Below are positions 1 to 64,000 of a stretch of 64,000 nucleotides of DNA, piece by piece. Source of the DNA: Candidatus Omnitrophota bacterium (GTDB taxonomy: Bacteria; Omnitrophota; Gorgyraeia; 1-14-0-20-64-10); the NCBI GenBank assembly GCA_016177405.1, contig JACOVG010000006.1, positions 10,064 through 74,063 of the forward strand, written 5' to 3'. Positions within the stretch are counted from its first letter, which is position 1, and the number at the start of each line of letters is the position of its first letter. The notes beneath the pieces are model-generated. The model was not told the DNA's origin. It saw only the letters and a list, made by a program, of their open reading frames with translations, and searched no databases. A program made the translations under genes and the position numbers.

Positions 1-466
1 GGACGTCGACCGGATAGAGGTGTCCTTTCCACTCGACGAGGGCGAGCATCGTGGTCTCCCGCGTGCCCTTGGCGTTGAGCACCACGGTGCCTGCGGGTAG
101 ACCCGAATAGCTCGCCAGCAGGGTGAAGGCTTCCGTCCGCTGGTCCGAGGCCCCGTATCCCCGCAGGATGATGTGAAGCGGGTGGTCGTCCACAATTGGG
201 AACCCCTCGGGGACGGACCGTACGTTCTCGCTCACCCAGGCGAGAATCCGCTCGATCTTTTCTTCAAACCCCTGCCCCGGCGAGGTGACGGACTCCGCGA
301 CACGCTGCGTCTGCCAATGGCGGCTTACGAAGTGGACGGTCTTCTCGGCGAGCGTCAACCGGTGAGAGGTGACCACAAAATTCACCCCTACCCGAGTGGT
401 CACCGGCCACAGGGCAATCCCGGCGACCCCGCAGGCCAAGGCCAGCGTGATGAGGGCCTTCTTCAT
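1..466 (-). CDS. Partial CDS (3' end beyond window): signal/TM-anchored protein with transglutaminase-like core; paralog of 27846..29048
   Basis: Minus-strand ORF open to window edge; ATG at 466 forms ATGA overlap with stop of 463..2337; N-term MKKALITLALACGVAGIALW (signal/TM); segment ILRGYGASDQRTEAFTLLASYSGL parallels VRGIGWCDQKVWTVGTFLSLTGV of the downstream paralog (Cys replaced by Ser). Confidence 0.45.
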   Translation of the reverse strand, partial: MKKALITLALACGVAGIALWPVTTRVGVNFVVTSHRLTLAEKTVHFVSRHWQTQRVAESVTSPGQGFEEKIERILAWVSENVRSVPEGFPIVDDHPLHIILRGYGASDQRTEAFTLLASYSGLPAGTVVLNAKGTRETTMLALVEWKGHLYPVDV

Positions 467-2337
467 CCGGGACATGGGGCCAGCCGAATGGAATCGAGCG
501 TTTTGAGAATCGGACGATTCTCCACCGGAGGAAACGGCAGAGGCCGCGGCCGCGGTTGAGCGAGGAAGGAGCGGACCTGTTGGGCCGCCCCCTCGGGCGT
601 CTCAAAGCGGCTTAGGGCAGGCTGAAACACCGACAGGGCCGAGGGCCTAAGGTTTAACCCGCGGTAGAGCAGCAGATGGAAGGGGACCCCTGCCAGCGCC
701 GTTTCGTACAGCGGGGTCGATGGAAAATCAAGAATGACGCGGTTGGCCCAGGGAAGCCACAGCGGGAAGGGAGATCGGGAAACGATCAGATGTTTTTTTC
801 CCGACCGGGCCACCCATTGGGCCGCCGAGCTCTCCGCGGGATCCTGCGAAGGAAAAAGCTTGATGATAAAGAGATAATCCGGAATTCCCGCGAAGGTCTC
901 GAGGAGAGTTTTTTGGAGCCGGCCATACCAGGTGGGGCTGTAATCGGCCCGGTGCAGGCGGTAGAAGTCCGGCTCCGGCTTATGGAGCGGGTAAACCACC
1001 ACGGGCCGCTCGTCCGGGAGCCTTAGCCGATTTCCCCAGCGCTGAAGATGCCATCCCGGCTGCCGGGCTAAGCGGGCGTACCGTTTCCACCGGTCGGTTC
1101 CCACGTGGATTTTCGCGCAGGGCCGTTTGGCCGAAAGAGCGCGCTCCTTGAAGTAGCCGGCGAATTCTCCGTTCGGGACAAAGTAGTGCTGGCTCCGAAA
1201 GAGCTCGGTCAAGTCCCAGCTGGGCGCCTCCTCCGGGCCGTCCCCATCGGCGATGTGCACCGACTGGGTTTTTTCGGAAGATGCGCAGGCCGCCACGGCC
1301 GGAAATTGAAGGCCTTGAGCGATGGCTGGGGTGATGACAAAATCAATTTTCCATGCGTCGTAGAATTGTCGGAGGGAAGAGGTTTTCTGGGTCACCTTCG
1401 GCAGGAGGTCCCCCGCCCATCCGGCGAGGAGAGGAGACAGCCAAGGCCTCACGGATACGCCAAACCAGCTTTGGGGCCGATCCCAGACGGGGCTGTCGGC
1501 GGCCGAAAGCTCCTGCGCGGCGCGCAGCCAGCGAGAGGATGAATCGGACTTCCTCGGAAGGGCGTCGGACCAAAGGGTTCTCCCGCCCTCGGATAAATCC
1601 AAGATCCGATCCCCGCTGGCCAGGAAGCACCGGTGTCCGGCCTCGAGGGCCTCTTTGAGGAGGTCCTTGAGGTAATGGTCCGATTCCAGGAAAAGGAGCG
1701 TCAACCGCTCGCCTGACCTGGAAGGTGATAAGGCTCCCTGGATTTTCCAGAGTCCCCGCTTGAGGGCTCTCCGGAACGGCTGGCCGGCCGCGGCGCGGCC
1801 AACGGCAGGCCGTGACCCCGCCCCGTCTGCAGAGGAGATTAGCCTCTCCATGGGCAGGCCCTCTTTCTCGCAGAGGGTGCTTGCCCACCAGGCATAAAGA
1901 CCGGGGGCCGACGCGCAGAGGTTTTCGAACGGCTCATCCCAAGCGGCGGTTCGATCCGCCCGGGGGCAGAAGACAACGTCCTTGCGCTCCTCCTTCAGGA
2001 GTTGGTGGATCTCCAGACCGCGGGCATAGAGATTGTCGAGCAAGGTCTTCCAGCAGTAGCCAAAGAGCAAGGCCGGACGAAGGCGCAGCTCATCCAGCTC
2101 CGGAAGGCGCCGGATGAGCCCCTCGTCCAATTCGTCCAGCCATTCCAATTGCCTGCTCCAAAGGGAGGACTCTTCACGACGGAGCGCTTCTTCGACGCCG
2201 TAGTCCCAGGTAATCCGGTGGGGCACCCCCTGGGCCTCCAGGGCCCGCTGGGCGCTGGTGGAGAGAGCCACCGCGGTATCCCCCGAAGAGAGGTTCAGGT
2301 TTCCGGGTACTCCCTCCAGAAGGAAGAGCCGCTTCAT
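463..2337 (-). CDS. Hypothetical protein (624 aa), likely polysaccharide-biosynthesis associated; no motif recognised
   Basis: Long uninterrupted minus-strand ORF, co-directional and stop/start-coupled with neighbours (ATGA at 463-466); no recognisable catalytic motif by eye. Confidence 0.5.
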   Translation of the reverse strand: MKRLFLLEGVPGNLNLSSGDTAVALSTSAQRALEAQGVPHRITWDYGVEEALRREESSLWSRQLEWLDELDEGLIRRLPELDELRLRPALLFGYCWKTLLDNLYARGLEIHQLLKEERKDVVFCPRADRTAAWDEPFENLCASAPGLYAWWASTLCEKEGLPMERLISSADGAGSRPAVGRAAAGQPFRRALKRGLWKIQGALSPSRSGERLTLLFLESDHYLKDLLKEALEAGHRCFLASGDRILDLSEGGRTLWSDALPRKSDSSSRWLRAAQELSAADSPVWDRPQSWFGVSVRPWLSPLLAGWAGDLLPKVTQKTSSLRQFYDAWKIDFVITPAIAQGLQFPAVAACASSEKTQSVHIADGDGPEEAPSWDLTELFRSQHYFVPNGEFAGYFKERALSAKRPCAKIHVGTDRWKRYARLARQPGWHLQRWGNRLRLPDERPVVVYPLHKPEPDFYRLHRADYSPTWYGRLQKTLLETFAGIPDYLFIIKLFPSQDPAESSAAQWVARSGKKHLIVSRSPFPLWLPWANRVILDFPSTPLYETALAGVPFHLLLYRGLNLRPSALSVFQPALSRFETPEGAAQQVRSFLAQPRPRPLPFPPVENRPILKTLDSIRLAPCPG

Positions 2338-2900
2338 TCTGGACCCGGGGGGAAGCGCTTAAGGAATTCCTCCCGAAGCAGGCCGTACTCCAAGAGGTCA
2401 AGGTAGCTGTTCTGCTTGAAAAGGGCCTGCCGGCGCCGGCCCTCCTCCCGCATCCCGAGATGGGCCGCGAGCCCGCGCATGGGCATATTGCTCGCCGATG
2501 TCCCGCAATGGATCCGATGCAGGTTGAGCGATCTGAATCCGTGGTCCAGCAGGAGCCGGGCCGCTTCCTTGGAGTAGCCCTTGCCCCAGCAGTCCTTCTC
2601 ACCGATCAGAATGGCGAATTCCGCCAGGCGGTTCACCCAGTCGATGTTCTGCAGGGAGATGTTTCCGATGTGGCGCCCGCCGTCCGTCAGCGTGACCGCC
2701 AGCACCAGGTCGTTGGGCGAGGCCAGCATCTTTTTGACGTACCTGACCGCATCCTCCGGACGGTACGGAAAGAGGTGGTGGCCGTTGTGCCGGCAGACCT
2801 CCGGGTCGTTGAGCCAATTCAGATAGGCCCCGTCGCAGTCCGCCTCCGTCAAGGACCGCAGGAGAACCCGCTTAGTTTGCAGGAACGGCGGCGGCGTCAT
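2334..2900 (-). CDS. GNAT-family N-acetyltransferase (RimJ/RimL-like)
   Basis: ORF 2334..3041 trimmed to internal ATG at 2900 (MTPPPFLQTKRVLLRSLTEADCD...); GNAT-like core VLAVTLTDGGRHIGNISLQNIDWVNRLAEFAILIGEKDCWGKGYSKEAARLLLDHGF; upstream extension would overlap amidase gene. Confidence 0.7.
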   Translation of the reverse strand: MTPPPFLQTKRVLLRSLTEADCDGAYLNWLNDPEVCRHNGHHLFPYRPEDAVRYVKKMLASPNDLVLAVTLTDGGRHIGNISLQNIDWVNRLAEFAILIGEKDCWGKGYSKEAARLLLDHGFRSLNLHRIHCGTSASNMPMRGLAAHLGMREEGRRRQALFKQNSYLDLLEYGLLREEFLKRFPPGPE

Positions 2901-4302
2901 GGGGGACTCGTGCGGGGTTGGAGAGGATCCCTTTGGGAAACGGATTCGGGGCCGGCGGCAGGCAGCCCGCTTGAGCCAAGGCCCGGACAAACCGAAAAAG
3001 GTCCAGGTCGTTGTAGCGCCGGCAAACCACCTGGGCGCCAAAGGGAAGACCGTGGGGGCCCGTGAAAACCGGCAGGCTCATTGCCGGAACGCCTCCCAGC
3101 GTCCAGATCAAGCAACTGTCCGGGCGGTCAGGGGCGGCCAGTCCGGGAAGGGGCTCCCCGCCCGTGGAGAGGGTCAGCAGCATGTCCCACCCGGAAAGAA
3201 ACCATTGGTCCAGCGCCCCGGCCAGCTCCTCCTGCCGCTGGAGCGCGCCGAGATATTTCTCCAGGCCGATCCCTCGGCCCTCGGCAATCATGGCTTTCAG
3301 GATGGGGCTGACCAGGGCCTCCTGAAGGGCTTCTTCCTTAAAGTAGTAGGCGAGGGTTCTGCAGTAGATGATTTCATGAAGGGCGTGAGCCTCCTCAAGG
3401 CCGGGCGGCCAAGGGGCTTCGTGGAGCTCCACGCCCGGCAAGGTCGAAAGCCGCTCGCTGAAGCGGAGCAGGGCGTCCTGGGCGTAAGGCTCGGCATCAT
3501 TCCACTTGGGGCCCCGCACCCATCCCACCCGCCAGGGGCGATCGGCCCTCCGATGACGGGAGCGGTCGGTCATGAACCGATGCACCAAGGGGTGGTCCGG
3601 GCCCCTGACCCGCGTGGTTTCCAGAAGAAGCTCAAGATCCTCGACGGATCTGGCCATGAAGGCGATGGTGTCCAGCGAATCGGTGGTTTTGAGGGATCCG
3701 GTTCTTGGGATGAGTCCGAAAGAGGGTTTGTAGCCATAAATCCCGCAATAGCTGGCGGGCCGTATGGTTGAGCCGGCCGTTTGAGAAGCCAGGGCCAACG
3801 GGACCATGAAGGCGGCCACCGCCGCGGCGGAACCGCTGGAGGAGGTTCCTGGGCTGTAGTCCGGATGGTGGGGATTCACCGTTGGACCGGGAGCGTGCAC
3901 CGCGAACTCGGCGGTGACGGTCTTCCCCGGCAGGACAGCCCCTGCCTGGCGAAGGTTAAAAACCACCCGGGCATCGTTGCCAGGCGTGTAACCGGCGTAG
4001 ATGGGGCTGCCCATGGTGGTGGGCATGTCCTGCGTGTTGAAGATGTCCTTGATCCCCACCGGAATGCCGGCCAGGGGGCCAGGGTCCTTCCCCTGGCGCA
4101 GGGCTTCATCGACGGCTCTCGCTTGAGCCAGGGCCAGAGAGGGATCGAGGTAAGCCCAGGCCTTAAGGGAGGGTTCCAGGCGCTCTATCTGCGTCAGGCA
4201 AGCCCGGGTGAGGGCCTCCGAGGTCAAGGCCCCTTCTCGGATGCGCCGCAGCGCCTGGGTGGCGGTGAGCCGCTGGAGCGGGGTTTCTTCCGCGGGGCTC
4301 AT
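2872..4302 (-). CDS. Amidase-signature (AS) family enzyme, GatA-like amidase/glutaminase
   Basis: 476 aa; AS signature GGSSSGSAAAVAA (here GTSSSGSAAAVAAF) and Ser-cisSer-Lys context (GIKDIF...K); ATG at 4302 overlaps stop of upstream gene (ATGA). Confidence 0.8.
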   Translation of the reverse strand: MSPAEETPLQRLTATQALRRIREGALTSEALTRACLTQIERLEPSLKAWAYLDPSLALAQARAVDEALRQGKDPGPLAGIPVGIKDIFNTQDMPTTMGSPIYAGYTPGNDARVVFNLRQAGAVLPGKTVTAEFAVHAPGPTVNPHHPDYSPGTSSSGSAAAVAAFMVPLALASQTAGSTIRPASYCGIYGYKPSFGLIPRTGSLKTTDSLDTIAFMARSVEDLELLLETTRVRGPDHPLVHRFMTDRSRHRRADRPWRVGWVRGPKWNDAEPYAQDALLRFSERLSTLPGVELHEAPWPPGLEEAHALHEIIYCRTLAYYFKEEALQEALVSPILKAMIAEGRGIGLEKYLGALQRQEELAGALDQWFLSGWDMLLTLSTGGEPLPGLAAPDRPDSCLIWTLGGVPAMSLPVFTGPHGLPFGAQVVCRRYNDLDLFRFVRALAQAGCLPPAPNPFPKGILSNPARVPHDAAAVPAN

Positions 4303-5516
4303 GCCGAAGGTCTTCCTCCGGTTTCCTCTTTGGCCTTGCCCTCAAGAAACTTCACGATCGCCGGTTTTACCTCAAGTTCGGTCTGCGCAGGACGCGGCGC
4401 CTCCCGCGCGGGATAATCGCTTGGCAGATCGAGGGCCTTTCCCTCCCGCTTGGCCTTGAGGGTCTCAATGAATTCACGCTCGGTCATCCCGGTGATCTTC
4501 AGGTAATAATCCAGCGCGGCGGGCCGCTTGGAATCCTCCTCCCGGGCCAGCGCGAAGCCCTCTTCCCGGGTGAGCAGCCCAGCTCGGACGTCCGCGCTGG
4601 CGTGGTCGGTTCCCCGCCCGAAGCCGCGCTTGATGAATTTGGCGTAGTCGTGAACGCCGGCCATGACGCACTCGACGCTCTTGTAGCCCTTGTAGGTGCC
4701 TTCCACATGGTCCTCCCGCCAGCCGTAGGTCTTCTTCACGAACTCCATCTGGCGCTCCTCATCCCAGAAAATAAAATTGCTCAAGTGAATCCCCACGACA
4801 CCGGAACGCTCAATCTCCTCGCGCGAGGGGAGCTGGAAGAGGCTCATGTCCCGGAGAGAGATTTGGTCATCCGCCATCGCCGGCGGTTCGAACCGGGCCG
4901 AGTACTTCACAAAGTAATCGCGGTCGTATTGGGTGACTTGAGCGCGGTAGTCTCCCCTTCCGTCCCCTTCGGAGACGCTGTCGCCCCAGACCAGGAGCCG
5001 CACCCCGAACTTGACGGCCACCTGAAGGGGAAAGGCCCCCACCCCCATGTGGCAGTGCCAACAGGCGTCGCCGATCGCCCCCAGGGATTTCCGGGCCAGT
5101 TGATTGACAAGCCGGCGGTTGGGGGTGAACATGATGTGATCCACATCGAATTTCTCCAAGGCGTTGTAGAGGTTGTAAAGCCCGGTCTCCGTGTACCAGT
5201 TGTGATTGAAGGTGACCGCCAGGGGCTTGAGCCCATAAACGCGGGTCAGCACATGGAGCTGGAAGGTGCTGTCCTTCCCGCCGCTGATGGGCACCATGCA
5301 GTCGTAGTTTTGGCCGGTCTTATCCCGATACTTCTCAAAGAGCTGGCGCAGCGTCTTCTCCCGGCTGGCCCAGTCGATCCGCATCTTCTCCTCCTGGGCC
5401 CGGCAGGCGGTGCAGATGCCCATCTCATCGAAGGCGACCCCCTCGAGCGTTTCGGGCAAGCAGCAGCGCGTGCAGTATTTCAGAATGCCGGAGTAGGGTG
5501 GACCAGTTTCAGCCAA
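4299..5516 (-). CDS. N-acetyl sugar amidotransferase (PP-loop ATP pyrophosphatase; WbpG/WbuX/PseA family)
   Basis: PP-loop motif VPISGGKDST; N-terminal zinc-ribbon-like KYCTRCCLPETLEGVAFDEMGICTACR typical of this family; probable TTG start at 5516 with GGAGGG SD 8 nt upstream (ORF track start 5576 would overlap DegT by 68 nt). Confidence 0.8.
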   Translation of the reverse strand: MAETGPPYSGILKYCTRCCLPETLEGVAFDEMGICTACRAQEEKMRIDWASREKTLRQLFEKYRDKTGQNYDCMVPISGGKDSTFQLHVLTRVYGLKPLAVTFNHNWYTETGLYNLYNALEKFDVDHIMFTPNRRLVNQLARKSLGAIGDACWHCHMGVGAFPLQVAVKFGVRLLVWGDSVSEGDGRGDYRAQVTQYDRDYFVKYSARFEPPAMADDQISLRDMSLFQLPSREEIERSGVVGIHLSNFIFWDEERQMEFVKKTYGWREDHVEGTYKGYKSVECVMAGVHDYAKFIKRGFGRGTDHASADVRAGLLTREEGFALAREEDSKRPAALDYYLKITGMTEREFIETLKAKREGKALDLPSDYPAREAPRPAQTELEVKPAIVKFLEGKAKEETGGRPSA

Positions 5517-6843
5517 GGGGCGGCCCTCCGACGGTCTTTGCCACTTTTTCGATCGCCCGCGCGATGTCCAGAACATCCTCCAGGAGATGGGGAGGCCTGA
5601 CCCATTCGCTCACCAGCATCTGGTGCTCGTAAAGCTTCTCGGCGTTGGGACAGGTGCCGGGCGCGTAGGTGGCGCGGCTGCCCAGGTTCTCCGGGGCGCT
5701 GAAGGGGTAGCCGTGCTTGAAGAGCCGTTTGGTTTGGTAGATCGGCTGCAGGTAGAGAGGACGGGTGTACCCCTGCGTGAAGGGAACGCCCTCGGCCCGA
5801 AGGGCCTGGGCGAATTCTTCGCGGCTTATCCCGCACCGTTCCGGCAGGAACCGCAGGGGGTACAGGTAATAGGCGCTCTCGCAGTCCTCGCAGCCTGACT
5901 CACCGAACGCCCGGTGAGGACAGCAAGGCGGCGGCACCAGAAACGGTATCCGGGAAAGCCGCTGGCTTAGGGCCTTAACGTACCCCTGACGAACGGCATT
6001 GAATTTCTTGAGCTTCTTCAACTGCTCAAGGCCGATGGCCGCCGTCAGCTCCGTGGGCCGAAGATTGAAACCCAGCAGGTTGGTGCCGTCGGCGCAGCCC
6101 GCCTCTTCCATCACCGCCTCGGCGTGGTTTCGAATGAGCGCCAGGCGCTTCCTCAAGCCCTCATCGCCGGTGACGCACAGGCCCCCCTCCCCGGCTTGAA
6201 TGGTCTTGTTGACGTTGAGGCTGAAAACGCCAATGTCCCCGAAGGTCCCCACCGGCTTACCCCGGTATTTGGCTCCGTGGGCCTGGGCGCAGTCCTCGAT
6301 GATTTTCAGACCGCGGCCGCGGGCCAACTGGAGGATGGGATCCATGTCGGCCGGTATCCCGAATTGATGAACCACCACGATCGCGCGCGTCCGATCCGTC
6401 AGACGGGCCCGGATCGACCCGGGGTCGAGAGAGCCCGACTCAAGTTTGACGTCGGCGAAAACTGGAATGGCTCCGTACACCAGGGGGCAGGAAGCCGCCG
6501 CCGACATCGTGTAGGGGGAAACGATGACCTCGTCGCCGTATCCCAGCCCCAGGGCGCCGATCGCCGCGATGAGGCCTGAAGTGGCGCTGTTCATGCCGAC
6601 GGCGTACCGGATTCCATAAGCCTCGCACCAGGCGCGCTCCAGGGCCTGCACCCTGGGGCCGCCCCAGAAGCTGAAAGGCGGTTCCGGAGCATGGGAACCT
6701 TCGAAGAAGGAAAGGACTCCTCGCTCCATGGCCTCCCGCACGGCCCGCTTCTCCTCTTCCCCCAGGGTGAGGTTTTCCATCCAGGGCCGGGTTCGGACCG
6801 GCGGCCCGCCATGGATGGCCAAGGTGTCAGGATCGGGCCGCAT
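5509..6843 (-). CDS. DegT/DnrJ/EryC1/StrS-family PLP-dependent sugar aminotransferase
   Basis: 444 aa; family core AVGMNSATSGL...VIVSPYTMSAAAS...FSLNVNKTIQAGEGG (PLP-Lys); alternative ATG at 6780 (MENLTLGEEEKR) also possible. Confidence 0.8.
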   Translation of the reverse strand: MRPDPDTLAIHGGPPVRTRPWMENLTLGEEEKRAVREAMERGVLSFFEGSHAPEPPFSFWGGPRVQALERAWCEAYGIRYAVGMNSATSGLIAAIGALGLGYGDEVIVSPYTMSAAASCPLVYGAIPVFADVKLESGSLDPGSIRARLTDRTRAIVVVHQFGIPADMDPILQLARGRGLKIIEDCAQAHGAKYRGKPVGTFGDIGVFSLNVNKTIQAGEGGLCVTGDEGLRKRLALIRNHAEAVMEEAGCADGTNLLGFNLRPTELTAAIGLEQLKKLKKFNAVRQGYVKALSQRLSRIPFLVPPPCCPHRAFGESGCEDCESAYYLYPLRFLPERCGISREEFAQALRAEGVPFTQGYTRPLYLQPIYQTKRLFKHGYPFSAPENLGSRATYAPGTCPNAEKLYEHQMLVSEWVRPPHLLEDVLDIARAIEKVAKTVGGPPLG

Positions 6844-7840
6844 GGGACAATTCCTTTGCCGAAGCCAGCGCCCTGGCCCTCCACATCAGCCGCATGGTTT
6901 CCCGCACTGCGGTGAGGCCCACCCCCTCCGGGTCTCCCTGGGGCGTCTTTCCCGCGAGGCAGGCGTCGATCCGGTCGAGGGCATGCGCCAAAGGCCTCTG
7001 AAGCGCCTGAAAGGGAGAGCCCTCCGCGGGGACCAAGATCCGTTCTCCCCAATCGTTGACGGCCGTCTCCCAGACGGCGATGGCCTGGCCAAAGTTGAGA
7101 AGCTGGACCCGCCCCCTCTGGAAACGGAGATCGCACTCGAACATCTGGTAGAGCCGCTCATCGAACGTCCTGAAGCTCACCGGCGCGCCTTCCCACCGAA
7201 GCGTGAGGTGCAGGTTGTCATCCCCCGCGCGCCCGCCGGGGGCCGTGGAAACGTTCGCGATCTTGGGTTCTCCCGGAAGGAGCAGCCGGAGGGTGTGCAC
7301 CAGGTGGACACCGCTGTTCATCCATCCCCCGTAGGTGGTGGAGATCCCTTCCACCAAAGGGCCCAAAACACCGGATCGGATCCGGCGAGCCAGTTTCTGA
7401 TAGGCCGGATCAAAACGCCGGGGATGATGGACCAGGATACGGGTTCGGCCGGTCCGTTCCAGGTCCAAGAGCCGATCCAGATCCGCCTCGTCAAGACAAA
7501 CCGGCTTCTCCATAAAGAGAACCCGCGGAGGATTCTGGGCCAGGAGAATCTGCTTGGCCTGGTCGAAATGGAGCTCGCTGGGGCTGCACAGGCTGATGAC
7601 GTCCACCCGCTCCTTCTCTAGAAAGGCGTTCAGCGAAGCGAACCGGCCCGGGACACGCCATCGTTTGCCCAGGGCCTCCCGCCGGCTGGCCTTGGGATCC
7701 ACCACCGCCGTCAGCTTGAAGGCCGGGTGCTGGTGGTAAGCCTGGGCGTGTGTCTGGACCGGCCCGCGGCTGCGGGGCTCGTCCAGAAGGCCCGCAATTC
7801 TTCCGCAGCCCACCAGGGCTGCCGTCCAATCAGGCTTCAT
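6827..7840 (-). CDS. Gfo/Idh/MocA-family NAD(P)-dependent oxidoreductase (WbpB-like sugar dehydrogenase candidate)
   Basis: ORF 6827..8140 trimmed to ATG at 7840 (MKPDWTAALVGCGRIAGL Rossmann motif); the 100-aa N-terminal extension in the ORF track overlaps the upstream gene and is not credible. Confidence 0.75.
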   Translation of the reverse strand: MKPDWTAALVGCGRIAGLLDEPRSRGPVQTHAQAYHQHPAFKLTAVVDPKASRREALGKRWRVPGRFASLNAFLEKERVDVISLCSPSELHFDQAKQILLAQNPPRVLFMEKPVCLDEADLDRLLDLERTGRTRILVHHPRRFDPAYQKLARRIRSGVLGPLVEGISTTYGGWMNSGVHLVHTLRLLLPGEPKIANVSTAPGGRAGDDNLHLTLRWEGAPVSFRTFDERLYQMFECDLRFQRGRVQLLNFGQAIAVWETAVNDWGERILVPAEGSPFQALQRPLAHALDRIDACLAGKTPQGDPEGVGLTAVRETMRLMWRARALASAKELSHAARS

Positions 7841-8585
7841 TTCGCAGCGCTTTCCACCGCCTGGGAACGGTTTGGTTTCGACGGGCCAGCTCCGGGTGGT
7901 CGAGCAAGAAGTCGATGATTTCACCCAACCCGAATCCGGGCCGCCTCGGATAAAAATGCTCGTACACGGCGGAGACCACCTCAAAATCTTCCTCGGTGTC
8001 CACCTCCAGGTGAAACTTCGGCTGCCGGTGCCAGGGCGGAGCTTCCAGGTTGCACAGCCTGAACCGGTCCGGGTATTGTGTGATGTTCCAGCCGGCATGG
8101 GACCGGCGATCCGCGTCGGCCACAAGCCGTTCGGTCTCAAGCAAGACCCTGGCCGGATAAACGAAGACCTCCATCCCCGGCGGATAGGTGGTCGTCAGGC
8201 CATTGGTCACGTAGTCGTAGCGGTCCAGATTCTTCAGGGCGAATCCCGTCACCGCGTCCACCAAGAGAGGGTCGGGCATGGGGTTGTCCCCCATGAACTC
8301 GACATGGAGATCCACCGAGAAGGCCTTGAGCGCTCCGGCCACCCGGCCCAAAACATCCTCCTCGCTGCCCCGGAAACAGGGAATGCTCAAGCGCGAGGCA
8401 AGCTGCGCCAGGGGATCGTCCCCGGCCTCGGTGGAAGTGGCCAAGATCACCTCGTCAATCAGCCGGCTGCGCCGGATCCTCTCGATCTGGAGCTCCAGCA
8501 TCGGCATCCCAAGGATGGGGCGCAGGACCTTGCCCGGCAGCCTGGAAGATCCCATCCGGGCCTGGACGGTGGCCGAGATCCTCAC
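7830..8585 (-). CDS. Cytidylyltransferase, SpsF/acylneuraminate cytidylyltransferase-like (GT-A nucleotidyltransferase fold)
   Basis: N-term ISATVQARMGSSRLPGKVLRPILGMPML is the classic CMP-sugar synthetase (SpsF/NeuA/KdsB) phosphate-binding signature; 251 aa. Confidence 0.65.
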   Translation of the reverse strand: MRISATVQARMGSSRLPGKVLRPILGMPMLELQIERIRRSRLIDEVILATSTEAGDDPLAQLASRLSIPCFRGSEEDVLGRVAGALKAFSVDLHVEFMGDNPMPDPLLVDAVTGFALKNLDRYDYVTNGLTTTYPPGMEVFVYPARVLLETERLVADADRRSHAGWNITQYPDRFRLCNLEAPPWHRQPKFHLEVDTEEDFEVVSAVYEHFYPRRPGFGLGEIIDFLLDHPELARRNQTVPRRWKALRNEA

Positions 8586-9745
8586 CTGGGCGCTCCTTCA
8601 GGTGCCGGAAGAAGATTGAGCAGCTCCTGGACAATGCGCGAAGCGGCTCCCTGCGCCTGCCTGAAGAGCTTGCCAGCTTGAGCCGGCGCGGGCCCCGGCG
8701 GGCCCCACCAGGCGCCCAGATGCCGGACCAGCGCTTTCCGTTCCGTGACCGTCGGGACCAGCCCAAGATCCGTTCCAATGAAGGGACCCGCCTGGCATCC
8801 CCCGGGTTGAAAGCTGACCGACCGTTTGCCCGCCAGGGCTGCCTCCAGCAAAAGCAGAGAGGTCATCCCCAGGACGCCGTCGCTGGCAAGGATGGACGGC
8901 CACGGAGGCTGATTGGCCATGGGCCAGAGCCGCCCCTGCGACCTCCAGCGCCGGGCCAGCGGTCCGCACGGAAACTCCCCCTGCGCCTGGGGGTGCAGCT
9001 TCACGATCAGACGGGCCTTCAACCCTTGCGCGGATTCGACTTCGTCAAGAGCGGACAAGGTCTCCTCCAACACCTGGTCTTCGGTGTAACCCCTGAAATA
9101 AGGGGCTCCAGGCGCAAAATCGGAGTTGAACGATTCCGCCGCGAAGAGAAAGAAACGTTCGTTGGCGGATGCCCCGGCCCTTGAGAGCCACCCTTGCTTG
9201 AGAGAGCGCGCGTCAGCGAGGAGGGACGGCTCCGCCAGTCCTTGAACGAGCGTTTCCAGGTAGGGGTGCCCGGTAACGACCAAAATCTCCTCCGGCAGCC
9301 CTTCCCGAATGGCCTGGGCCTTGGCCGTCTCATCAGGGAGAGCGATCCGCGCGGGGTAAACTGGAACTCCCGAGGGCGCGGCGGCCCAACGCTCCTTGTA
9401 ATAGCACCAATGATCCACGACAGCCAAAGCGGGAAGGCGGGTATGCCGCAGCAGGATCTTGTCGATGCTCTGACCCCAGGCGGTTCCCAAAAGAAGGAGA
9501 TCCGGACGAATGTCCGCGACCTCTCTCATGATGGCCTCGGTCAAGCCGTTCGGCGGCTCCTGCGCCTGGGGGACCACCCTATGCGTGAGCGCGGCCCTTT
9601 CAAACAGGCCCACCGCCTGGGCGCAGGCCAAAGAATGAACCTGGGCGGACGCTTCTTCCTGAAGCGCCCGGATCACGGGGATGAGAACGTTCGCTCCGCC
9701 GGCGTCCTGGGCCGCCGCTAAAACCACCGGACGTCTGTCAGGCAT
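8582..9745 (-). CDS. Hypothetical protein, possibly GT-B-like (PseG/TagF-like) sugar-processing enzyme
   Basis: 387 aa; N-terminal Gly-rich VVLAAAQDAGGANVLIPV and C-terminal RLIVKLHPQAQGE (K-x-HP reminiscent of TagF-family); assignment tentative. Confidence 0.4.
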   Translation of the reverse strand: MPDRRPVVLAAAQDAGGANVLIPVIRALQEEASAQVHSLACAQAVGLFERAALTHRVVPQAQEPPNGLTEAIMREVADIRPDLLLLGTAWGQSIDKILLRHTRLPALAVVDHWCYYKERWAAAPSGVPVYPARIALPDETAKAQAIREGLPEEILVVTGHPYLETLVQGLAEPSLLADARSLKQGWLSRAGASANERFFLFAAESFNSDFAPGAPYFRGYTEDQVLEETLSALDEVESAQGLKARLIVKLHPQAQGEFPCGPLARRWRSQGRLWPMANQPPWPSILASDGVLGMTSLLLLEAALAGKRSVSFQPGGCQAGPFIGTDLGLVPTVTERKALVRHLGAWWGPPGPAPAQAGKLFRQAQGAASRIVQELLNLLPAPEGAPR

Positions 9746-10784
9746 CGAAGGGTTTGAGCAAGGTTCGCATCCGGTGGAGGTAGGTGTGCTCCTGAAGAAC
9801 CCTGCGGCGCCCTTCCTGGGCCATTCGCCGAGCCTCCTCTGGATGACGGAGATAATAGGACACCTTTTCCCTGGCCTCCCCCGGCGAGCGGTAGGTGGCC
9901 ACCTCCCGTTCCGGCGTCAACAGCTCTTCCATGCCGGGGACATGATCGGTCAGTTCGAAGGTGCCACAGCCAAGCAGCTCGAAGGCTCGCGCGTTCAACC
10001 CGGCTTGCCGGGCCTGCTCATCGTGAACGTTCAGGCCCATGGAGGCGGCGTTGTAAATCCGCGCCGTGGTCCGGTCCGGGACATAGCGCTCCGGCGAAAC
10101 CACTCGGCGCCAGGCGCCGTTTAAGGACGCCCGGACCTGGGGGCTTCCCCACCCTCGGCCCCACACCTTCAGATCAAATTCCGCCAGCGCCTGAACCATC
10201 CGGTCGCGGCCGGGCGCGTGCCAGGCAACAAAGGCAACCTCCGAGTGAAAGCGCCTCCTTTGAAGGGGGCTTAAGGCGAGGGGCCTATAGACCGTCTCAT
10301 CGCAGGCGCAGGGCAAAAACGAAACGGTCCGGGCGCCTGCCTTTTTAAGATCCGGCAGGTAGGAGCGGTCAAAAAGGTAGAAATGGTCAATGAGCGGCAG
10401 GCGGTCCTCAATGGGAAAGCGAAAGGGATTGTCCAGCCACCAGGTGATCAAGGGCGCTCGGGTGGAGGCCTTGAGTGCTCGAAGCAGCGAAGCGGAAAGG
10501 GTTTCTCCCCTTAAGATCAAGATCAGCTCCGGCTGGGCTTGACGGGCCAATGCCAGCAGGCGCTGATCCCGCTTCGCCAGCCAGCGTTCCCGGAAGATGT
10601 CGACCAGGGGGACGCCCCCGGGAAAACGAGAAAGAAGTTGCCTGCCCTGCCTTAAGGTGAGACGGTCCACCCAAGGGCTTGAGCTCAAGAAGGGAATGAC
10701 TTGATGGTTAAGCCGCTTAAGGGCGCAGGCGGTATACCACACCCAAGGGACCAGGAAAGTGGGAGAGATCAACAAGATCTTCAT
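9738..10784 (-). CDS. CgeB-family (DUF3880 + GT1-like) putative glycosyltransferase
   Basis: ATG at 10784 (MKILLISPTFLVPWVWY) forming ATGA overlap with upstream stop; C-terminal GT1-like EQARQAGLNARAFELLGCGTFELTDH...ATYRSPGEAREKVSYYLRHPEEARRMAQEGRRRVLQEHTY resembles CgeB spore-maturation/GT family. Confidence 0.55.
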   Translation of the reverse strand: MKILLISPTFLVPWVWYTACALKRLNHQVIPFLSSSPWVDRLTLRQGRQLLSRFPGGVPLVDIFRERWLAKRDQRLLALARQAQPELILILRGETLSASLLRALKASTRAPLITWWLDNPFRFPIEDRLPLIDHFYLFDRSYLPDLKKAGARTVSFLPCACDETVYRPLALSPLQRRRFHSEVAFVAWHAPGRDRMVQALAEFDLKVWGRGWGSPQVRASLNGAWRRVVSPERYVPDRTTARIYNAASMGLNVHDEQARQAGLNARAFELLGCGTFELTDHVPGMEELLTPEREVATYRSPGEAREKVSYYLRHPEEARRMAQEGRRRVLQEHTYLHRMRTLLKPFDA

Positions 10785-11689
10785 CGAGTCACGGAAGCGG
10801 AACAAGCCCTTCTCTCCCTCATGGAGGTCAAACCCTCCTCAACACCCATTGGTTTCACCTCCAGCTCTTCGGACATGCGGCGAGTCACAAAGGAGGTGTC
10901 CTTAGGACGCGGGGCAAGACCATGAAGGAGAGCGCCGGCGACCGGCTTGACAAGGTTCTCGGCAAACCCGAAGATCCGGCAAACGGCCAGCGCGAATTCC
11001 GTCAGTGGAAGCCTCTGCGGTCCCGCGACATGAAGGGCGCCGGTCATACCCCTTTCCAAGGCTGTCCAGATGGCCCGGGAGCAATCCTCCGCGCGAAGGG
11101 GCATGCTCATGACCTCTCGAGCGACGGGAATCTTCTTGCCCTCTTCCAGCCTCTCAAGCCACCGGGTGACGACGTTGCCGCGGCCCCCCGGCCAGGGCCA
11201 GCCGTACATGAGGATGGGACGAACGATAAGGTGCCGGCATCCGCTGGCGCGCACGGCATCCTCGGCCTTCACCTTGAGCTGGCCGTAGCGGTTGATTGGC
11301 CTCCTGGCCGACTCCTCGGAGTAAGGGGGGTTGTCCCCATCAAAAATCGCGTTGGAAGAAACCGCCGCGAGGAAGATCTTGAGCCGCTGGCACAGCTCCG
11401 CCAGAACTTGCGTCCCCCCGACGTTGATCCGTGAAACCGATTCCGGGTCGCGCTCCGCTTGGTCCACCGACCCCACGCCTGCGGTGTGGATGACGGCGTC
11501 CGGCCGGACTTGCGTCAGCAGCCTGAAGAGGTCCAATTCGTCGAGAAGATCCATCGCGAGGAAGCGGTCCTTCCACGCGGCCGGAGGCGGCAAGTGGTGA
11601 TGGGTGGCCAAAACCTCACACCCCTGGGGAGCAGTTTCCAGGAGGGTTTTTCCCAAGAGTCCCGTGCCGCCGGTGATAAGGACGCGCAT
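10781..11689 (-). CDS. dTDP-4-dehydrorhamnose reductase (RmlD)-like NAD(P)H-dependent sugar reductase
   Basis: [16 protein letters not shown] Rossmann; YGQLK active-site motif (Y-x3-K); ATG 11689 preceded by AGGAGG SD 6 nt upstream. Confidence 0.7.
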   Translation of the reverse strand: MRVLITGGTGLLGKTLLETAPQGCEVLATHHHLPPPAAWKDRFLAMDLLDELDLFRLLTQVRPDAVIHTAGVGSVDQAERDPESVSRINVGGTQVLAELCQRLKIFLAAVSSNAIFDGDNPPYSEESARRPINRYGQLKVKAEDAVRASGCRHLIVRPILMYGWPWPGGRGNVVTRWLERLEEGKKIPVAREVMSMPLRAEDCSRAIWTALERGMTGALHVAGPQRLPLTEFALAVCRIFGFAENLVKPVAGALLHGLAPRPKDTSFVTRRMSEELEVKPMGVEEGLTSMRERRACSASVTR

Positions 11690-11691
11690 CG

Positions 11692-12606
11692 TCAACCTCC
11701 TGAGGCGACCTCCGAGGGTTTCTTATCCGCCTGAATCTCCTGAAGACAATCCAGCAAGCCGGTGCCCAGATCCACGTAGTGATGGCTGATAAGCTTCCTG
11801 GCCATCTGGGGACGGAAGGCATACGGCGTGACGCGGTAGTGCGGTGTCCGTCCCGACTCCGACTGCAGGGGGTCCACCGGCTGGTACTCGATCTCGATGG
11901 GTAAGCCCAAGATCTCGCGGATCATCTCCATGAGGTCGCGCACCCGGGTCGGATGGTGGCCGGTCAGGATGACGCGCTCGTTCTTGAACCCCGGATCCAG
12001 GATCTGGACGCTGGAGCGGGCGACATCGGAAACGTGGATGTATTCCCTCAACTCGTCACCGCTTCCATGAACAACGATCCGGCGCTTTTCAAGCGCCTGG
12101 GTGAGGTAATGGCGCACGCCGTTGCCGCCGTCGGCCCCGCGGCCGTAGATGGAACCGTACCGGAGGATCGTGTAGTCCAATCCAAACCAGCGCTGGTACT
12201 CCTCAACGTACGACTCGCAGGCCTGTTTGCTGGCCCGGTAAAAACCGCCTGCTTGCCCGGAGACATAGATGCTGCTGGCGAAGACATACCGGTGGACCTT
12301 GGCGAGCCGCGCCTCCTCCAGGAGGATGGCGTTGCCAAGGACGTTGACGCGCGCGGTGTCCACCGGACGACTCTGCGCCTCCTCCAGGTTGGCCAGGCCG
12401 GCGAAATGATACACCACCTCTTGGCCGGTCATGGCGCGGCGCACGGCCTCCTCATCCAGGATGTCCCCCTGGACGAACCGCTGCCGGCCGTCCGTGTGGG
12501 CCAAGCGGCTGCGGTCGAAAACCGTCACCTCGTGACCCGCTTGCGCCAGCGCGTCCACGACATAGGAACCTACGAATCCCGAACCTCCAAAGACAATGGC
12601 CTTCAC
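11692..12606 (-). CDS. NAD-dependent epimerase/dehydratase (extended SDR, UDP-glucose 4-epimerase-like)
   Basis: Probable GTG start at 12606 (KAIVFGGSGFVGSYVV) with strong SD AAGGAGGAG 7 nt upstream; YRASK catalytic motif; ORF-track N-terminal extension is GC-rich read-through. Confidence 0.75.
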   Translation of the reverse strand: MKAIVFGGSGFVGSYVVDALAQAGHEVTVFDRSRLAHTDGRQRFVQGDILDEEAVRRAMTGQEVVYHFAGLANLEEAQSRPVDTARVNVLGNAILLEEARLAKVHRYVFASSIYVSGQAGGFYRASKQACESYVEEYQRWFGLDYTILRYGSIYGRGADGGNGVRHYLTQALEKRRIVVHGSGDELREYIHVSDVARSSVQILDPGFKNERVILTGHHPTRVRDLMEMIREILGLPIEIEYQPVDPLQSESGRTPHYRVTPYAFRPQMARKLISHHYVDLGTGLLDCLQEIQADKKPSEVASGG

Positions 12607-12625
12607 CTCAAGACTCCTCCTTTTT

Positions 12626-13384
12626 CTAATCGCCGCCGGCAACCGTGATGGTTTCGCCGGTGATAAAATCGCCGGCCTCCGAGGCCAGATACAGCGCCAT
12701 CCGGGCCATGTCCAGGGGTTGTCCCGCCCGTTGGAGGGGGATCTTCCGAATCCTCTCCCGGCGGTCCCTCCGGCCCATCTTCTGATGAAAGGGGGTCTCG
12801 ATGAATCCTCCACGGATGGCGTTGACCCGGATGCCGTGCGGGGCGCCCCACCGGGCCAGCCCCCGGGTGGCCGCCTCCAGGGCCGCCTTGGCCGCCCCGT
12901 AATGAAGGCTGACGGGAGACCCCCCGTATTTGGCGGAGATCGAACTGACGTTGATGATCCGCCCGGAACGCTGCCTCCGCATGCGCCAAAGGGCCTCCTG
13001 GGCCAGGAAGAAGGGGCCCTTGGCGTTGAGGGCGAAGGTCCGGTCCCATCCCTTTTCGCTCAAGCGTTCGATCGGTTTCGGCTCCAGGACGCCCCCCGCG
13101 TTGTTGATGAGGACATCGATCCGGCCAAAGGCGCGCACAAAGGCCTTCACCAGACGACGGATTTGGGACACCTGGCTTAAGTCCGCCTTGAAGCAAGCGG
13201 CCGTTTTGCCCTTCGCGAGGAGCGCTCTCCGGAGCGCCTGGGCCTTCGCGGCATTCCGGTGGTAGTGAATGCCGACCTGGGCGCCGCAGTCGGCGAAAAG
13301 GCAGACCATGGCGCTGCCGATTCCCCCGGTGGCCCCCGTGATCAAAACCCGTTTGCCGCGAAGGGATTCAAACATCGGCGCCAT
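12626..13384 (-). CDS. SDR-family oxidoreductase (FabG-like)
   Basis: KRVLITGATGGIGSAM (TGxxxGxG), NNAG, S...YGAAK (Y-x3-K) motifs; 252 aa. Confidence 0.8.
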   Translation of the reverse strand: MAPMFESLRGKRVLITGATGGIGSAMVCLFADCGAQVGIHYHRNAAKAQALRRALLAKGKTAACFKADLSQVSQIRRLVKAFVRAFGRIDVLINNAGGVLEPKPIERLSEKGWDRTFALNAKGPFFLAQEALWRMRRQRSGRIINVSSISAKYGGSPVSLHYGAAKAALEAATRGLARWGAPHGIRVNAIRGGFIETPFHQKMGRRDRRERIRKIPLQRAGQPLDMARMALYLASEAGDFITGETITVAGGD

Positions 13385-14108
13385 GGGCCTTCAGCCAGAA
13401 TTCCACTTGCGGGATCTGCCACTGGTAATCCACGTCAAGCCCTCCCCACTGCTTGAGGGGGTGAATCTTCCTGCCCATCCACCTTTGAGGCAGCAAGCCG
13501 TCCTCGAGGTTGTCCAGACACCTGGGACGGACCACCGAAACCCCCATGTCGGCGAAGTAGACCTCCCCTTGCGAGTCCCGGTCGCAGTTAAGGCTTTGTG
13601 GGTTGCCTATCGCTTCAAAAGGGACAAAGGGTTGAAGGAACCCTTCGGGCCCCAGCCGCCGCGCCCGCAGGGGACTCCACATGTTGTAGGCCGAAACGGA
13701 GACGGCCGAATCGATTGAGGGGTCCTCCCTCAAGACTCGGATTCCCTCTTCGATCAGGCGGCTGGTGACCGTGGGGGCGTTGCAAAAAAGAAGCACCAGA
13801 AGCTCGGGCTTGTCCCCGCGGGAGGCGAGCCGGCCGCAAATCTCCCGGTAACCGTGGCGGAAGACCTCCTCTCCGAGCGCGGAATCGGCCGCCAGTTCCG
13901 GGGGCCGGACGATCGGCTCCGCCCCGCGGCCGGCGGCGATCTTCAGGATCTTCTCCGAGTCGCTCGATACGAAAAGCCGGTCCACCCCCTTGGCGTTGGA
14001 AGCGGCCTCCAGCGGGTACGCCATCAGCGGCTTTCCCAGAACCGGATACCAGTTCTTGCCCGGAAAACCCTTGCTCCCCTCCCGCCCGATCAAGAGCGCG
14101 GCGATCAT
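13368..14108 (-). CDS. Acylneuraminate (nonulosonic acid) cytidylyltransferase, NeuA family
   Basis: ATG at 14108 (MIAALLIGREGSKGFPGKNWYPVLGKPLMAYPLE) = CMP-NeuAc synthetase N-terminal signature; ATGA overlap with upstream stop. Confidence 0.75.
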   Translation of the reverse strand: MIAALLIGREGSKGFPGKNWYPVLGKPLMAYPLEAASNAKGVDRLFVSSDSEKILKIAAGRGAEPIVRPPELAADSALGEEVFRHGYREICGRLASRGDKPELLVLLFCNAPTVTSRLIEEGIRVLREDPSIDSAVSVSAYNMWSPLRARRLGPEGFLQPFVPFEAIGNPQSLNCDRDSQGEVYFADMGVSVVRPRCLDNLEDGLLPQRWMGRKIHPLKQWGGLDVDYQWQIPQVEFWLKAHGADV

Positions 14109-14953
14109 CCCGCCGCCTCCACGGGCTTCACCCCCGCAAGCATCCATCCCCGGTCGTAGGCCACGCGGATCTGCCCCAGACCGGCCTGCCCCATCAGCCG
14201 GATGGCGCCCTCGCGGCTGAAGCGATGCTCCAGCGGGGCCGAAAAACGGTCGTAAAGATCACCCACCAAGCTTAAGGGTCCTTGGCCGTGCCGGTAAGGC
14301 AGCCGCTTGACCCAGGAAGAGAGGACCCGAACGTCTTTGGCGAGGCGGTACGGCAAGGTGAAGGTAAGCCACGCCAGGGGAGAGCCCAGGACGCAAAGCC
14401 CGTAGAGCAGGCCCGGCGGGAGCCTGCGCGTGATCCCTCTGGTGAGCCGGGTCAGCTTCAATCCCAGACGCCAGCTTACGCTCCGGTCGCTCATGTCCTC
14501 GTAAAGATAAATGGCGAGGGCGGCACCCGGCTTGGCCAGGTGAACCAGCTCCTGAAGCCCCCCCAAGGGAGAAGCCATGTGGTGGAGCACCCCATAGGAG
14601 TAGATGAAATCAAAACAACCCGGCCCGAAGGGAAGCCGCTGGATGTCGGCTTGAAGGATCCGGGCATTGGAAAGGGATCGCGTCCTGGCGAAGCTGGCCT
14701 GGGACCCGCCCGGGCTTAGCTCCACTCCCACCAGTTGAGCCTGGGGGTGGCGCACGGCCTGGAGATAAAGGTCGATTCCGTTTCCGCAGCCGGCGTCCAG
14801 AACCAAACCCTTCAAAGGGGCGAGGTGAAGGCCTTCCCGCATCCGGTCAAAGTGGTAAGCCGGGGGGAGAGTTCCCTGACGCCTTTGGGAAGCCGACCAG
14901 AGATACCCGTAGCGGCTGGAGGTCTCCGATTCCACGCTCGCAAGACTAGGCAT
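14105..14953 (-). CDS. Class I SAM-dependent methyltransferase
   Basis: ATG at 14953; motif I LVLDAGCGNGIDL, acidic motif II, VLHHMASP (methyltransf_11/12-like). Confidence 0.7.
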   Translation of the reverse strand: MPSLASVESETSSRYGYLWSASQRRQGTLPPAYHFDRMREGLHLAPLKGLVLDAGCGNGIDLYLQAVRHPQAQLVGVELSPGGSQASFARTRSLSNARILQADIQRLPFGPGCFDFIYSYGVLHHMASPLGGLQELVHLAKPGAALAIYLYEDMSDRSVSWRLGLKLTRLTRGITRRLPPGLLYGLCVLGSPLAWLTFTLPYRLAKDVRVLSSWVKRLPYRHGQGPLSLVGDLYDRFSAPLEHRFSREGAIRLMGQAGLGQIRVAYDRGWMLAGVKPVEAAG

Positions 14954-15959
14954 GAACCTTCCCAGCCCCCAGCTTTTCCAGCTCCATGGCCCGGTAGGAG
15001 CAGCGGTCGCAGGCCTGAAGCTTGTGGGCCTGCCCCTCGGCATGAAGCCGCCGGTACCGAGAGGCCTCTTCCGAAAGCCACATCGACCGTATCGATTGGG
15101 CCCCGGCCCTTCCGAGGGCCAAGAGAGAGAAGTCTGAAACGCCGTGCATCAGGCACGGCAGGGCGGTGCCGTCCCACAGGATGGTCATCCTCTGCCACAG
15201 GAAGGGACAGGCCCAGTCCGCGACGAGCCCCCGGTGATCGTCCTCCGGCCCCTCCCGGCGGTGGTCGAGATAGGCGATTTCATCGGCCGTGGCTTCCCAA
15301 AAATTCACGTACTCGGAAAACCGCTCCCGGAGCTCTGCGAGCATCACGGACTGCACCCTGATCTGCGGGATTCCCAGGCCCCGCTCATCCCGGAGGCGCC
15401 GCAGGGTCTGGACATTCGCCACCACCCGCTCAAATTGGGCCCCCACCCGATAAGCCTCGTAGGATTCCTTGGAGGTCCCCTCGAAAGAGATGGAAATCCG
15501 ATCCAGTCCGGCATCGATCAGCCGGTGGATCAGGGCCCCCGTCAAGAGGGTCGCGTTGGTGTTGAAATAAACGTCCAGAATCCCCTTCTGCTTGGCGTAC
15601 GCCACCATCTCCGGAAGTTTCGGGTGCAGGGTGGGCTCCCCCCGGAAGCTAAGCTTGATGGAAAAAAGCCCTTCCGCCGCACCTTCATCGATGATCCGGG
15701 TAAAGAGCTCCCACTTCAGATATCCCGGAACCTCCGGGCCCCAATTCTTCATGGTGGTGGCGCAGAAGGGGCAGCGCAGGTTGCACACGCCGGTTGATTC
15801 GATGTCCAGGTGAATCGGGAACTCCCCCACGGTGAAGCGCTCCGGAAACTGGGCCCAGCGCCTGCGGTACTCCTGAAAGCGCGGATCTTTCAGCCGCGCG
15901 TCAAAAACGCTGGATTTCCCCACCGTGTGGAAATTGGGGTTGGCTCGGGCTCCGCTCAT
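14946..15959 (-). CDS. Radical SAM enzyme with C-terminal SPASM domain
   Basis: CNLRCPFC (CxxxCxxC) radical SAM cluster; C-terminal Cys-rich CPFLWQRMTILWDGTALPC...CDRCSY consistent with SPASM auxiliary cluster domain. Confidence 0.8.
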   Translation of the reverse strand: MSGARANPNFHTVGKSSVFDARLKDPRFQEYRRRWAQFPERFTVGEFPIHLDIESTGVCNLRCPFCATTMKNWGPEVPGYLKWELFTRIIDEGAAEGLFSIKLSFRGEPTLHPKLPEMVAYAKQKGILDVYFNTNATLLTGALIHRLIDAGLDRISISFEGTSKESYEAYRVGAQFERVVANVQTLRRLRDERGLGIPQIRVQSVMLAELRERFSEYVNFWEATADEIAYLDHRREGPEDDHRGLVADWACPFLWQRMTILWDGTALPCLMHGVSDFSLLALGRAGAQSIRSMWLSEEASRYRRLHAEGQAHKLQACDRCSYRAMELEKLGAGKVHA

Positions 15960-16540
15960 CTCTTTTTGATCACCCGCGCCTGAAACTCGATCTCGTCAAA
16001 CCCGCCCACCCAGTAGCACCAGATCCGCTGGGTCCACCGAACGTTGAGGTTCGCCAGGCCGTCGATCGCGCGCGAGATCGCTTTGCGCAGCCAGGTGGTT
16101 TGCGCCCTCGGGCGCATCCAGTGCAGCCGCACCCTCTCCACCTGGAAATGGCAGCGGCCATAGCGCTCCGAATGGCCGGGGTCGAAATGGTCGAAAAGAC
16201 CCACCCCCACGGCCCGCTTGTGACCCGGGTGGGTCCAGTTGCAGGAGTAGTGGGGCACGCGTATCTCCAACCGGGCCCCGTGCGCGCAAATCCGGTACAG
16301 CTCTTGGATCACCCCGATCGTGTCTTCCAAGTGTTCCAGGCAATGATCCATCACCACCTCCCGGACCGATCCCTCCTCGAAAGGCCACGGAAAAAGATCC
16401 AGGTCGTGGACGACGTCCGGCGTGGGACCATTTCCGTTGTTGTCCACGTTGAGGAAACCGGCGATCCGGCGGCCGCCTGAACCGATGTTCAGCCTCAAGA
16501 GAACCCTTTCAGGGGTTTGGACGAAACCCGCGTCAGACAT
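15956..16540 (-). CDS. Class I SAM-dependent methyltransferase (Methyltransf_11-like)
   Basis: RVLLRLNIGSGG motif I; ATG at 16540 lies 5 nt after upstream stop (ORF-track GTG 16564 would overlap upstream gene). Confidence 0.65.
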   Translation of the reverse strand: MSDAGFVQTPERVLLRLNIGSGGRRIAGFLNVDNNGNGPTPDVVHDLDLFPWPFEEGSVREVVMDHCLEHLEDTIGVIQELYRICAHGARLEIRVPHYSCNWTHPGHKRAVGVGLFDHFDPGHSERYGRCHFQVERVRLHWMRPRAQTTWLRKAISRAIDGLANLNVRWTQRIWCYWVGGFDEIEFQARVIKKR

Positions 16541-18092
16541 CGATTGGGTCGAGGACTCCAACACCCAAGTACTCCTCTCTGAATTTCACCTGCAGATTCT
16601 TGTACTGCGCGTCTCCGGCCTCACTCATCTGTTCCGCGAGGCGGATCTGCGGATGGACGGGTTCTGGCATCGTGACGTAAAAGCTGAAGGTGCGCTCCAA
16701 GCCCAGGATCTCCTCCCGGGAGAGCTGGGGCATGTTCAGCGTGCTTGCGTCAGGGTTATCCAATGAGCAGATGGTGCCGGGGTCGAGGTACCCTTCCCGG
16801 ATGGCCAGCTCTCTTAACGGCGTTCCGTGGAAGGGGGCGAAGATGAAGGCGCCGGAGCATTCCACCCCCTTGGGCAGCTGGCGGTTGAATTCGATCGTGT
16901 CGAAGATCAGATCCCGCGTCTCCAGGGGCATCCCGATGATGCTGTTTCCGTTGGCGGCGTATTTCCGGCCGGCCACCGCCCGGAAGGCCTCCAGCATTCG
17001 CTCGTTGGAGAGTTTCCTTTTCAGAACCTTCTCCCGGTACTCGGGGTTCCCATGCTCGATGCCCATGCTCATCCTAAGGCAATTCATCCGTTCGAGCCAC
17101 CCGGCTCTTTCTTCGGTGATGGTCTCGCAGCGGGTGTTCATCCAGAAGGGGATCTTAAAATCCAGGTACATGTTGGCCAGCTCCAGAAACTCCCCGTCCC
17201 CCATGGCGAGAAAGGTGTCCACCACGAAGTAGATGAGCTCCGGCTGATACTTTTCCTTGAGGAACTTAAGCTCCGCGTGCACGCGGTCCATCCGCTTCTT
17301 CCGGTAGAACCGCCCGCCCTTGTCGTTGGCGTAGGCCAAGTTGTTGGAGGGGGAGTTGCAATAGGCGCAGGTGTAGGGGCAGCCCCTCTGGGTTTCCATG
17401 CCGACCGTGCGCCAGATCTTGCCCATCATGGGCCGGTAAATGCTCTGGGGATCGAACAGATCGAAATCCGGGTAGGGAAGGCTGTTCAGATCCAGCGTCT
17501 GGCGCATCGGATTCTGGTAAATCTGGCCATCCTGTTTCACCCAGAGGTTAGGGGTGTCCTTGACCGGCAGCCCGCGGCAGAGTCTAAGGCACAAGTCCAG
17601 CAGGGCCTCCTCCCCTTCCCCGCGGCAGACGTAGTCGACCGCCTCTTCCCGGACGATCTTGTCCGGCGCGTAGGTGGCGAAGACCCCGCCGAAGAGAACG
17701 GGCGGACGCCCCTTCAGCGACTGGACCAGCCGGAGGCCGACGGTGTAGGTGTTCTCCACCACCGAGACCGCGATGAGATTCGGCTGGAATTCATCCACCT
17801 TTTTCTGAAAGTCCAAGAACATATCGGTCTCCACGGGGCGGATGCCCCTCTCCTCCCAGCGGAAGGGGCGCAGGGCCGAGTGGAAGTACGGGTAGTTGGC
17901 GCCGAAGGGATTCTTGTAAAAGGTGCAGTCAAAGAGGTCCACGGTGAACCCTTCCTGCTTGAGGACCGCGGACAACAGTCCCAGACCGGTGGGCATTAGG
18001 GCGCGCATCTCGATGTTCGGGTAAAGGAACAAAACCCGGAAATCCTTGGGGTTTCTTCCGTTGCCCATCGGTGTGGTGTTGAGTGAAATCAT
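16533..18092 (-). CDS. Cobalamin (B12)-binding domain radical SAM enzyme (class B), probable C-/unactivated-position methyltransferase
   Basis: N-terminal B12-binding-like VLFLYPNIEMRALMPTGLGLLSAVLKQEGFTVDLFD...; radical SAM CPYTCAYC; ATG 18092 with GGGAGAAGG SD. Confidence 0.8.
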   Translation of the reverse strand: MISLNTTPMGNGRNPKDFRVLFLYPNIEMRALMPTGLGLLSAVLKQEGFTVDLFDCTFYKNPFGANYPYFHSALRPFRWEERGIRPVETDMFLDFQKKVDEFQPNLIAVSVVENTYTVGLRLVQSLKGRPPVLFGGVFATYAPDKIVREEAVDYVCRGEGEEALLDLCLRLCRGLPVKDTPNLWVKQDGQIYQNPMRQTLDLNSLPYPDFDLFDPQSIYRPMMGKIWRTVGMETQRGCPYTCAYCNSPSNNLAYANDKGGRFYRKKRMDRVHAELKFLKEKYQPELIYFVVDTFLAMGDGEFLELANMYLDFKIPFWMNTRCETITEERAGWLERMNCLRMSMGIEHGNPEYREKVLKRKLSNERMLEAFRAVAGRKYAANGNSIIGMPLETRDLIFDTIEFNRQLPKGVECSGAFIFAPFHGTPLRELAIREGYLDPGTICSLDNPDASTLNMPQLSREEILGLERTFSFYVTMPEPVHPQIRLAEQMSEAGDAQYKNLQVKFREEYLGVGVLDPIDV

Positions 18093-18101
18093 CCTTCTCC
18101 C

Positions 18102-19934
18102 TTAGACGTGAACGACCTCTTGCGCCGCGGCCGCGGTTCTGGGGGAGCCTAAAACCGACTGAACCCTCTGTGGGTCATAAGGCGAAAAAACTTGGGTCAC
18201 CCAGGGCCGGCTTGAATCGCTCTTAGGACTCGAAAGGTTTCCGACCTCCTCCAGCACCACTTGACGCAGATTCGTGTCGGTCGCCATCGGAACCGAGTGG
18301 GGATAGACCCCGCCGACATCCAAGAGCTGCCCCGAGCGGTAATTCACAACCCGCTTTCCCATGGCGAGCGCTTGAAACCCAACGGAGCTCGCGGTAAAGA
18401 GGACGAGATCCGCCTCTTTCAGATCTCTCTTCAGGTCGGTGAAATCGGCCGGCAGAAGCCTCGCCGGAAAACGGATCTCGCTGGCCCGGATGGGGTGCAG
18501 CGGATGGTGGCGAATCCAAAATCGAAGGCCTTCTTCTTGCCCTCCCCCCGGAAAGTTCAGGCGCAGCGCTTCCAGCAGATGCGCCGCCATCGGTGGATCG
18601 ATGGGAAGAGCCACCAAAATGTTACCTCCTCTGGGCTGGCGGCCGTTCCCCTGGCAGGCGCCAAGGGCTTCATCCGAAGAAAGCTCCCGATACCGGATCG
18701 ACCCGGTCAACCGCAATTTCCCCGGCGGAATCCCTCCGGCCTGAAGGAGCCGGTGGCCGTAGGGGCCGGAGGTGAAGATGATGTCCGGCAGGGGCATGCG
18801 TTGGGCTTCCCCCTTTCCGAGAAAGTAGGGCAGGTAAAATTCCGAAAGGATGATCGCCTGATAGGCGGCCGTGCGGACCCCATGCGCCTGGGCCGCCAGA
18901 ACCAGCAGCTTCTCCCAAGGTTGATTCTCATACGAGTAGACGACCCACCGCCAGTTTCCCTTCTCCAACAGGCGGCTGGCCGTCTCATAAAAGAGCCGAA
19001 AGGCGCACAACGAAGCCCGCCCAACCTCCAGCCATTGCTCCCTGTGAATGAGCCAGGTGACCGGTCTGCCGCCAAGGGTCAAGGGCAGCGGGTCCCCAGG
19101 CCAGGTCATCGCCTTAAAGGAGCGCCAAATCGCTTGCCGGGTCGCCCAGAGGATGAGGGGTTGAAAATAATCCGAGCGCATGGCCAAGGGCCGTTCGTAC
19201 CCGCCGCAATCCGGCGACGAAAACCGAACCACGTCCCAGCCGGATTCCGCGAGCAGTTCCTCCATTCCGGGGAGGTGGTGGTCCTCCCATTGGCGGGGCC
19301 CCTTGAAGCTGCTGGGCTGCGGATAAGAGAAGAGGGCGATGGCCGGATCTCGTGGAACGAACCTCTCCCGGCTGGGCCACACCCGCCGTTGCCGGCGCCG
19401 ATCCGAGAGTGTTTTGATCAACCACCGAACCCGCTTGAGCAGGCCCGCCGCGACGACCCTCCCCTTGGCCGCCAACAGCGAGGATTCGCCCACGACCCGG
19501 ATCCGCGAATCGGCACCCCCCAGGTTCTCTTGAAGCTGTCGAAGCAGCCACGGATCCTCGACCACGATGAGGAGCGCTTCATGGCGCTTGATGGCTTGGG
19601 TCACCTCATCGTGCGCCAGATGGAGATAGCAGGCCAGCAGAAAAAGATCCGAGGCGATCCACATCTTCCAGGAGAGCCGGGTGGACCACCAGGTAATGGG
19701 ATCCTCCTGGCCCGCGCCCACCTGGGCGACCAGATCCAGAAAGGGCTGGCGCAGCGCCCGGGCTGTTTCGTGGAGCTTCTGGGCGCTGTCCCAGGGCGCC
19801 AATCCCAAAGCGGCTTGCGCCTGGGCCCTGAACCGGACGTTCTTGCCCAGGTAAAGCCATTGTTTAAAATCCGTTCGACCTCGAAGTGCCCGCCGAAGAT
19901 GGGCCGGAGAGGTTACGACGATGGGTTCAGACAC
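18102..19934 (-). CDS. Hypothetical protein (610 aa) conserved in glycan cluster context
   Basis: Long ORF, GTG start at 19934, co-directional and overlapping upstream stop; no catalytic motif recognised. Confidence 0.5.
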   Translation of the reverse strand: MSEPIVVTSPAHLRRALRGRTDFKQWLYLGKNVRFRAQAQAALGLAPWDSAQKLHETARALRQPFLDLVAQVGAGQEDPITWWSTRLSWKMWIASDLFLLACYLHLAHDEVTQAIKRHEALLIVVEDPWLLRQLQENLGGADSRIRVVGESSLLAAKGRVVAAGLLKRVRWLIKTLSDRRRQRRVWPSRERFVPRDPAIALFSYPQPSSFKGPRQWEDHHLPGMEELLAESGWDVVRFSSPDCGGYERPLAMRSDYFQPLILWATRQAIWRSFKAMTWPGDPLPLTLGGRPVTWLIHREQWLEVGRASLCAFRLFYETASRLLEKGNWRWVVYSYENQPWEKLLVLAAQAHGVRTAAYQAIILSEFYLPYFLGKGEAQRMPLPDIIFTSGPYGHRLLQAGGIPPGKLRLTGSIRYRELSSDEALGACQGNGRQPRGGNILVALPIDPPMAAHLLEALRLNFPGGGQEEGLRFWIRHHPLHPIRASEIRFPARLLPADFTDLKRDLKEADLVLFTASSVGFQALAMGKRVVNYRSGQLLDVGGVYPHSVPMATDTNLRQVVLEEVGNLSSPKSDSSRPWVTQVFSPYDPQRVQSVLGSPRTAAAAQEVVHV

Positions 19935-21313
19935 AAGGTCTTCTCTGCGGCAAGCTGCGGGGCTTTGGCTCCGGCAGGAAACCCCTGGGCCGCCAGCAGG
20001 TAACGTTGGATCTCCCGCTCAAACCGGCCCGCCAGCCGGCGGGCCTGAAGCGGAAACCAGCAGTTTCCGATGGGATCCCGTCGGATTTTGAACGTGTACG
20101 CCTCAAGGGCCTTGGCTTGGGCTAAGACCCAAGGCTCCCGCCACCTGGAGTCCTCCTCCGCGCTCGGCGGCTGTCCCAGATCCGCCAGGACCGTGTGGAC
20201 CAGTTGAGAAAGAGCAGAAACAGGCCTTGGGAAATGGCAGACGTCTCGGAGAATCGCTTGAGCCTCGGCAGAGTGCTCAAAAGGCTCTCCGGGCCCTTTG
20301 GGCTGAATCTGGTTTACAAAAGCGAACACCTCATCCCAAGTTTCAGGAACCTTCAGGTGATCGATGATGGGGTAATGGTTTTGCTGGAAGTGGTCTGTGT
20401 GCTCGGCCAGCCGAGGCCCCACCAACCCCGTGAGGTTCAAGGCCGGCTTGCCCGCAGCAACGGCCTCAAAGAAGGTGGTGGAGTTAAAGCCGGCCATCAG
20501 CTGAATTTGGTCCAACCACGACTCAAACGGGAGCTCTTCTCCGCCGGTATGCAGCGTGGGGCTGTATCGGTCCTCAAAATAACGCCAGCTGCGGCGGTCC
20601 TCCTGTTGGTGGGGGCGAAGCCAAACCCTCTGCCCGCGACGCCGACATTCGTCGAAGAAGGTCAGCAGAACGCGCAGGTAGGACGCCTCAATCCACAAGC
20701 GGTCTTCAAAGTATCTCGCTTTGGATTGAAAGCCCCAGTGGGTTCCCCGATGCAGGTCAATCTTCTTCAGCATGGACTCGGGGACGATGGAGTTGAACAG
20801 GGGGAAACTGCTGACCACCCCGATGGGAACCCGCTGCGCCCCCAGGGGTTTTCTGGCTTGAGCCGCCGCCAGAAAGAAATCCATGCGGGGGGCACCGGTC
20901 ACCGGAAGCTGTTCTTCGCGGAAGCGGCCGGTGGCCAGAAGCACCCGGCGGCTGTAGTCCCCCCACAGAAAAAAACGATGGATGCTCTGGATGTGCCTCT
21001 GCCAACAATCTGGATCCGAGCCCCCGCCATACTTCACCAGGAGAGGCCCCTCTTCAAAGACCGCTCCCTCGGTGGCCAGCATGTAGATCTTTGTTCTTCG
21101 CGTGATCTTGGGGTAGGTATCGTAGATGATGTTCATCGGAGTGGCGATCACGGCGGCCTCGCACGGCAGCGCGTTGAGGATGGGGTTCGTCGTCCGGCGC
21201 GTGGACAGCAGGGCGCGGGCCCCCGCTTTTTCAAAGAGCCTCGCCAGCGCGATGAGAACCGGACCGTCCCGGCGGGGGTCTTCCATGTGGATGAGAATCC
21301 GCGGGCGCCTCAT
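19913..21313 (-). CDS. Hypothetical protein (466 aa), possible surface-carbohydrate biosynthesis protein
   Basis: Long co-directional ORF; no motif recognised by eye. Confidence 0.5.
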   Translation of the reverse strand: MRRPRILIHMEDPRRDGPVLIALARLFEKAGARALLSTRRTTNPILNALPCEAAVIATPMNIIYDTYPKITRRTKIYMLATEGAVFEEGPLLVKYGGGSDPDCWQRHIQSIHRFFLWGDYSRRVLLATGRFREEQLPVTGAPRMDFFLAAAQARKPLGAQRVPIGVVSSFPLFNSIVPESMLKKIDLHRGTHWGFQSKARYFEDRLWIEASYLRVLLTFFDECRRRGQRVWLRPHQQEDRRSWRYFEDRYSPTLHTGGEELPFESWLDQIQLMAGFNSTTFFEAVAAGKPALNLTGLVGPRLAEHTDHFQQNHYPIIDHLKVPETWDEVFAFVNQIQPKGPGEPFEHSAEAQAILRDVCHFPRPVSALSQLVHTVLADLGQPPSAEEDSRWREPWVLAQAKALEAYTFKIRRDPIGNCWFPLQARRLAGRFEREIQRYLLAAQGFPAGAKAPQLAAEKTLCLNPSS

Positions 21314-21319
21314 GGAACC

Positions 21320-22321
21320 TTAGAGCCCCTTTCTTGCGTACAAACGGAGGTTGTCACCCTTGTCCGCGCGGTTGATGAACTCCTGGAACGGTTCCTCGGC
21401 GTCTGCCGGGATGGGCAGATTCCAGCCGGCGAAAACCTCCGGATAGGTCCCAAAGGTTTTCCGAATGTGAGCCAGATCCAGCCCCCGGGTGTGGACGGAC
21501 TGAATGGCGAAGCCCGCCTTTTCAAACTCCCGGGTGAAGGTGGCCGGGCTGTAGTGCCTGATGTGGACGTCCGGAGCGACGATCTCGGAGTAGAGTCCCG
21601 TCACAAAAACATTGAAGCTGTCGAAGTTCTCCGTGTACGCGAAGACCCACCCGCCGGGCTTCAGGACGCGGCGGATCTCGCCCAGCAGATGACCGGGATC
21701 CTCCACGTGCTCCAGCACGTCCCACGCCGTGACCACATCAAAGAACTCCTTTGGAAAGGAGGCCTCTTGCAGGGTGCCGGATCGAATCCTGGAAAGCCCA
21801 AGCTCCTCGTTGGCAAAACGGACCATCGCGGGATTGGGCTCGACGCCATAGACCTCGTACCCATGGGAGTCCGCCACCTTGAGAAAGTGGCCGGAACCGC
21901 AGCCCACATCAAGAAGTCTCCCCGCGGGAACGCGCGGGCGGATGAGGTCGCAGACCCTTTCCCGGAAGATGGTGCTCATCCGGTATTCCGCGGAAGGCAG
22001 GTACATTTGGCTGAAGACCGAGGTGAAGCGGCCCGTGCGATACTGCCGCTCAAGCTGCTCCCGGTTCGGTCTGGGCGAGGGATAGACCAACCCGCAGTCC
22101 CGGCAGCGGCGGTACGGAAAGCGCTCCCTCTCAAAAAGAATCTCTTCCGGAGCAGGCGCTCCGCACAGCGAGCAGTCCACCCGCGTCACCTTGGCGGGAT
22201 CCAATCCCCCGCCGGGGTCCCAGTAACCCCTCAAGTCCGTCACCATCTGCCGCGTGATCCGCTCGGTAACACCGGAAGGCTGGAGCTTGGAAAGATCGAG
22301 GGTGGCGGTTGGCGCGTTCAT
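21320..22321 (-). CDS. SAM-dependent methyltransferase with N-terminal zinc-ribbon
   Basis: CSLCGAP...CRDCG zinc ribbon followed by LLDVGCGSGHFL motif I and VLEHVEDP; 333 aa. Confidence 0.75.
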   Translation of the reverse strand: MNAPTATLDLSKLQPSGVTERITRQMVTDLRGYWDPGGGLDPAKVTRVDCSLCGAPAPEEILFERERFPYRRCRDCGLVYPSPRPNREQLERQYRTGRFTSVFSQMYLPSAEYRMSTIFRERVCDLIRPRVPAGRLLDVGCGSGHFLKVADSHGYEVYGVEPNPAMVRFANEELGLSRIRSGTLQEASFPKEFFDVVTAWDVLEHVEDPGHLLGEIRRVLKPGGWVFAYTENFDSFNVFVTGLYSEIVAPDVHIRHYSPATFTREFEKAGFAIQSVHTRGLDLAHIRKTFGTYPEVFAGWNLPIPADAEEPFQEFINRADKGDNLRLYARKGL

Positions 22322-22920
22322 CGCTTAAGCAGAAGCACCAGTTTGTGGTTGACCGCCGGGTCCATCTCCAGGTGGTGAACCACGGAAAATGGGAGGAGGT
22401 TAAGAAGGTCTTCCGGCGTCTGAAGGACCTCCCGGCCATACCGCTGCTCATCGGGACGGTAGAAATGCTGCAGGATCAGATAATGCCCGCCGGGCTTGAG
22501 CACCCTCCGGATCTCCACGAAGAGCTCTTTGAGCTTCGGCAGAACGTACCAAAGGAGCTCGGCCGTGACCACCAGATCAAAGCCCTCATTGGGAAATGGC
22601 AGCGGCGGCACCGAGGCCGCCTGGAAGTCGATCTGAGGGAAACGGGAGCGCGCGGCGGAAATGGCCGTGGGCGAGAGATCAACCGCTGTGACGGAGCTAC
22701 CCGTTTCACGGCACAGGCGACCGGTGAACCGGCCCTTCCCGCAGCCCAAGTCCAGGATATTGGAATAAGAACCGCGCTTGACCAAAAGCAGCGCCGCGTC
22801 CTCGGAGAGGGGCTGAATCGCGTCCTGATGCCAGGGGTCGGGGCAATCGCGGTACATCTCCTCGAAGGCGCCGATGAACCGGCCCTCCTTGATGACGTAG
22901 TCCTGGTAGTGGGCGCTCAC
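22318..22920 (-). CDS. Class I SAM-dependent methyltransferase
   Basis: Probable GTG start at 22920 (1 nt after upstream stop); ILDLGCGKGRFT motif I, VLKPGGHYLI motif. Confidence 0.7.
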   Translation of the reverse strand: MSAHYQDYVIKEGRFIGAFEEMYRDCPDPWHQDAIQPLSEDAALLLVKRGSYSNILDLGCGKGRFTGRLCRETGSSVTAVDLSPTAISAARSRFPQIDFQAASVPPLPFPNEGFDLVVTAELLWYVLPKLKELFVEIRRVLKPGGHYLILQHFYRPDEQRYGREVLQTPEDLLNLLPFSVVHHLEMDPAVNHKLVLLLKR

Positions 22921-22921
22921 G

Positions 22922-23749
22922 TCAGCCAAGGACCGATTCCGTTTTTGGGAATCTGGAGCGGACAAAGTCCCGTATCTTGAGCTCGCCGGCCGTGGGAAGC
23001 TTCCTGGTTTCACCCAAAAGCTCCTCCACGCGGCGGATCTGTTCCACCATGGTCCGGAACTCCTCAGGGGTGGCGGAAAGAACGTGATCGGTCCCGGGAA
23101 GGGATTTGTCCAGGGTGAAGTGTTTTTCAATCACCCGCGCCCCCAGGGCGGCCGCCGCCACGGGAGCCACCACGCCCACCGTATGGTCCGAGTAGCCGAT
23201 CACCCGGTCCGGGAAGGCTTCCTGCAGCGCCGTGATGGAGCGCAGGTTGGCTTCGGAGTCGCCAAGAGGATACTGGGTGACACAGTGCAAAATGACGACC
23301 TCATCCACCTCGTCCAGCCACCCCAAGGCCTGGCCAATCTCCTCGAGGGTGGCCATCCCGGTTGAAAGATAGACGGTGTCGGCGTGCCGATTCACGTACG
23401 CGAGGAGTGGGCGGTTGAGCATCTCGCTGGAGGCGATCTTGATGGCGCGCAAACCCAGTTTCTCGCAAAGGAACCGGGCTCTCTCGACGGTGAAGGGGGA
23501 GCTCAAGAAGCCAACGCCCTGCTGGACGGCAAGACCCTTAAGCTCCCGATGGAGATCGTCGGAAAGCTCCACCCGGGTGAACCACTCCCGCTCCGGATCC
23601 TTCTCGGAGACGTCCCTTCCCCGATAAGACTGGAATTTCACCACATCGGCCCCTGCCTGGGCCGCCAAGACCACCATCCGGCGGGCCAGATCCCAGTCGC
23701 CGCCATGGTTCTCCCCGATCTCCGCGATGATGAGAGCCGGCTTAGACAT
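22922..23749 (-). CDS. NeuB-family nonulosonic acid (sialic/legionaminic/pseudaminic) synthase, short form without C-terminal SAF domain
   Basis: MSKPALIIAEIGENHGGDWDLARRMVVLAAQAGADVVKFQSY is the canonical NeuB/PseI/LegI N-terminus; only 275 aa, TIM-barrel domain only. Confidence 0.8.
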   Translation of the reverse strand: MSKPALIIAEIGENHGGDWDLARRMVVLAAQAGADVVKFQSYRGRDVSEKDPEREWFTRVELSDDLHRELKGLAVQQGVGFLSSPFTVERARFLCEKLGLRAIKIASSEMLNRPLLAYVNRHADTVYLSTGMATLEEIGQALGWLDEVDEVVILHCVTQYPLGDSEANLRSITALQEAFPDRVIGYSDHTVGVVAPVAAAALGARVIEKHFTLDKSLPGTDHVLSATPEEFRTMVEQIRRVEELLGETRKLPTAGELKIRDFVRSRFPKTESVLG

Positions 23750-24458
23750 GGAGCTGCCCTGCTCGGACCGGAAGGCGGCCGAAACGTTCCAGGATTTCTT
23801 GAGGCCAGAGCCGTCTTAGCTCTTCCCACCCGTCGCTCACCCGCTGGGGGTCTTGGGACATGCTTCCCTCGCGGATGGAATAGGTGAAGAGGGGCCTGGC
23901 GATGTGGCGAGGGGGCTTGGAGCTCCTCAAGAGGTACCGAAGGTACAGATCGTATTCTTCCCAGAAGAGCTCCCGGTACCCCCCGATCTCAAGGAGGAGC
24001 GAGCGGCGCATCATCGAACCAATGGCGATCAGCCGGTAGAGGTCGAATTCACGCAGGCGCACCGTCTCGACCTTTGAGGTGCTCCCCGCACGCTCAAACC
24101 GGTCACAGGTCACCAGGTCGGCCGCGCCCTGGTCCAGGAAGGGACACATGGCTTCCAGGATGATCGGTTCGAAGGTGTCGTCGGCATCCAGCCGGATCAC
24201 GTAGGCCCCCCGCGCCAGGGCTAACCCGCGGTTGCAGGTTTTAGGCAGGCCCAGGTTGGCTTCACTTCTCACGTATCGGAAATTGGGATAGCGGGTGAAT
24301 TCCTTCGCCGCCTGCTCCGTACCATCGGTGGAACCGTCATCGAGAAAGAGCACCTCGTATTGGTCCAGGGGCAGGGTCTGCCGGTAGAGGCTTCCGCAGG
24401 CGGATTCGAGGGTGGCCGCGCCGTTGTAACAGCTTAGGATCACGCTGACGCGCTTCAT
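23742..24458 (-). CDS. Glycosyltransferase family 2
   Basis: MKRVSVILSCYNGAATL...LFLDDGSTDGT...LDADD motifs. Confidence 0.8.
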   Translation of the reverse strand: MKRVSVILSCYNGAATLESACGSLYRQTLPLDQYEVLFLDDGSTDGTEQAAKEFTRYPNFRYVRSEANLGLPKTCNRGLALARGAYVIRLDADDTFEPIILEAMCPFLDQGAADLVTCDRFERAGSTSKVETVRLREFDLYRLIAIGSMMRRSLLLEIGGYRELFWEEYDLYLRYLLRSSKPPRHIARPLFTYSIREGSMSQDPQRVSDGWEELRRLWPQEILERFGRLPVRAGQLHV

Positions 24459-25123
24459 GCCCAGAGATCCCGGACGATCCAGAAGGCCTCTGCCGCCTCA
24501 CAGTTCACCTCGGTTCCTCGCATCCGGGCGTAAGCCAGAATCCCTTCGGGCGAGCGAGGATGGGGAAACGTTTTGGATTCCCGTCCATAGCACCGCAAGG
24601 CCTCCACCTTCCGTTTGATGAGGTTCTCCGGCAGCTCCACGTAATGATTCGGGGCAAACTGCAGATCCGGAAAGGGGGCGGACTGCCCGGTCGAGGAGGG
24701 AACCTCGTAGCACAGGAGCCTTCGGGCGCGGTGGTGATTCAGGGGCCGGCAGGCCACCAGCGTGGCCCGAAAAACCGCCTGGTGATCCTGATTGACGTCC
24801 CCGCGATGGCAGGTGTAGACGATGTCCGGCTTGACCTCGGCCACCACCTTCTCCAGCGGGACGATCAGGTCGATGAGGGCGCGGTCCAGCTGCTCATCCG
24901 GCAAGCGCAGAAACTTCAGCTCCTGGTAGCCGAGGATGCCCTGCGCCTGCCGGGCCGACCTTTCCTCCCCCTCGATGTCGGAGGAGAGGTACTGGTGGCC
25001 GTAGGCCCGATTCGCCGCGATGCACACGGCAACAGAGTCCCCCGCCGAAACGTGCTTGGCAATGGTCCCTCCGGCCCCCAAGACCTCGTCGTCCATGTGG
25101 GGGGCGATCACCAGGACCTTCAT
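24455..25123 (-). CDS. PIG-L/LmbE-family N-acetyl-sugar deacetylase
   Basis: MKVLVIAPHMDDEVLGAGGTIAKH... HxDD zinc-binding signature; NQDHQAV. Confidence 0.8.
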   Translation of the reverse strand: MKVLVIAPHMDDEVLGAGGTIAKHVSAGDSVAVCIAANRAYGHQYLSSDIEGEERSARQAQGILGYQELKFLRLPDEQLDRALIDLIVPLEKVVAEVKPDIVYTCHRGDVNQDHQAVFRATLVACRPLNHHRARRLLCYEVPSSTGQSAPFPDLQFAPNHYVELPENLIKRKVEALRCYGRESKTFPHPRSPEGILAYARMRGTEVNCEAAEAFWIVRDLWA

Positions 25124-25914
25124 TCCAGATACCCCTCAATCCAAAGCCGCTTGCCCTCGAATCGGGCCGAAGGCATCACCAGCTTATGACCCCCCACCAA
25201 GGCATAGGCACTGGGGTACGGAGGGGCCAAGGCCCGGATGAAGTTGTAGATTTCCTCCAACGACAGTCCTTCCGGAAGAAGGCTCTCCTCCGGGCCGCGC
25301 TTCGGGGTCACGGAAGCCAGACGCTCGTCCTGCGGGGTTCGTGGGGCAGTGCCGTTCTCGATGCTGGAAAGCACCGCGGCCATCAGGACCGGCGCCTGAA
25401 GGACGATCTTGTCCAGAAGGGTTTTACAGGTGTCTTGGCGCGAGATCTCGAATCTCTGCCGGGCAATGATGTCCCCCGCGTCAATCCTCTCATCCAGATG
25501 GAAGAAGGTGATGCCGCTTTCTCTCAACCCGTCGCGCAGCGCCCAGAAAAGCGGTGCCCCGCCCCGACGCGACGGCAGTAAAGAATAGTGCAGCCCAACA
25601 CAGCCCAGCCGGGGAAATGAAATCACCTCCTTGGGGATCCTCTGGGACCAGCTGATGACCAGCACCAGGTCCGGCCGAAGGGCCTGAACCTGCCGAACAA
25701 ATTCCGGATCATCGGAACTCCTGATCCTAAAGTAAGGGACGCCCAGCGGCTCGACCAAAGAATCGAAAGAGGTATAATCGGCAATCTGCGGGCGCAGGTC
25801 CGGATGAGCGGTGAAAACACCGACCACCTCCCTTTGAAGCTCAACCAGCTTCTCCAAACAAGCCAAGCCGACCCGTTCCGCTCCCACGTACACCACGCGC
25901 ACGGCAGGCTTCAT
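25120..25914 (-). CDS. Formyltransferase (Fmt/PurN N-terminal domain family), putative sugar N-formyltransferase
   Basis: HYSLLPSRRGGAPLFWALRDG (HxSLLPxxRG) and N-terminal Rossmann-like VVYVGAERVG. Confidence 0.75.
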   Translation of the reverse strand: MKPAVRVVYVGAERVGLACLEKLVELQREVVGVFTAHPDLRPQIADYTSFDSLVEPLGVPYFRIRSSDDPEFVRQVQALRPDLVLVISWSQRIPKEVISFPRLGCVGLHYSLLPSRRGGAPLFWALRDGLRESGITFFHLDERIDAGDIIARQRFEISRQDTCKTLLDKIVLQAPVLMAAVLSSIENGTAPRTPQDERLASVTPKRGPEESLLPEGLSLEEIYNFIRALAPPYPSAYALVGGHKLVMPSARFEGKRLWIEGYLE

Positions 25915-26924
25915 GCGGCCGGATGGTCCTTGCCGTAATAGATCGGGACGCAGCTGTGGTTGGCGGTCACCCAGTCGGTGTTCGGTAAATCCGCCGCCTG
26001 GCCCATGATCCTATGGCAGGGTTTATCGTAAACCCTGCCGGTGGAGGGCTCCACCTTGCCGAAGACGATGTATTTGTAGTAACCCGAGATCATTCCTTCC
26101 GGAAAGAGCACCCGGTTCGGATGCTGGGGATCCAGCACCTCCTCGGCGTAGGCGCGCTTGCCGGCGGCGATCTCGTCAAGCCGCTGGGTCTGAACGACTC
26201 CCAAGGCCGCGGTGAATTCGCTCATCCTGAAATTGAGCCCCGGGGCCGCGTGAGCGGGCTTGCCGTAATTGCGAAAACCCTTGGCGGACTCGGCCATGGC
26301 TCCGTGCCGGGTAACCAGCATCCCCCCTTCCCCCGTCGAAATCGTCTTGGTGGCGTAGAAGGAATAGATCCCTGCGTCGCCCCAGGCGCCCGGCCTCTTG
26401 CCGCGCCACTGGGCCCCGTGCGCGTGGGCGCAATCTTCCAGGAGCCAGATCCGGCGCTCCCGGCAATAGTCGGCGATCTTTTCGATCTCAAAGGCGATGT
26501 GCCCTCCTATGTGCACCACCCAGGCCGCCTTGGGGCGCGAGGCCTCGGCCTTCCGGACGAAGTCCTCGTAAGAGAGGCACAGGTCGTTCCGGTTGCAGTC
26601 CACCCACTCCACCTTGCCTCCGGCGTAAGCGACCGACAGCGGGGTTGCCATGAAGGTGTTGGAAGGGCACAGGACGGTCTCCCCCCTGACATCAATATAA
26701 TTCAGGGCCGCGAGCGCGGCCCCTGCCCAGCTCGCGGTGGCCACGGAGCGCAGGCCGTGCAGCGCTTGCCAGGCCGACTCGAACTGCTCGGTGAAGGGCC
26801 CCTCGGTCCAGCGCTCGGAGGCAAGGATCTTCTCCCAGAAGGCGAGCAGGCGCTGGGTGTCCCGCCGGTCAAAGCCAACGCGGAAGGCGCTGGAGAGCTT
26901 CTCCTCAAGGCCGGAGGGCCGCAT
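25911..26924 (-). CDS. DegT/DnrJ/EryC1-family PLP-dependent sugar aminotransferase
   Basis: IWLLEDCAHAHGA...GDAGIYSFYATKTISTGEGGMLVT (PLP-Lys). Confidence 0.8.
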   Translation of the reverse strand: MRPSGLEEKLSSAFRVGFDRRDTQRLLAFWEKILASERWTEGPFTEQFESAWQALHGLRSVATASWAGAALAALNYIDVRGETVLCPSNTFMATPLSVAYAGGKVEWVDCNRNDLCLSYEDFVRKAEASRPKAAWVVHIGGHIAFEIEKIADYCRERRIWLLEDCAHAHGAQWRGKRPGAWGDAGIYSFYATKTISTGEGGMLVTRHGAMAESAKGFRNYGKPAHAAPGLNFRMSEFTAALGVVQTQRLDEIAAGKRAYAEEVLDPQHPNRVLFPEGMISGYYKYIVFGKVEPSTGRVYDKPCHRIMGQAADLPNTDWVTANHSCVPIYYGKDHPAA

Positions 26925-27849
26925 CCACCTTGCTCCAGTTCAGCTTCTTTTCTTCCTCCTGGCCGCGATACCAATCCACATAGCGCCTCAATCCCTCCTG
27001 AAAGGGGGTTGTCGCTTTCCAGCCCAGGTCGTCCAGAGCCTGCCGGCTGCTCACCTTTTTTCCGGAGAAATCTCCGGGGCGCGCCGGCGTCGTCACGATC
27101 TGAACGTTGCCGATCAGATCGCTAACCGCCTGCGCGATTTCGCGGATGGAGATGCTGATCTCGCCGTCCAGGTTGTAGATTCGGTTGGCGGCAATGGTCT
27201 TGAGCGCCAGCACGACCCCCTCCGCCAGATCCTCCACGTAGACAAACTGCCGAAACTGCATCCCGTCCCCGGAAAGGGTTAGAGGCTCGCCCCGCAGCGC
27301 CTTGCCCACGAACAGGGGAATCACCGCCCCGCTGCGCGCCCGGGGACCGTAGGGGATTCCGAAGCGGAGAATCGTGTGCGCCAGACCGTAAAGGGCCGAA
27401 TAAGAGCGGCAGTAATATTCCGAGGCGAGCTTCGTGGCCGTGTAGAGATGGCGCGGAGGCGGGATGGGCGTGGCCTCGTTCACCTCGGCCTCGGAGCAGT
27501 CGCTGTAGACCCAGGTGGTGCTTCCGTAGATCACCCGGGGAATGCGGCCGCGCCGGGCCGCCTCCAGAACGCAGAGGGTCCCGCGGGTGTTGACCGTCTC
27601 CGCGTAGGAGGGGTCCTCAAAAACCTCCTTGACGTCCGCCACGGCGGCCAGGTGGACGACCGCGTGAACTCCGGTCAGGGCCAGGCGAAGGGCCTCCATG
27701 TCCAGGACGCTTCCGATGAAGTGCTCCACCTCCCGGTGGTAGGAGGAGCGCTGTTGGTCAAAGATCACCGCCTCCACGCCATGGGCCATCAGGCGGTCCA
27801 CCACATGGGAACCGATGAACCCCGCGCCGCCGGTCACCAGGACCCTCAT
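26905..27849 (-). CDS. NAD-dependent sugar epimerase/dehydratase (extended SDR)
   Basis: ATG at 27849 (MRVLVTGGAGFIGSHVV) with ATGA overlap; YTATK catalytic motif. Confidence 0.8.
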   Translation of the reverse strand: MRVLVTGGAGFIGSHVVDRLMAHGVEAVIFDQQRSSYHREVEHFIGSVLDMEALRLALTGVHAVVHLAAVADVKEVFEDPSYAETVNTRGTLCVLEAARRGRIPRVIYGSTTWVYSDCSEAEVNEATPIPPPRHLYTATKLASEYYCRSYSALYGLAHTILRFGIPYGPRARSGAVIPLFVGKALRGEPLTLSGDGMQFRQFVYVEDLAEGVVLALKTIAANRIYNLDGEISISIREIAQAVSDLIGNVQIVTTPARPGDFSGKKVSSRQALDDLGWKATTPFQEGLRRYVDWYRGQEEEKKLNWSKVDAALRP

Positions 27850-29048
27850 GGGCTCTTCCCCCGGGCGAAGGGCCATCGTTTTTCCATAACGAGCCGCATG
27901 GCGGTGGTGGCGTTCGGATCCTGCAGGCTCAATTGGCGAAAGTATCGGGCGGCCTCCCATCCCTGCCCCCGTTCAACCACCAACTCGAGCTGGTTGTAGA
28001 CGCGCCACCGCAGATCGATCTCCCCGTCTGGAAGCCTCTCGAGGAGCTCCACGAGAATTTGGGCGGCTTCCTGCGGGCGGCCCGCCTGAAGCTCGGCGTT
28101 CCCCGCCCACAACCGGCACCACTTGGCGAGGTACGAAGCCGGGCAACGCTGGATGACCCTGCGGTATTCCGCCAAGGCCTTCTCCCATCGCCCGTACAGG
28201 TGGTAGTTGCGAGCCGCGTAGTAAGTGCGCAAAGCCCAATGGAATTCCTTGAGGCTCATGACGTGAGGATCCTGCTGCTCCAAGTGAGCGTTCTCCGGCA
28301 CCTTGGGAAGCAGCGCGAGGTGAAGATCCTGGAAAGCGTTGGCCCACGTAGGACCCAGAAGCCGCCAAAGCCGGTGAATGGGATTGGCCAAAAAGGCCTT
28401 GGGGGCGCGCGACTTCACCATCGACAGGAAGAGACTGGGGGGCCTATGAGAATTAAAGATCTTATTGTAGGTCAGCAAGACGTGCTCCTGGGCTTCGGGA
28501 GCCAGGCTGGCAAAAACCGGCTGGGCCTGAAGGAGCTCGGGAGATCCAGAGACGTCTTCCCAGGTGGCCGGGGTTCCGTCCGGCAGCTTGAAGGTGATCC
28601 CAAAAAGAGGGTCGTAGTAAACCCATTTCCCACCGACGCGAACCACCAGGGCGGCGTGTATCGAGGGCCCATCCAAACCGGTGTAGAACTGGATGATCCG
28701 GCTTCGAACTCCCGTCAAGCTTAAGAAGGTCCCTACCGTCCAAACCTTCTGATCGCACCAGCCGATGCCTCGGACCAGACTGCTCCAGGGATCGGTGTCG
28801 ATGGTGTATCCCGGGCCCGGATACATCTGCTCCTGCACGAAAAAGAGAACACGATCCGTCAGAATGAGGGGATCGGATTCTCCGTGAGCCACCTGTTCCA
28901 AGACCACCGAGTAGCTTGCCTCGCGGTAGACGTACTCTCTTAAGCCCGGCAGCGCCAAGAAGGCCGCCAGAGCGAGAAGACCCGCCCCCGCCCCAACGGT
29001 GACCAGGCCTTTCCAACGAAAGCGCCTCAAGCCTGGGTTAAAGGCCAC
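27846..29048 (-). CDS. Membrane-anchored transglutaminase-like (Cys-protease fold) protein with C-terminal TPR-like repeats
   Basis: Probable GTG start 29048 (GGAGG SD 9 nt upstream) giving N-terminal TM VAFNPGLRRFRWKGLVTVGAGAGLLALAAFLAL; transglutaminase-like core GWCDQKVWTVGTFLSLTGV...HAALVV...YYDP; C-terminal helical repeats (YYAARNYHLYGRWEKALAEYRRVIQ...). Confidence 0.55.
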   Translation of the reverse strand: MAFNPGLRRFRWKGLVTVGAGAGLLALAAFLALPGLREYVYREASYSVVLEQVAHGESDPLILTDRVLFFVQEQMYPGPGYTIDTDPWSSLVRGIGWCDQKVWTVGTFLSLTGVRSRIIQFYTGLDGPSIHAALVVRVGGKWVYYDPLFGITFKLPDGTPATWEDVSGSPELLQAQPVFASLAPEAQEHVLLTYNKIFNSHRPPSLFLSMVKSRAPKAFLANPIHRLWRLLGPTWANAFQDLHLALLPKVPENAHLEQQDPHVMSLKEFHWALRTYYAARNYHLYGRWEKALAEYRRVIQRCPASYLAKWCRLWAGNAELQAGRPQEAAQILVELLERLPDGEIDLRWRVYNQLELVVERGQGWEAARYFRQLSLQDPNATTAMRLVMEKRWPFARGKSP

Positions 29049-30882
29049 GAGAGACAACCTCCGGGGCGTGATATTCCGACTGCAGCTTCCAGAGGCGGGC
29101 GTAGATCCCTCCGCGGGCAAGGAGCTCCGCGTGCGTCCCTCTTTCCACCAACCGGCCTTCGGCCAGAACCAGAATCTGATCCGCGTGGGCGATCGTGGAA
29201 AGGCGATGGGCAATGGCCAGAAGGGTTCTCCTTCCTCTCTGCTCCTCCAAGACCTGCTGGATCTGCCGTTCGGAATCAGAGTCCAGCGCCGAGGTGGCCT
29301 CATCCAGAATCAGGAAGTCAGGCTGCCGGATCAGGGCCCTGGCCAGCGCCACCCGCTGGGCCTCCCCCCCGGAGAGACGCTGCCCTCGCTCCCCCACCAC
29401 GGTCTCATAGCCCTGGGACAGCTTCCGTATGAAGCCATCGGCGTGGGCGTCCCGGGCGGCCGAGGCGATCTCTTCCCCTGTAGCATCCGGTTTTCCAAAA
29501 GCGATGTTGTCGCGGAGGCTGGTGTGAAAAAGGAACGGATCCTGGGGCACCGATCCCACCCGCCCAAGCCAATCGTTGAGGTCTAAGGCAGCCAGAGGCA
29601 CCCCGTCGATCAGGATCGCCCCGCCGGTGGGTTCGTAAAGCCGAAGTAAAAGATCCGCCACTGTGGATTTTCCTGTCCCCGATAAACCCACCAGAGCCGT
29701 GAAACTGCCTCGCGGCAAAGAGAAGGCCAGTTCCGAAACGGCCGGCGACTCGTCCGGGCCATACTGGAGGCTGACCTCTCTAAACTCCACCGAATGGCGA
29801 AACCCTCCAAAGCGCTGACGGATTTTGGGCTCAAGGCGCTCAACGGAGAGGATCTCATTCATCCGGACGATGCTGGGCGCGAGGGAAGTCAACCCGGCCA
29901 GGTGGGCAAAGAGGGCGCGCAGTCGCGGGGCCACCCGGTGAACCGCCACCAGGAACGCCAGGAGCGAAGGCAGGGTGCTCGTTTGGCCTGGACCCATCAT
30001 CCACGTGCCGGCCGCCAGGAAGAAGCCCACCCCGACAACCGTCAACAGGTCGGTGAGCGGCTCGGGCACGTTGACCCAAAGCAACGCTCTCTGCTGGCCC
30101 TTGCGCTGACGTTCAAGGAGATTCTCCATCTCGCGAATGCCCTCCTCCTGACGGCCGAACGAATGCAGCAGACGAAGGGCCTGAAACGATTCTGCCGCCG
30201 TCCGGGAGAGGGCGAGCATCGCCTGGCGCACCTTCATGGAGTGGTGCGCGACCTGCCGCATGACAATCTGCATCAGGCGGGAAATGACCCCATAAGCCAC
30301 CAGCGCCACCAACGTCAGCGGCCAAGAAAGCCAAAAGAGAATCCCGGCGTAGGCCGCCAAAAAGAGGAGGGTCCGGGCCAGATCGTTCACCCGGCCAAAG
30401 GCCTCACCCAAAGAAGCCGGCTGGTTGAGATAATCGGTCAAATCGCCCAGACGATAGGCGCTCACCCGGGGAAAAGAAAGCCGCAGGATGCGCGCGTAGA
30501 TTTCATTCGTGGCCTGGGCCTGGACCCGTGGCCTGACCCACGCGGTCAGCGCCACAGAAAGAAATTGAAAACCGGACCGCAAGACCTGTGAGAGGACCGC
30601 CAGGAGGATGAGCCACAGGAAAAGCTGCTCCCGGCCGAGGCCGGCCCGAAGCCCTTGGAGCCTTTCCCCCCACGGTCCCAGGAAAGCGTTTGAGCTCAAA
30701 TTCTCGGGGTTGCCCAAGACCTGAAGAGCGACGGTGATAAAACCCAGGGAACCGGCCTCGAAGAAAGCGCACAGGGTATTGGCGGCAAACGCCAGGAAGG
30801 CCCATTTCCACCATGGCCTCGAAAATTTCCAGGTGGCCTCAACGCTAACGAGCCAACCTAACGTGTTATGTCTATTCCACAT
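29038..30882 (-). CDS. ABC transporter, fused permease/ATP-binding (MsbA/PglK-type exporter)
   Basis: 614 aa; six-TM N-terminal half then Walker A GLSGTGKST, signature LSGGEAQRVALARAL, Walker B ILDEATSALD. Confidence 0.85.
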   Translation of the reverse strand: MWNRHNTLGWLVSVEATWKFSRPWWKWAFLAFAANTLCAFFEAGSLGFITVALQVLGNPENLSSNAFLGPWGERLQGLRAGLGREQLFLWLILLAVLSQVLRSGFQFLSVALTAWVRPRVQAQATNEIYARILRLSFPRVSAYRLGDLTDYLNQPASLGEAFGRVNDLARTLLFLAAYAGILFWLSWPLTLVALVAYGVISRLMQIVMRQVAHHSMKVRQAMLALSRTAAESFQALRLLHSFGRQEEGIREMENLLERQRKGQQRALLWVNVPEPLTDLLTVVGVGFFLAAGTWMMGPGQTSTLPSLLAFLVAVHRVAPRLRALFAHLAGLTSLAPSIVRMNEILSVERLEPKIRQRFGGFRHSVEFREVSLQYGPDESPAVSELAFSLPRGSFTALVGLSGTGKSTVADLLLRLYEPTGGAILIDGVPLAALDLNDWLGRVGSVPQDPFLFHTSLRDNIAFGKPDATGEEIASAARDAHADGFIRKLSQGYETVVGERGQRLSGGEAQRVALARALIRQPDFLILDEATSALDSDSERQIQQVLEEQRGRRTLLAIAHRLSTIAHADQILVLAEGRLVERGTHAELLARGGIYARLWKLQSEYHAPEVVSRGL

Positions 30883-30974
30883 AGGGAGAGGGAGAAGCCG
30901 GCATGTTCATCAAACGAACATGCCATAACTCCATAGGGTTGTCAAGAAGCATTCCGACTCCTTAGAGAACTCCT
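30883..30974 (-). promoter_or_regulatory. Sole sizeable intergenic region: candidate promoter/operator upstream of the ABC-exporter-led gene block
   Basis: Lower-GC 92-bp gap between asnB-like stop and ABC start; minus-strand TTGACA (plus 30940-30945); perfect 8-bp inverted repeat GCATGTTC-N7-GAACATGC at 30901-30923, 18 nt upstream of ATG; flanking direct CCATAGGG repeats. Confidence 0.35.
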
Positions 30975-32840
30975 CTAAAGCTCAAAGAGTGTCAGCCACA
31001 CCTCGAAGGTGAGCAGAAGCCACAGGGGGTTGGAGAAGTCCTGGCGGCCCGACCAATGGTCTTCCACCATCCGCCGAATCGGCCCAGGATCCAGATAGCG
31101 CCTCATGCGGGCGTTGGCGGCGCACAGGTGATCCGCGAGGGGCTGCCTTAAGCTCTTTCTGAACCAGGCACCCAGGGGAACCCCAAAACCCATCTTGCTC
31201 CTGCGGCGGATCAAGGGCGGCAGTAAATCGTCGAAGGTCTCCTTTAAAATCCACTTGGAGGTGAAGCCCCTCCACTTGAAACAACCCGGAAGCCGGAAGG
31301 CCCACTCGACGAGGGCGGTGTCCAGAAAAGGGGATCGGGTTTCCAAACCATGGGCCATGCTGCAGCGGTCCATCTTCACGTGAAGATCACAAGGCAGGTA
31401 CCGGCTAAAATTCAACCGCAGAACCCTGTCCAAAAGAGATCCCCCCCAAGGGTCTTCAAGGAAATTCCGATAATCCAAAAGGAGGTCGCTCCCCGGTAAA
31501 TCCTTCAGCAAAAACCGGTCTGGTTGAGGGAGATAGGTCGTCCAGGCGTAGTACCTTTGCGCCCTGGATCCACCGGCCGTCTCCAGAAAACGTTTGGCTC
31601 GAGAAAGGGGATTCCGCGAACGGCTCGGCACCGGCAGCAACCGGCTCAACCCGCCGGCCGCCCGGCGCGCCATCGGGGGCAGTCGGTCCGAGGCCAGCAA
31701 GGCCCCGAACCTCTGGTAGCCGGCGAAGAGCTCATCCCCGCCATCCCCGTTTAAGGCAACGGTCACGTGCGAACGGGTCAGCTTGGACAGGAGAAAGGTC
31801 GGAATGGCCGAGGAATCCCCGAAGGGCTGGTCGTGGTGCCGAACCAGATCGGTCAAAAGATCAAAGGAGTCGGGTTTCACCGTAAAGACGGTGTGGTCGG
31901 TCCTGAAGCGCTCCGCGGCGCAGGCGGCATAGGCCGTCTCGTTGAAAGAGGGGTCCCCCTCGAATCCGATCGAAAAGGTCTTGGGCTTGGAAGCCCCCAG
32001 CCTCGCCATCAGACCCACCACAATCGTGGAATCAATGCCTCCGCTTAGGAAAGCCCCCAGGGGGACATCCGCCACCAGCCGCTTGCGGACCGCTTCGGTT
32101 AAAAGATCCCGCAGCTGCTGCTTGGCTTCAGGCAAAGGAAGGGCCGATTCCCTCTCGGGAGGAAGCGCCCAATACCGTTCTTCGCGAATCACGCCGCCGC
32201 CAAGCCGAAAGACCAGGAGGTTACCCGGTTCCAACTGCCGGATCTCTTTAAAGCAGGTTTGTCCAGGCGGGGGATAGCCGAAGGCCAGCAGGTACGGGAG
32301 ATTCTGTTCCTCCAGCTGTTTGGGAACATGCGGGTGAGCGAAAAGGGCTTTGATCTCGGAGGCGAAGGCGAAGCAGTCGCCGTTGGTCCAATAGAAGAGG
32401 GGCTTTTTTCCGGTTCGGTCGCGCGCGAGGAGCAGCTCTTGCCTTAAACCGTCCCAGAGGGCCAGCGCGAACATCCCATCCAACCGGCGGATGGCCGATA
32501 CCCCCCAGGCCTGATAGGCCCGTAGGATGACCTCGGTGTCACAGCGGCTTCGAAAAGTGAAGCCCTGGGTCTCCAGCTCGGCCCGCAGTTCCTTAAAGTT
32601 GTAAACCTCGCCGTTGTAGCACAGCCACACCGGAGAATCTTCGCTGGCCATTGGCTGCCCCGCTTCGGGCGTTAAGTCGATCACCTTCAAACGACAGTGG
32701 CCCAATCCAACGAAGGGCTGCGCCAGGAGGGTTTTAGATTCGTCCGGCCCCCGGTGGCCCAGGAGCTTGATCATTCGCTGAAGCTCCTCTCTCCTGACCC
32801 CTTCTCCATTGGCGTGGACGACGCCAGCGAAACCGCACAC
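30975..32840 (-). CDS. Asparagine synthetase B-family glutamine-hydrolysing amidotransferase
   Basis: N-terminal MCGFAGV (Ntn Cys2 glutaminase) and PP-loop SGGIDS; 621 aa. Confidence 0.85.
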   Translation of the reverse strand: MCGFAGVVHANGEGVRREELQRMIKLLGHRGPDESKTLLAQPFVGLGHCRLKVIDLTPEAGQPMASEDSPVWLCYNGEVYNFKELRAELETQGFTFRSRCDTEVILRAYQAWGVSAIRRLDGMFALALWDGLRQELLLARDRTGKKPLFYWTNGDCFAFASEIKALFAHPHVPKQLEEQNLPYLLAFGYPPPGQTCFKEIRQLEPGNLLVFRLGGGVIREERYWALPPERESALPLPEAKQQLRDLLTEAVRKRLVADVPLGAFLSGGIDSTIVVGLMARLGASKPKTFSIGFEGDPSFNETAYAACAAERFRTDHTVFTVKPDSFDLLTDLVRHHDQPFGDSSAIPTFLLSKLTRSHVTVALNGDGGDELFAGYQRFGALLASDRLPPMARRAAGGLSRLLPVPSRSRNPLSRAKRFLETAGGSRAQRYYAWTTYLPQPDRFLLKDLPGSDLLLDYRNFLEDPWGGSLLDRVLRLNFSRYLPCDLHVKMDRCSMAHGLETRSPFLDTALVEWAFRLPGCFKWRGFTSKWILKETFDDLLPPLIRRRSKMGFGVPLGAWFRKSLRQPLADHLCAANARMRRYLDPGPIRRMVEDHWSGRQDFSNPLWLLLTFEVWLTLFEL

Positions 32841-32841
32841 T

Positions 32842-34677
32842 CTAGATCCAACCCTTCATGCGGTAAGCCAGCAGGGCCAGGAATTCGTGCACGATCCCCC
32901 TGATCTGGCGAGGCGTGACGCTGCCATCCCGATGGTAGAAGCGGCCGCGAAGGACCGGTTGATGCACCACCTTAAGTTCCGGGGCATTCTTCCTGAAGAC
33001 CAAGTCTGCTCTTTTGGCGTGGTAAGGGGAGGTGACGAGGAGAATGGAACGCCACCCCGAGGTTTGGGCAACGGCCCGGACCCGGAGAACATATTCATAG
33101 GTGCTGCTGACGCGGGTTTCGATCAAGATCGCGCCCCTGGGAACCCCCAGGGAGGTCAAGAGCGCGCGCATGAGATCCGCCTCATGAAAAGTCCAGGTGA
33201 AGCCTGAAACCAAGAAAATACGGGGGGCGAACCCCTGCTGATAAAGCTCCAGGGCCTGTTTCGCCCGTTCCTGATAGCCTTCCTCCGGTTGACCCAGCTC
33301 CCCCACCCCGCCGCCAAAAATCACGATGGCATCCGCCGGCTGGGGGCTCTGCGCCAACCTAAGCGGGGAAGCGACAAACCAAACCAGGGGGGTCCTGAAA
33401 ACAAAGAGCGCCAGGAGAACCAGAGCGGCAGACCAGCGCAAGAGCCGCCGGGAACGCAGGAGTGAAGCGCGAAGCTTATGCATGCCGTCTTCCAGAGGGC
33501 TTGTCGTTTTCCGGGTGATCACCTCATCGATCAAGCCCTGCATCTGAACAATCCGGCTGGCCCAGCTGTTGGCCTTGGCAGCGGCAAGACGCTGTTTCAT
33601 GTCCGCTCCGCCGCCGTCTTTAAGCAGCCCATCGATGGCCCTGGAGAAATCTTCCGCGCTGTCTCCAATGGTGACCAGCTCCCCATGGCGCCGGTTGTAT
33701 TCCAAAACCTCCGGCAGGGGGGTCGAAACCACCGGCTTGCCCAGGGCATGGTACTCGTTGAGCTTCGTGGGATAAACGTTTCGCGTGTACCCCGTCAGGC
33801 GGTACGGGATGAGTCCCACATCAAACTGCTTGACGTAATGAGGCAGCTCCTGGTGAGACTTTTTCCCAAGGAAGAAAACGTTGGGGGAGCGCGCGAGCCG
33901 CTTGCAGTCCGTCTGCAGGGGGCCCACCAGGACAAAGGAGCAGTCGGGGCGCTTTTGGGCGAGCGAGGCAAAGAGCTCCTGGTCCACCCACTGATGAATC
34001 CCTCCAACGTAACCCACCACCGGATGAGGGATTCCGGACAGGTCGCCGGGCACGTGGGCCGGACCGTCCAGCGCCTGGGTGAAGGTGGGCAGATCCACTC
34101 CGAAAGGAAACAGATGCGTTTGCTTGGCCCAAGGGCTGGCGCTCCGGTGAAGAGCCCGAGAGGTGACAAAAACCAGGTCCGCCCGCCGGAACAGCTCCTG
34201 CTCGCTGGCCACAATCCGCTGCGCCGCCGGTGTCGAATCGCTGAAGCTGTCGATGCAGTAATAAATGAGCGCCTGATGGGGAACCGACCGGATGATCTCC
34301 AGGGTAAGCGGCGTGGGCAGGAAGGTCCAGAGGACCGGATGATGGAAGTCCATCGCCTCCATCCAGCGCCTTAAGGCCGTCAGAACCAGCCACCGGTTGA
34401 TCCCTTGGGCCCACCGAGAATAGGGAAAGGGCAGGACGAGGGGTGAAAAGACGTAGAGATCCCGCGCCTCTTGTCTGAACCCCTGGAGGGATTTCAGCCA
34501 GCGGAGAAGCCGGTGGCTGATCCTGGAGAGGTCCCGGAGTTGCGGGTTTCGAACACCGGTGTTCTCGACAAAAAGGACCCGGTGGCCTTTTTGAGCCAGC
34601 GTGGACATGATCTCCTGGTGCCCCTGCCAGATGAAGTCCCAGTCGATCGAGGAGATGCAAAGGATCGGCGCGGGCAT
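32842..34677 (-). CDS. Glycosyltransferase family 4 (GT-B, group 1) fused to C-terminal DUF218/YdcF(ElyC/SanA)-like domain
   Basis: N-terminal half: VGYVGGIHQWVDQELF...GKKSHQELPHYVKQFDVGLIPY...NEYHALGKPVVST (GT4 E-x7-E region); residues ~400-611: TM then DAIVIFGGGV...RIFLVSG...LLVTSPYHAKRA (DUF218). Confidence 0.7.
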   Translation of the reverse strand: MPAPILCISSIDWDFIWQGHQEIMSTLAQKGHRVLFVENTGVRNPQLRDLSRISHRLLRWLKSLQGFRQEARDLYVFSPLVLPFPYSRWAQGINRWLVLTALRRWMEAMDFHHPVLWTFLPTPLTLEIIRSVPHQALIYYCIDSFSDSTPAAQRIVASEQELFRRADLVFVTSRALHRSASPWAKQTHLFPFGVDLPTFTQALDGPAHVPGDLSGIPHPVVGYVGGIHQWVDQELFASLAQKRPDCSFVLVGPLQTDCKRLARSPNVFFLGKKSHQELPHYVKQFDVGLIPYRLTGYTRNVYPTKLNEYHALGKPVVSTPLPEVLEYNRRHGELVTIGDSAEDFSRAIDGLLKDGGGADMKQRLAAAKANSWASRIVQMQGLIDEVITRKTTSPLEDGMHKLRASLLRSRRLLRWSAALVLLALFVFRTPLVWFVASPLRLAQSPQPADAIVIFGGGVGELGQPEEGYQERAKQALELYQQGFAPRIFLVSGFTWTFHEADLMRALLTSLGVPRGAILIETRVSSTYEYVLRVRAVAQTSGWRSILLVTSPYHAKRADLVFRKNAPELKVVHQPVLRGRFYHRDGSVTPRQIRGIVHEFLALLAYRMKGWI

Positions 34678-34679
34678 CG

Positions 34680-35744
34680 TTATTCCCTAAGCTTGAGCAA
34701 GCTTCTGAACAGACCCGGCCGGCTGGTCGCCCAAACAAGCGGCCGGGTGGCCTTCGACCGGATGAGGAGCTTCATCACCCAGCAAACGGCGTATTGCGCT
34801 AAGCCGGTCCGATAAAGGCGCATCCGATGAAGGGCCTGTTCAAAGTCGGCCGGCGAGAGCCGGTAGTTGAAGATCTCAAAAAGCGTCCGGGCCGCGCGGC
34901 CCGGGGGGCTTGCGTTTTCCCTGAAATGAAGCCCCACCTCAAAGGCCAGCGCCCAAAAGAGGTATCGGCGGATGTATCTTCGCCACCGGCCGACCATGGC
35001 CCGGCGCTCCGGGAATCGCGCCAGATGCTCATCGCAGTAACGGTTCATGTTGATGTCGTAGTCTTGCGACATGGAGACAATCGTCCGAGTGCTCTGCGCC
35101 CTGCGCTCCTGCCGGCTTTTCCAAAGAATTTCAGGAATGTGGCCGATGGCACCGCGCTCGGCCAGCCGGAACCAGACCACAAAATCGCCGAACCCAATGG
35201 GTCGATCCTCGTCGAATCGGATCCCTTCCAGACGCGCCCGCCGGATCATCGCCCCGGGGGCCGCGATGGAGGAACGGCCGGAACGCAGCGTCTGTTCGAT
35301 GTAGACAAGCCCGGGTGTCACTTCCGCCACCGCGTACCGGCGCAGCCCCAAGGGCTCCCCGGCCTCACCCGAAAGCTCCCAGTCGGAGCAAACCACCTCC
35401 GCCTCGGGATGCCTCTTGAGGAACTCCACGTACCGGGAGACGATCCGGGGGTCGCGATCGTCGTGATCGTGAAAGAAGCAAAGGAACTCCCCACGGGAAG
35501 CCTCCAGGCAAAAGTTGTGATTCCCGTAAAGGCCGATGTTCTTGGACTGCCGGAAATAGCGGATCCGAGGGTCGCTGCGCGCCGCCTCCTCGCACAGGAA
35601 CTGGGTCTCATCCTCCGAGGCGTTGTCGCTGATCACGATTTCAAGCGAAGGGTAATCCTGCCCTTGAATGCTCTTTAAGCTCTCCCGGAGGAAGGCCGCC
35701 CGGTTGCAGGTGGGGACGCAGATGGAAACCAGCGGCTGGGGCAC
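34680..35744 (-). CDS. Glycosyltransferase family 2
   Basis: VSICVPTCNRAAFL...IVISDNASEDET...HDHDD. Confidence 0.75.
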   Translation of the reverse strand: MPQPLVSICVPTCNRAAFLRESLKSIQGQDYPSLEIVISDNASEDETQFLCEEAARSDPRIRYFRQSKNIGLYGNHNFCLEASRGEFLCFFHDHDDRDPRIVSRYVEFLKRHPEAEVVCSDWELSGEAGEPLGLRRYAVAEVTPGLVYIEQTLRSGRSSIAAPGAMIRRARLEGIRFDEDRPIGFGDFVVWFRLAERGAIGHIPEILWKSRQERRAQSTRTIVSMSQDYDINMNRYCDEHLARFPERRAMVGRWRRYIRRYLFWALAFEVGLHFRENASPPGRAARTLFEIFNYRLSPADFEQALHRMRLYRTGLAQYAVCWVMKLLIRSKATRPLVWATSRPGLFRSLLKLRE

Positions 35745-35745
35745 G

Positions 35746-36618
35746 CTAGGGCCTTCCCTTCAGGGCCGCCAATCCCAGCTCCACGTTGGAAAAGGGCTCC
35801 GCCCCGGCCGCGGACAATTTTCGTGTGCCCAAGCGGACGCGGAGAGGCCTGCGCGCCGGCTGGTGGAGCTCTTCGGTGGGGACGGCAATGACCCGGCGCG
35901 CGTCCAGGCCAAAGGAGGCGCAGATCCGATGGGCAAAATCAATCCGCGAGAGGAAGTCGGGGCCGACGGCGTGGAAGGTTCCGGTACGGTCTTTCTCCAG
36001 AAGGAATCGGGTTGCGCCCGCTACGTCCGACGTGGCGGTCGGAGACCCCCACTGGTCTGACGCCACCCGGACGGTCCCGCCGGCCACGAGCCGGTCGGCG
36101 AGCCGGAGAACGAAGTTTTTTCGGGCCTGATCAGGCCCGTAGAGGCTGGAGGTCCGCAGGATCAGGTGACTTTCCGGGAGCTCTTCGCGGACGGCCTGCT
36201 CTCCCTCCACCTTGCTTTGGGCATACCGGTTCAAGGGATGAACCGGGGACTCTTCCGAGGCGCTGGCCAAGCTCCCGTCAAAGACATGGTCCGTGGAGTA
36301 AAAAACGACGATGGCCCCCCGCCCCCGGGCCCACCGCGCCACGCTTCGCGGACCTTCCACGTTGACCCGGCGGCAGAGCTCGGCCTCACTTTCGCACCCA
36401 TCCACGTTGCAGTAGGCCCCCGCGATCAGAATCCAGTCGGGCGCGAGCCGATCGAGCAGCCTCAGGGTGCCTGCGGCATCGGCCAAATCCACCAGGGGCC
36501 TTCCGGGTTTCGGACCTCGGTGGACGGCCTCCATCACCTCGTAAGCCCCTTGAAACTTCTGGACCAAGGCCATTCCCAACTGACCCCCCGCCCCCAAAAC
36601 CAAAACCCTTCGTCCCAT
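35746..36618 (-). CDS. RmlD-like (dTDP-4-dehydrorhamnose reductase family) NAD(P)H-dependent sugar 4-ketoreductase
   Basis: MGRRVLVLGAGGQLG; YAQSK (Y-x3-K). Confidence 0.7.
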   Translation of the reverse strand: MGRRVLVLGAGGQLGMALVQKFQGAYEVMEAVHRGPKPGRPLVDLADAAGTLRLLDRLAPDWILIAGAYCNVDGCESEAELCRRVNVEGPRSVARWARGRGAIVVFYSTDHVFDGSLASASEESPVHPLNRYAQSKVEGEQAVREELPESHLILRTSSLYGPDQARKNFVLRLADRLVAGGTVRVASDQWGSPTATSDVAGATRFLLEKDRTGTFHAVGPDFLSRIDFAHRICASFGLDARRVIAVPTEELHQPARRPLRVRLGTRKLSAAGAEPFSNVELGLAALKGRP

Positions 36619-36629
36619 TCCCGAATCCT

Positions 36630-37859
36630 CTAAATCAGTTCCGGCCGGGGGATGGGAACCAGGAAGCGGCCGCCCCTTTCAGCGAACGGCCGCATCTGGG
36701 CCAGGATCTCTTCCTTGAAGTTCCACGCAAGAATCAGCATGTGCGTGGCCCCGTCCTTCCGCCAGGCCTCCGCGGAAACCACCGGCACGTGCGTGCCGGG
36801 CGTGTAGCTTCCCTGCTTTAAAGGGTTCCGGTCCAGGATCGCGGTAAGCTGTTGAGCCACGGAAGGGCAGAAGTTGAGCAGGGTGTTCGCCTTCGCCGCG
36901 GCCCCGTAACCGACGAAGCGGGCTCCGGCGGAACCCAGTGAAGCGATGAGCCCTTCGAAGGCTTCCTTCCACCGGGCCACCCGTTGGGCGAAGCCGGCGA
37001 AGGTTTCCATTCGGTGAAGGCCGTTTTCCGCCTCCGCCTTCCACATTCGATTAAGCCGCTCGGTCGTTTTCGCCGTCCCGGTCCGGTGAATGGAAAAGAG
37101 CAGCGATCCCCCGTGAAGCGGGACTGGCGAGGTGTCGGTCAGCTCGAACCCGTGGCGAGCGCACAGCTCCATCACGGGACGCAGCGAGAGATAGGAAAGA
37201 TGCTCATGGTAGATCGTGTCGAATTCCAACTGGGCCAGCAGGTTCCCCAGGTAAGGCACCTCGATCAGCAGCGTCCCCTCGGGCGCCAACCAGTGAGCCA
37301 CCGCGCGGAAGAAATCGTGCAGATTGTCGATGTGCGCGAAGACGTGGCGGCCCAGGATCACCGAGGCCTTGCCCTCCTCCGCCGCCAGGCGGCGGGCCGC
37401 GGCTTCGGTGAAGAACTCCTCCGCGGTGGGGATACCCCTTTCCCGCGCCACGGCGGCGATGTTCCGGGCAGGCTCGACCCCCAGGACGCGTGCCCCCTGA
37501 CGCTGAAAGGCCTGCAGGACCAGGCCGTCGTTGCTGCCCAGCTCCACCACCAGATCCTTTTTCCCCAGCCTCCGCCGGGCGCCCACCTCCGACGCGAGCG
37601 TGGCGGCGTACCGGCCAACCGCTTCAGAGGTTGAAGAGACGTAGAGATAATGGCGGTAGAGGATTTCCGGCGGGACCACGAAATTCAACTGGACCAGAGA
37701 GCATTGGGGGCAGGCCGAAACCGCGAGCGGGTAGGATTTTTCCAGCGGGAACTCCTCCGCGGAAGAGAGAAAGGCGTTGGCCAGCGGCATCTCCCCCAAG
37801 TCCAGGAACGGCTCGGGCAGCGGTGTCGCGCAGATTCTGCAGCGGCTATGGGCAGGCAC
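36630..37859 (-). CDS. SAM-dependent sugar C-methyltransferase (TylC3/NovU-like; Zn-ribbon + MTase + C-methyltransferase C-terminal domain)
   Basis: CRICATP...CPQCSLVQL zinc ribbon; VVELGSNDG motif I; ~409 aa three-domain architecture typical of NDP-hexose C-methyltransferases. Confidence 0.7.
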   Translation of the reverse strand: MPAHSRCRICATPLPEPFLDLGEMPLANAFLSSAEEFPLEKSYPLAVSACPQCSLVQLNFVVPPEILYRHYLYVSSTSEAVGRYAATLASEVGARRRLGKKDLVVELGSNDGLVLQAFQRQGARVLGVEPARNIAAVARERGIPTAEEFFTEAAARRLAAEEGKASVILGRHVFAHIDNLHDFFRAVAHWLAPEGTLLIEVPYLGNLLAQLEFDTIYHEHLSYLSLRPVMELCARHGFELTDTSPVPLHGGSLLFSIHRTGTAKTTERLNRMWKAEAENGLHRMETFAGFAQRVARWKEAFEGLIASLGSAGARFVGYGAAAKANTLLNFCPSVAQQLTAILDRNPLKQGSYTPGTHVPVVSAEAWRKDGATHMLILAWNFKEEILAQMRPFAERGGRFLVPIPRPELI

Positions 37860-39081
37860 TCGGCCTCCCCCTAAAGAACCCGGTCAAACCAAAGGAGGCC
37901 ACCACCACCAGAAGAGACTCCACCTCCCACCGGTGCCTCCCCTCGACAAAAACCAAGCTTTGAACCACGCTGATCGCCAGCGTAAACAGCACGATCAACC
38001 AGAGCCCGGATTTCTGCCCACGCTTTATGAGGGAGACCGCCCCGGCGGCCGCGAAGGCCAGCAGCAGGAGGTAGTAGATCCTGTACCACCGGGTCCACCG
38101 GCCCGGATACCAGGCCCCGGTCCGGGGGCTTCCTCCCCAGAACTGGAGCCATTTAGAGAGATTGTTGCGCAGGGCAAGTCCCGGGTTCAACCGCACGAAC
38201 GAAAGGGCCTCCCGGAGAAAGAAGTCCATCTGCCCCTTTTCATCCAGGGCGGCGGCCGTTCGAACAAATTCCGGAGGCATCCTCTCCAGCATTGCGCGCC
38301 CCTCATGGTCCAAGGCGCTCCCCGTGGCCCCGGCATGATTTCCAACCCAGAAGCTGTAGGCCGAAGAGCTCAACATCCCGACCGGACGCCCCACCACGAT
38401 TTGATTCCGAAGCACCCAAGGCAGGGCCAAGGCGGCCGCCAACGAGAGGATCACCGCCACTCTCTGAAGCCGCCTGGCCTGTCCCTTCCACCTTACCCAG
38501 AGCCACACCACCACGAGCGGAACGGCCGCCAGGACCGTGGATCTGGACAGGAGGCCCCACCCCAAGGCAATTCCTAAAGCGATCACCCTTGGCCAGGAGC
38601 TTGCCGCCCCAGAGCTCCTTCCCGCCGCCAGGGTCAGCCACACGATCGTCAGGAAACAGAGGCTGTCCAACCACAGGGCATGGGGCCGGAGGCTGTAGAT
38701 AACCAGCCCCGGGTGAAGCACCACCCCGGCCGCCGCCAAAACCCCGGTCCATTCGCTCCCCAGATTCTTGCCGATTTGAAAGACGATCCATGCCGCGAGC
38801 GCCGCGAGCGAAGCCTGCGCCCACTGCACAGCCAGGATGGAGGGATGCCCCACGAGTTGATAGACCCCGGCGCAAAACCACGGATAGAAGGGGTGCACAA
38901 AGGCATGGTACGTGGTGCCCAGAAAGGTCGCTTCAAAACCCCGGCCCGCCAGCAGGTTCTGGGCAATCTCCTCGTATTCCCAGGGTTTCGCCAGCCATTC
39001 CCGCGGGCCCCACAGGAGAATGGCGGCCCTCACCAGAATTCCGGCTGCCATCACCACCAGCAAGGCATGGCGCTTCTTCAT
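37846..39081 (-). CDS. GT-C fold membrane glycosyltransferase, PMT/ArnT (GT39/GT83)-like
   Basis: 411 aa polytopic membrane protein; N-terminal MKKRHALLVVMAAGILVRAAILLWGPREWL...EYEEIAQNLLAGRGF, pattern typical of ArnT/PMT-family. Confidence 0.65.
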   Translation of the reverse strand: MKKRHALLVVMAAGILVRAAILLWGPREWLAKPWEYEEIAQNLLAGRGFEATFLGTTYHAFVHPFYPWFCAGVYQLVGHPSILAVQWAQASLAALAAWIVFQIGKNLGSEWTGVLAAAGVVLHPGLVIYSLRPHALWLDSLCFLTIVWLTLAAGRSSGAASSWPRVIALGIALGWGLLSRSTVLAAVPLVVVWLWVRWKGQARRLQRVAVILSLAAALALPWVLRNQIVVGRPVGMLSSSAYSFWVGNHAGATGSALDHEGRAMLERMPPEFVRTAAALDEKGQMDFFLREALSFVRLNPGLALRNNLSKWLQFWGGSPRTGAWYPGRWTRWYRIYYLLLLAFAAAGAVSLIKRGQKSGLWLIVLFTLAISVVQSLVFVEGRHRWEVESLLVVVASFGLTGFFRGRPSACP

Positions 39082-39084
39082 GGA

Positions 39085-40041
39085 TCAGGCCTTTCGCGCG
39101 CGAACCAGAACCACTTGTCCGTTTCCCAAAAGACCCTCCATCAACGAAACGAGACACGCCGGAAGCCCCAGCCCGGCCAGAAACAAAAGGTGCAGCCCTG
39201 TCATGAAGCGCTCTTTCCAAGTGCCGGTCCAGCCGTTTCGCACGAATCCAAAGAGCCGATCCCTGGGGCCGGGCAGGCCATTGAGCCAGGACTGAACGCA
39301 CCCGAAGGGGCCGTGCTCCCAGCTCACGTGGAACGCCTCCTCGACGACGAACCCGCAGCGCCTTAAGAAACGATAAAGGTTATCCCTTCCGAACGTCCAA
39401 AGGTGGTGCTCCGGGTCGTGGTGGAGCCAGCGCTTGCCGGTCCATCGCGCGGTCCAGGAATCCCCATTGGGCACCTCGCACCAGAAGCTGCCCCCAGGGC
39501 GCAGGATCCGGTGAACCTGGCGGAGGTAACGCTCCGGCTCCGGCAGGTGCTCCAGGACGTTGATCATGAGCGCCGCGTCGAAGCCGCCTTGGGCGAAAGG
39601 GGCCGCGGTCAGCTCACCCACAAAAACCTCTATCCCGTAGCGCTCCCGCGCGAAGCGGGCGGCCGTCCGCGAGAGCTGGGTTCCGTAAACCCGGCAGCCG
39701 TTTTCCTTGAGAAGGTGGAGGAGCTCCCCGCGCTCACAGCCAATGTCGCAGATCCGGGCGCCCGCGGGCGAGCGCTTGAGGATCCTCCTGGCCTTCTGAC
39801 GCCGGAAACCACGCCACAGGAGGTCAAATAATCCTGACACCCTTTGGGCTGATCCGTCGGCGTAATAGCGCTGGTAGCGGTCCCCCTCCGCGATCATCTC
39901 CTGCCCCACGCGGAAGCAGCCGCAGGCAAGGCACCGGAAAAGGCTGAAGCTCTCCTCGCCCGGCGACACCTCCTCCCAGGCCTCCGCCAGGCACACCGGG
40001 CATGTCAAAGACGGCCCGAACCGAACCGTTTTTTCTTCCAC
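39085..40041 (-). CDS. SAM-dependent methyltransferase with N-terminal zinc ribbon
   Basis: CPVCLAEAWEE...CLACGC ribbon; ICDIGCERGELL motif I; INVLEHLPEPE; start uncertain (GTG 40041; ORF track 40278 would overlap upstream gene by 270 nt). Confidence 0.6.
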   Translation of the reverse strand: MEEKTVRFGPSLTCPVCLAEAWEEVSPGEESFSLFRCLACGCFRVGQEMIAEGDRYQRYYADGSAQRVSGLFDLLWRGFRRQKARRILKRSPAGARICDIGCERGELLHLLKENGCRVYGTQLSRTAARFARERYGIEVFVGELTAAPFAQGGFDAALMINVLEHLPEPERYLRQVHRILRPGGSFWCEVPNGDSWTARWTGKRWLHHDPEHHLWTFGRDNLYRFLRRCGFVVEEAFHVSWEHGPFGCVQSWLNGLPGPRDRLFGFVRNGWTGTWKERFMTGLHLLFLAGLGLPACLVSLMEGLLGNGQVVLVRARKA

Positions 40042-40751
40042 GGCGGTCTTTTCAGAGCGGAAAGAAAGGTGCTCCAACTGTACCGGAAGAGCCCTCCCAC
40101 GTCCAGGGAGGAGCTCTCCGAATCGTACCGCACCGGCACCGGGATCTCTCCCACCCGCCAGCCCATCATCACGCAATCCATCAGGATGTCGCTGGCGAAG
40201 GCGTGGCTGTCCGGGTAGCTCTCCAGCGGAAGCTGCTCCAGCACTTGAGCCCTGAAGGCCTTCATTCCGGAGTGCCATTCCCCAAGGCTTAAACCGAACC
40301 AGACGTTCTCAAAGAAGGTGAGAATCCTGTTTCCGAAATAGCGATACCACGGCATTCCGCCGGCGAGGGCCTCGTCCCGGCTTCGGATCCTACTGCCCTG
40401 CATGACATCAAAATACCCTCGGCGCAGGTACTCCACCAGGATCCCCACCAACCGAGGGTCGTACTGACCGTCCGGATGCAGCTCCACCACGATCTGGGCG
40501 CCTCCTCGGAGGGCCTCACGGAAGAGGCGCTTAAGGTTACCGCCGTAGCCGTGGTTTGCCTCGTGGCGCAGGACCCGGATGCCCAGCCCTTGGGCGATTC
40601 TGTCCGTCCCATCGGTGCTCCGATTGTCCCCCAGCAGGACGGTTTCCCGGAATTCTTCCGGAAGGGCCCGGTAGGTCTTCTCCAGCGTGCGAGCCGCGTT
40701 GAAGGCCGGCATCACCACGGCCACCCGGAGAGAACGTGCCGCTTGAACCAC
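40005..40751 (-). CDS. GT2 polyprenyl-phosphate sugar synthase (DPM1/ArnC-like)
   Basis: VAVVMPAFNAARTL...LLGDNRSTDGT... short (248 aa) DPM1-like GT2; directly upstream of a GT-C membrane transferase (ArnC/ArnT-like pairing). Confidence 0.75.
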   Translation of the reverse strand: MVQAARSLRVAVVMPAFNAARTLEKTYRALPEEFRETVLLGDNRSTDGTDRIAQGLGIRVLRHEANHGYGGNLKRLFREALRGGAQIVVELHPDGQYDPRLVGILVEYLRRGYFDVMQGSRIRSRDEALAGGMPWYRYFGNRILTFFENVWFGLSLGEWHSGMKAFRAQVLEQLPLESYPDSHAFASDILMDCVMMGWRVGEIPVPVRYDSESSSLDVGGLFRYSWSTFLSALKRPPWKKKRFGSGRL

Positions 40752-40760
40752 GTAAGTCTG

Positions 40761-41210
40761 TCAGCGGTCCTTCAAGCGCCAATCGTACGGGATCCGGCTC
40801 GACTGGGGATCGAGCCGTTCGATTTCAGCGGGATCATGCGGGATGTCCGCGCAGTTGGCGACGATCGCCGTCTTCGTTCCCATCCCCTTGAAGCCGTTCC
40901 AAATGAGGGGGGGCACCTTGACCAAGCAGTAGTTGGACTCTCCGAGGAAGAGCTCCTCAATCTTCCCGCGGGTGGGCGACTGGGGGCGGTCGTCAAAGAG
41001 AACCAGCTTGATCACCCCCACCACCACCGCGTAGTGAATCGTCATGCGGGAATGAAGGTGCCAACCCTTCACCACCCCAGGATAAACGCAGGAGAAATAG
41101 ATCTCCCCGAAGCGCTCAAAATGAGGGTCGGTGGCCTTCATCATGTGCATGACCTTGCCCCGCTCATCCGGGATCTGCGTGAGCGGATGGATCAGGACCC
41201 CTTCAATCAT
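40761..41210 (-). CDS. Cupin-fold sugar-nucleotide isomerase (RmlC 3,5-epimerase / FdtA 3,4-ketoisomerase family)
   Basis: 149 aa; [18 protein letters not shown] with paired His typical of FdtA/WxcM-C/RmlC cupins. Confidence 0.65.
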
Positions 41211-42252
41211 TGAATAGTCTCACTCCCTCCGGCGTCACCCGCGGCCGATCGGCGCCTTCAAGGAACTTTCGATACCAAGAGATGGTTTTTTTGAGGCCCT
41301 CCTCCAAGCCATAGAGGGATTTCCAGCTCAACTGGCGCTTGGCTTTGCCGGCATCCAGATACTGGTGGAGAATCTCGCCGGAGGATTCGTTCAGGATCTT
41401 GGGCGCGAGATCGGCACGTCCCATCAAACGCAGAATTTGCCGCGCGACCTCCAGAACGGAAAGGGGCTGTTCGTTGCTGAAGTTAAACGCCTCGCCGGCC
41501 AGGGAGGGATCGGACGCCAGCGCCTCGGCCAGCGCAAGGTACGCCGCCGCGCCGTCTTCAACATAAAAATAGTCACGGGTGGGCGAACCATCGCTTCGGA
41601 TAAGCGGCGGTTCGCCCCGGATCGCCGAGCGGATGGTGCCTGGAACAATCCGATTCCAATTCAAGTCTCCCCCGCCGTAGAGATTCCCACAGCGGGCAAT
41701 CGTCACCGGCAAACGGTAGGTCGCGGCGTACGACTGGGCCAGCAAATCCGCGCAGGACTTGCTCACATCGTACGGATGCCGGCCCCGCAGAGGGGTCTCC
41801 TCCCGGTAGGGAAGCTTGTCATGCTCACCGTAGGCCTTGTCCGAGGAGGCCACCACCGCCTGCCCCACGGTGGGCGAACGCCGGCAAGCCTCCAGGAGGC
41901 ACCACGTCCCCCGGATGTTGCTCTCAAAGGTAGAGACCGGGTTGCGGTTGGCGATGGGCACAATCGCCTGGGCTGCCAGATGAAAGAGGGTCTGGACCTC
42001 GTACTCTCCCAGGACACGCTCCAAAAGAGCCTGATCCTGCAGCTCGCCCCGGACCACCTTGATCCTCTCCAAAAGCCCTGATTGGCACAGCTCCGACTGC
42101 GGCACCCAGTCCCGAAGCAGGGTCACGCAGTCCGCGCCCAAGTCATAGAGCGCCCGGATAAGCCAGCCCCCCAGAAGGCCGGTTCCCCCGGTGACCAAAA
42201 CCCTCCGGTCGCGCCAGAAGGTCTTCACAGCGGCGATCAAGTTCACGGCCAT
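41203..42252 (-). CDS. rfbG: CDP-glucose 4,6-dehydratase
   Basis: ATG 42252; [20 protein letters not shown] matches RfbG N-terminus (FW-x-GK-V-VTGHTGFKGSWL); YDVSK catalytic motif. Confidence 0.8.
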
Positions 42253-43067
42253 ATCTTCCAAGGGGCCTTCCCCTTCTCCCACAAATCGTTGATCAACCGG
42301 TATTCCCGAAGGGTATCCATGGCCTGCCAGAAACCGTCATGCCGAAAAACCATGAACTCTCCATCCTGGGACAAACGCTGGAGAGGCTCCCGTTCCAAGA
42401 TGAGATCCTCCCGGGGCGTCAGATACCGGTCCAGGAAGGAGCGTTTAAAAACAAAGAATCCCCCGTTGATCATCCCCTCCGTTGTTTGGGGCTTCTCGTT
42501 AAACTGCTCGGCCTGGCCGGATGCCGTCACCTTCAGCTCGCCGAACCGGCCCGGCGGACGCACGCCGGTGACCGTCCCTATCCGGCCGTGGGCCTGGTGG
42601 AACCGCAACAGGGCCGTCAGGTCAATGTCCCCAAGCCCGTCCCCGTACGTCAGGCAGAAGACCGGCTCGGTGACGTACCGGCCGGCCCGAGCCACGCGGG
42701 CGCCGGTCTGGGCGTTCAACCCGGTTTCCACGAGGGTGACCTCCCAGTCCTCCTGCTCGTTTTTGCTGTGGTATTGGATCCGGTCGGAATCTCCCAGACG
42801 GAGGGTCAGATCGCTCTGGTAGGCCCGGTAGTTCAGGAAATAGTCCTTGATCATGGCGCCCTTGTAACCCAAACAAAGAATAAATCTCCTGAAACCGTAC
42901 GCGGCGTACACCTTCATGATGTGCCAGAGGACGGGCCGCCCCCCGATTTCTAAAAGCGGCTTGGGCCTGAATTCCGTCTCCTCATGAAGACGGCTCCCTT
43001 GGCCTCCGCAGAGGATTATGACCGGCGGCTTATCCAATTTAAGAACCCTTTCCGATTTTTCCACCAT
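42243..43067 (-). CDS. rfbF: Glucose-1-phosphate cytidylyltransferase
   Basis: ATG 43067; [43 protein letters not shown] = RfbF signature; 60-aa ORF-track N-terminal extension is GC-rich, not credible. Confidence 0.8.
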
Positions 43068-43260
43068 TGGTTCAGCACGCTCCCTCGCCAAAGCCGATCC
43101 CAGCCCTCCTCTTCCCGAATGGCAGCCACCCCCCACGCCAGCCACGCGAGGCGCAGACCCCATCCTAGCACAGTGAGGCTCTTGCCCAGGAGATAAAGCG
43201 CCGCCAGCTCGCTCACGCCAGAGGCCACCACAAAGGTCCCTGCCCACTTCACCGAAAAGG

Positions 43261-45513
43261 TCATCCGGTCCTCCAGCGCCCCCTGGGGGACATGAGGAAC
43301 CAGGCCCCCGCGCAGGCGAACATCAGGTAAAGGGGCGCCACCATGTCCCGGATTCTGAAGACGGTTCCCACGTTACCGCTGCCGATGGCGCTGACAAAGG
43401 ACCACAGCGCAAGCGGTATGAAAAGGAAGAGGGTCTGCCGATACCGATGCCGAAACGACCAGAGGATTCCCACCCCCGAGAGCCCCAGGGCCGCGTACCA
43501 GAGAAACATCTGCGGCCACGTCACCCAAGGAAAGGCAGGCTGCCGGATGCCTGGGATCGGTTCCAACAGGTAATGCGCCAGGGCCTTCAGGATTCCGGTG
43601 ATCTCAATCCAGCCAATCCTGCCGGTTTTGCTCCACTGTGAAACGTATCCCTGAACGTAATAGGAATCCGGAAGAAACCGATAGGACATGCCCGGCGTCA
43701 TCGCGAATCCGGCGTGCCACTCGAAGGCCAGGCTCAAGAAACGGTTCACGAGAAGCCCCACAGGCTTGAGGAACAGGCACCCCAGCGCCCCGGCCGCGGC
43801 GAGAGCCCCCTGCCAGGGTTTTATCCTCAAGCGGGTGAGACCATAGGCCAGGCCCAATCCCGCCACCAGGATCCAGGTGAACTCGGCGGAGCGGATCGTG
43901 GCGTGAAGGACGATCGTCCCCGCCAGCGCAAGACCATACCTAAGCAGCCGCGCGCGCCCCCCTCCCCAGGGGAGCCGCTGGAATAAAAAGAGCACCACGA
44001 GGGTCGTGAAAATGAGGGGAATGTCCTTCAAGTTGGAAACGGACCACAGCAGCATGGACGGGAAGAAGGCCACGGCCAAGGCCGACCACCGGGCGACCGT
44101 AAGGTTGAAAGCGATTCGGGCGATGAGAAAAACCAGGGGCCCCAGCAGAGCTCCCAGAAAGCAGTTGATGAGCTTGACGGCATAGGGGCTGTAGCCGAAC
44201 AGGGTATAGAACCACCCCATCGCGTAGACGTAGCCGTTCCATCCATACTGGTTGATCCGGAAGATAACGACCGGTTCCCGCACCCCCTTCGCGTACTGGG
44301 AGAGGGCGTACCCCCGCTGCGAGTAATAGTCGCTGTCTCCGATTTTAAGATACATCCGGGTCTTGTCAACCACCCCCAAACTCCAATCGTTGGCCGGACC
44401 GGTCCAGCGGGGCTTCTCTCCCTCCACCCGCCAGGAGCCCGCATCGAGCCCCAAGGAAAGAGCTGCCCGAAGACAAAATCCGACTAAGAATAGCGTGGAC
44501 ACGAAGCGGCGGCCTTCCCCGCCGACCAGGCGGCGGAGAAAGAAGAAAAGCCCCCCCGCCAAGGCAAAGACAAAAACGCCTCCAGGCGTCCAGGCGGTCA
44601 AGATCCCGGCGGCGATCCCCGCGGCAACCCCGTTCTTTATTCGCCGCAGACGGCGAAGAGGCATCCCGGCGACGTAAGGAATCACCCGAGGAGAGGTTCG
44701 AACGGCCTTGAGCCCCCACGCGAGCCCACGGGCCCACTGCTTGTTTCTGACGTAACCGCCGGAGAGCATCGCATAAAATCTGGCCCACACGAGCGGCTTA
44801 AGCCGGAGAAGTTCTCCGTTGAGCCCCGGCGAGCGGAAGAAGCGCCTTAAAAGGCGCACCCCCGACCAAAGGTGGATCTTCACATCCCGGCTTTGGTTGT
44901 TGGGGTACTGGCGGTACAGCACCAGCGCTTTGGGAACGGAGCGGAGCGTCCCGGAGCGGCTCAACCGGCAGACCATATCCCAATCGGAAAGGATCACCAG
45001 ATCCGTCCCGAACCCCCCCAGCTTCAGGAGCGCTTCTTTCCGGATCACCACAGCGGAGGCGAAGGCAGGCAGATTCCTAAAAAGGAGAAAATCGGACAGG
45101 GTATCCCGCCGGGGATGGCAAAGCTTGGTCTCCAGGATTCGCAGTTTATCGTCCACGTAGTGGGCCCCGCACTGGACCGCCAGGAGGGCCGGTTCCTCCT
45201 GAAACGCCCGCATCTGAATCTCCAGCTTGTCCGGCAGCCACAGGTCATCCCCGTCCAGGAAGGCCACAAATCGGCCGCTGGCGTGCTGGACACCCAGATT
45301 GCGGGCGGAGCCGGTGCCTCCGTTGGGCTTTTGAAGATAACGAACGCGCGGGAGGAAGGGCTTGACCCGGTCGGCCGTGTGGTCGGTCGAGCCATCGTCC
45401 ACCACCAGGATCTCCGTGTGGGGATAGGTTTGAGCCAAGACACTGCGGATGGCCGCCTCCACCGTGCTCTCCTTGTTGTAGGCCACAATGACGACCGAGA
45501 CAAGTTCCGACAT
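43261..45513 (-). CDS. GT2 domain fused to large polytopic membrane domain (750 aa)
   Basis: N-term VSVVIVAYNKESTV...ILVVDDGSTDHT...FLDGDD (GT2); residues ~280-750 contain >=10 hydrophobic segments. Confidence 0.7.
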   Translation of the reverse strand: MSELVSVVIVAYNKESTVEAAIRSVLAQTYPHTEILVVDDGSTDHTADRVKPFLPRVRYLQKPNGGTGSARNLGVQHASGRFVAFLDGDDLWLPDKLEIQMRAFQEEPALLAVQCGAHYVDDKLRILETKLCHPRRDTLSDFLLFRNLPAFASAVVIRKEALLKLGGFGTDLVILSDWDMVCRLSRSGTLRSVPKALVLYRQYPNNQSRDVKIHLWSGVRLLRRFFRSPGLNGELLRLKPLVWARFYAMLSGGYVRNKQWARGLAWGLKAVRTSPRVIPYVAGMPLRRLRRIKNGVAAGIAAGILTAWTPGGVFVFALAGGLFFFLRRLVGGEGRRFVSTLFLVGFCLRAALSLGLDAGSWRVEGEKPRWTGPANDWSLGVVDKTRMYLKIGDSDYYSQRGYALSQYAKGVREPVVIFRINQYGWNGYVYAMGWFYTLFGYSPYAVKLINCFLGALLGPLVFLIARIAFNLTVARWSALAVAFFPSMLLWSVSNLKDIPLIFTTLVVLFLFQRLPWGGGRARLLRYGLALAGTIVLHATIRSAEFTWILVAGLGLAYGLTRLRIKPWQGALAAAGALGCLFLKPVGLLVNRFLSLAFEWHAGFAMTPGMSYRFLPDSYYVQGYVSQWSKTGRIGWIEITGILKALAHYLLEPIPGIRQPAFPWVTWPQMFLWYAALGLSGVGILWSFRHRYRQTLFLFIPLALWSFVSAIGSGNVGTVFRIRDMVAPLYLMFACAGAWFLMSPRGRWRTG

Positions 45514-45525
45514 GGGCTTAGCGTC

Positions 45526-46866
45526 TCACCATGGGTCAGGCACCTCGCCCAACAGAGAAAGCACCAGCGCGCCGGCCTCCGGCTCGGGTTCCCCTCTCCG
45601 GCCTGTCGGGAAAAACAGCTGGATCCGTTCCCCGAAGCGGATGGGCTGCTCTCGATAGAAATATCGGATTCCCTCCGATGAGGAGAGCGCTTCGCCGTTT
45701 AAGATAAGCGTCAACAGGGAGAGGTCCTGCCGAATGACGGAAACCCCCTCCACCTGCCCTTCGTACCATCTCCAGGGGCGCCCGAAGGACCGTTTCCCAG
45801 CCAGTTTCTCCAGGGCCCTGGGTGTCAGGCCATCGGCCGCAACCAGCACTTTCAAAAAGGCGGTTCTCCGGGTTCCGGTCTCCTCCGGCGGATGAGGCCA
45901 GGAGATCACCGTGGCGGTGATCGGAATAAGGGGCCAGCCCCATGAGGTACTGGGAATGCCGATGGAAATCACCGCGCCCGGCTGGATCAGCTGACCCCTG
46001 TAGCGGTAGCCTCGAATCCCCGCCCCGTTGGACTCCTCCTCCCCCGTCAGTTGAACTCGCAAAAGAGCCGTGTTTTCCCCCAGGGAAACGTCCGCCTCCA
46101 GGATCCTCCCCGAGTCCAGGGACGCCCTGGAAGGCAGGAACCTTCCGCACCGGAGCGCTCGAACCGCCTCGGGTGAAAGGCCGGTAGCCGCGCAGGTCAC
46201 CCACCGGCGCGCGGGGGTAAGTTTTGAGATCTCGAAGGCCTCTTTCAGGGTCGCCTCCCGGCCGTTGGTATTGGTCACCCTCACATCGTATTTCCCCGGC
46301 GGCAGATCCAGGGAGATGTGGTTCAGCACAATCTGCTCGGGCTGGAACCGCAGCGAAGACGACGGATCCAGCGCGAGGAGACGGTCCACCGCGACCGGCC
46401 CCAAGCGGATGGCCCCCAGGGAGTCGAAGCGGTTTCCTTCAATACTGAAGGTGATCACCTCTCCGGAGAGGAACTCGGTCGGATGGACCCTTTTAATCGT
46501 GGGCTGCCAGACGATTTCCAGGGAATCGTTCATCCAGGCCCTCTCCCCTTTCCCATTCTCCACAAAAACGCTGTAGCGGCCTTCGGGCCAGTCCTTAGGC
46601 AGTTCATAGTCCGCGCGGATGGGGTTCACGGAAGAGAGTCTCTTCAACGGATAGGGAACCAGGTAGCCGTGGGGTTCGAGGGCGAGCCCCGTCCCAAATA
46701 TATTGATCCTCTGGGCGGGCCCTTCCTTTGTCGCCAGCAGGCCGGGCTCCAAGCGGTAGAGCTTGAGGCGGTCATGGCCGGCCAGATTCAGCCCGTAGGA
46801 GCCCGTCGTCCAGAGGAAAGGCAGGAGGAAGAGACCGATGGCCCCATCGAGAAGATTCGGCCTCAT
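45526..46866 (-). CDS. Predicted exported protein (signal peptide), unknown function
   Basis: MRPNLLDGAIGLFLLPFLWTTGSYG signal-like N-terminus; 446 aa, no motif recognised. Confidence 0.5.
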   Translation of the reverse strand: MRPNLLDGAIGLFLLPFLWTTGSYGLNLAGHDRLKLYRLEPGLLATKEGPAQRINIFGTGLALEPHGYLVPYPLKRLSSVNPIRADYELPKDWPEGRYSVFVENGKGERAWMNDSLEIVWQPTIKRVHPTEFLSGEVITFSIEGNRFDSLGAIRLGPVAVDRLLALDPSSSLRFQPEQIVLNHISLDLPPGKYDVRVTNTNGREATLKEAFEISKLTPARRWVTCAATGLSPEAVRALRCGRFLPSRASLDSGRILEADVSLGENTALLRVQLTGEEESNGAGIRGYRYRGQLIQPGAVISIGIPSTSWGWPLIPITATVISWPHPPEETGTRRTAFLKVLVAADGLTPRALEKLAGKRSFGRPWRWYEGQVEGVSVIRQDLSLLTLILNGEALSSSEGIRYFYREQPIRFGERIQLFFPTGRRGEPEPEAGALVLSLLGEVPDPW

Positions 46867-47813
46867 GGGGCCGCCTGGAGGGCGGGCGCCCCCCGGAAGA
46901 ATGGAATCAGATTCTGGACCGCCCGCAGCTCCATCCGCGTCCTGGAGGCCCGGGTAAGCGAGGCGATGTGCGGGGTCAGCAGAACCTGCGGCATATGAGA
47001 CAGCGGGCCCACGTAAGGTTCGGTCTCAAAAACGTCCAGCGCCGCGGAGGAAAGACGGCCCGATTGGAGGGCCCCCACCAAGGCCGCCTCATCCACCAGA
47101 TGGCCCCGGGCCGTGTTGACCAGCCGGGCGCCCGGTTTCATCTGGGCAAACTCCCTGGAGCCCAAGACCGGCCCCTGTCTCGGGTCCCTTGCCGCGTGCA
47201 GGGAAACCAAATCGGACTGCGCCAGAAGGTCAGCCAGCGGCAGATTCGAGACCCCTTCCGGGCGCTGTCCTGCCGGGAGGACCGGGTCGCAGACCAGGAT
47301 CCTGGGCCCAAAGGGGCGCAGGAGTTTTTCCACCGCCTGGCCGACCCGGCCAAACCCGATCAAACCGATGCTCCACTCCGAGAGAAGATGCCCCACCTGT
47401 TTTTTCCAAAGACCCTGATCGAGATTCCTCAAGTGAAGGGGAAAATCCCGCGCCAGGGCCAGGATCATGCCGACCGTGATCTCCGCCACCGGGGCAGTCA
47501 CTTCCTCGGGCGTGGTGAGAACCGCGATCGCAAGTTCGGAAGCCGACGCCAGATCGATGGAATCGGTCCCTGTGCCGCATCGGCTGATCACCTTGAGATT
47601 CTTCAGGGACTGAAGAAGCCTTCTGTCGTAGGGCTCCACACCGGCCACGACCGCATCCGCCCGCGCGAGCAGGGAGGCCATCTCCTCTCCCTTCAAGCGC
47701 CTGCCCAGAGGGTTACGATGAATCTCAAAGCCGGCCTCCCGGAGAAGCTGAAGCGGCCGGTCGTCCGACTCGCCAAATTGCGCGAGCGCCACAAAAACCA
47801 CCGGCTGTTTCAC
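46863..47813 (-). CDS. D-isomer-specific 2-hydroxyacid dehydrogenase (PGDH-like)
   Basis: IGLIGFGRVGQAV NAD-binding motif; catalytic-domain/NAD-domain architecture, 316 aa. Confidence 0.8.
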   Translation of the reverse strand: MKQPVVFVALAQFGESDDRPLQLLREAGFEIHRNPLGRRLKGEEMASLLARADAVVAGVEPYDRRLLQSLKNLKVISRCGTGTDSIDLASASELAIAVLTTPEEVTAPVAEITVGMILALARDFPLHLRNLDQGLWKKQVGHLLSEWSIGLIGFGRVGQAVEKLLRPFGPRILVCDPVLPAGQRPEGVSNLPLADLLAQSDLVSLHAARDPRQGPVLGSREFAQMKPGARLVNTARGHLVDEAALVGALQSGRLSSAALDVFETEPYVGPLSHMPQVLLTPHIASLTRASRTRMELRAVQNLIPFFRGAPALQAAP

Positions 47814-48583
47814 CCCTTCAGCACCTGATGAAGAACCGCCCTCTGAAGGGGATCCTGGTCCAGGAGGTGTTCCACGGCTTTCACCTCGCCTGGGAGGTTG
47901 ATCCCCGCATACCCTCGAGGGAAGGCAATCCCCTGCAGGAGGACGTCGTGCTCCAGGATTCTGGATTGGTCCACCGACTCCAGGGTCTCAAGCGGCGTGC
48001 GGGCAAGTCCAGGATAGCGTTGAAGAAAATCCTGCCGGTAGCCCAAGATCCCCAGGATCTTACGCACCGGCTGCGCCCCGTTGCCGGCCGCCTTCAGGTG
48101 GGAGAAATTCCGGCCGCAAAAGAGTATCCTCCCGGAAACCGAAACGACGCACTTGACAACCGAGGGATCACCAAGCTCGCCAGGGGTTTCCAGAGAGGCC
48201 ACGGCGTTCCAAGCGGCCAGCTCGGGCCGCTGCCCGATGGCCTGAACCAGGCTCTCTAAATCACGAGGCAAAACCAGGATCTCATCCCCTTGAACATTCA
48301 CCACATGGGTGCAGTCCAGCTTCCCCGCCGCCTCCGCCACCCGGTCCGTTGCCGCCGGATGCCTGGAGGAAGTCATCAGCACCCGGCCGCCGGAACGCTC
48401 AACCACTTGGGCGATCTGGCGATCGCAGGTCGCCACCACCACTTCCTCGAAGCCCTTGCACAGCGCTGCCCTGCGGCGGACGTGCTCGATCATGGGGAGG
48501 CCCCGGATCTCCACCAGGGGCTTGCCCGGGAATCGACTGGAGGCCATCCGGGCCGGTATGATGCAGGCCACCCGCGTGCCCAT
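47810..48583 (-). CDS. KdsB-like cytidylyltransferase (CMP-3-deoxy-ulosonic acid synthetase family)
   Basis: ATG 48583 (TAATG overlap with upstream stop): MGTRVACIIPARMASSRFPGKPLVEIRGLPMIEHV matches KdsB IIPARYASTRLPGKPL; ORF-track 139-aa extension is read-through across upstream gene. Confidence 0.75.
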   Translation of the reverse strand: MGTRVACIIPARMASSRFPGKPLVEIRGLPMIEHVRRRAALCKGFEEVVVATCDRQIAQVVERSGGRVLMTSSRHPAATDRVAEAAGKLDCTHVVNVQGDEILVLPRDLESLVQAIGQRPELAAWNAVASLETPGELGDPSVVKCVVSVSGRILFCGRNFSHLKAAGNGAQPVRKILGILGYRQDFLQRYPGLARTPLETLESVDQSRILEHDVLLQGIAFPRGYAGINLPGEVKAVEHLLDQDPLQRAVLHQVLKG

Positions 48584-49344
48584 TACTGGGGCAGGGTCCC
48601 GCAATCCACGTTGAGGCACTGACCGGTGATCGCCGAAGCCTCCGGCGAGGCCAAGAAGTAGACCACCTGCGCCACTTCGTGAACCGTCGGCAGCCGGCCC
48701 AGGGCCGTTTGGGTGGCGGCGAAGGAGGCGAGATACCCGCTCACATCCTCGCCATGGGCGGGCGAAGCGGGCTCGGAAAGAGAGCTCAAGATCTGTTCCG
48801 TCTCCACATAGACCGGGCAGACCGCGTTGACGCGGATCCCTTGGGGCCCAAGCTCCTTGGCCAGGGCCTGGGTGATGCCGTTGACCGCGAACTTCGCGGC
48901 GCAATAAACGCTGTTGTTGGCCGAGCCGCGCTTGCCTGCCAGAGAGGAGACATTGATCAGGGCCCCTCCTTCCTTCAGGGCGGGAGCCGCCGCCGCGCAC
49001 CCCCAGAGGGTCCCCAAGATGCTGGTCTCCAGGATCTCCAAGGCAAACGGCTCGTCAATCTCCGTCAGGCCGCGCCACCTGGAAATCCCCGCGCAGTTGA
49101 CGAATACCTCCAGAGACCCGAATTGCTTAACAACCTTCCCAACAAAATCACGGGCTTGCTCCCGCTGTCGAACCTCCAGGGTAAAGTGAGCGATCGAAGA
49201 TTCCAAGCCGGGGTCCCGGGGCGACCGGGAACCCACGGCCACCCGGTAGCCTCGAGAGGCAAAAAGCTCGGCCACGGCCCGGCCGATCCCCCGGTTGCCG
49301 CCGGTGACCGCCACCACCGGCCGCGATTCTCCCGAAGGAGTCAT
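48583..49344 (-). CDS. SDR-family oxidoreductase
   Basis: VVAVTGGNRGIGRAV; NCAG; YCAAK. Confidence 0.8.
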   Translation of the reverse strand: MTPSGESRPVVAVTGGNRGIGRAVAELFASRGYRVAVGSRSPRDPGLESSIAHFTLEVRQREQARDFVGKVVKQFGSLEVFVNCAGISRWRGLTEIDEPFALEILETSILGTLWGCAAAAPALKEGGALINVSSLAGKRGSANNSVYCAAKFAVNGITQALAKELGPQGIRVNAVCPVYVETEQILSSLSEPASPAHGEDVSGYLASFAATQTALGRLPTVHEVAQVVYFLASPEASAITGQCLNVDCGTLPQ

Positions 49345-50093
49345 AGGGTCATGGCGGTGAACCCGCCGTCCACGGTCACCACGGAACCGGTCACGAAACT
49401 CGAGGCGTCAGAGGCCAGCCACAGGACCGCCCCCACCAATTCCTCCGGCTTGCCGAACCGCCCCGCGGGGGTGTGATTCAGAATCTTGGCCTTCCGGTCG
49501 TCGTCGATGAAGTTTTTCATGCTCCAGGCGGTCGGGAAAAAACCTGGTTTGAGGGCGTTCACCCGGACGTTGCGAGGGGCCCATTCCCGGGCCAGGTTTT
49601 GGGTTAGGTTCAGGACTCCCGACTTGGCGGCCGAGTAGACAAACGCCTTGGAAAGGGGCGGCCCGGCGGAAACCGAGGTGAAATTGATGATAGAACCTCT
49701 GCGCTGGCGGACCATCGTCTCCCCGAAGACCTGGCACCCCAACAGGGTGCCCAGGAAGTTCACCCCCATCACCCGGTCAACTTCCTGGCGCGAAATCTTC
49801 AAAAAGGGGGTGGGGGCGTTGGCCCCGGCGCCGTTGATCAGCAGGTCAATCCGCCCATGCGCCTTAAGGATCTTCTGCCTGCAGCGAATCCAGTCCTCTT
49901 TTCGGGTCACATCGCAGCGGAGATACCCCACCGAGCCCGGCAGCCCCGCTTGACGCGCCTTCTTCTCACCGGCTAAATCCAGCACGGTCACGCGAACACC
50001 CGCCTCATCCAACGCTTGGGAGATGACAGCGCACAGATGTCCCGCGCCGCCCGACACGGCGGCCACCCTGCCGGAGAGATCAGCGTTGTTCAA
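49341..50093 (-). CDS. SDR-family oxidoreductase
   Basis: RVAAVSGGAGHLCAV; INGAG; YSAAK; start ambiguous (TTG 50093 or TTG 50159). Confidence 0.75.
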   Translation of the reverse strand: MNNADLSGRVAAVSGGAGHLCAVISQALDEAGVRVTVLDLAGEKKARQAGLPGSVGYLRCDVTRKEDWIRCRQKILKAHGRIDLLINGAGANAPTPFLKISRQEVDRVMGVNFLGTLLGCQVFGETMVRQRRGSIINFTSVSAGPPLSKAFVYSAAKSGVLNLTQNLAREWAPRNVRVNALKPGFFPTAWSMKNFIDDDRKAKILNHTPAGRFGKPEELVGAVLWLASDASSFVTGSVVTVDGGFTAMTL

Positions 50094-51192
50094 GGGGCGC
50101 GGCCTCCAACGGACCCGCGGCAGGGATCGGCTGCGGGAGCCGTTCGCCGATGTATTCAAAATAAGGGTTGTTGGCCACCTTCTCGTTGAAGAAGAAGGCC
50201 CGCCGGGGATAGAGGTAAGGGGCCGAGAAGATGGGGCACACGGCGAAATGGAGCCGGCGGCGGGTGGGAATCCAGAGGGGATAGTCCGCCACGGTCAGGT
50301 CGGTGTCGTACGTGGGCCGCGATTGAATCCTGTTCACCAGAAAGAGGAAACGGGCATTCTGGACAGGGGCCGAGTCGGTGTAGAAGCTGAACCATTCCGG
50401 GGACATCTCCCCGAAGGAAGCGCAGTTGAAGACCAGGTCCACCGCCTCTGGCGCCAACCCGGCGAATCGCGGACAGGGCAACAGAACAAAGTCATACTGC
50501 CGGATCCAGCTGCGGGTCAGCACAGGCTGCCGGAGGACCTCGCGGATCCCGGCCACGCGGGCCTTTGGCAGCCACCTCTTCAGGAAGTAGTGGGCCAGGA
50601 GCAGCTGCTCGGAGAAATCGGCCAGGACCTGGTGGGTTCCCCTATACTCCTGGCTCACCAGACCGGAAAAGATACCGTAGCTTGAGCCGATGTCCAGAAC
50701 CACGTCGCCGGCCGCCAGGCGCTGCCCGAGCTTCTCCTTAAGGACCGCCTGGCACCAGATGTGCTTGAGCCACCGGTAGGTCACCACGAAGCCCTTGCGC
50801 CGGTAAACGAAGGGCTCCCCCACCGGCGTGCAGGGATACTTTCGAAGCAGGTCCTCCGCGGCGGCGCTGCCTTGGATCACCTGAAGACACTCCTCCAGCG
50901 TCTGGCGGACCCCGCGGCGGCCTCCCCCCAGGAAATTCCTCGGGTCGGGACGGTTGATGTGAAAGGTGGGGTCATCCGGAATGAAGATCCGAAGGCGGCG
51001 AAATCGCCGGAAGGTCTCGGGTTCGATGGAACCGTCTGGCCGCAGGAGCCGTTTGGGCTCCTCCGTGATCAGCGACCGCCATTTTGGGATCAGCGCCTGG
51101 GCAGGCAATCCCAGTAGTCCGGCTCCGCGGGCCGCCTGGGCATCGGCCTGCACCTGGGCCAGCACCTCCTCCTCCCGAAGGCGATCAGGCAT
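50080..51192 (-). CDS. Non-canonical methyltransferase-like protein (putative sugar O-methyltransferase family; degenerate Rossmann motif)
   Basis: ATG 51192 (MPDRLREEEV); VVLDIGSSYGIFSG degenerate motif I; architecture paralogous to 52579..53568. Confidence 0.5.
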   Translation of the reverse strand: MPDRLREEEVLAQVQADAQAARGAGLLGLPAQALIPKWRSLITEEPKRLLRPDGSIEPETFRRFRRLRIFIPDDPTFHINRPDPRNFLGGGRRGVRQTLEECLQVIQGSAAAEDLLRKYPCTPVGEPFVYRRKGFVVTYRWLKHIWCQAVLKEKLGQRLAAGDVVLDIGSSYGIFSGLVSQEYRGTHQVLADFSEQLLLAHYFLKRWLPKARVAGIREVLRQPVLTRSWIRQYDFVLLPCPRFAGLAPEAVDLVFNCASFGEMSPEWFSFYTDSAPVQNARFLFLVNRIQSRPTYDTDLTVADYPLWIPTRRRLHFAVCPIFSAPYLYPRRAFFFNEKVANNPYFEYIGERLPQPIPAAGPLEAAPLEQR

Positions 51193-51928
51193 TCTTAACG
51201 CAGAGAAACCCGCAGAAGTTGTACCACTGGAAGAAGGTCTCGGCGATTTGAAAGCCGCATTTCCGGAAAAGCTCCAGGTTCTCGTCCAACTTGAAGGGAA
51301 CAAGAACGTTCTCCAAGGCCTCCCGCTTGCGTGCGATCTCCTCGTGGGTGTAGCCATTCCTCTTCTTGAAGGCGTAGTAGCGTTCGATGAAGAACTGGTT
51401 CATCTCGCCCTGGCGCGTGAGGATCTTCTCGGTCACGATGAAGGCGCCGCCGTTGACCAGCGACTCATAAATGTGCCTCACGAGGCGATCCCGATGCAGG
51501 GGGCGCACAAACTGCAGCGTCCAGCACAGCGTCACAACGCTCGCCTTGTCCAGACACAGCTCCGGATCGCTCACGTCCCGGCAGTGGATCTCCACCGTCT
51601 CCTGAAGCTTGCTTTCCGCCACGCGGGCCTTCGCCCGCTGGACCATGGGCTCCGAGGAATCGTAGCCCACCAGCCGGGCGCTCTGACCCTGCAGGGCGCT
51701 GGCAACGTTGACGAGGGTGGTCCCGGTCGAGCAGCCCAGGTCGTAAACGCGCGTGTTGGGGACCCAGAAATGCCTGGCCAGCTCCTGGATCAGGTGCTGC
51801 TGTTCCCGGTAGAAGGGAACGCTGCGCTCGAGCATATCGTCGAATACGGCGGCCACCTCGCTGTTGAACTCAAAGTCGGTCGCCCGAGAGGCGGTGCCTT
51901 GAAAGATCTGGTCCCTGCTGTCAGCCAT
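51185..51928 (-). CDS. CmoA-family protein (carboxy-S-adenosyl-L-methionine synthase homolog)
   Basis: ATG 51928 with AGGAGGA SD; full-length collinear similarity to E. coli CmoA: ...AAVFDDMLERSVPFYREQQHLIQELARHFWVPNTRVYDLGCSTG... / ...KKRNGYTHEEIARKREALENVLVPF...FQWYNFCGFLCVKNA vs CmoA ...[21 protein letters not shown]...FQCFNFGSLVALKA. Confidence 0.75.
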   Translation of the reverse strand: MADSRDQIFQGTASRATDFEFNSEVAAVFDDMLERSVPFYREQQHLIQELARHFWVPNTRVYDLGCSTGTTLVNVASALQGQSARLVGYDSSEPMVQRAKARVAESKLQETVEIHCRDVSDPELCLDKASVVTLCWTLQFVRPLHRDRLVRHIYESLVNGGAFIVTEKILTRQGEMNQFFIERYYAFKKRNGYTHEEIARKREALENVLVPFKLDENLELFRKCGFQIAETFFQWYNFCGFLCVKNA

Positions 51929-52577
51929 GGGGGTCCTCCTGCTTGCTAAGCAAAAACATCGCGTCCACGTTGTCACCCTCTTTGTACGGGTACCGTTCCT
52001 CCTTCAGGAGTTTGAGATCCGGAAAGGATTCCCGGTAAAGACGGGCAAAATCGCCTTTCCAAAGGAGATCCTTGCGCCCCTGGTACAAAACCGTTTCGTA
52101 CCGGTCCGAGAAGTACTCATAGCCCCAGATCCACCCGCGGCTGCAGCGCCGGATCTCCAAGAGCGCGCGCCGCAGGTCCGAGGGAGACACGTGGATCAGG
52201 ACACCGGAGGTAAAAACCAGATCAAAGGAGCCTGCCTGGAAGGGGATCTCCAGGGCCGAACCCTGAACGATCCGAAGGCCCCGGGATCTGGTCTTGGCCT
52301 TTCGCGCGGCATCCCCCTGCAGCTCAATACCGCAGAGGTTCGTAAAGCCCATCCTCTGAAGGCACAAGAGCTGAATTCCAATGTTGCAGCCGACCTCCAG
52401 GATCCGCGCCGCCCGGTCCAGGCCTCCGATGAACCGCTCGTTGAGTTCGGTCCTGGTCCATCCCAGACGGCTCCGGAAACGCTCCTCTAACTCTTCTACC
52501 GAGATCTCGTTGCGGTCGGTATAGTCCCTCCCGAACTCCCCCGCCCACTGGGCCATTTGAGCGGTCTGGGAAGCCAT
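51921..52577 (-). CDS. Class I SAM-dependent methyltransferase (pseudaminic-acid-cluster-associated methylase-like)
   Basis: ATG 52577 (MASQTAQMAQWAGEFGRDYTDRN); ILEVGCNIGIQL motif I; VLIHVSPSD. Confidence 0.65.
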   Translation of the reverse strand: MASQTAQMAQWAGEFGRDYTDRNEISVEELEERFRSRLGWTRTELNERFIGGLDRAARILEVGCNIGIQLLCLQRMGFTNLCGIELQGDAARKAKTRSRGLRIVQGSALEIPFQAGSFDLVFTSGVLIHVSPSDLRRALLEIRRCSRGWIWGYEYFSDRYETVLYQGRKDLLWKGDFARLYRESFPDLKLLKEERYPYKEGDNVDAMFLLSKQEDPHG

Positions 52578-52578
52578 C

Positions 52579-53568
52579 TTAGGCCTCACCGGCCAGGTGA
52601 ACCAGCCGGTGCCAGGTGGGACCGTCAAAATGGTTCACCCACGGGATCCTCATTCCCAGCCACCGGGGGCCTGGGGCAAGGGTTTGGGCCTCGAGGTAGT
52701 GGACAAAATAGGGGCAGGGACCCTCTAAGAAGATCTGGTCCCTGGTCGACCAGGGGTAATCGTGAAAGCTGGCCACCTCGCCGCCCGGCAGCTTCTTGTA
52801 GAGACGGTTAGAGCAGTAAAAACGGGAACTGGGGCCGCTTCGTTTTCTTAAGAATGAGAAATAGGCCTGGATGTTGGCCGGGGTCATCTCCTGCATGCTG
52901 ACCAGGTTGATGGCGCAGTCGATCTTCTCTTCGATCCGCTCGATCTCCCGGCCAAGGACAAAGGTGACAGCCGCCGGAGACCCGGTCGCGCCTTCGGAGG
53001 GCAGCACCCGCATGGAAATCGGCTCGCGGGAAAAAGCCTTTTGATAAGTGCACAGCTGGAACATCAGCGTCTTGGGCAAGTCAATGGCGAAGATACGGGT
53101 CGATTCCAAACCGAACCGCCGAAGGATGAGCGTCCCCAGGAATCCATCACCGTCTCCGATCATGGCGAAGGTCTTGGGTGCAAGCCCCTGCGCGCGGAAA
53201 TGCTCTTCCAGAATGGCCACGACCACGGCAGACGACCACTCATGGCGGGTCAGGGAAAGCCCCAGGTCGCGAGCGAGGGCCTTCGCATGCGCCCAGGCCG
53301 AAGGGAAGGCTCGAAGGGTGCGGGTGTACGGCAGGTACGAGAGCCGCTCCAAGCCGTAGAGCCCCCGGCCCAGCCAACCCGTCTTACTGTGGGAGGTGAA
53401 CCCTGCCCCGTGCAGAAACAGGCGATCGCCCCGGCGCTCGACCGTCATCTGCCTGGCATACCGCTTCCAGAGGGAGCTGGCCTCCTCCGGAACAGAGTCC
53501 TGCTCAATCACCGTAAGCAGGGACTCGGCAGCGGGACTTAGGGGATGCTCTCCAACCATGCTGTTCAT
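52579..53568 (-). CDS. Non-canonical methyltransferase-like protein (putative sugar O-methyltransferase family), paralog of 50080..51192
   Basis: FAMIGDGDGFLGTL degenerate motif I; similar length/architecture to 50080..51192; ATG 53568 or 53559. Confidence 0.5.
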   Translation of the reverse strand: MNSMVGEHPLSPAAESLLTVIEQDSVPEEASSLWKRYARQMTVERRGDRLFLHGAGFTSHSKTGWLGRGLYGLERLSYLPYTRTLRAFPSAWAHAKALARDLGLSLTRHEWSSAVVVAILEEHFRAQGLAPKTFAMIGDGDGFLGTLILRRFGLESTRIFAIDLPKTLMFQLCTYQKAFSREPISMRVLPSEGATGSPAAVTFVLGREIERIEEKIDCAINLVSMQEMTPANIQAYFSFLRKRSGPSSRFYCSNRLYKKLPGGEVASFHDYPWSTRDQIFLEGPCPYFVHYLEAQTLAPGPRWLGMRIPWVNHFDGPTWHRLVHLAGEA

Positions 53569-53610
53569 TCTATGAACACCATTGCATCCAACCACAGCTT
53601 TTAGCCCTTG

Positions 53611-55263
53611 TCAAGACTGCCCTCCGCCCATTGGCACCCGATACCGGATCTTCCTCTGGGCCCCGGGTAGGAGCTCCCAGTCGGCCTCAAGATCAGCTTG
53701 GGCATTCAGTTCGGACAGGTCGAAGTAACGGGCGCTCCCCATGAAATGGAGATACCCTTGCCGGCAGTGCCTCACGAGAGCAGGCTCCCGGGAGAGATTC
53801 TCCAGGTGGTCATCGATCACAAGCTCCGAGGCGGTCCAGTGAATGGTCCGTTCCATTCGAAAGGGAAGTTTTGAGCTCCTGAAGATGAGGCGCTTGGCCA
53901 TCAGCCGCTTCAAGGCGAGGTTGGCCGGCATGAACCAGCCGAAGGCAAGCTGGTAAACCCTAAGCAGCAGGAAGAAAAGGGGCCTCTGGCGCAGGCGGGT
54001 GGGTCGCTGGGCGCAGGCACGGAAGGTCATACGGTCGCCCTGCCGTTGGGTCCGGCCATCCATGACGCCGGTAAAACCCGCGCTGCGGCCCAGCCGGATA
54101 AAATAGCCAGCACTGGAAAAGAGGACCCTGTTCGCCTCCTCGTCCTCCACTTGCACCATCCCTCCGTTCAGGCGCCCCCGAGCTGTTCCCCTCCCCCTCT
54201 GAAGGCAGAAGAGAGTGGAGGCGGGGCAGAAGAAATCGGAAGCATGGGCGTGCCGCGCCGGCCCCGGCGATTCTTGGGTTTGCCCCCCCGCCGCAAGAAA
54301 TGCCCGGACATAGTCCGAAAGAAGAGGAACGAGGTTCTGGAGATCTGTCGTCCGGTTGGTGATGCCCAGATCCCTCTGGATGACGGCGCGAACCGCCGCG
54401 CGCAGATCCGGCCCCGCTTCAAACCTCGCGGCCAGCTCGAAACCGGACGGAAACAGCAGCTTGGTCCCCCGGCAGCCGTAGCAACCGCCGTTGCCGCTGA
54501 CCGGGCTTAGGAAATGGCTTGAAAACTCCAAGGCCCTCGCGAGAGCCTTCCGCAGCCGCGGGTCCTCCAAGCGCGCCGAGCACGCCGCCAGATGCGCCAC
54601 ACCTAGGGTTTGATAACCAGGATCCGCGCCCAGGTACTCAAAGAAAGCGCCGGAGGCGAGCTGCCGTTGGAGAACCTTCTCGATCAGGAACAGCGCCCTC
54701 TGCCGGTAGCCGGACTCCCCCGTCAGGGCGTTCAGATCCAGAAGCCCCGCCGCCATCCCCAGTTGATGGTTTGAATTGAACCCGTGCCGCTCCTCGTGGC
54801 GCAGCAGGAATCGCCCTGCCCTGCCGCACATCTTTCGAAATTGCTCTTGGGTTTTGGCGCCAAGATTCCCCTTCAGCAGTTCGGCGGCCAGATGCGCGTC
54901 GTGCACCAGCAGGCCCGCCGTCACCACAGAGTTGTCGTTGGGGTAGCACTGGGTGAAGGCGCCGTTGGTGTACTGTTCTAAGAGACAAAACGAAAACGCC
55001 TGCTCGATCCATCGCAGGAGGCTTCCGTTGTGGAAATAAGGGTTGCGGGGCGCCTGGTATTGGTAAAGAAAGCTTAGCGGCAGGATCAGCCTCTGAAGAT
55101 CCATGTTGGAGAAATCGCTGGCGCCCCAGGCCCAATGCAGGCGGTCAAAACTCCCGAAGGCGCTGGAAAACGGCTCCCGGTCCAGGTGGGAAAGCACCTG
55201 GGGCGCCGCCTCCAGCAGGCGGTCGGCGTAAAGATTCGAGGGAGAGCTGTCCGTGGGCGGCAT
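53611..55263 (-). CDS. Hypothetical protein (550 aa), possibly alpha/alpha-toroid (heparinase II/III-like) polysaccharide-modifying enzyme
   Basis: Long ORF without signal peptide; helical-repeat character; assignment speculative. Confidence 0.45.
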   Translation of the reverse strand: MPPTDSSPSNLYADRLLEAAPQVLSHLDREPFSSAFGSFDRLHWAWGASDFSNMDLQRLILPLSFLYQYQAPRNPYFHNGSLLRWIEQAFSFCLLEQYTNGAFTQCYPNDNSVVTAGLLVHDAHLAAELLKGNLGAKTQEQFRKMCGRAGRFLLRHEERHGFNSNHQLGMAAGLLDLNALTGESGYRQRALFLIEKVLQRQLASGAFFEYLGADPGYQTLGVAHLAACSARLEDPRLRKALARALEFSSHFLSPVSGNGGCYGCRGTKLLFPSGFELAARFEAGPDLRAAVRAVIQRDLGITNRTTDLQNLVPLLSDYVRAFLAAGGQTQESPGPARHAHASDFFCPASTLFCLQRGRGTARGRLNGGMVQVEDEEANRVLFSSAGYFIRLGRSAGFTGVMDGRTQRQGDRMTFRACAQRPTRLRQRPLFFLLLRVYQLAFGWFMPANLALKRLMAKRLIFRSSKLPFRMERTIHWTASELVIDDHLENLSREPALVRHCRQGYLHFMGSARYFDLSELNAQADLEADWELLPGAQRKIRYRVPMGGGQS

Positions 55264-55270
55264 GCTCTCG

Positions 55271-57595
55271 CTAACGCCTCACCGCAAACAGCAGGAGGAA
55301 AAAGCAGGCTCCCGCTCCGATGGCAAGGAGCGTGAGCCAAGCCGACTCCTTCGCTAAGAAGAGGACCCGGGAGCTTCCCTCCGGAACCTGGAGGACCCAT
55401 CGCAAGCCGGAGGGTTCCAAGGCAAGCGAGGTCTCCTTGCCGCTTACGTCCACCGCGCGAGCCTCCATGTTCCTTAAGTCCAGATGAACCGAGAGCTTCC
55501 CGCCCTTGGAGGCCGGGAGCGTTACCGCCGCGCCGTACGGCGTCTCCCCCAAAGCCAGCGGAGTCGCCAAATCATCCAGAAGATAGGCGACCGGCTTGGC
55601 GGCGGCGTTCTCATACACCGCCGCGTAGGGTCCCTCAAAGACCCGCGTGAACTTTTGAGGATGAAGGCGCTGAAGGTCAAAGCGGCTTATCCAATATCGA
55701 ACGCCGTACTCCTCAAAAATTTCCTCCTCCGGACGGACAATCACACTGCGGTAGTTCAGAATCTGGGCTTCCGGGGTCCCCGGACGCCGCCAAAAGGGGT
55801 TGCCCTGTCTTCTTAATTCGGCATGAACCGGACCGTAAAAGTGAAGAGGCGGCAAGACCCACGCCAGCCCCTGACGCAGGCACGGTTCATTCTTTCGGAG
55901 GTGATAGACCACCCCCTCTTCCCTTTGGGAGGCCAGCGCCCAGAACCCCTGCCAGTTTCCACGCGCCAGCTCCATCTCCCCTGACACCACCACCCCTACC
56001 CGGTACCGATAACCCGGGATTTTCTCCTGGAGGAACCGGAGTTCCGGCGGGGGGGACAGCATCGCCGTGAGCTCCGGCGGCCTCCGGTACCAGCCTGCCC
56101 CATATCCGTAACCAAAGGCCGGGGCGGCGATGGACAGGCTCAAAGCGGCCAGCAGCGCCGCGCGACCCATCGTCCGCGGCGTTCCTGATCTTCTTAAAGC
56201 CAGAAAAGAGAAATAACCCCCCAAGCCAAGAACAATCCCCGCGGCCAAAACCCATGTCCCGTTAAACAAGCTGTGGAAAGCCGTGCCGGATCCGAGCAAT
56301 CCTCGTTGAGAAGCCACGCCGAAGAGCCGATCCTCTCCCAGGAACCACAGCGCGCCTCCCGCGGTCACCGCGAGAACCAGGATCACCCGGTAGAGTCTGT
56401 GCAAAAAACGAATCGTCCTCGTCCGCGTGTCGGCAAACCATGCCAGGTTCACCCCTGCCGCCACCACCCCGCCGCTTAAAAGCGGGAAGACGAAGAGACG
56501 GGAAAATCCCGCGTCCCGAATGAGCACCGAGGGAATCTCGAGGGAACTGACCGCCATCATCAAAAGGCAGTAGCCCGCGGCCCCCGCGGCCAAGATGCGG
56601 CCGGATCCGGCTTGGGACTGCCAAAGCGCCAAGAGGCTGGGCACAAGCAGAAAGGATCCGAAAAGCCAGCTGTTGGGCGGCTGGAAATGATCCATCCAAC
56701 CCAATTTTTCAAAGAGGACCGGAACCGATTCCGGGACCGGAAACCCAAGCCCCAGGAATTGCGGGAGGGAAGACGGGGCAAACCCCCACCCCAGGGGCGT
56801 GAGCGCCTCCCGGGTGGAGAATCCCCAACCCACCGTAAAGAGCATGGGTGCCGCGATCGGCAGCCAGCCTAAGGCGGTCAGGGGCCCCACACGCGTCAGG
56901 AACGGTCGAACGGTTGACGCCCAACGCTCTCTTTGAAGAAAGGCCATCCCAAGGATGCCTCCCAGCAGGTAAGCCTGCGTGGGAATCAGGGCCTGGGACT
57001 GGGTCACGTACGGCTGAAGGGCATTGGCAAGAATGCACCCAACGAGGTGCCGGCGCTTCGCGGTTCTGACCCAAAGCCCGTATTCTCCAAGAGAAACCCC
57101 CAGGAGAACGGACCCCGCTGTCCAGTAGACCTTGGCGGTCCACTCGAGCCAGGAGGTCGCGAAGAAGGCGGTCATCGCCCCCGCGAGCGCGGCGGTCCTC
57201 GAGACCCTCCCCAGTCTGCGGCTGTAGAAGTAGACGACCCCGAAAAGGGCGGCGTGCACCCCAGCGATCAGGATCCCCCAGCCGGTCGGGCTGGCTCCCA
57301 GAGCGATGGAGATGAGCCGGATGAGGTGGAGGGGGTGGTATTTGATGTCGTTACCCCACAGCCTGGTGTCGGTCGCCAAATCAAAGTAATGAAAGAATCG
57401 TCCGCCGGGCCTGGCGTCCCCCATCGAAAAGAGCATGTGGGTTACGGGGTCGCCCTCCGTGCTGGTGACGAAACTTCGGGCCGACAGGAGGATGGGGCCA
57501 TAGAAGACCAGCAGGCACAACGCCAGCACCGCAAGAGGGAGAATGGCCACCGAGGCGCCCTGAGACGCTTGAGGCGAATGGGACGGCTTTGCCAT
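55271..57595 (-). CDS. Large polytopic membrane protein (774 aa), YfhO/GT-C-like putative lipid-carrier-dependent glycosyltransferase
   Basis: ~12+ hydrophobic segments in first ~450 aa followed by ~300-aa soluble C-terminal domain; architecture and genomic pairing with a DPM1-like GT2 (59847..60539) resemble YfhO/CsbB systems. Confidence 0.5.
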   Translation of the reverse strand: MAKPSHSPQASQGASVAILPLAVLALCLLVFYGPILLSARSFVTSTEGDPVTHMLFSMGDARPGGRFFHYFDLATDTRLWGNDIKYHPLHLIRLISIALGASPTGWGILIAGVHAALFGVVYFYSRRLGRVSRTAALAGAMTAFFATSWLEWTAKVYWTAGSVLLGVSLGEYGLWVRTAKRRHLVGCILANALQPYVTQSQALIPTQAYLLGGILGMAFLQRERWASTVRPFLTRVGPLTALGWLPIAAPMLFTVGWGFSTREALTPLGWGFAPSSLPQFLGLGFPVPESVPVLFEKLGWMDHFQPPNSWLFGSFLLVPSLLALWQSQAGSGRILAAGAAGYCLLMMAVSSLEIPSVLIRDAGFSRLFVFPLLSGGVVAAGVNLAWFADTRTRTIRFLHRLYRVILVLAVTAGGALWFLGEDRLFGVASQRGLLGSGTAFHSLFNGTWVLAAGIVLGLGGYFSFLALRRSGTPRTMGRAALLAALSLSIAAPAFGYGYGAGWYRRPPELTAMLSPPPELRFLQEKIPGYRYRVGVVVSGEMELARGNWQGFWALASQREEGVVYHLRKNEPCLRQGLAWVLPPLHFYGPVHAELRRQGNPFWRRPGTPEAQILNYRSVIVRPEEEIFEEYGVRYWISRFDLQRLHPQKFTRVFEGPYAAVYENAAAKPVAYLLDDLATPLALGETPYGAAVTLPASKGGKLSVHLDLRNMEARAVDVSGKETSLALEPSGLRWVLQVPEGSSRVLFLAKESAWLTLLAIGAGACFFLLLFAVRR

Positions 57596-57609
57596 GGAGA
57601 AACCTGCCG

Positions 57610-58440
57610 CTACGGCCGGGAAGCGGCAGGCGGACCCGGAACGGGAATGACCCTAGAGAGAACGAGATCGACCAGCCTTGGAAAAACCCCATGAATCCGA
57701 ACGAGCACCTCGGAGGGGGTCCATTGGATCACCGTGCGGGATCTGCGCTCGATTCCCCGAATGATCTTCTTGGCGATCCTGGCAGGGTCTTGCCTTTTCA
57801 CGGTTTGATCAAAACCGACCTTGAGGTTCCCGTGCCGGGTGGTGGTTTGGTACAGATTGGACTCCGTGGGGCCCGGTGATACCATCATCACGTTGATGCC
57901 GAAGGGGGCCAGCTCCAGCCGGAGGCCCTCGGTGAGGGCGTTCAAGGCGAACTTCGTGACGCAGTAGCTGACCTTCCCCGGGAAGGCCCTTCGGCCCATC
58001 GTGGTGGAGAGGTTCACGATCTGGCCGTCCCCGGCGCGCTTCATCCCGGGGATGAGCGTCTGGATCAGAGCCAGCGGCCCATAAAAGTTCACGTCGTGGC
58101 AGGCCTTGAAGTCCTCCAGGGGAACGTCCTCCACCAGACCCTCGACCCCCCGGGCGGCCGAATTGATCAGCACATCGACCGCTGCCAGCTCCTGCTGGAT
58201 GCGTTGGGCCGTCTGGCGCGTTTGGCCGGCATCGGCCAAATCGCAGACGTAGGTCCTGGCGCTGCCTCCCATCCCTTGAATCTCCTGGCCTATTCGCGAC
58301 AGGCCCTGGGCATCCTTATCCAGCAGGGCCAGCCTCGCTCCTTCCCGCGCGGCCTCGTGGCTTAGGGCCCTGCCGATCCCGGAGGCCGCGCCGGTGATCA
58401 GAACCACCCTGCCCTTAAGCGGGTACAGAGGTTTTCTCAT
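57610..58440 (-). CDS. SDR-family oxidoreductase
   Basis: GRVVLITGAASGIGRAL; NSAA; YCVTK. Confidence 0.8.
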   Translation of the reverse strand: MRKPLYPLKGRVVLITGAASGIGRALSHEAAREGARLALLDKDAQGLSRIGQEIQGMGGSARTYVCDLADAGQTRQTAQRIQQELAAVDVLINSAARGVEGLVEDVPLEDFKACHDVNFYGPLALIQTLIPGMKRAGDGQIVNLSTTMGRRAFPGKVSYCVTKFALNALTEGLRLELAPFGINVMMVSPGPTESNLYQTTTRHGNLKVGFDQTVKRQDPARIAKKIIRGIERRSRTVIQWTPSEVLVRIHGVFPRLVDLVLSRVIPVPGPPAASRP

Positions 58441-59797
58441 GGCGCGAGTCCACGGGGTGAGCCCCGGGTGCCGGCGAAGGGTGAAGCTCGAAGTAGCGGT
58501 TGACCACCTCCGCGATGTATTCCATTTGCCTCAACGAAAAAGAGTTGTGGATGGGCAGGAAAACCGTGTTTTGCTTGATCCGCCGGGCGCCCGGAGTGGA
58601 GGCGGCATAGGCGGCAAAGGCCGGTTCCTCGGAGCAGAGGGCCAAGGCATAGCCCCCGTTGTCAATGCCGGCCAGCAAGAGGAACATCTGGAATTGTCCG
58701 GGCTCCTCCGGAACGACCAGCGGGTAATGCCAATAGACGTTTCGATTCGCTCCCTCATCGACGGAGGAGGGGACCCACCGGCGCGCCTGGCGGCTCAACC
58801 GCGCCGTGAGATGGTGCGCCAACCTTCGGCGCTCGTCGGTCAGCGCCCTGCTTCTCTTCAGTACCCGAAGAAGGAGATCGCTTTGCAGATCGCACAGGTA
58901 CGTGAAGGCCGCCGGCGGCATTTCGCTTCGGAGGATACGGGGGTTGGCCTCAAACGGGAGAATTTCGGCGGCTCCCTTGCGGGGATCGCGCTTGGCCTCC
59001 TGAAGCGCGTTGATCATCGCGGGCTTGCCCCGGCAGACCGCCAAGACCGCGTGGTACGTCAACAGCGAGAAGACGGTTCGATGGGTCGCCAGATTGAACT
59101 TCAGGTTGGCCAAGATCTGACCCAGGAGAAAGCCCTTATCGGGCCGGGTGAGAAGCCCCTGGGCCAGGGAGCGGATCTCCGCGGCCATCCGGTCATCGTT
59201 GGTCAGCACGACCCCTCCCGCCAGCGACGCGAGGGTTTTTCCGATGGAAAAGCTTCCCACCGCGGCCGCCCCAAGCGTTCCGAGAAGCTGGCCCCCGGCG
59301 CGCGCGTCCCAGTTCTGCGAGATGTCCTCCACAAGAGCCAGACCTGCCCGGCGAGCCTCTTCGGCGATTGCCTTAAGATCCTGCGGGACCAATCCCGCCA
59401 GATGGGTGACCAGGAGGACGCGGCTTCTGGGGGTGATCTTCCGCTTAAGGTCCTCCAGATCGATGTTTTGGGCCTCTGGGGAGAGATCGACAAAGACCGG
59501 CTTAAGCCCGAGGGTGTGGATGGCGTTGACCATGTCCGGAATGGTGAGAGGGGTCATGAGGACCTCGTCCCCCTCCCGAAGCTTCAGGACCTTTAAGACC
59601 AGATGGAAGGCGAGGCGGCAGCTCGAAACCGTCTGCGCGTGCCTAAACCCGCAATGCGCGGCCAGTTCCGCTTCGGCCCGCCCTGTTTTCTCCCCGCGCC
59701 CAAGGCGGCTGAAGGGCAGCAACGCCAGGGCCCTCAACAATCCGAAGGTCGGCAGATACAGCCTGGCGCGCGGGATCTTGACGAATGGAACGCTCAT
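58415..59797 (-). CDS. DegT/DnrJ/EryC1/StrS-family aminotransferase (long form)
   Basis: ALVEDISQNWDA...GAAAVGSFSIGKTLASLAGGVVLT (PLP-Lys). Confidence 0.75.
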   Translation of the reverse strand: MSVPFVKIPRARLYLPTFGLLRALALLPFSRLGRGEKTGRAEAELAAHCGFRHAQTVSSCRLAFHLVLKVLKLREGDEVLMTPLTIPDMVNAIHTLGLKPVFVDLSPEAQNIDLEDLKRKITPRSRVLLVTHLAGLVPQDLKAIAEEARRAGLALVEDISQNWDARAGGQLLGTLGAAAVGSFSIGKTLASLAGGVVLTNDDRMAAEIRSLAQGLLTRPDKGFLLGQILANLKFNLATHRTVFSLLTYHAVLAVCRGKPAMINALQEAKRDPRKGAAEILPFEANPRILRSEMPPAAFTYLCDLQSDLLLRVLKRSRALTDERRRLAHHLTARLSRQARRWVPSSVDEGANRNVYWHYPLVVPEEPGQFQMFLLLAGIDNGGYALALCSEEPAFAAYAASTPGARRIKQNTVFLPIHNSFSLRQMEYIAEVVNRYFELHPSPAPGAHPVDSRHEKTSVPA

Positions 59798-59846
59798 CGT
59801 AAACCTTTATTGTACCACCAGCGCTTGCCGGCGCAGATCCCAAATG

Positions 59847-60539
59847 TTACCTTTCAAGGACCAACACCCTAAGGTGAGTGAAGGCGTACTTGAGAAGCTT
59901 CCACCCCGAAAGCTTCCGGGCGTTGCGTTCTGGGGGCCACCGAAGAATGGCGGGCAGATCCAAGGAACGGAAACCGCGCGCGTAGGCCTTCACCAGGATC
60001 TCCAAATGAATCTCCTTGTCGTCGGATCTCAAGTTCAGGGTTTCCAGAACCTCTCGCCGGTACGCTCGGGTCATCCCTGAAACCGCCGTGGTCTTACGAC
60101 CCACGGCCGCGCTCAAGGAGCGGTTGGCCAAACGGCTCAACAGCCTCCGGCCCCAAGGAACCCCCTCCATCCGGCCGCCGGCCATATGAACCGAGGCGAT
60201 GGCGATGCCGGTCTCACCCGTGCGGACCGACTGGAAGAGTGACCTCAAGATATCGGTCCCCCAGGTCAGATCCGCTTCGGTCGAGACGATGGTTTGGCCC
60301 CTGGCGGCGGAAAACCCCTGACGCAGGGCGTACCCCCTGCCCCGATTGGGGTGATGGCTCAACAGCCGGACCTCCGGGTAATCCTTTGAGACGGCAGAAA
60401 CCAGAGCGGCCGTGCCATCGCTGCTCCCATCATCAATGGCGATCAGCTCCCAGGCGCAGCCCCAAGCCTTCAGCGACTGGATCAGCCGGCGGAGGTTCTC
60501 CCGAATGGCCGGTGCCTCGTTGTACATCGGCACCACCAC
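59847..60539 (-). CDS. GT2 polyprenyl-phosphate sugar synthase (DPM1/CsbB-like)
   Basis: GTG cluster at 60533-60539 (VVVPMYNEAPAIRENL) 8 nt after upstream stop; IAIDDGSSDGT; short DPM1-like GT2. Confidence 0.7.
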   Translation of the reverse strand: MVVPMYNEAPAIRENLRRLIQSLKAWGCAWELIAIDDGSSDGTAALVSAVSKDYPEVRLLSHHPNRGRGYALRQGFSAARGQTIVSTEADLTWGTDILRSLFQSVRTGETGIAIASVHMAGGRMEGVPWGRRLLSRLANRSLSAAVGRKTTAVSGMTRAYRREVLETLNLRSDDKEIHLEILVKAYARGFRSLDLPAILRWPPERNARKLSGWKLLKYAFTHLRVLVLER

Positions 60540-60546
60540 GGACAGT

Positions 60547-61671
60547 TCAGGCGGGAAGGGAGGGCTGGACGTGGCAGGATTCCTGCAGGAGGTGCTGGAC
60601 AATCCGGGAAGCGGCTTGGCCGTCCCAAAGGGGCGGCGGGCTTCCCCGGAAAGAGGAGCCCCCAAGCTCCAAGGCCTCCCGGCAGGCGAGCCGGATGGCC
60701 TCTGGGGAAGTTCCGGCCAGGCGGTTGGTTCCCAGGCGGAGGGTCACCGGCCGCTCGGTGGTTTCCCGAACCGTCACGCAGGGGATCCCCAAATAGGTGG
60801 TTTCCTCTTGGACCCCTCCGGAATCGGTGACCACGAGAGCCGCCTCCCGCATCGCCTTCAAGAAATCGAGGTAGCCCAACGGTTCGGTTCGAAGAATCCC
60901 GGACAAAGGGCCGGCCTGGAGCGCCGTTGCCAGCAGCGCCAAGGATCGATCCGTCCTGGGGTGAACCGGAAAGAGGACCGGCATCCGGGTCCGGAGCCCA
61001 TCCAGGGCTCCCAAGATCCTGGAGAGGGTCCCGGGGTCGTCGACGTTCTCGGGCCGATGCAGGGTCAGCAGGGCGTAGGACTTGGGCCGAAGGTTCAGCC
61101 CGCACGGTCCCTGGGCGCGGTCCAGCCGGTCAAGTCCCCAAATCAGAGAGTCGATCATCACATTGCCCACCTGGCGGATCCGTTCCTCCGGGACCCCTTC
61201 CCGGCGGAGATTCTCGTCCGCTTCGTCCGAGTGGGTGAACAGCAGCCTCGAGAGACGGTCGGTCTCGATTCGATTGATCTCCTCCGGCATCCGCCGGTCA
61301 AAGGAGCGCAGGCCCGCTTCCACGTGAGCCACGGGTATCCCACGCTTGCTGCAAGCCAAGGCGCAGGCCAAGGTGGAATTGACATCCCCCACCACAATCA
61401 CCCAGGCCGGCTCTTCCTGCTCGAGAACTCGCCCAAACCCCTCGAGGATTCCGGCCATCTGCCGGTCGCGCGGCCCGGAACCGACCCCCAGGTTGATCAC
61501 AGCCGGCGGCACCTCCAAGTCCTTGAAAAGGCGCTCCGACATCTGGAGGTCGTAGTGCTGGCCCGTGTGGACCAGCCGGTGAGAAACGCCGGGGGCGTCC
61601 TTCAGCACCCTCGCAAGCGGCGCCACCTTCATCACGTTGGGCCGCGCCCCGACCACCGAGATGATTTTCAT
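60547..61671 (-). CDS. UDP-N-acetylglucosamine 2-epimerase family (WecB non-hydrolysing / NeuC hydrolysing)
   Basis: ATG 61671 (MKIISVVGARPNVMKVAPL); HTGQHYD and HVEAGLRS signature motifs. Confidence 0.85.
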   Translation of the reverse strand: MKIISVVGARPNVMKVAPLARVLKDAPGVSHRLVHTGQHYDLQMSERLFKDLEVPPAVINLGVGSGPRDRQMAGILEGFGRVLEQEEPAWVIVVGDVNSTLACALACSKRGIPVAHVEAGLRSFDRRMPEEINRIETDRLSRLLFTHSDEADENLRREGVPEERIRQVGNVMIDSLIWGLDRLDRAQGPCGLNLRPKSYALLTLHRPENVDDPGTLSRILGALDGLRTRMPVLFPVHPRTDRSLALLATALQAGPLSGILRTEPLGYLDFLKAMREAALVVTDSGGVQEETTYLGIPCVTVRETTERPVTLRLGTNRLAGTSPEAIRLACREALELGGSSFRGSPPPLWDGQAASRIVQHLLQESCHVQPSLPA

Positions 61672-61690
61672 AGGGACGGGCACCTTGGCA

Positions 61691-63211
61691 TCAATGAAAA
61701 ACGGGCTCGGCAAGGTTTTGGCGGACTTCGAACGTCAGGCGGGGTTTTTCGGGCAAAGGGATCTTGGGGTTCAGGACGGTGGACAGGTCGAATTGAAGCC
61801 ACTTCTCCCATTCGGCGCTGTGGCCGCTCCGGCGCAGCCGCTCAAAAAAGAAAAAGGCAAATGCGGCCGCCAGATCCCGCAGCATGGCGAGGTTGCGCAA
61901 TCTCTTGAGCTGTTTCACAATCGCGCGCGGCCTGGAGTAGAACTTCCAGAAGGCGAACCTCTCGAAGCGGTTGACCTCTTCGGCGCTTAAGTGGTTGAGC
62001 CGGAAAACCACTTCGTTTTGTCCGTAGCGGCTGTACTCCTCGTGCAGCAGCCGCCCCTCCGACTTGAACTGCTCGAAGATCACCGTGCCCGGGTAAGGGG
62101 TCATGACCGACAATTGGAAGAAATCCAGATCCAGATCTATGGCAAATTGCAGGGACTCCCGCAGGGTGTCTTTCGTCTCATTGACATGTCCGATGATGAA
62201 GGAGCCCCGCACCTCCAGGCGGTTCCGGTGGGCCACCTCCACCACGCGCTGGTAGACCTCGTGCTTGATCGGTTTTCCGATGGCCGCCATCAGGGTCTTG
62301 CTGCCCGATTCGATGCCGATCATCACCTGGTGGCAGCCGGCCGCGGCCAACGCCTTCGCCATCTCCTCATTGAACATGTCGCCCCGCACGCAGCAGATCC
62401 AGCTTAGGTCGATCTTTTCCTCCGCCATGCGGCGGCACAGATCCAGAACCGCGCGCCGGTTGACCGTGAAGGTGTCGTCGTAGAAATAGATCTGCCGGAT
62501 GCCGTATTCGGCGCGCAGGCACTTTAAAAGCTCGATCATCTTCTCGACGCTCCGTGAGCGCAGGGTGGTGTTGGCGGAGTTGCAGAAGGTGCATTTGCCC
62601 GGGCAGCCCCGCGTCATGAGGACATTCATCGCCGGCAGGTCCCGGTAGCTGGAGACCGGCGGAAAGTAATCGTCGAAATCCACCAGATGATAGGCGGGCA
62701 GAGGGTAGCGGTCCAGATCCATCTCTATCTTGCGCGGTGGATTGTGGACCACTTGGTCTCCCACGCGGTAGCTCAAGCCTTCGATCTTCTCCCGGGCGGT
62801 CCCCCGCGCGAGCTCGGTCATCAGCATCTCCCCGTCGCCCCGGCCCACCGCGTCGATGGAGGGGTTGCGAAGCATCTCTTCGGGATGGGCCTCGGCGTGA
62901 ACCCCTCCTGTCACAACGGTCACGTCGGGAACCTCTTCCTTACAGATGGCGGCGATGTAGTTGGCCGGCACGTAATGGGGGCTTAGGACCGTGATCCCGA
63001 CCAAGCGTGGGCGCAGCCGCCGGACAATGGCGCGGAAACCACCGGGGCCCATCTCGCGGGCGTGGCAATCCACCACGTGCACCTCGAAGCCCTGCGCCTC
63101 CAGGCAGGAGGCCATCGACAATATCCCCAACGGGGGGAGCATCTTCTTGAGCTTCGAGCGGAAGCTGTAGGTGACCCACGGCGGATAGACGAGCAAGACG
63201 TCCGCCCTCAC
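61691..63211 (-). CDS. Cobalamin (B12)-binding domain radical SAM enzyme (class B)
   Basis: CPGKCTFC radical SAM motif; B12-binding N-terminal domain (VLLVYPPWV...LGILSMASCLEAQGFEVHVVD); probable GTG start 63211 with GGGAG SD 9 nt upstream (ATG 63334 alternative would overlap HAD gene by 85 nt). Confidence 0.8.
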   Translation of the reverse strand: MRADVLLVYPPWVTYSFRSKLKKMLPPLGILSMASCLEAQGFEVHVVDCHAREMGPGGFRAIVRRLRPRLVGITVLSPHYVPANYIAAICKEEVPDVTVVTGGVHAEAHPEEMLRNPSIDAVGRGDGEMLMTELARGTAREKIEGLSYRVGDQVVHNPPRKIEMDLDRYPLPAYHLVDFDDYFPPVSSYRDLPAMNVLMTRGCPGKCTFCNSANTTLRSRSVEKMIELLKCLRAEYGIRQIYFYDDTFTVNRRAVLDLCRRMAEEKIDLSWICCVRGDMFNEEMAKALAAAGCHQVMIGIESGSKTLMAAIGKPIKHEVYQRVVEVAHRNRLEVRGSFIIGHVNETKDTLRESLQFAIDLDLDFFQLSVMTPYPGTVIFEQFKSEGRLLHEEYSRYGQNEVVFRLNHLSAEEVNRFERFAFWKFYSRPRAIVKQLKRLRNLAMLRDLAAAFAFFFFERLRRSGHSAEWEKWLQFDLSTVLNPKIPLPEKPRLTFEVRQNLAEPVFH

Positions 63212-63249
63212 TTTTTTCGGCTCCCAGGTGATAACGTTCTTCCGGAAAC

Positions 63250-63891
63250 TTATCGGGATGCCCCCCTGAAATCCCGGATGACCGGAAAGGAACCGTTCCT
63301 TAAGCCGCGGCAATGAACCCCAATGAAGCGGCATCCGGCCTTGTGGGCGGCCCGGGCGTCCTCCGGAGTGTCACCAAAAAAAAGGATTTGGGATGGTTTG
63401 AGATTCTTCTTCATACATAACTTGTTTATCCACAATGATTTATCAACAGGCGCGCCGCGTACCATCTGGAAGAATGGCCGCCAGCCGCGCGCAGACAGAA
63501 TCTTAAGCAGGATGGGGTGGGGGGTCGCCGAAAGCAGGGCGGTCAGATGCGTCGGGTAAACGGCGGCCAAGAAGGCTGAAGCCCCGGGAATCTCCGGAGC
63601 CTGAATGATGGGCTGGGTCGTTGCCTCCTCAAAACGCTTCAAGAGGTCTTTCCTTACGCCCGCGGTGTACGGCCGCTTAAGAATAGAGCGATACACATGG
63701 CGGAATTTCTCCCACCGGGGCGTGTGCGGATAACCGTTGCAGTAGTTGAGAATCTCCTTCAAGTGCTTGGCCTCATCCAAAAAGCAGGTCTTAAACGCCC
63801 GCCTCTTGATCGGATTGGAATCCACCAGCGTCCCGTCAAAGTCGAAGACCAAAGCCTTGGCTTTTTTAAGCCAGGCCCGCAAGTCAAGCAC
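63250..63891 (-). CDS. HAD-superfamily hydrolase (phosphatase)
   Basis: ALVFDFDGTLVDS (DxDGT motif I), LFFGDTPEDARAA (motif IV GDxxxD); GTG start 63891. Confidence 0.7.
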   Translation of the reverse strand: MLDLRAWLKKAKALVFDFDGTLVDSNPIKRRAFKTCFLDEAKHLKEILNYCNGYPHTPRWEKFRHVYRSILKRPYTAGVRKDLLKRFEEATTQPIIQAPEIPGASAFLAAVYPTHLTALLSATPHPILLKILSARGWRPFFQMVRGAPVDKSLWINKLCMKKNLKPSQILFFGDTPEDARAAHKAGCRFIGVHCRGLRNGSFPVIRDFRGASR

Positions 63892-64000
63892 CTCTTCTGG
63901 CGGCAGGCAGAGGCGCTTGGGGCGCGAACAGCCGGATCAGGGCACGCATCCTTTCGCCCCATTTCCAAAGCAGGAAAACGTCGGAAGCCAGCACCAAGAA
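63884..64000 (-). CDS. 3' fragment of an upstream CDS extending beyond window (unknown product)
   Basis: Minus-strand open frame ...FLVLASDVFLLWKWGERMRALIRLFAPQAPLPAARRGA* ending with TGA at 63884-63886, overlapping HAD start; no identification possible. Confidence 0.25.
   Translation of the reverse strand, partial: FLVLASDVFLLWKWGERMRALIRLFAPQAPLPAARRGA

Follow-up and report, generated by a model that had tools for sequence, protein, structure and literature searches.

A class B-type radical SAM enzyme from the sugar-coat locus of an uncultured member of the Omnitrophota and its possible role in tailoring cell-envelope glycans

The gene considered here encodes a class B-type radical SAM protein (rSAM). 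It comes from an uncultured member of the Omnitrophota, where it is part of a very large cluster of sugar-coat genes; a stretch of 64,000 nucleotides of this DNA (the window) was analysed. On the minus strand, the gene order is HAD hydrolase, rSAM, epimerase, just as an earlier note on this DNA had described it, and the epimerase ATG lies 19 nt past the rSAM stop codon. The same note had taken the rSAM to mark one end of the locus; in fact, the same-strand cluster goes on for at least a further 10 kb outside the window. No cobalamin riboswitch or other Rfam element was found in the window. The genes relevant to the rSAM are as follows.

63250..63891, minus strand: HAD-superfamily hydrolase of the generic HAD-IA type, upstream of the rSAM (profile match)
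61691..63334, minus strand: class B-type radical SAM gene, longest open reading frame, 547 aa with an ATG start
60547..61671, minus strand: non-hydrolysing UDP-GlcNAc 2-epimerase of the WecB type, downstream of the rSAM (profile match)
59847..60527, minus strand: small soluble GT2 glycosyltransferase, best matches polyprenyl-phosphate sugar synthases, e.g., ArnC and PpgS
58415..59797, minus strand: sugar aminotransferase of the DegT/DnrJ/EryC1 family (profile match)
57610..58440, minus strand: short-chain dehydrogenase/reductase, SDR (Pfam)
55271..57595, minus strand: polytopic membrane protein of 774 aa without a family match
53611..55263, minus strand: P550, a soluble protein of 550 aa whose fold combines an (alpha/alpha)-toroid and a beta-sandwich
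30975..32840, minus strand: AsnB-like glutamine amidotransferase, whose homologues directly adjoin the rSAM in related loci
16533..18092, minus strand: second class B rSAM of the window, which served for comparison

The position of the rSAM start is uncertain. The GenBank model P0001 (100% identical, from a Candidatus Omnitrophica MAG) spans 61691..63211, the range given in the earlier note, and starts at GTG 63211, giving 506 aa, while the orthologues at loci L004 (75% identical to the rSAM) and L009 begin with an ATG directly ahead of KFRRNVITWEP, at which position the window reads ATA (63251..63253). Upstream of GTG 63211 the window still encodes FRKNVITWEPKK, and its differences from the orthologues in this region fall at third codon positions. 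Since coding is kept upstream of the annotated start with such third-position changes, the true start is probably ATG 63334 or TTG 63313, so that the gene would overlap the 3′ end of the HAD gene.

Two domains and a cluster motif can be assigned within the protein.

62810..63151, minus strand: N-terminal Rossmann-type B12-binding domain PF02310 with the LPPLG segment typical of class B (residues 62-175)
62141..62620, minus strand: Radical_SAM core PF04055 (residues 239-398)
62582..62605, minus strand: [4Fe-4S] cluster motif CPGKCTFC, of the CX3CX2C form (residues 244-251)

Both Pfam profiles are passed with ease, PF02310 at 70.3 bits (more than twice its cut-off of 32.1) and PF04055 at 82.3 bits (cut-off 29.5). 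The cluster motif is invariant as RGCPGxCTFCNSA among the 16 family members compared, and the N-terminal domain is highly conserved among the members compared. The AF2 model (pLDDT 83.8) consists of a Rossmann domain with an alternating strand/helix pattern at the N-terminus, then a barrel, then a helical C-terminal region, and its best PDB matches are AprD4, TsrM, MgmA, CysS, TokK, and OxsB. Thus, the protein bears both hallmarks of class B, i.e., CX3CX2C in the radical SAM core and an N-terminal Rossmann-type cobalamin-binding domain, and its architecture is genuine, with a Rossmann domain of the cobalamin type, then a [4Fe-4S]/SAM barrel, then helices towards the C-terminus. The class B architecture that the earlier note proposed from the CPGKCTFC motif is confirmed, including the B12-binding domain that it proposed to look for by profile search. 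Cobalamin binding itself is predicted, from the profile match and the modelled fold; AprD4 has a Rossmann-like domain and binds no cobalamin (PMC12931638).

Only three open reading frames in the window carry CX3CX2C, namely the two class B rSAMs and one SPASM enzyme. When aligned pairwise, the two class B proteins share 25% identity (96 bits, E 3e-25), which rules out recent duplication. They are therefore distinct enzymes, as had been claimed. The accompanying claim of two different methylation-type steps holds as far as the independence of the enzymes goes, but the methylation type was an assumption, given that the top curated matches of the rSAM, HpnJ and BchE, are non-methylases and that AprD4 is cobalamin-free.

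The rSAM belongs to a widespread, uncharacterised orthologous family. It is confirmed at at least 279 loci in GTDB species genomes from more than 10 phyla, among them Omnitrophota, Planctomycetota, Myxococcota, Elusimicrobiota, Alpha- and Gammaproteobacteria, Acidobacteriota, Chloroflexota, Bdellovibrionota, and Nitrospinota, and one of its carriers, Paramagnetospirillum marisnigri SP-1, is in culture. In this strain (NZ_LWQT01000066.1, around 249-251 kb), the family rSAM, another B12-rSAM, a GT2 gene, and AsnB all point in one direction. The best 120 database homologues listed are all at least 49% identical to the rSAM; no orthologues were found on plasmids, where the best match is at most 31% identical. 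The family is outside every curated one: membership in HpnJ, BchE, AprD4, PhpK/Sden_1168, MgmA, HpnR, BzaD, and ladderane families was rejected, with all scores being below the profile cut-offs. A full-text literature search returned nothing relevant on this gene combination.

Conservation of the gene neighbourhood was assessed by HMM-based counts; a Pfam census of the immediately adjacent open reading frames was noisy and was set aside because length-greedy picking took spurious open reading frames in GC-rich DNA. Among the 34 loci with full flanks, a GT2 gene lies within 5 kb of the rSAM in 15 and in the 5-10 kb zone in three, and an AsnB-like gene in 10 and three, respectively. Of the 19 loci that make up the closer subfamily (at least 46% identity), 12 have a GT2 gene and 10 an AsnB-like gene, and four each have a UDP-sugar dehydrogenase and P550. 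GT2 is thus the commonest conserved neighbour of the family; further recurring partners include the lyase-fold protein, pairs of DegT and Gfo/Idh/MocA genes, and HpnL-like membrane proteins. The latter, of the LPG_synthase_TM type, directly adjoin the rSAM in four loci (L017, L018, L025, and L050), and DprE1-like FAD enzymes and SDRs stand beside GT2 in several. At L004, AsnB is immediately upstream of the rSAM, and a GT2 and a 56% orthologue of the 774-aa membrane protein are also present. The neighbourhoods are heterogeneous: many Planctomycetota loci are without any partner family, and at L003 glycan context around the rSAM is absent.

In the window, the GT2 has no predicted membrane segment, and its likeness to ArnC and PpgS, the sole basis for a lipid acceptor, is weak. 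The fold of P550 resembles those of uronate-acting polysaccharide lyases and dermatan-sulfate epimerase, and the protein recurs near the family rSAM, mostly beside GT2; a role of P550 as a membrane GT-C partner is ruled out by the absence of hydrophobic segments and by its lyase-type fold. The AsnB-like gene is about 29 kb from the rSAM, and no UDP-sugar dehydrogenase was found in the window.

It is very likely that the rSAM is a glycan-tailoring enzyme of the class B type. The best explanation overall, for and against which the balance is about even, is a class B family that tailors a sugar in the synthesis of cell-envelope glycoconjugates. Among class B enzymes that have been characterised, most are methyltransferases (PMC9204698, PMC12931638). 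The analogy with MoeK5 and HpnJ makes the rSAM a probable C-methyltransferase whose substrate would be a sugar, possibly lipid-anchored, that GT2 has installed; taken separately, C-methylation as its chemistry is a tentative assignment, and lipid anchoring of the substrate is possible but rather doubtful. In the proposed scheme, WecB or a UDP-sugar dehydrogenase would provide a hexose-type sugar (an aminosugar or a uronic acid), which the small GT2 would move to a carrier, plausibly a membrane lipid, e.g., polyprenyl phosphate. The rSAM would cleave SAM reductively to yield the 5′-deoxyadenosyl radical, which would take a hydrogen off an unactivated carbon of the sugar; this carbon would most probably be methylated from methylcobalamin, in the way that MoeK5, GenK, and Fom3 carry out C-methylation. 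The AsnB-like amidotransferase, DegT, and SDR may amidate or aminate the same residue.

The top matches among the curated profiles count against methylation. The best match is the HpnJ model TIGR03471 (199.7 bits, nearly the full model), followed by the BchE model TIGR02026 (182.5 bits); both enzymes are non-methylases, and HpnJ is a proposed ring-contraction enzyme (PMC9204698). The rSAM might likewise catalyse a rearrangement or ring contraction of a lipid-linked aminosugar, e.g., to a unit of the cyclitol type, with cobalamin not being the methyl donor. GT2 and the HpnL-like LPG_synthase_TM proteins of the family loci mirror the arrangement in Caballeronia, where hpnI (GT2), a gene for an LPG-synthase-domain protein, and hpnJ stand together, and the window encodes a PIG-L deacetylase (24455..25123). 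However, the HpnJ score is far under the cut-off of 577.6 (that of BchE, 481.35, is not reached either), an annotated HpnJ is 27% identical to the rSAM and slightly less similar to it than a MoeK5-like methylase (145 vs 167 bits), the AsnB and UDP-sugar dehydrogenase partners would have no role in the HpnJ scheme, and hopanoid genes (hpnI/hpnK, squalene-hopene cyclase) are absent from the annotated open reading frames of the window. Such a non-methylating reaction is considered unlikely. A cobalamin-independent dehydration or deoxygenation after the fashion of AprD4 would turn a vicinal diol into a deoxy-keto sugar, to be aminated by DegT or reduced by SDR. AprD4 is the top solved-structure match both by sequence (PDB 6FD2, E 2.5e-28) and by fold (Foldseek, TM 0.66/0.73, 24% identity over 483 columns), where its rank may come partly from similar length; moreover, the DegT and SDR genes of the window follow within two genes, and in several loci a DegT or NAD-dependent epimerase/SDR gene is immediately downstream of the rSAM. 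Against this, the AprD4 model NF033070 scores 125 bits with a cut-off of 500 and covers residues 205-460 only (core and C-terminus), while the conserved N-terminal domain passes the B12-binding profile so clearly. In addition, in the Planctomycetota operons where DegT adjoins the rSAM, a Gfo/Idh/MocA oxidoreductase is also there to supply the ketone, and the rSAM is therefore not needed for this purpose there, which weakens its candidacy as a ketone supplier for DegT. All in all, the dehydratase reading appears quite improbable.

The earlier note had favoured a nonulosonic-acid or aminosugar precursor, the former as a methyltransferase substrate that the HAD phosphatase and the 2-epimerase next to the rSAM would supply. 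NeuB (22922..23749), three CTP_transf_3 cytidylyltransferases, and Pse/Leg-like enzymes are indeed encoded in the window, and at L004 and L005, two related loci of the Omnitrophota type, NeuB or cytidylyltransferase genes are likewise found within 10 kb. Yet the epimerase, described as NeuC/WecB-family, is of the WecB type, passing TIGR00236 with 303 bits (cut-off 210) and failing the NeuC model TIGR03568 (80 bits, cut-off 235.9), and the nonulosonic-acid link is unsupported because it rests on a NeuC-like epimerase. Besides, the nonulosonic-acid genes are about 38 kb from the rSAM and nearer the other one (16533..18092), the window HAD goes unmatched (E < 1e-6) in all 83 homologous loci, WecB is matched in a single one of them (L020), and most family loci outside the Omnitrophota-type lineage have no NeuB or cytidylyltransferase nearby. 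A nonulosonic-acid precursor is thus very improbable, while action on an aminosugar-type precursor is compatible with the data. What recurs next to the family are genes for glycosyltransferases and amidotransferases, not genes of the sialic-acid type.

The reactions of class B radical SAM enzymes are chemically demanding, and few of these enzymes have established substrates. Almost all those known to act on sugars belong to the synthesis of antibiotics (GenK, GenD1, MoeK5, and Fom3), and a conserved family residing in envelope-glycan loci of many uncultured and some cultured phyla would suggest C-methylated or rearranged sugars in ordinary surface polymers. The farthest-reaching form of the envelope-glycan proposal, itself on the unlikely side, is that the family is an unrecognised counterpart of MoeK5/HpnJ whose substrate, a uronic acid or aminosugar anchored to a lipid, is C-methylated or rearranged in a cobalamin-dependent reaction after GT2 has acted, alongside AsnB-type amidation and a cytoplasmic protein of the lyase/epimerase fold. 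If true, glycoconjugates of the cell surface would contain C-branched or amidated sugars of a new class, and part of the envelope chemistry would be B12-dependent, tying surface structure to cobalamin supply. Apart from this, the analysis defines a gene set (rSAM, GT2, AsnB-like, and lyase-fold protein) with a cultured carrier, the Paramagnetospirillum strain named above, and puts right two annotations that mislead: the name “BchE” borne by family members, and NeuC-like for the neighbouring epimerase.

Comparison with known systems brings out both shared and distinct features. AprD4 is a radical SAM 1,2-diol dehydratase of apramycin biosynthesis that acts on an aminosugar and has a downstream reductase partner. 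BchE is the anaerobic Mg-protoporphyrin IX monomethyl ester cyclase; in contrast, the context of the present family consists of glycan genes only, without bacteriochlorophyll genes, and the hosts include non-phototrophs, and the name BchE given to many family members by JGI auto-annotation is a mis-annotation. The N-terminal domain of the family rSAM passes the B12-binding profile, whereas AprD4 binds no cobalamin (PMC12931638). With HpnJ, the family shares the partners GT2 (HpnI in the hopanoid pathway) and LPG_synthase_TM. MoeK5 of moenomycin synthesis, a cobalamin-dependent Csp3-methyltransferase (PMC12931638, PMC8950095), has the same two-domain architecture as the rSAM. Differences from MoeK5 are also evident: the partner in the present family is a small GT2, not MoeGT1, and an actinomycete antibiotic cluster stands against envelope glycan loci in Gram-negative phyla. 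A moe-like cluster of S. clavuligerus comprises, in this order, an NAD-epimerase, an AsnB-type amidotransferase, a GT, an AsnB-like protein, and a B12-rSAM, the last being named MoeK5-like solely on gene order and Pfam content. The window AsnB-like protein is 36% identical to the MoeF5-like protein of this cluster, and the rSAM is 28% identical to its MoeK5-like protein, which is below orthologue-level similarity. The analogy with MoeK5 and HpnJ is one of gene sets, not of orthology, because the rSAM is no closer to the MoeK5-like protein or to HpnJ than to co-located paralogues that are themselves uncharacterised (28-29% identity, about 180 bits). The moe-like set resembles the GT2, AsnB-like, NAD-epimerase, and UDP-sugar dehydrogenase genes of the present family, and about half of the closer subfamily loci have the MoeK5-type partners, i.e., AsnB, an enzyme that forms uronic acids or epimerises, and a glycosyltransferase; in the window, by comparison, AsnB is some 29 kb distant and a UDP-sugar dehydrogenase is absent from the annotated open reading frames. 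MoeK5 methylates a lipid-linked uronic acid, and the radical SAM enzymes of the moenomycin and hopanoid pathways both act on lipid-anchored monosaccharides.

The radical SAM gene 61691..63334 (minus strand) is an ORF of 547 aa, with the following features:

Residues 62-175, B12-binding domain (PF02310), Pfam 70.3 bits, cut-off 32.1
Residues 239-398, Radical_SAM domain (PF04055), Pfam 82.3 bits, cut-off 29.5
Residues 244-251, nt 62582..62605, minus strand, CPGKCTFC motif

An AlphaFold2 model, for which 16 family sequences served as alignment input, has a mean pLDDT of 83.8, and its top Foldseek match in the PDB is AprD4 (TM 0.66/0.73), followed by TsrM, MgmA, CysS, TokK, and OxsB. Given the ORF, the Pfam domains, the motif, the model, and the structural matches, this is a real gene with class B architecture, as the earlier note had read from CPGKCTFC, and the B12-binding domain that the note had left to a profile search is present. 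The coordinates cited there, 61691..63211, are those of a 506-aa GenBank model, P0001, which is 100% identical, comes from a Candidatus Omnitrophica MAG, and bears the name 'radical SAM protein'.

This shorter model probably truncates the protein at GTG 63211. In the 75%-identical orthologues of two homologous loci, L004 and L009, the start is an ATG directly ahead of KFRRNVITWEP, where the window has ATA (63251..63253, minus strand). Because ahead of GTG 63211 the window keeps FRKNVITWEPKK in frame, the differences from the orthologues in this region are carried by third codon positions, and the N-terminal segment is conserved across phyla in the family alignment, the true start is probably ATG 63334 or TTG 63313; from either, the gene would overlap HAD at the 3′ end of the latter. 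A GGGAG precedes GTG 63211; it lies inside the conserved W-E-P codons and therefore is not independent evidence of a ribosome-binding site.

Within the class B radical SAM superfamily the enzyme looks ordinary, but it is uncharacterised. It passed none of the NCBIfam curated models searched: HpnJ (199.7 bits, cut-off 577.6), BchE (182.5, cut-off 481), the Sden_1168 P-methyltransferase (164.7, cut-off 575), ApyD (148.7, cut-off 750), and AprD4 (125, cut-off 500). Its best 120 database matches are each at least 49% identical and mostly unnamed, some being auto-labelled BchE or YgiQ by JGI. When one genome was scanned for each GTDB species, at least 279 family loci were confirmed, in Omnitrophota, Planctomycetota, Myxococcota, Elusimicrobiota, Acidobacteriota, Chloroflexota, Bdellovibrionota, Nitrospinota, and others; proteobacterial hosts are Alpha- and Gammaproteobacteria, including Coxiellaceae, Magnetococcales, and the cultured Paramagnetospirillum marisnigri SP-1. 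Strongly conserved blocks of the family alignment are LPPLG, RGCPGxCTFCNSA, FYDDTFT, AGCH, EVRxxFIxG, TPYPG, and a C-terminal RLT-x-E-x-RQ tail.

Only three proteins of the window carry CX3CX2C, namely this enzyme and two encoded in another gene group, the first and last of these three genes:

16533..18092, minus strand, second class B radical SAM enzyme
15956..16564, next in order, small methyltransferase-like gene
14946..15959, next in order, radical SAM/SPASM gene

On pairwise alignment the two class B enzymes share 25% identity (96 bits, E 3e-25); they are homologues, distinct in sequence as had been claimed, and recent duplication is ruled out. The Omnitrophota-type loci L004 (11560..19020) and L005 (4575..12477) hold 3-4 B12-radical SAM plus radical SAM/SPASM genes per glycan locus, and the glycan pathway of this type is unusually radical-SAM-rich.

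Essentially the whole window (1..64000) forms a single glycan locus, in which about 57 genes run in the same direction on the minus strand, with 62.5% GC and with gene boundaries that come from longest-ORF calls and hence are approximate. Its contents, all on the minus strand, include:

2334..3041, GNAT
2872..4302, amidase
7830..8585, 13368..14147, and 47810..49000, three CTP_transf_3 cytidylyltransferases
22922..23749, NeuB
29038..30882, ABC exporter
36630..37859, NDP-hexose C-methyltransferase
37846..39081, PMT_2-type GT-C protein
43261..45513, PMT_2-type GT-C protein, GT2 fusion
55271..57595, polytopic membrane protein of 774 aa with a large soluble C-terminal part
in the window, three DegT aminotransferases and at least eight class I methyltransferases

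Some of these calls overlap by 100-400 nt (22318..23130 with 22922..23749, 48583..49344 with 47810..49000, 51185..51976 with 50080..51357), and the true starts probably lie further downstream. The 774-aa protein has no match in Pfam or NCBIfam and could be a transferase or polymerase of a novel GT-C-like kind. The radical SAM gene had been placed at the far end of the locus; on the longer contig, the same-strand cluster actually continues for at least 10 kb (L007, 1..10000) with an HpcH/HpaI aldolase, GT1, methyltransferase, TAL/FSA aldolase, SIS protein, Gfo/Idh/MocA oxidoreductase, and 829-aa GT2. The downstream epimerase, whose ATG is 19 nt past the radical SAM stop codon, was described as NeuC/WecB-family: it scores as WecB, with 303 bits on that equivalog model (cut-off 210), and falls short of the NeuC model (80 bits, cut-off 236).

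To survey neighbourhoods, ORFs were called in 83 non-redundant loci and clustered, and HMMs of recurrent clusters were searched back against all ORFs.

Recurrent neighbours within 5 kb of the radical SAM gene (83 loci)
Small GT2, 31
AsnB-like amidotransferase, 17
NAD-dependent epimerase/dehydratase, 16
DegT, 9
Homologue of the 550-aa protein P550 (window 53611..55263, minus strand), 9 (13 within 10 kb)
UDP-glucose/GDP-mannose dehydrogenase family, 8
DprE1-like FAD_binding_4, 6

An internal control used the 34 loci for which the 10-kb flanks are complete: GT2 occurs in the inner 5 kb of 15 and the outer 5-10 kb of 3, and AsnB in 10 and 3, respectively. A lasso-peptide-like set (Asn_synthase, Transglut_core3, PqqD, sulfotransferase) immediately downstream of the Magnetococcales HHB-1 locus, on the opposite strand (L006, 14277..19000), is unrelated to the finding and could confound AsnB counts. 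The signal is concentrated in the closer subfamily, at least 46% identical to the query (n = 19: GT2 12, AsnB 10, UDP-sugar dehydrogenase 4, P550 4); distant members, mostly from Planctomycetota, lie instead in operons of Gfo/Idh/MocA, GT2, radical SAM, and DegT. An HpnL-like LPG_synthase_TM membrane protein directly adjoins the radical SAM gene in L017, L018, L025, and L050. In L004, an AsnB-like gene stands immediately ahead of it, and nearby are a UDP-sugar dehydrogenase, a GT2, a 56% orthologue of the 774-aa membrane protein, and a 58% orthologue of the window AsnB (30975..32840). Omnitrophota-type loci share gene content in shuffled order, and the HAD/WecB adjacency in the window is therefore weak evidence on function. 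Across the 83 loci, homologues of the window HAD are absent, and WecB has a single one, in a Hyphomicrobiales genome (L020).

P550 matched no Pfam family, and no hydrophobic segments, signal peptide, or membrane segment were found in it. AlphaFold2 (pLDDT 83.2) models it as an (alpha/alpha)-toroid with a beta-sandwich after it, and the best PDB matches are to glycosaminoglycan, chondroitin AC, PL17 alginate, and xanthan lyases, heparinase III, and human dermatan-sulfate epimerase 1. Enzymes of all these classes generally act by removing the C5 proton from a uronic acid. P550, encoded in a biosynthetic locus, may act in the cytoplasm as an epimerase or eliminase of uronyl residues; in other phyla, its homologue usually adjoins the small GT2. 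These fold classes, taken with the partners UDP-sugar dehydrogenase and AsnB-type amidotransferase, suggest that the conserved cassette works on a residue of uronic-acid type, though the annotated ORFs of the window include no UDP-sugar dehydrogenase.

It is established that the enzyme has class B architecture, that it belongs to a conserved family of its own, and that the family lies among glycan-biosynthetic genes, with GT2 and AsnB-type proteins as partners. In the proposed pathway, the small GT2 would place a sugar (an aminosugar or uronic acid) on a carrier, and the radical SAM enzyme would then modify it. The MoeK5 and HpnJ systems both act on lipid-anchored monosaccharides. Since, in addition, the window GT2 best matches, weakly, the polyprenyl-phosphate sugar synthases ArnC (73.6 bits) and PpgS and a dolichyl-phosphate hexose transferase, and DprE1/DprE2-like and HpnL-like partners are present in family neighbourhoods, the carrier is plausibly a lipid.

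By analogy, the most probable chemistry would be methylcobalamin-dependent C-methylation of a sugar at a carbon that is not activated, given that methylases make up most of the class B enzymes characterised so far (PMC9204698, PMC12931638). A less likely alternative is an HpnJ-like rearrangement of the sugar, as the top curated-model matches are non-methylases. Another is an AprD4-like, cobalamin-free dehydration feeding an adjacent DegT or SDR, as AprD4, an enzyme working without cobalamin (PMC12931638), is the top structural match; against this reading stand the high profile score of the B12 domain and the separate Gfo/Idh/MocA oxidoreductase present wherever DegT adjoins the radical SAM gene. 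Least supported is action on a nonulosonic-acid precursor. The gene observation of the earlier note is confirmed, and its interpretation is borne out in part. The analysis delimits a widespread glyco-associated family that can be put to the test along with its partners, besides giving a corrected start codon, epimerase type, and locus extent. The family would be of greater interest if it proved to put C-methylated or rearranged sugars into the envelope glycoconjugates of many phyla.

A plasmid tblastn search with the enzyme gave no orthologue (best at most 31% identity) but yielded two reference loci. S. clavuligerus pCLA1 (L089, 1424323-1449543, a stretch without annotated features in the PLSDB table) encodes, in order, an ABC transporter, NAD-epimerase, AsnB, a 411-aa protein, an AsnB-like protein without the GATase domain, and a B12-radical SAM enzyme. 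The order corresponds to moeE5-moeF5-moeGT1-moeH5-moeK5 in the moenomycin cluster. MoeK5 appears in reviews as a Csp3 methyltransferase, its function shown via knockout (PMC12931638, PMC8950095), and MoeH5 is an amidotransferase acting on a galacturonate carboxyl (PMC8778134). The second locus, on a Caballeronia plasmid, has genes annotated as hpnI (GT2) and hpnJ together with one for a lysylphosphatidylglycerol-synthase-domain protein; the product of hpnJ is proposed to contract the glucosamine ring in bacteriohopanetetrol glucosamine (PMC9204698). The enzyme is 28% identical to the MoeK5-like protein (167 bits), 27% to HpnJ (145 bits), and 28-29% to the uncharacterised B12-radical SAM proteins of L004 and L005 (about 180 bits). 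Judged by these identities, the family appears to be a separate clade roughly equidistant from all of them, and its likeness to the MoeK5 and HpnJ systems is one of gene-set logic, not orthology.
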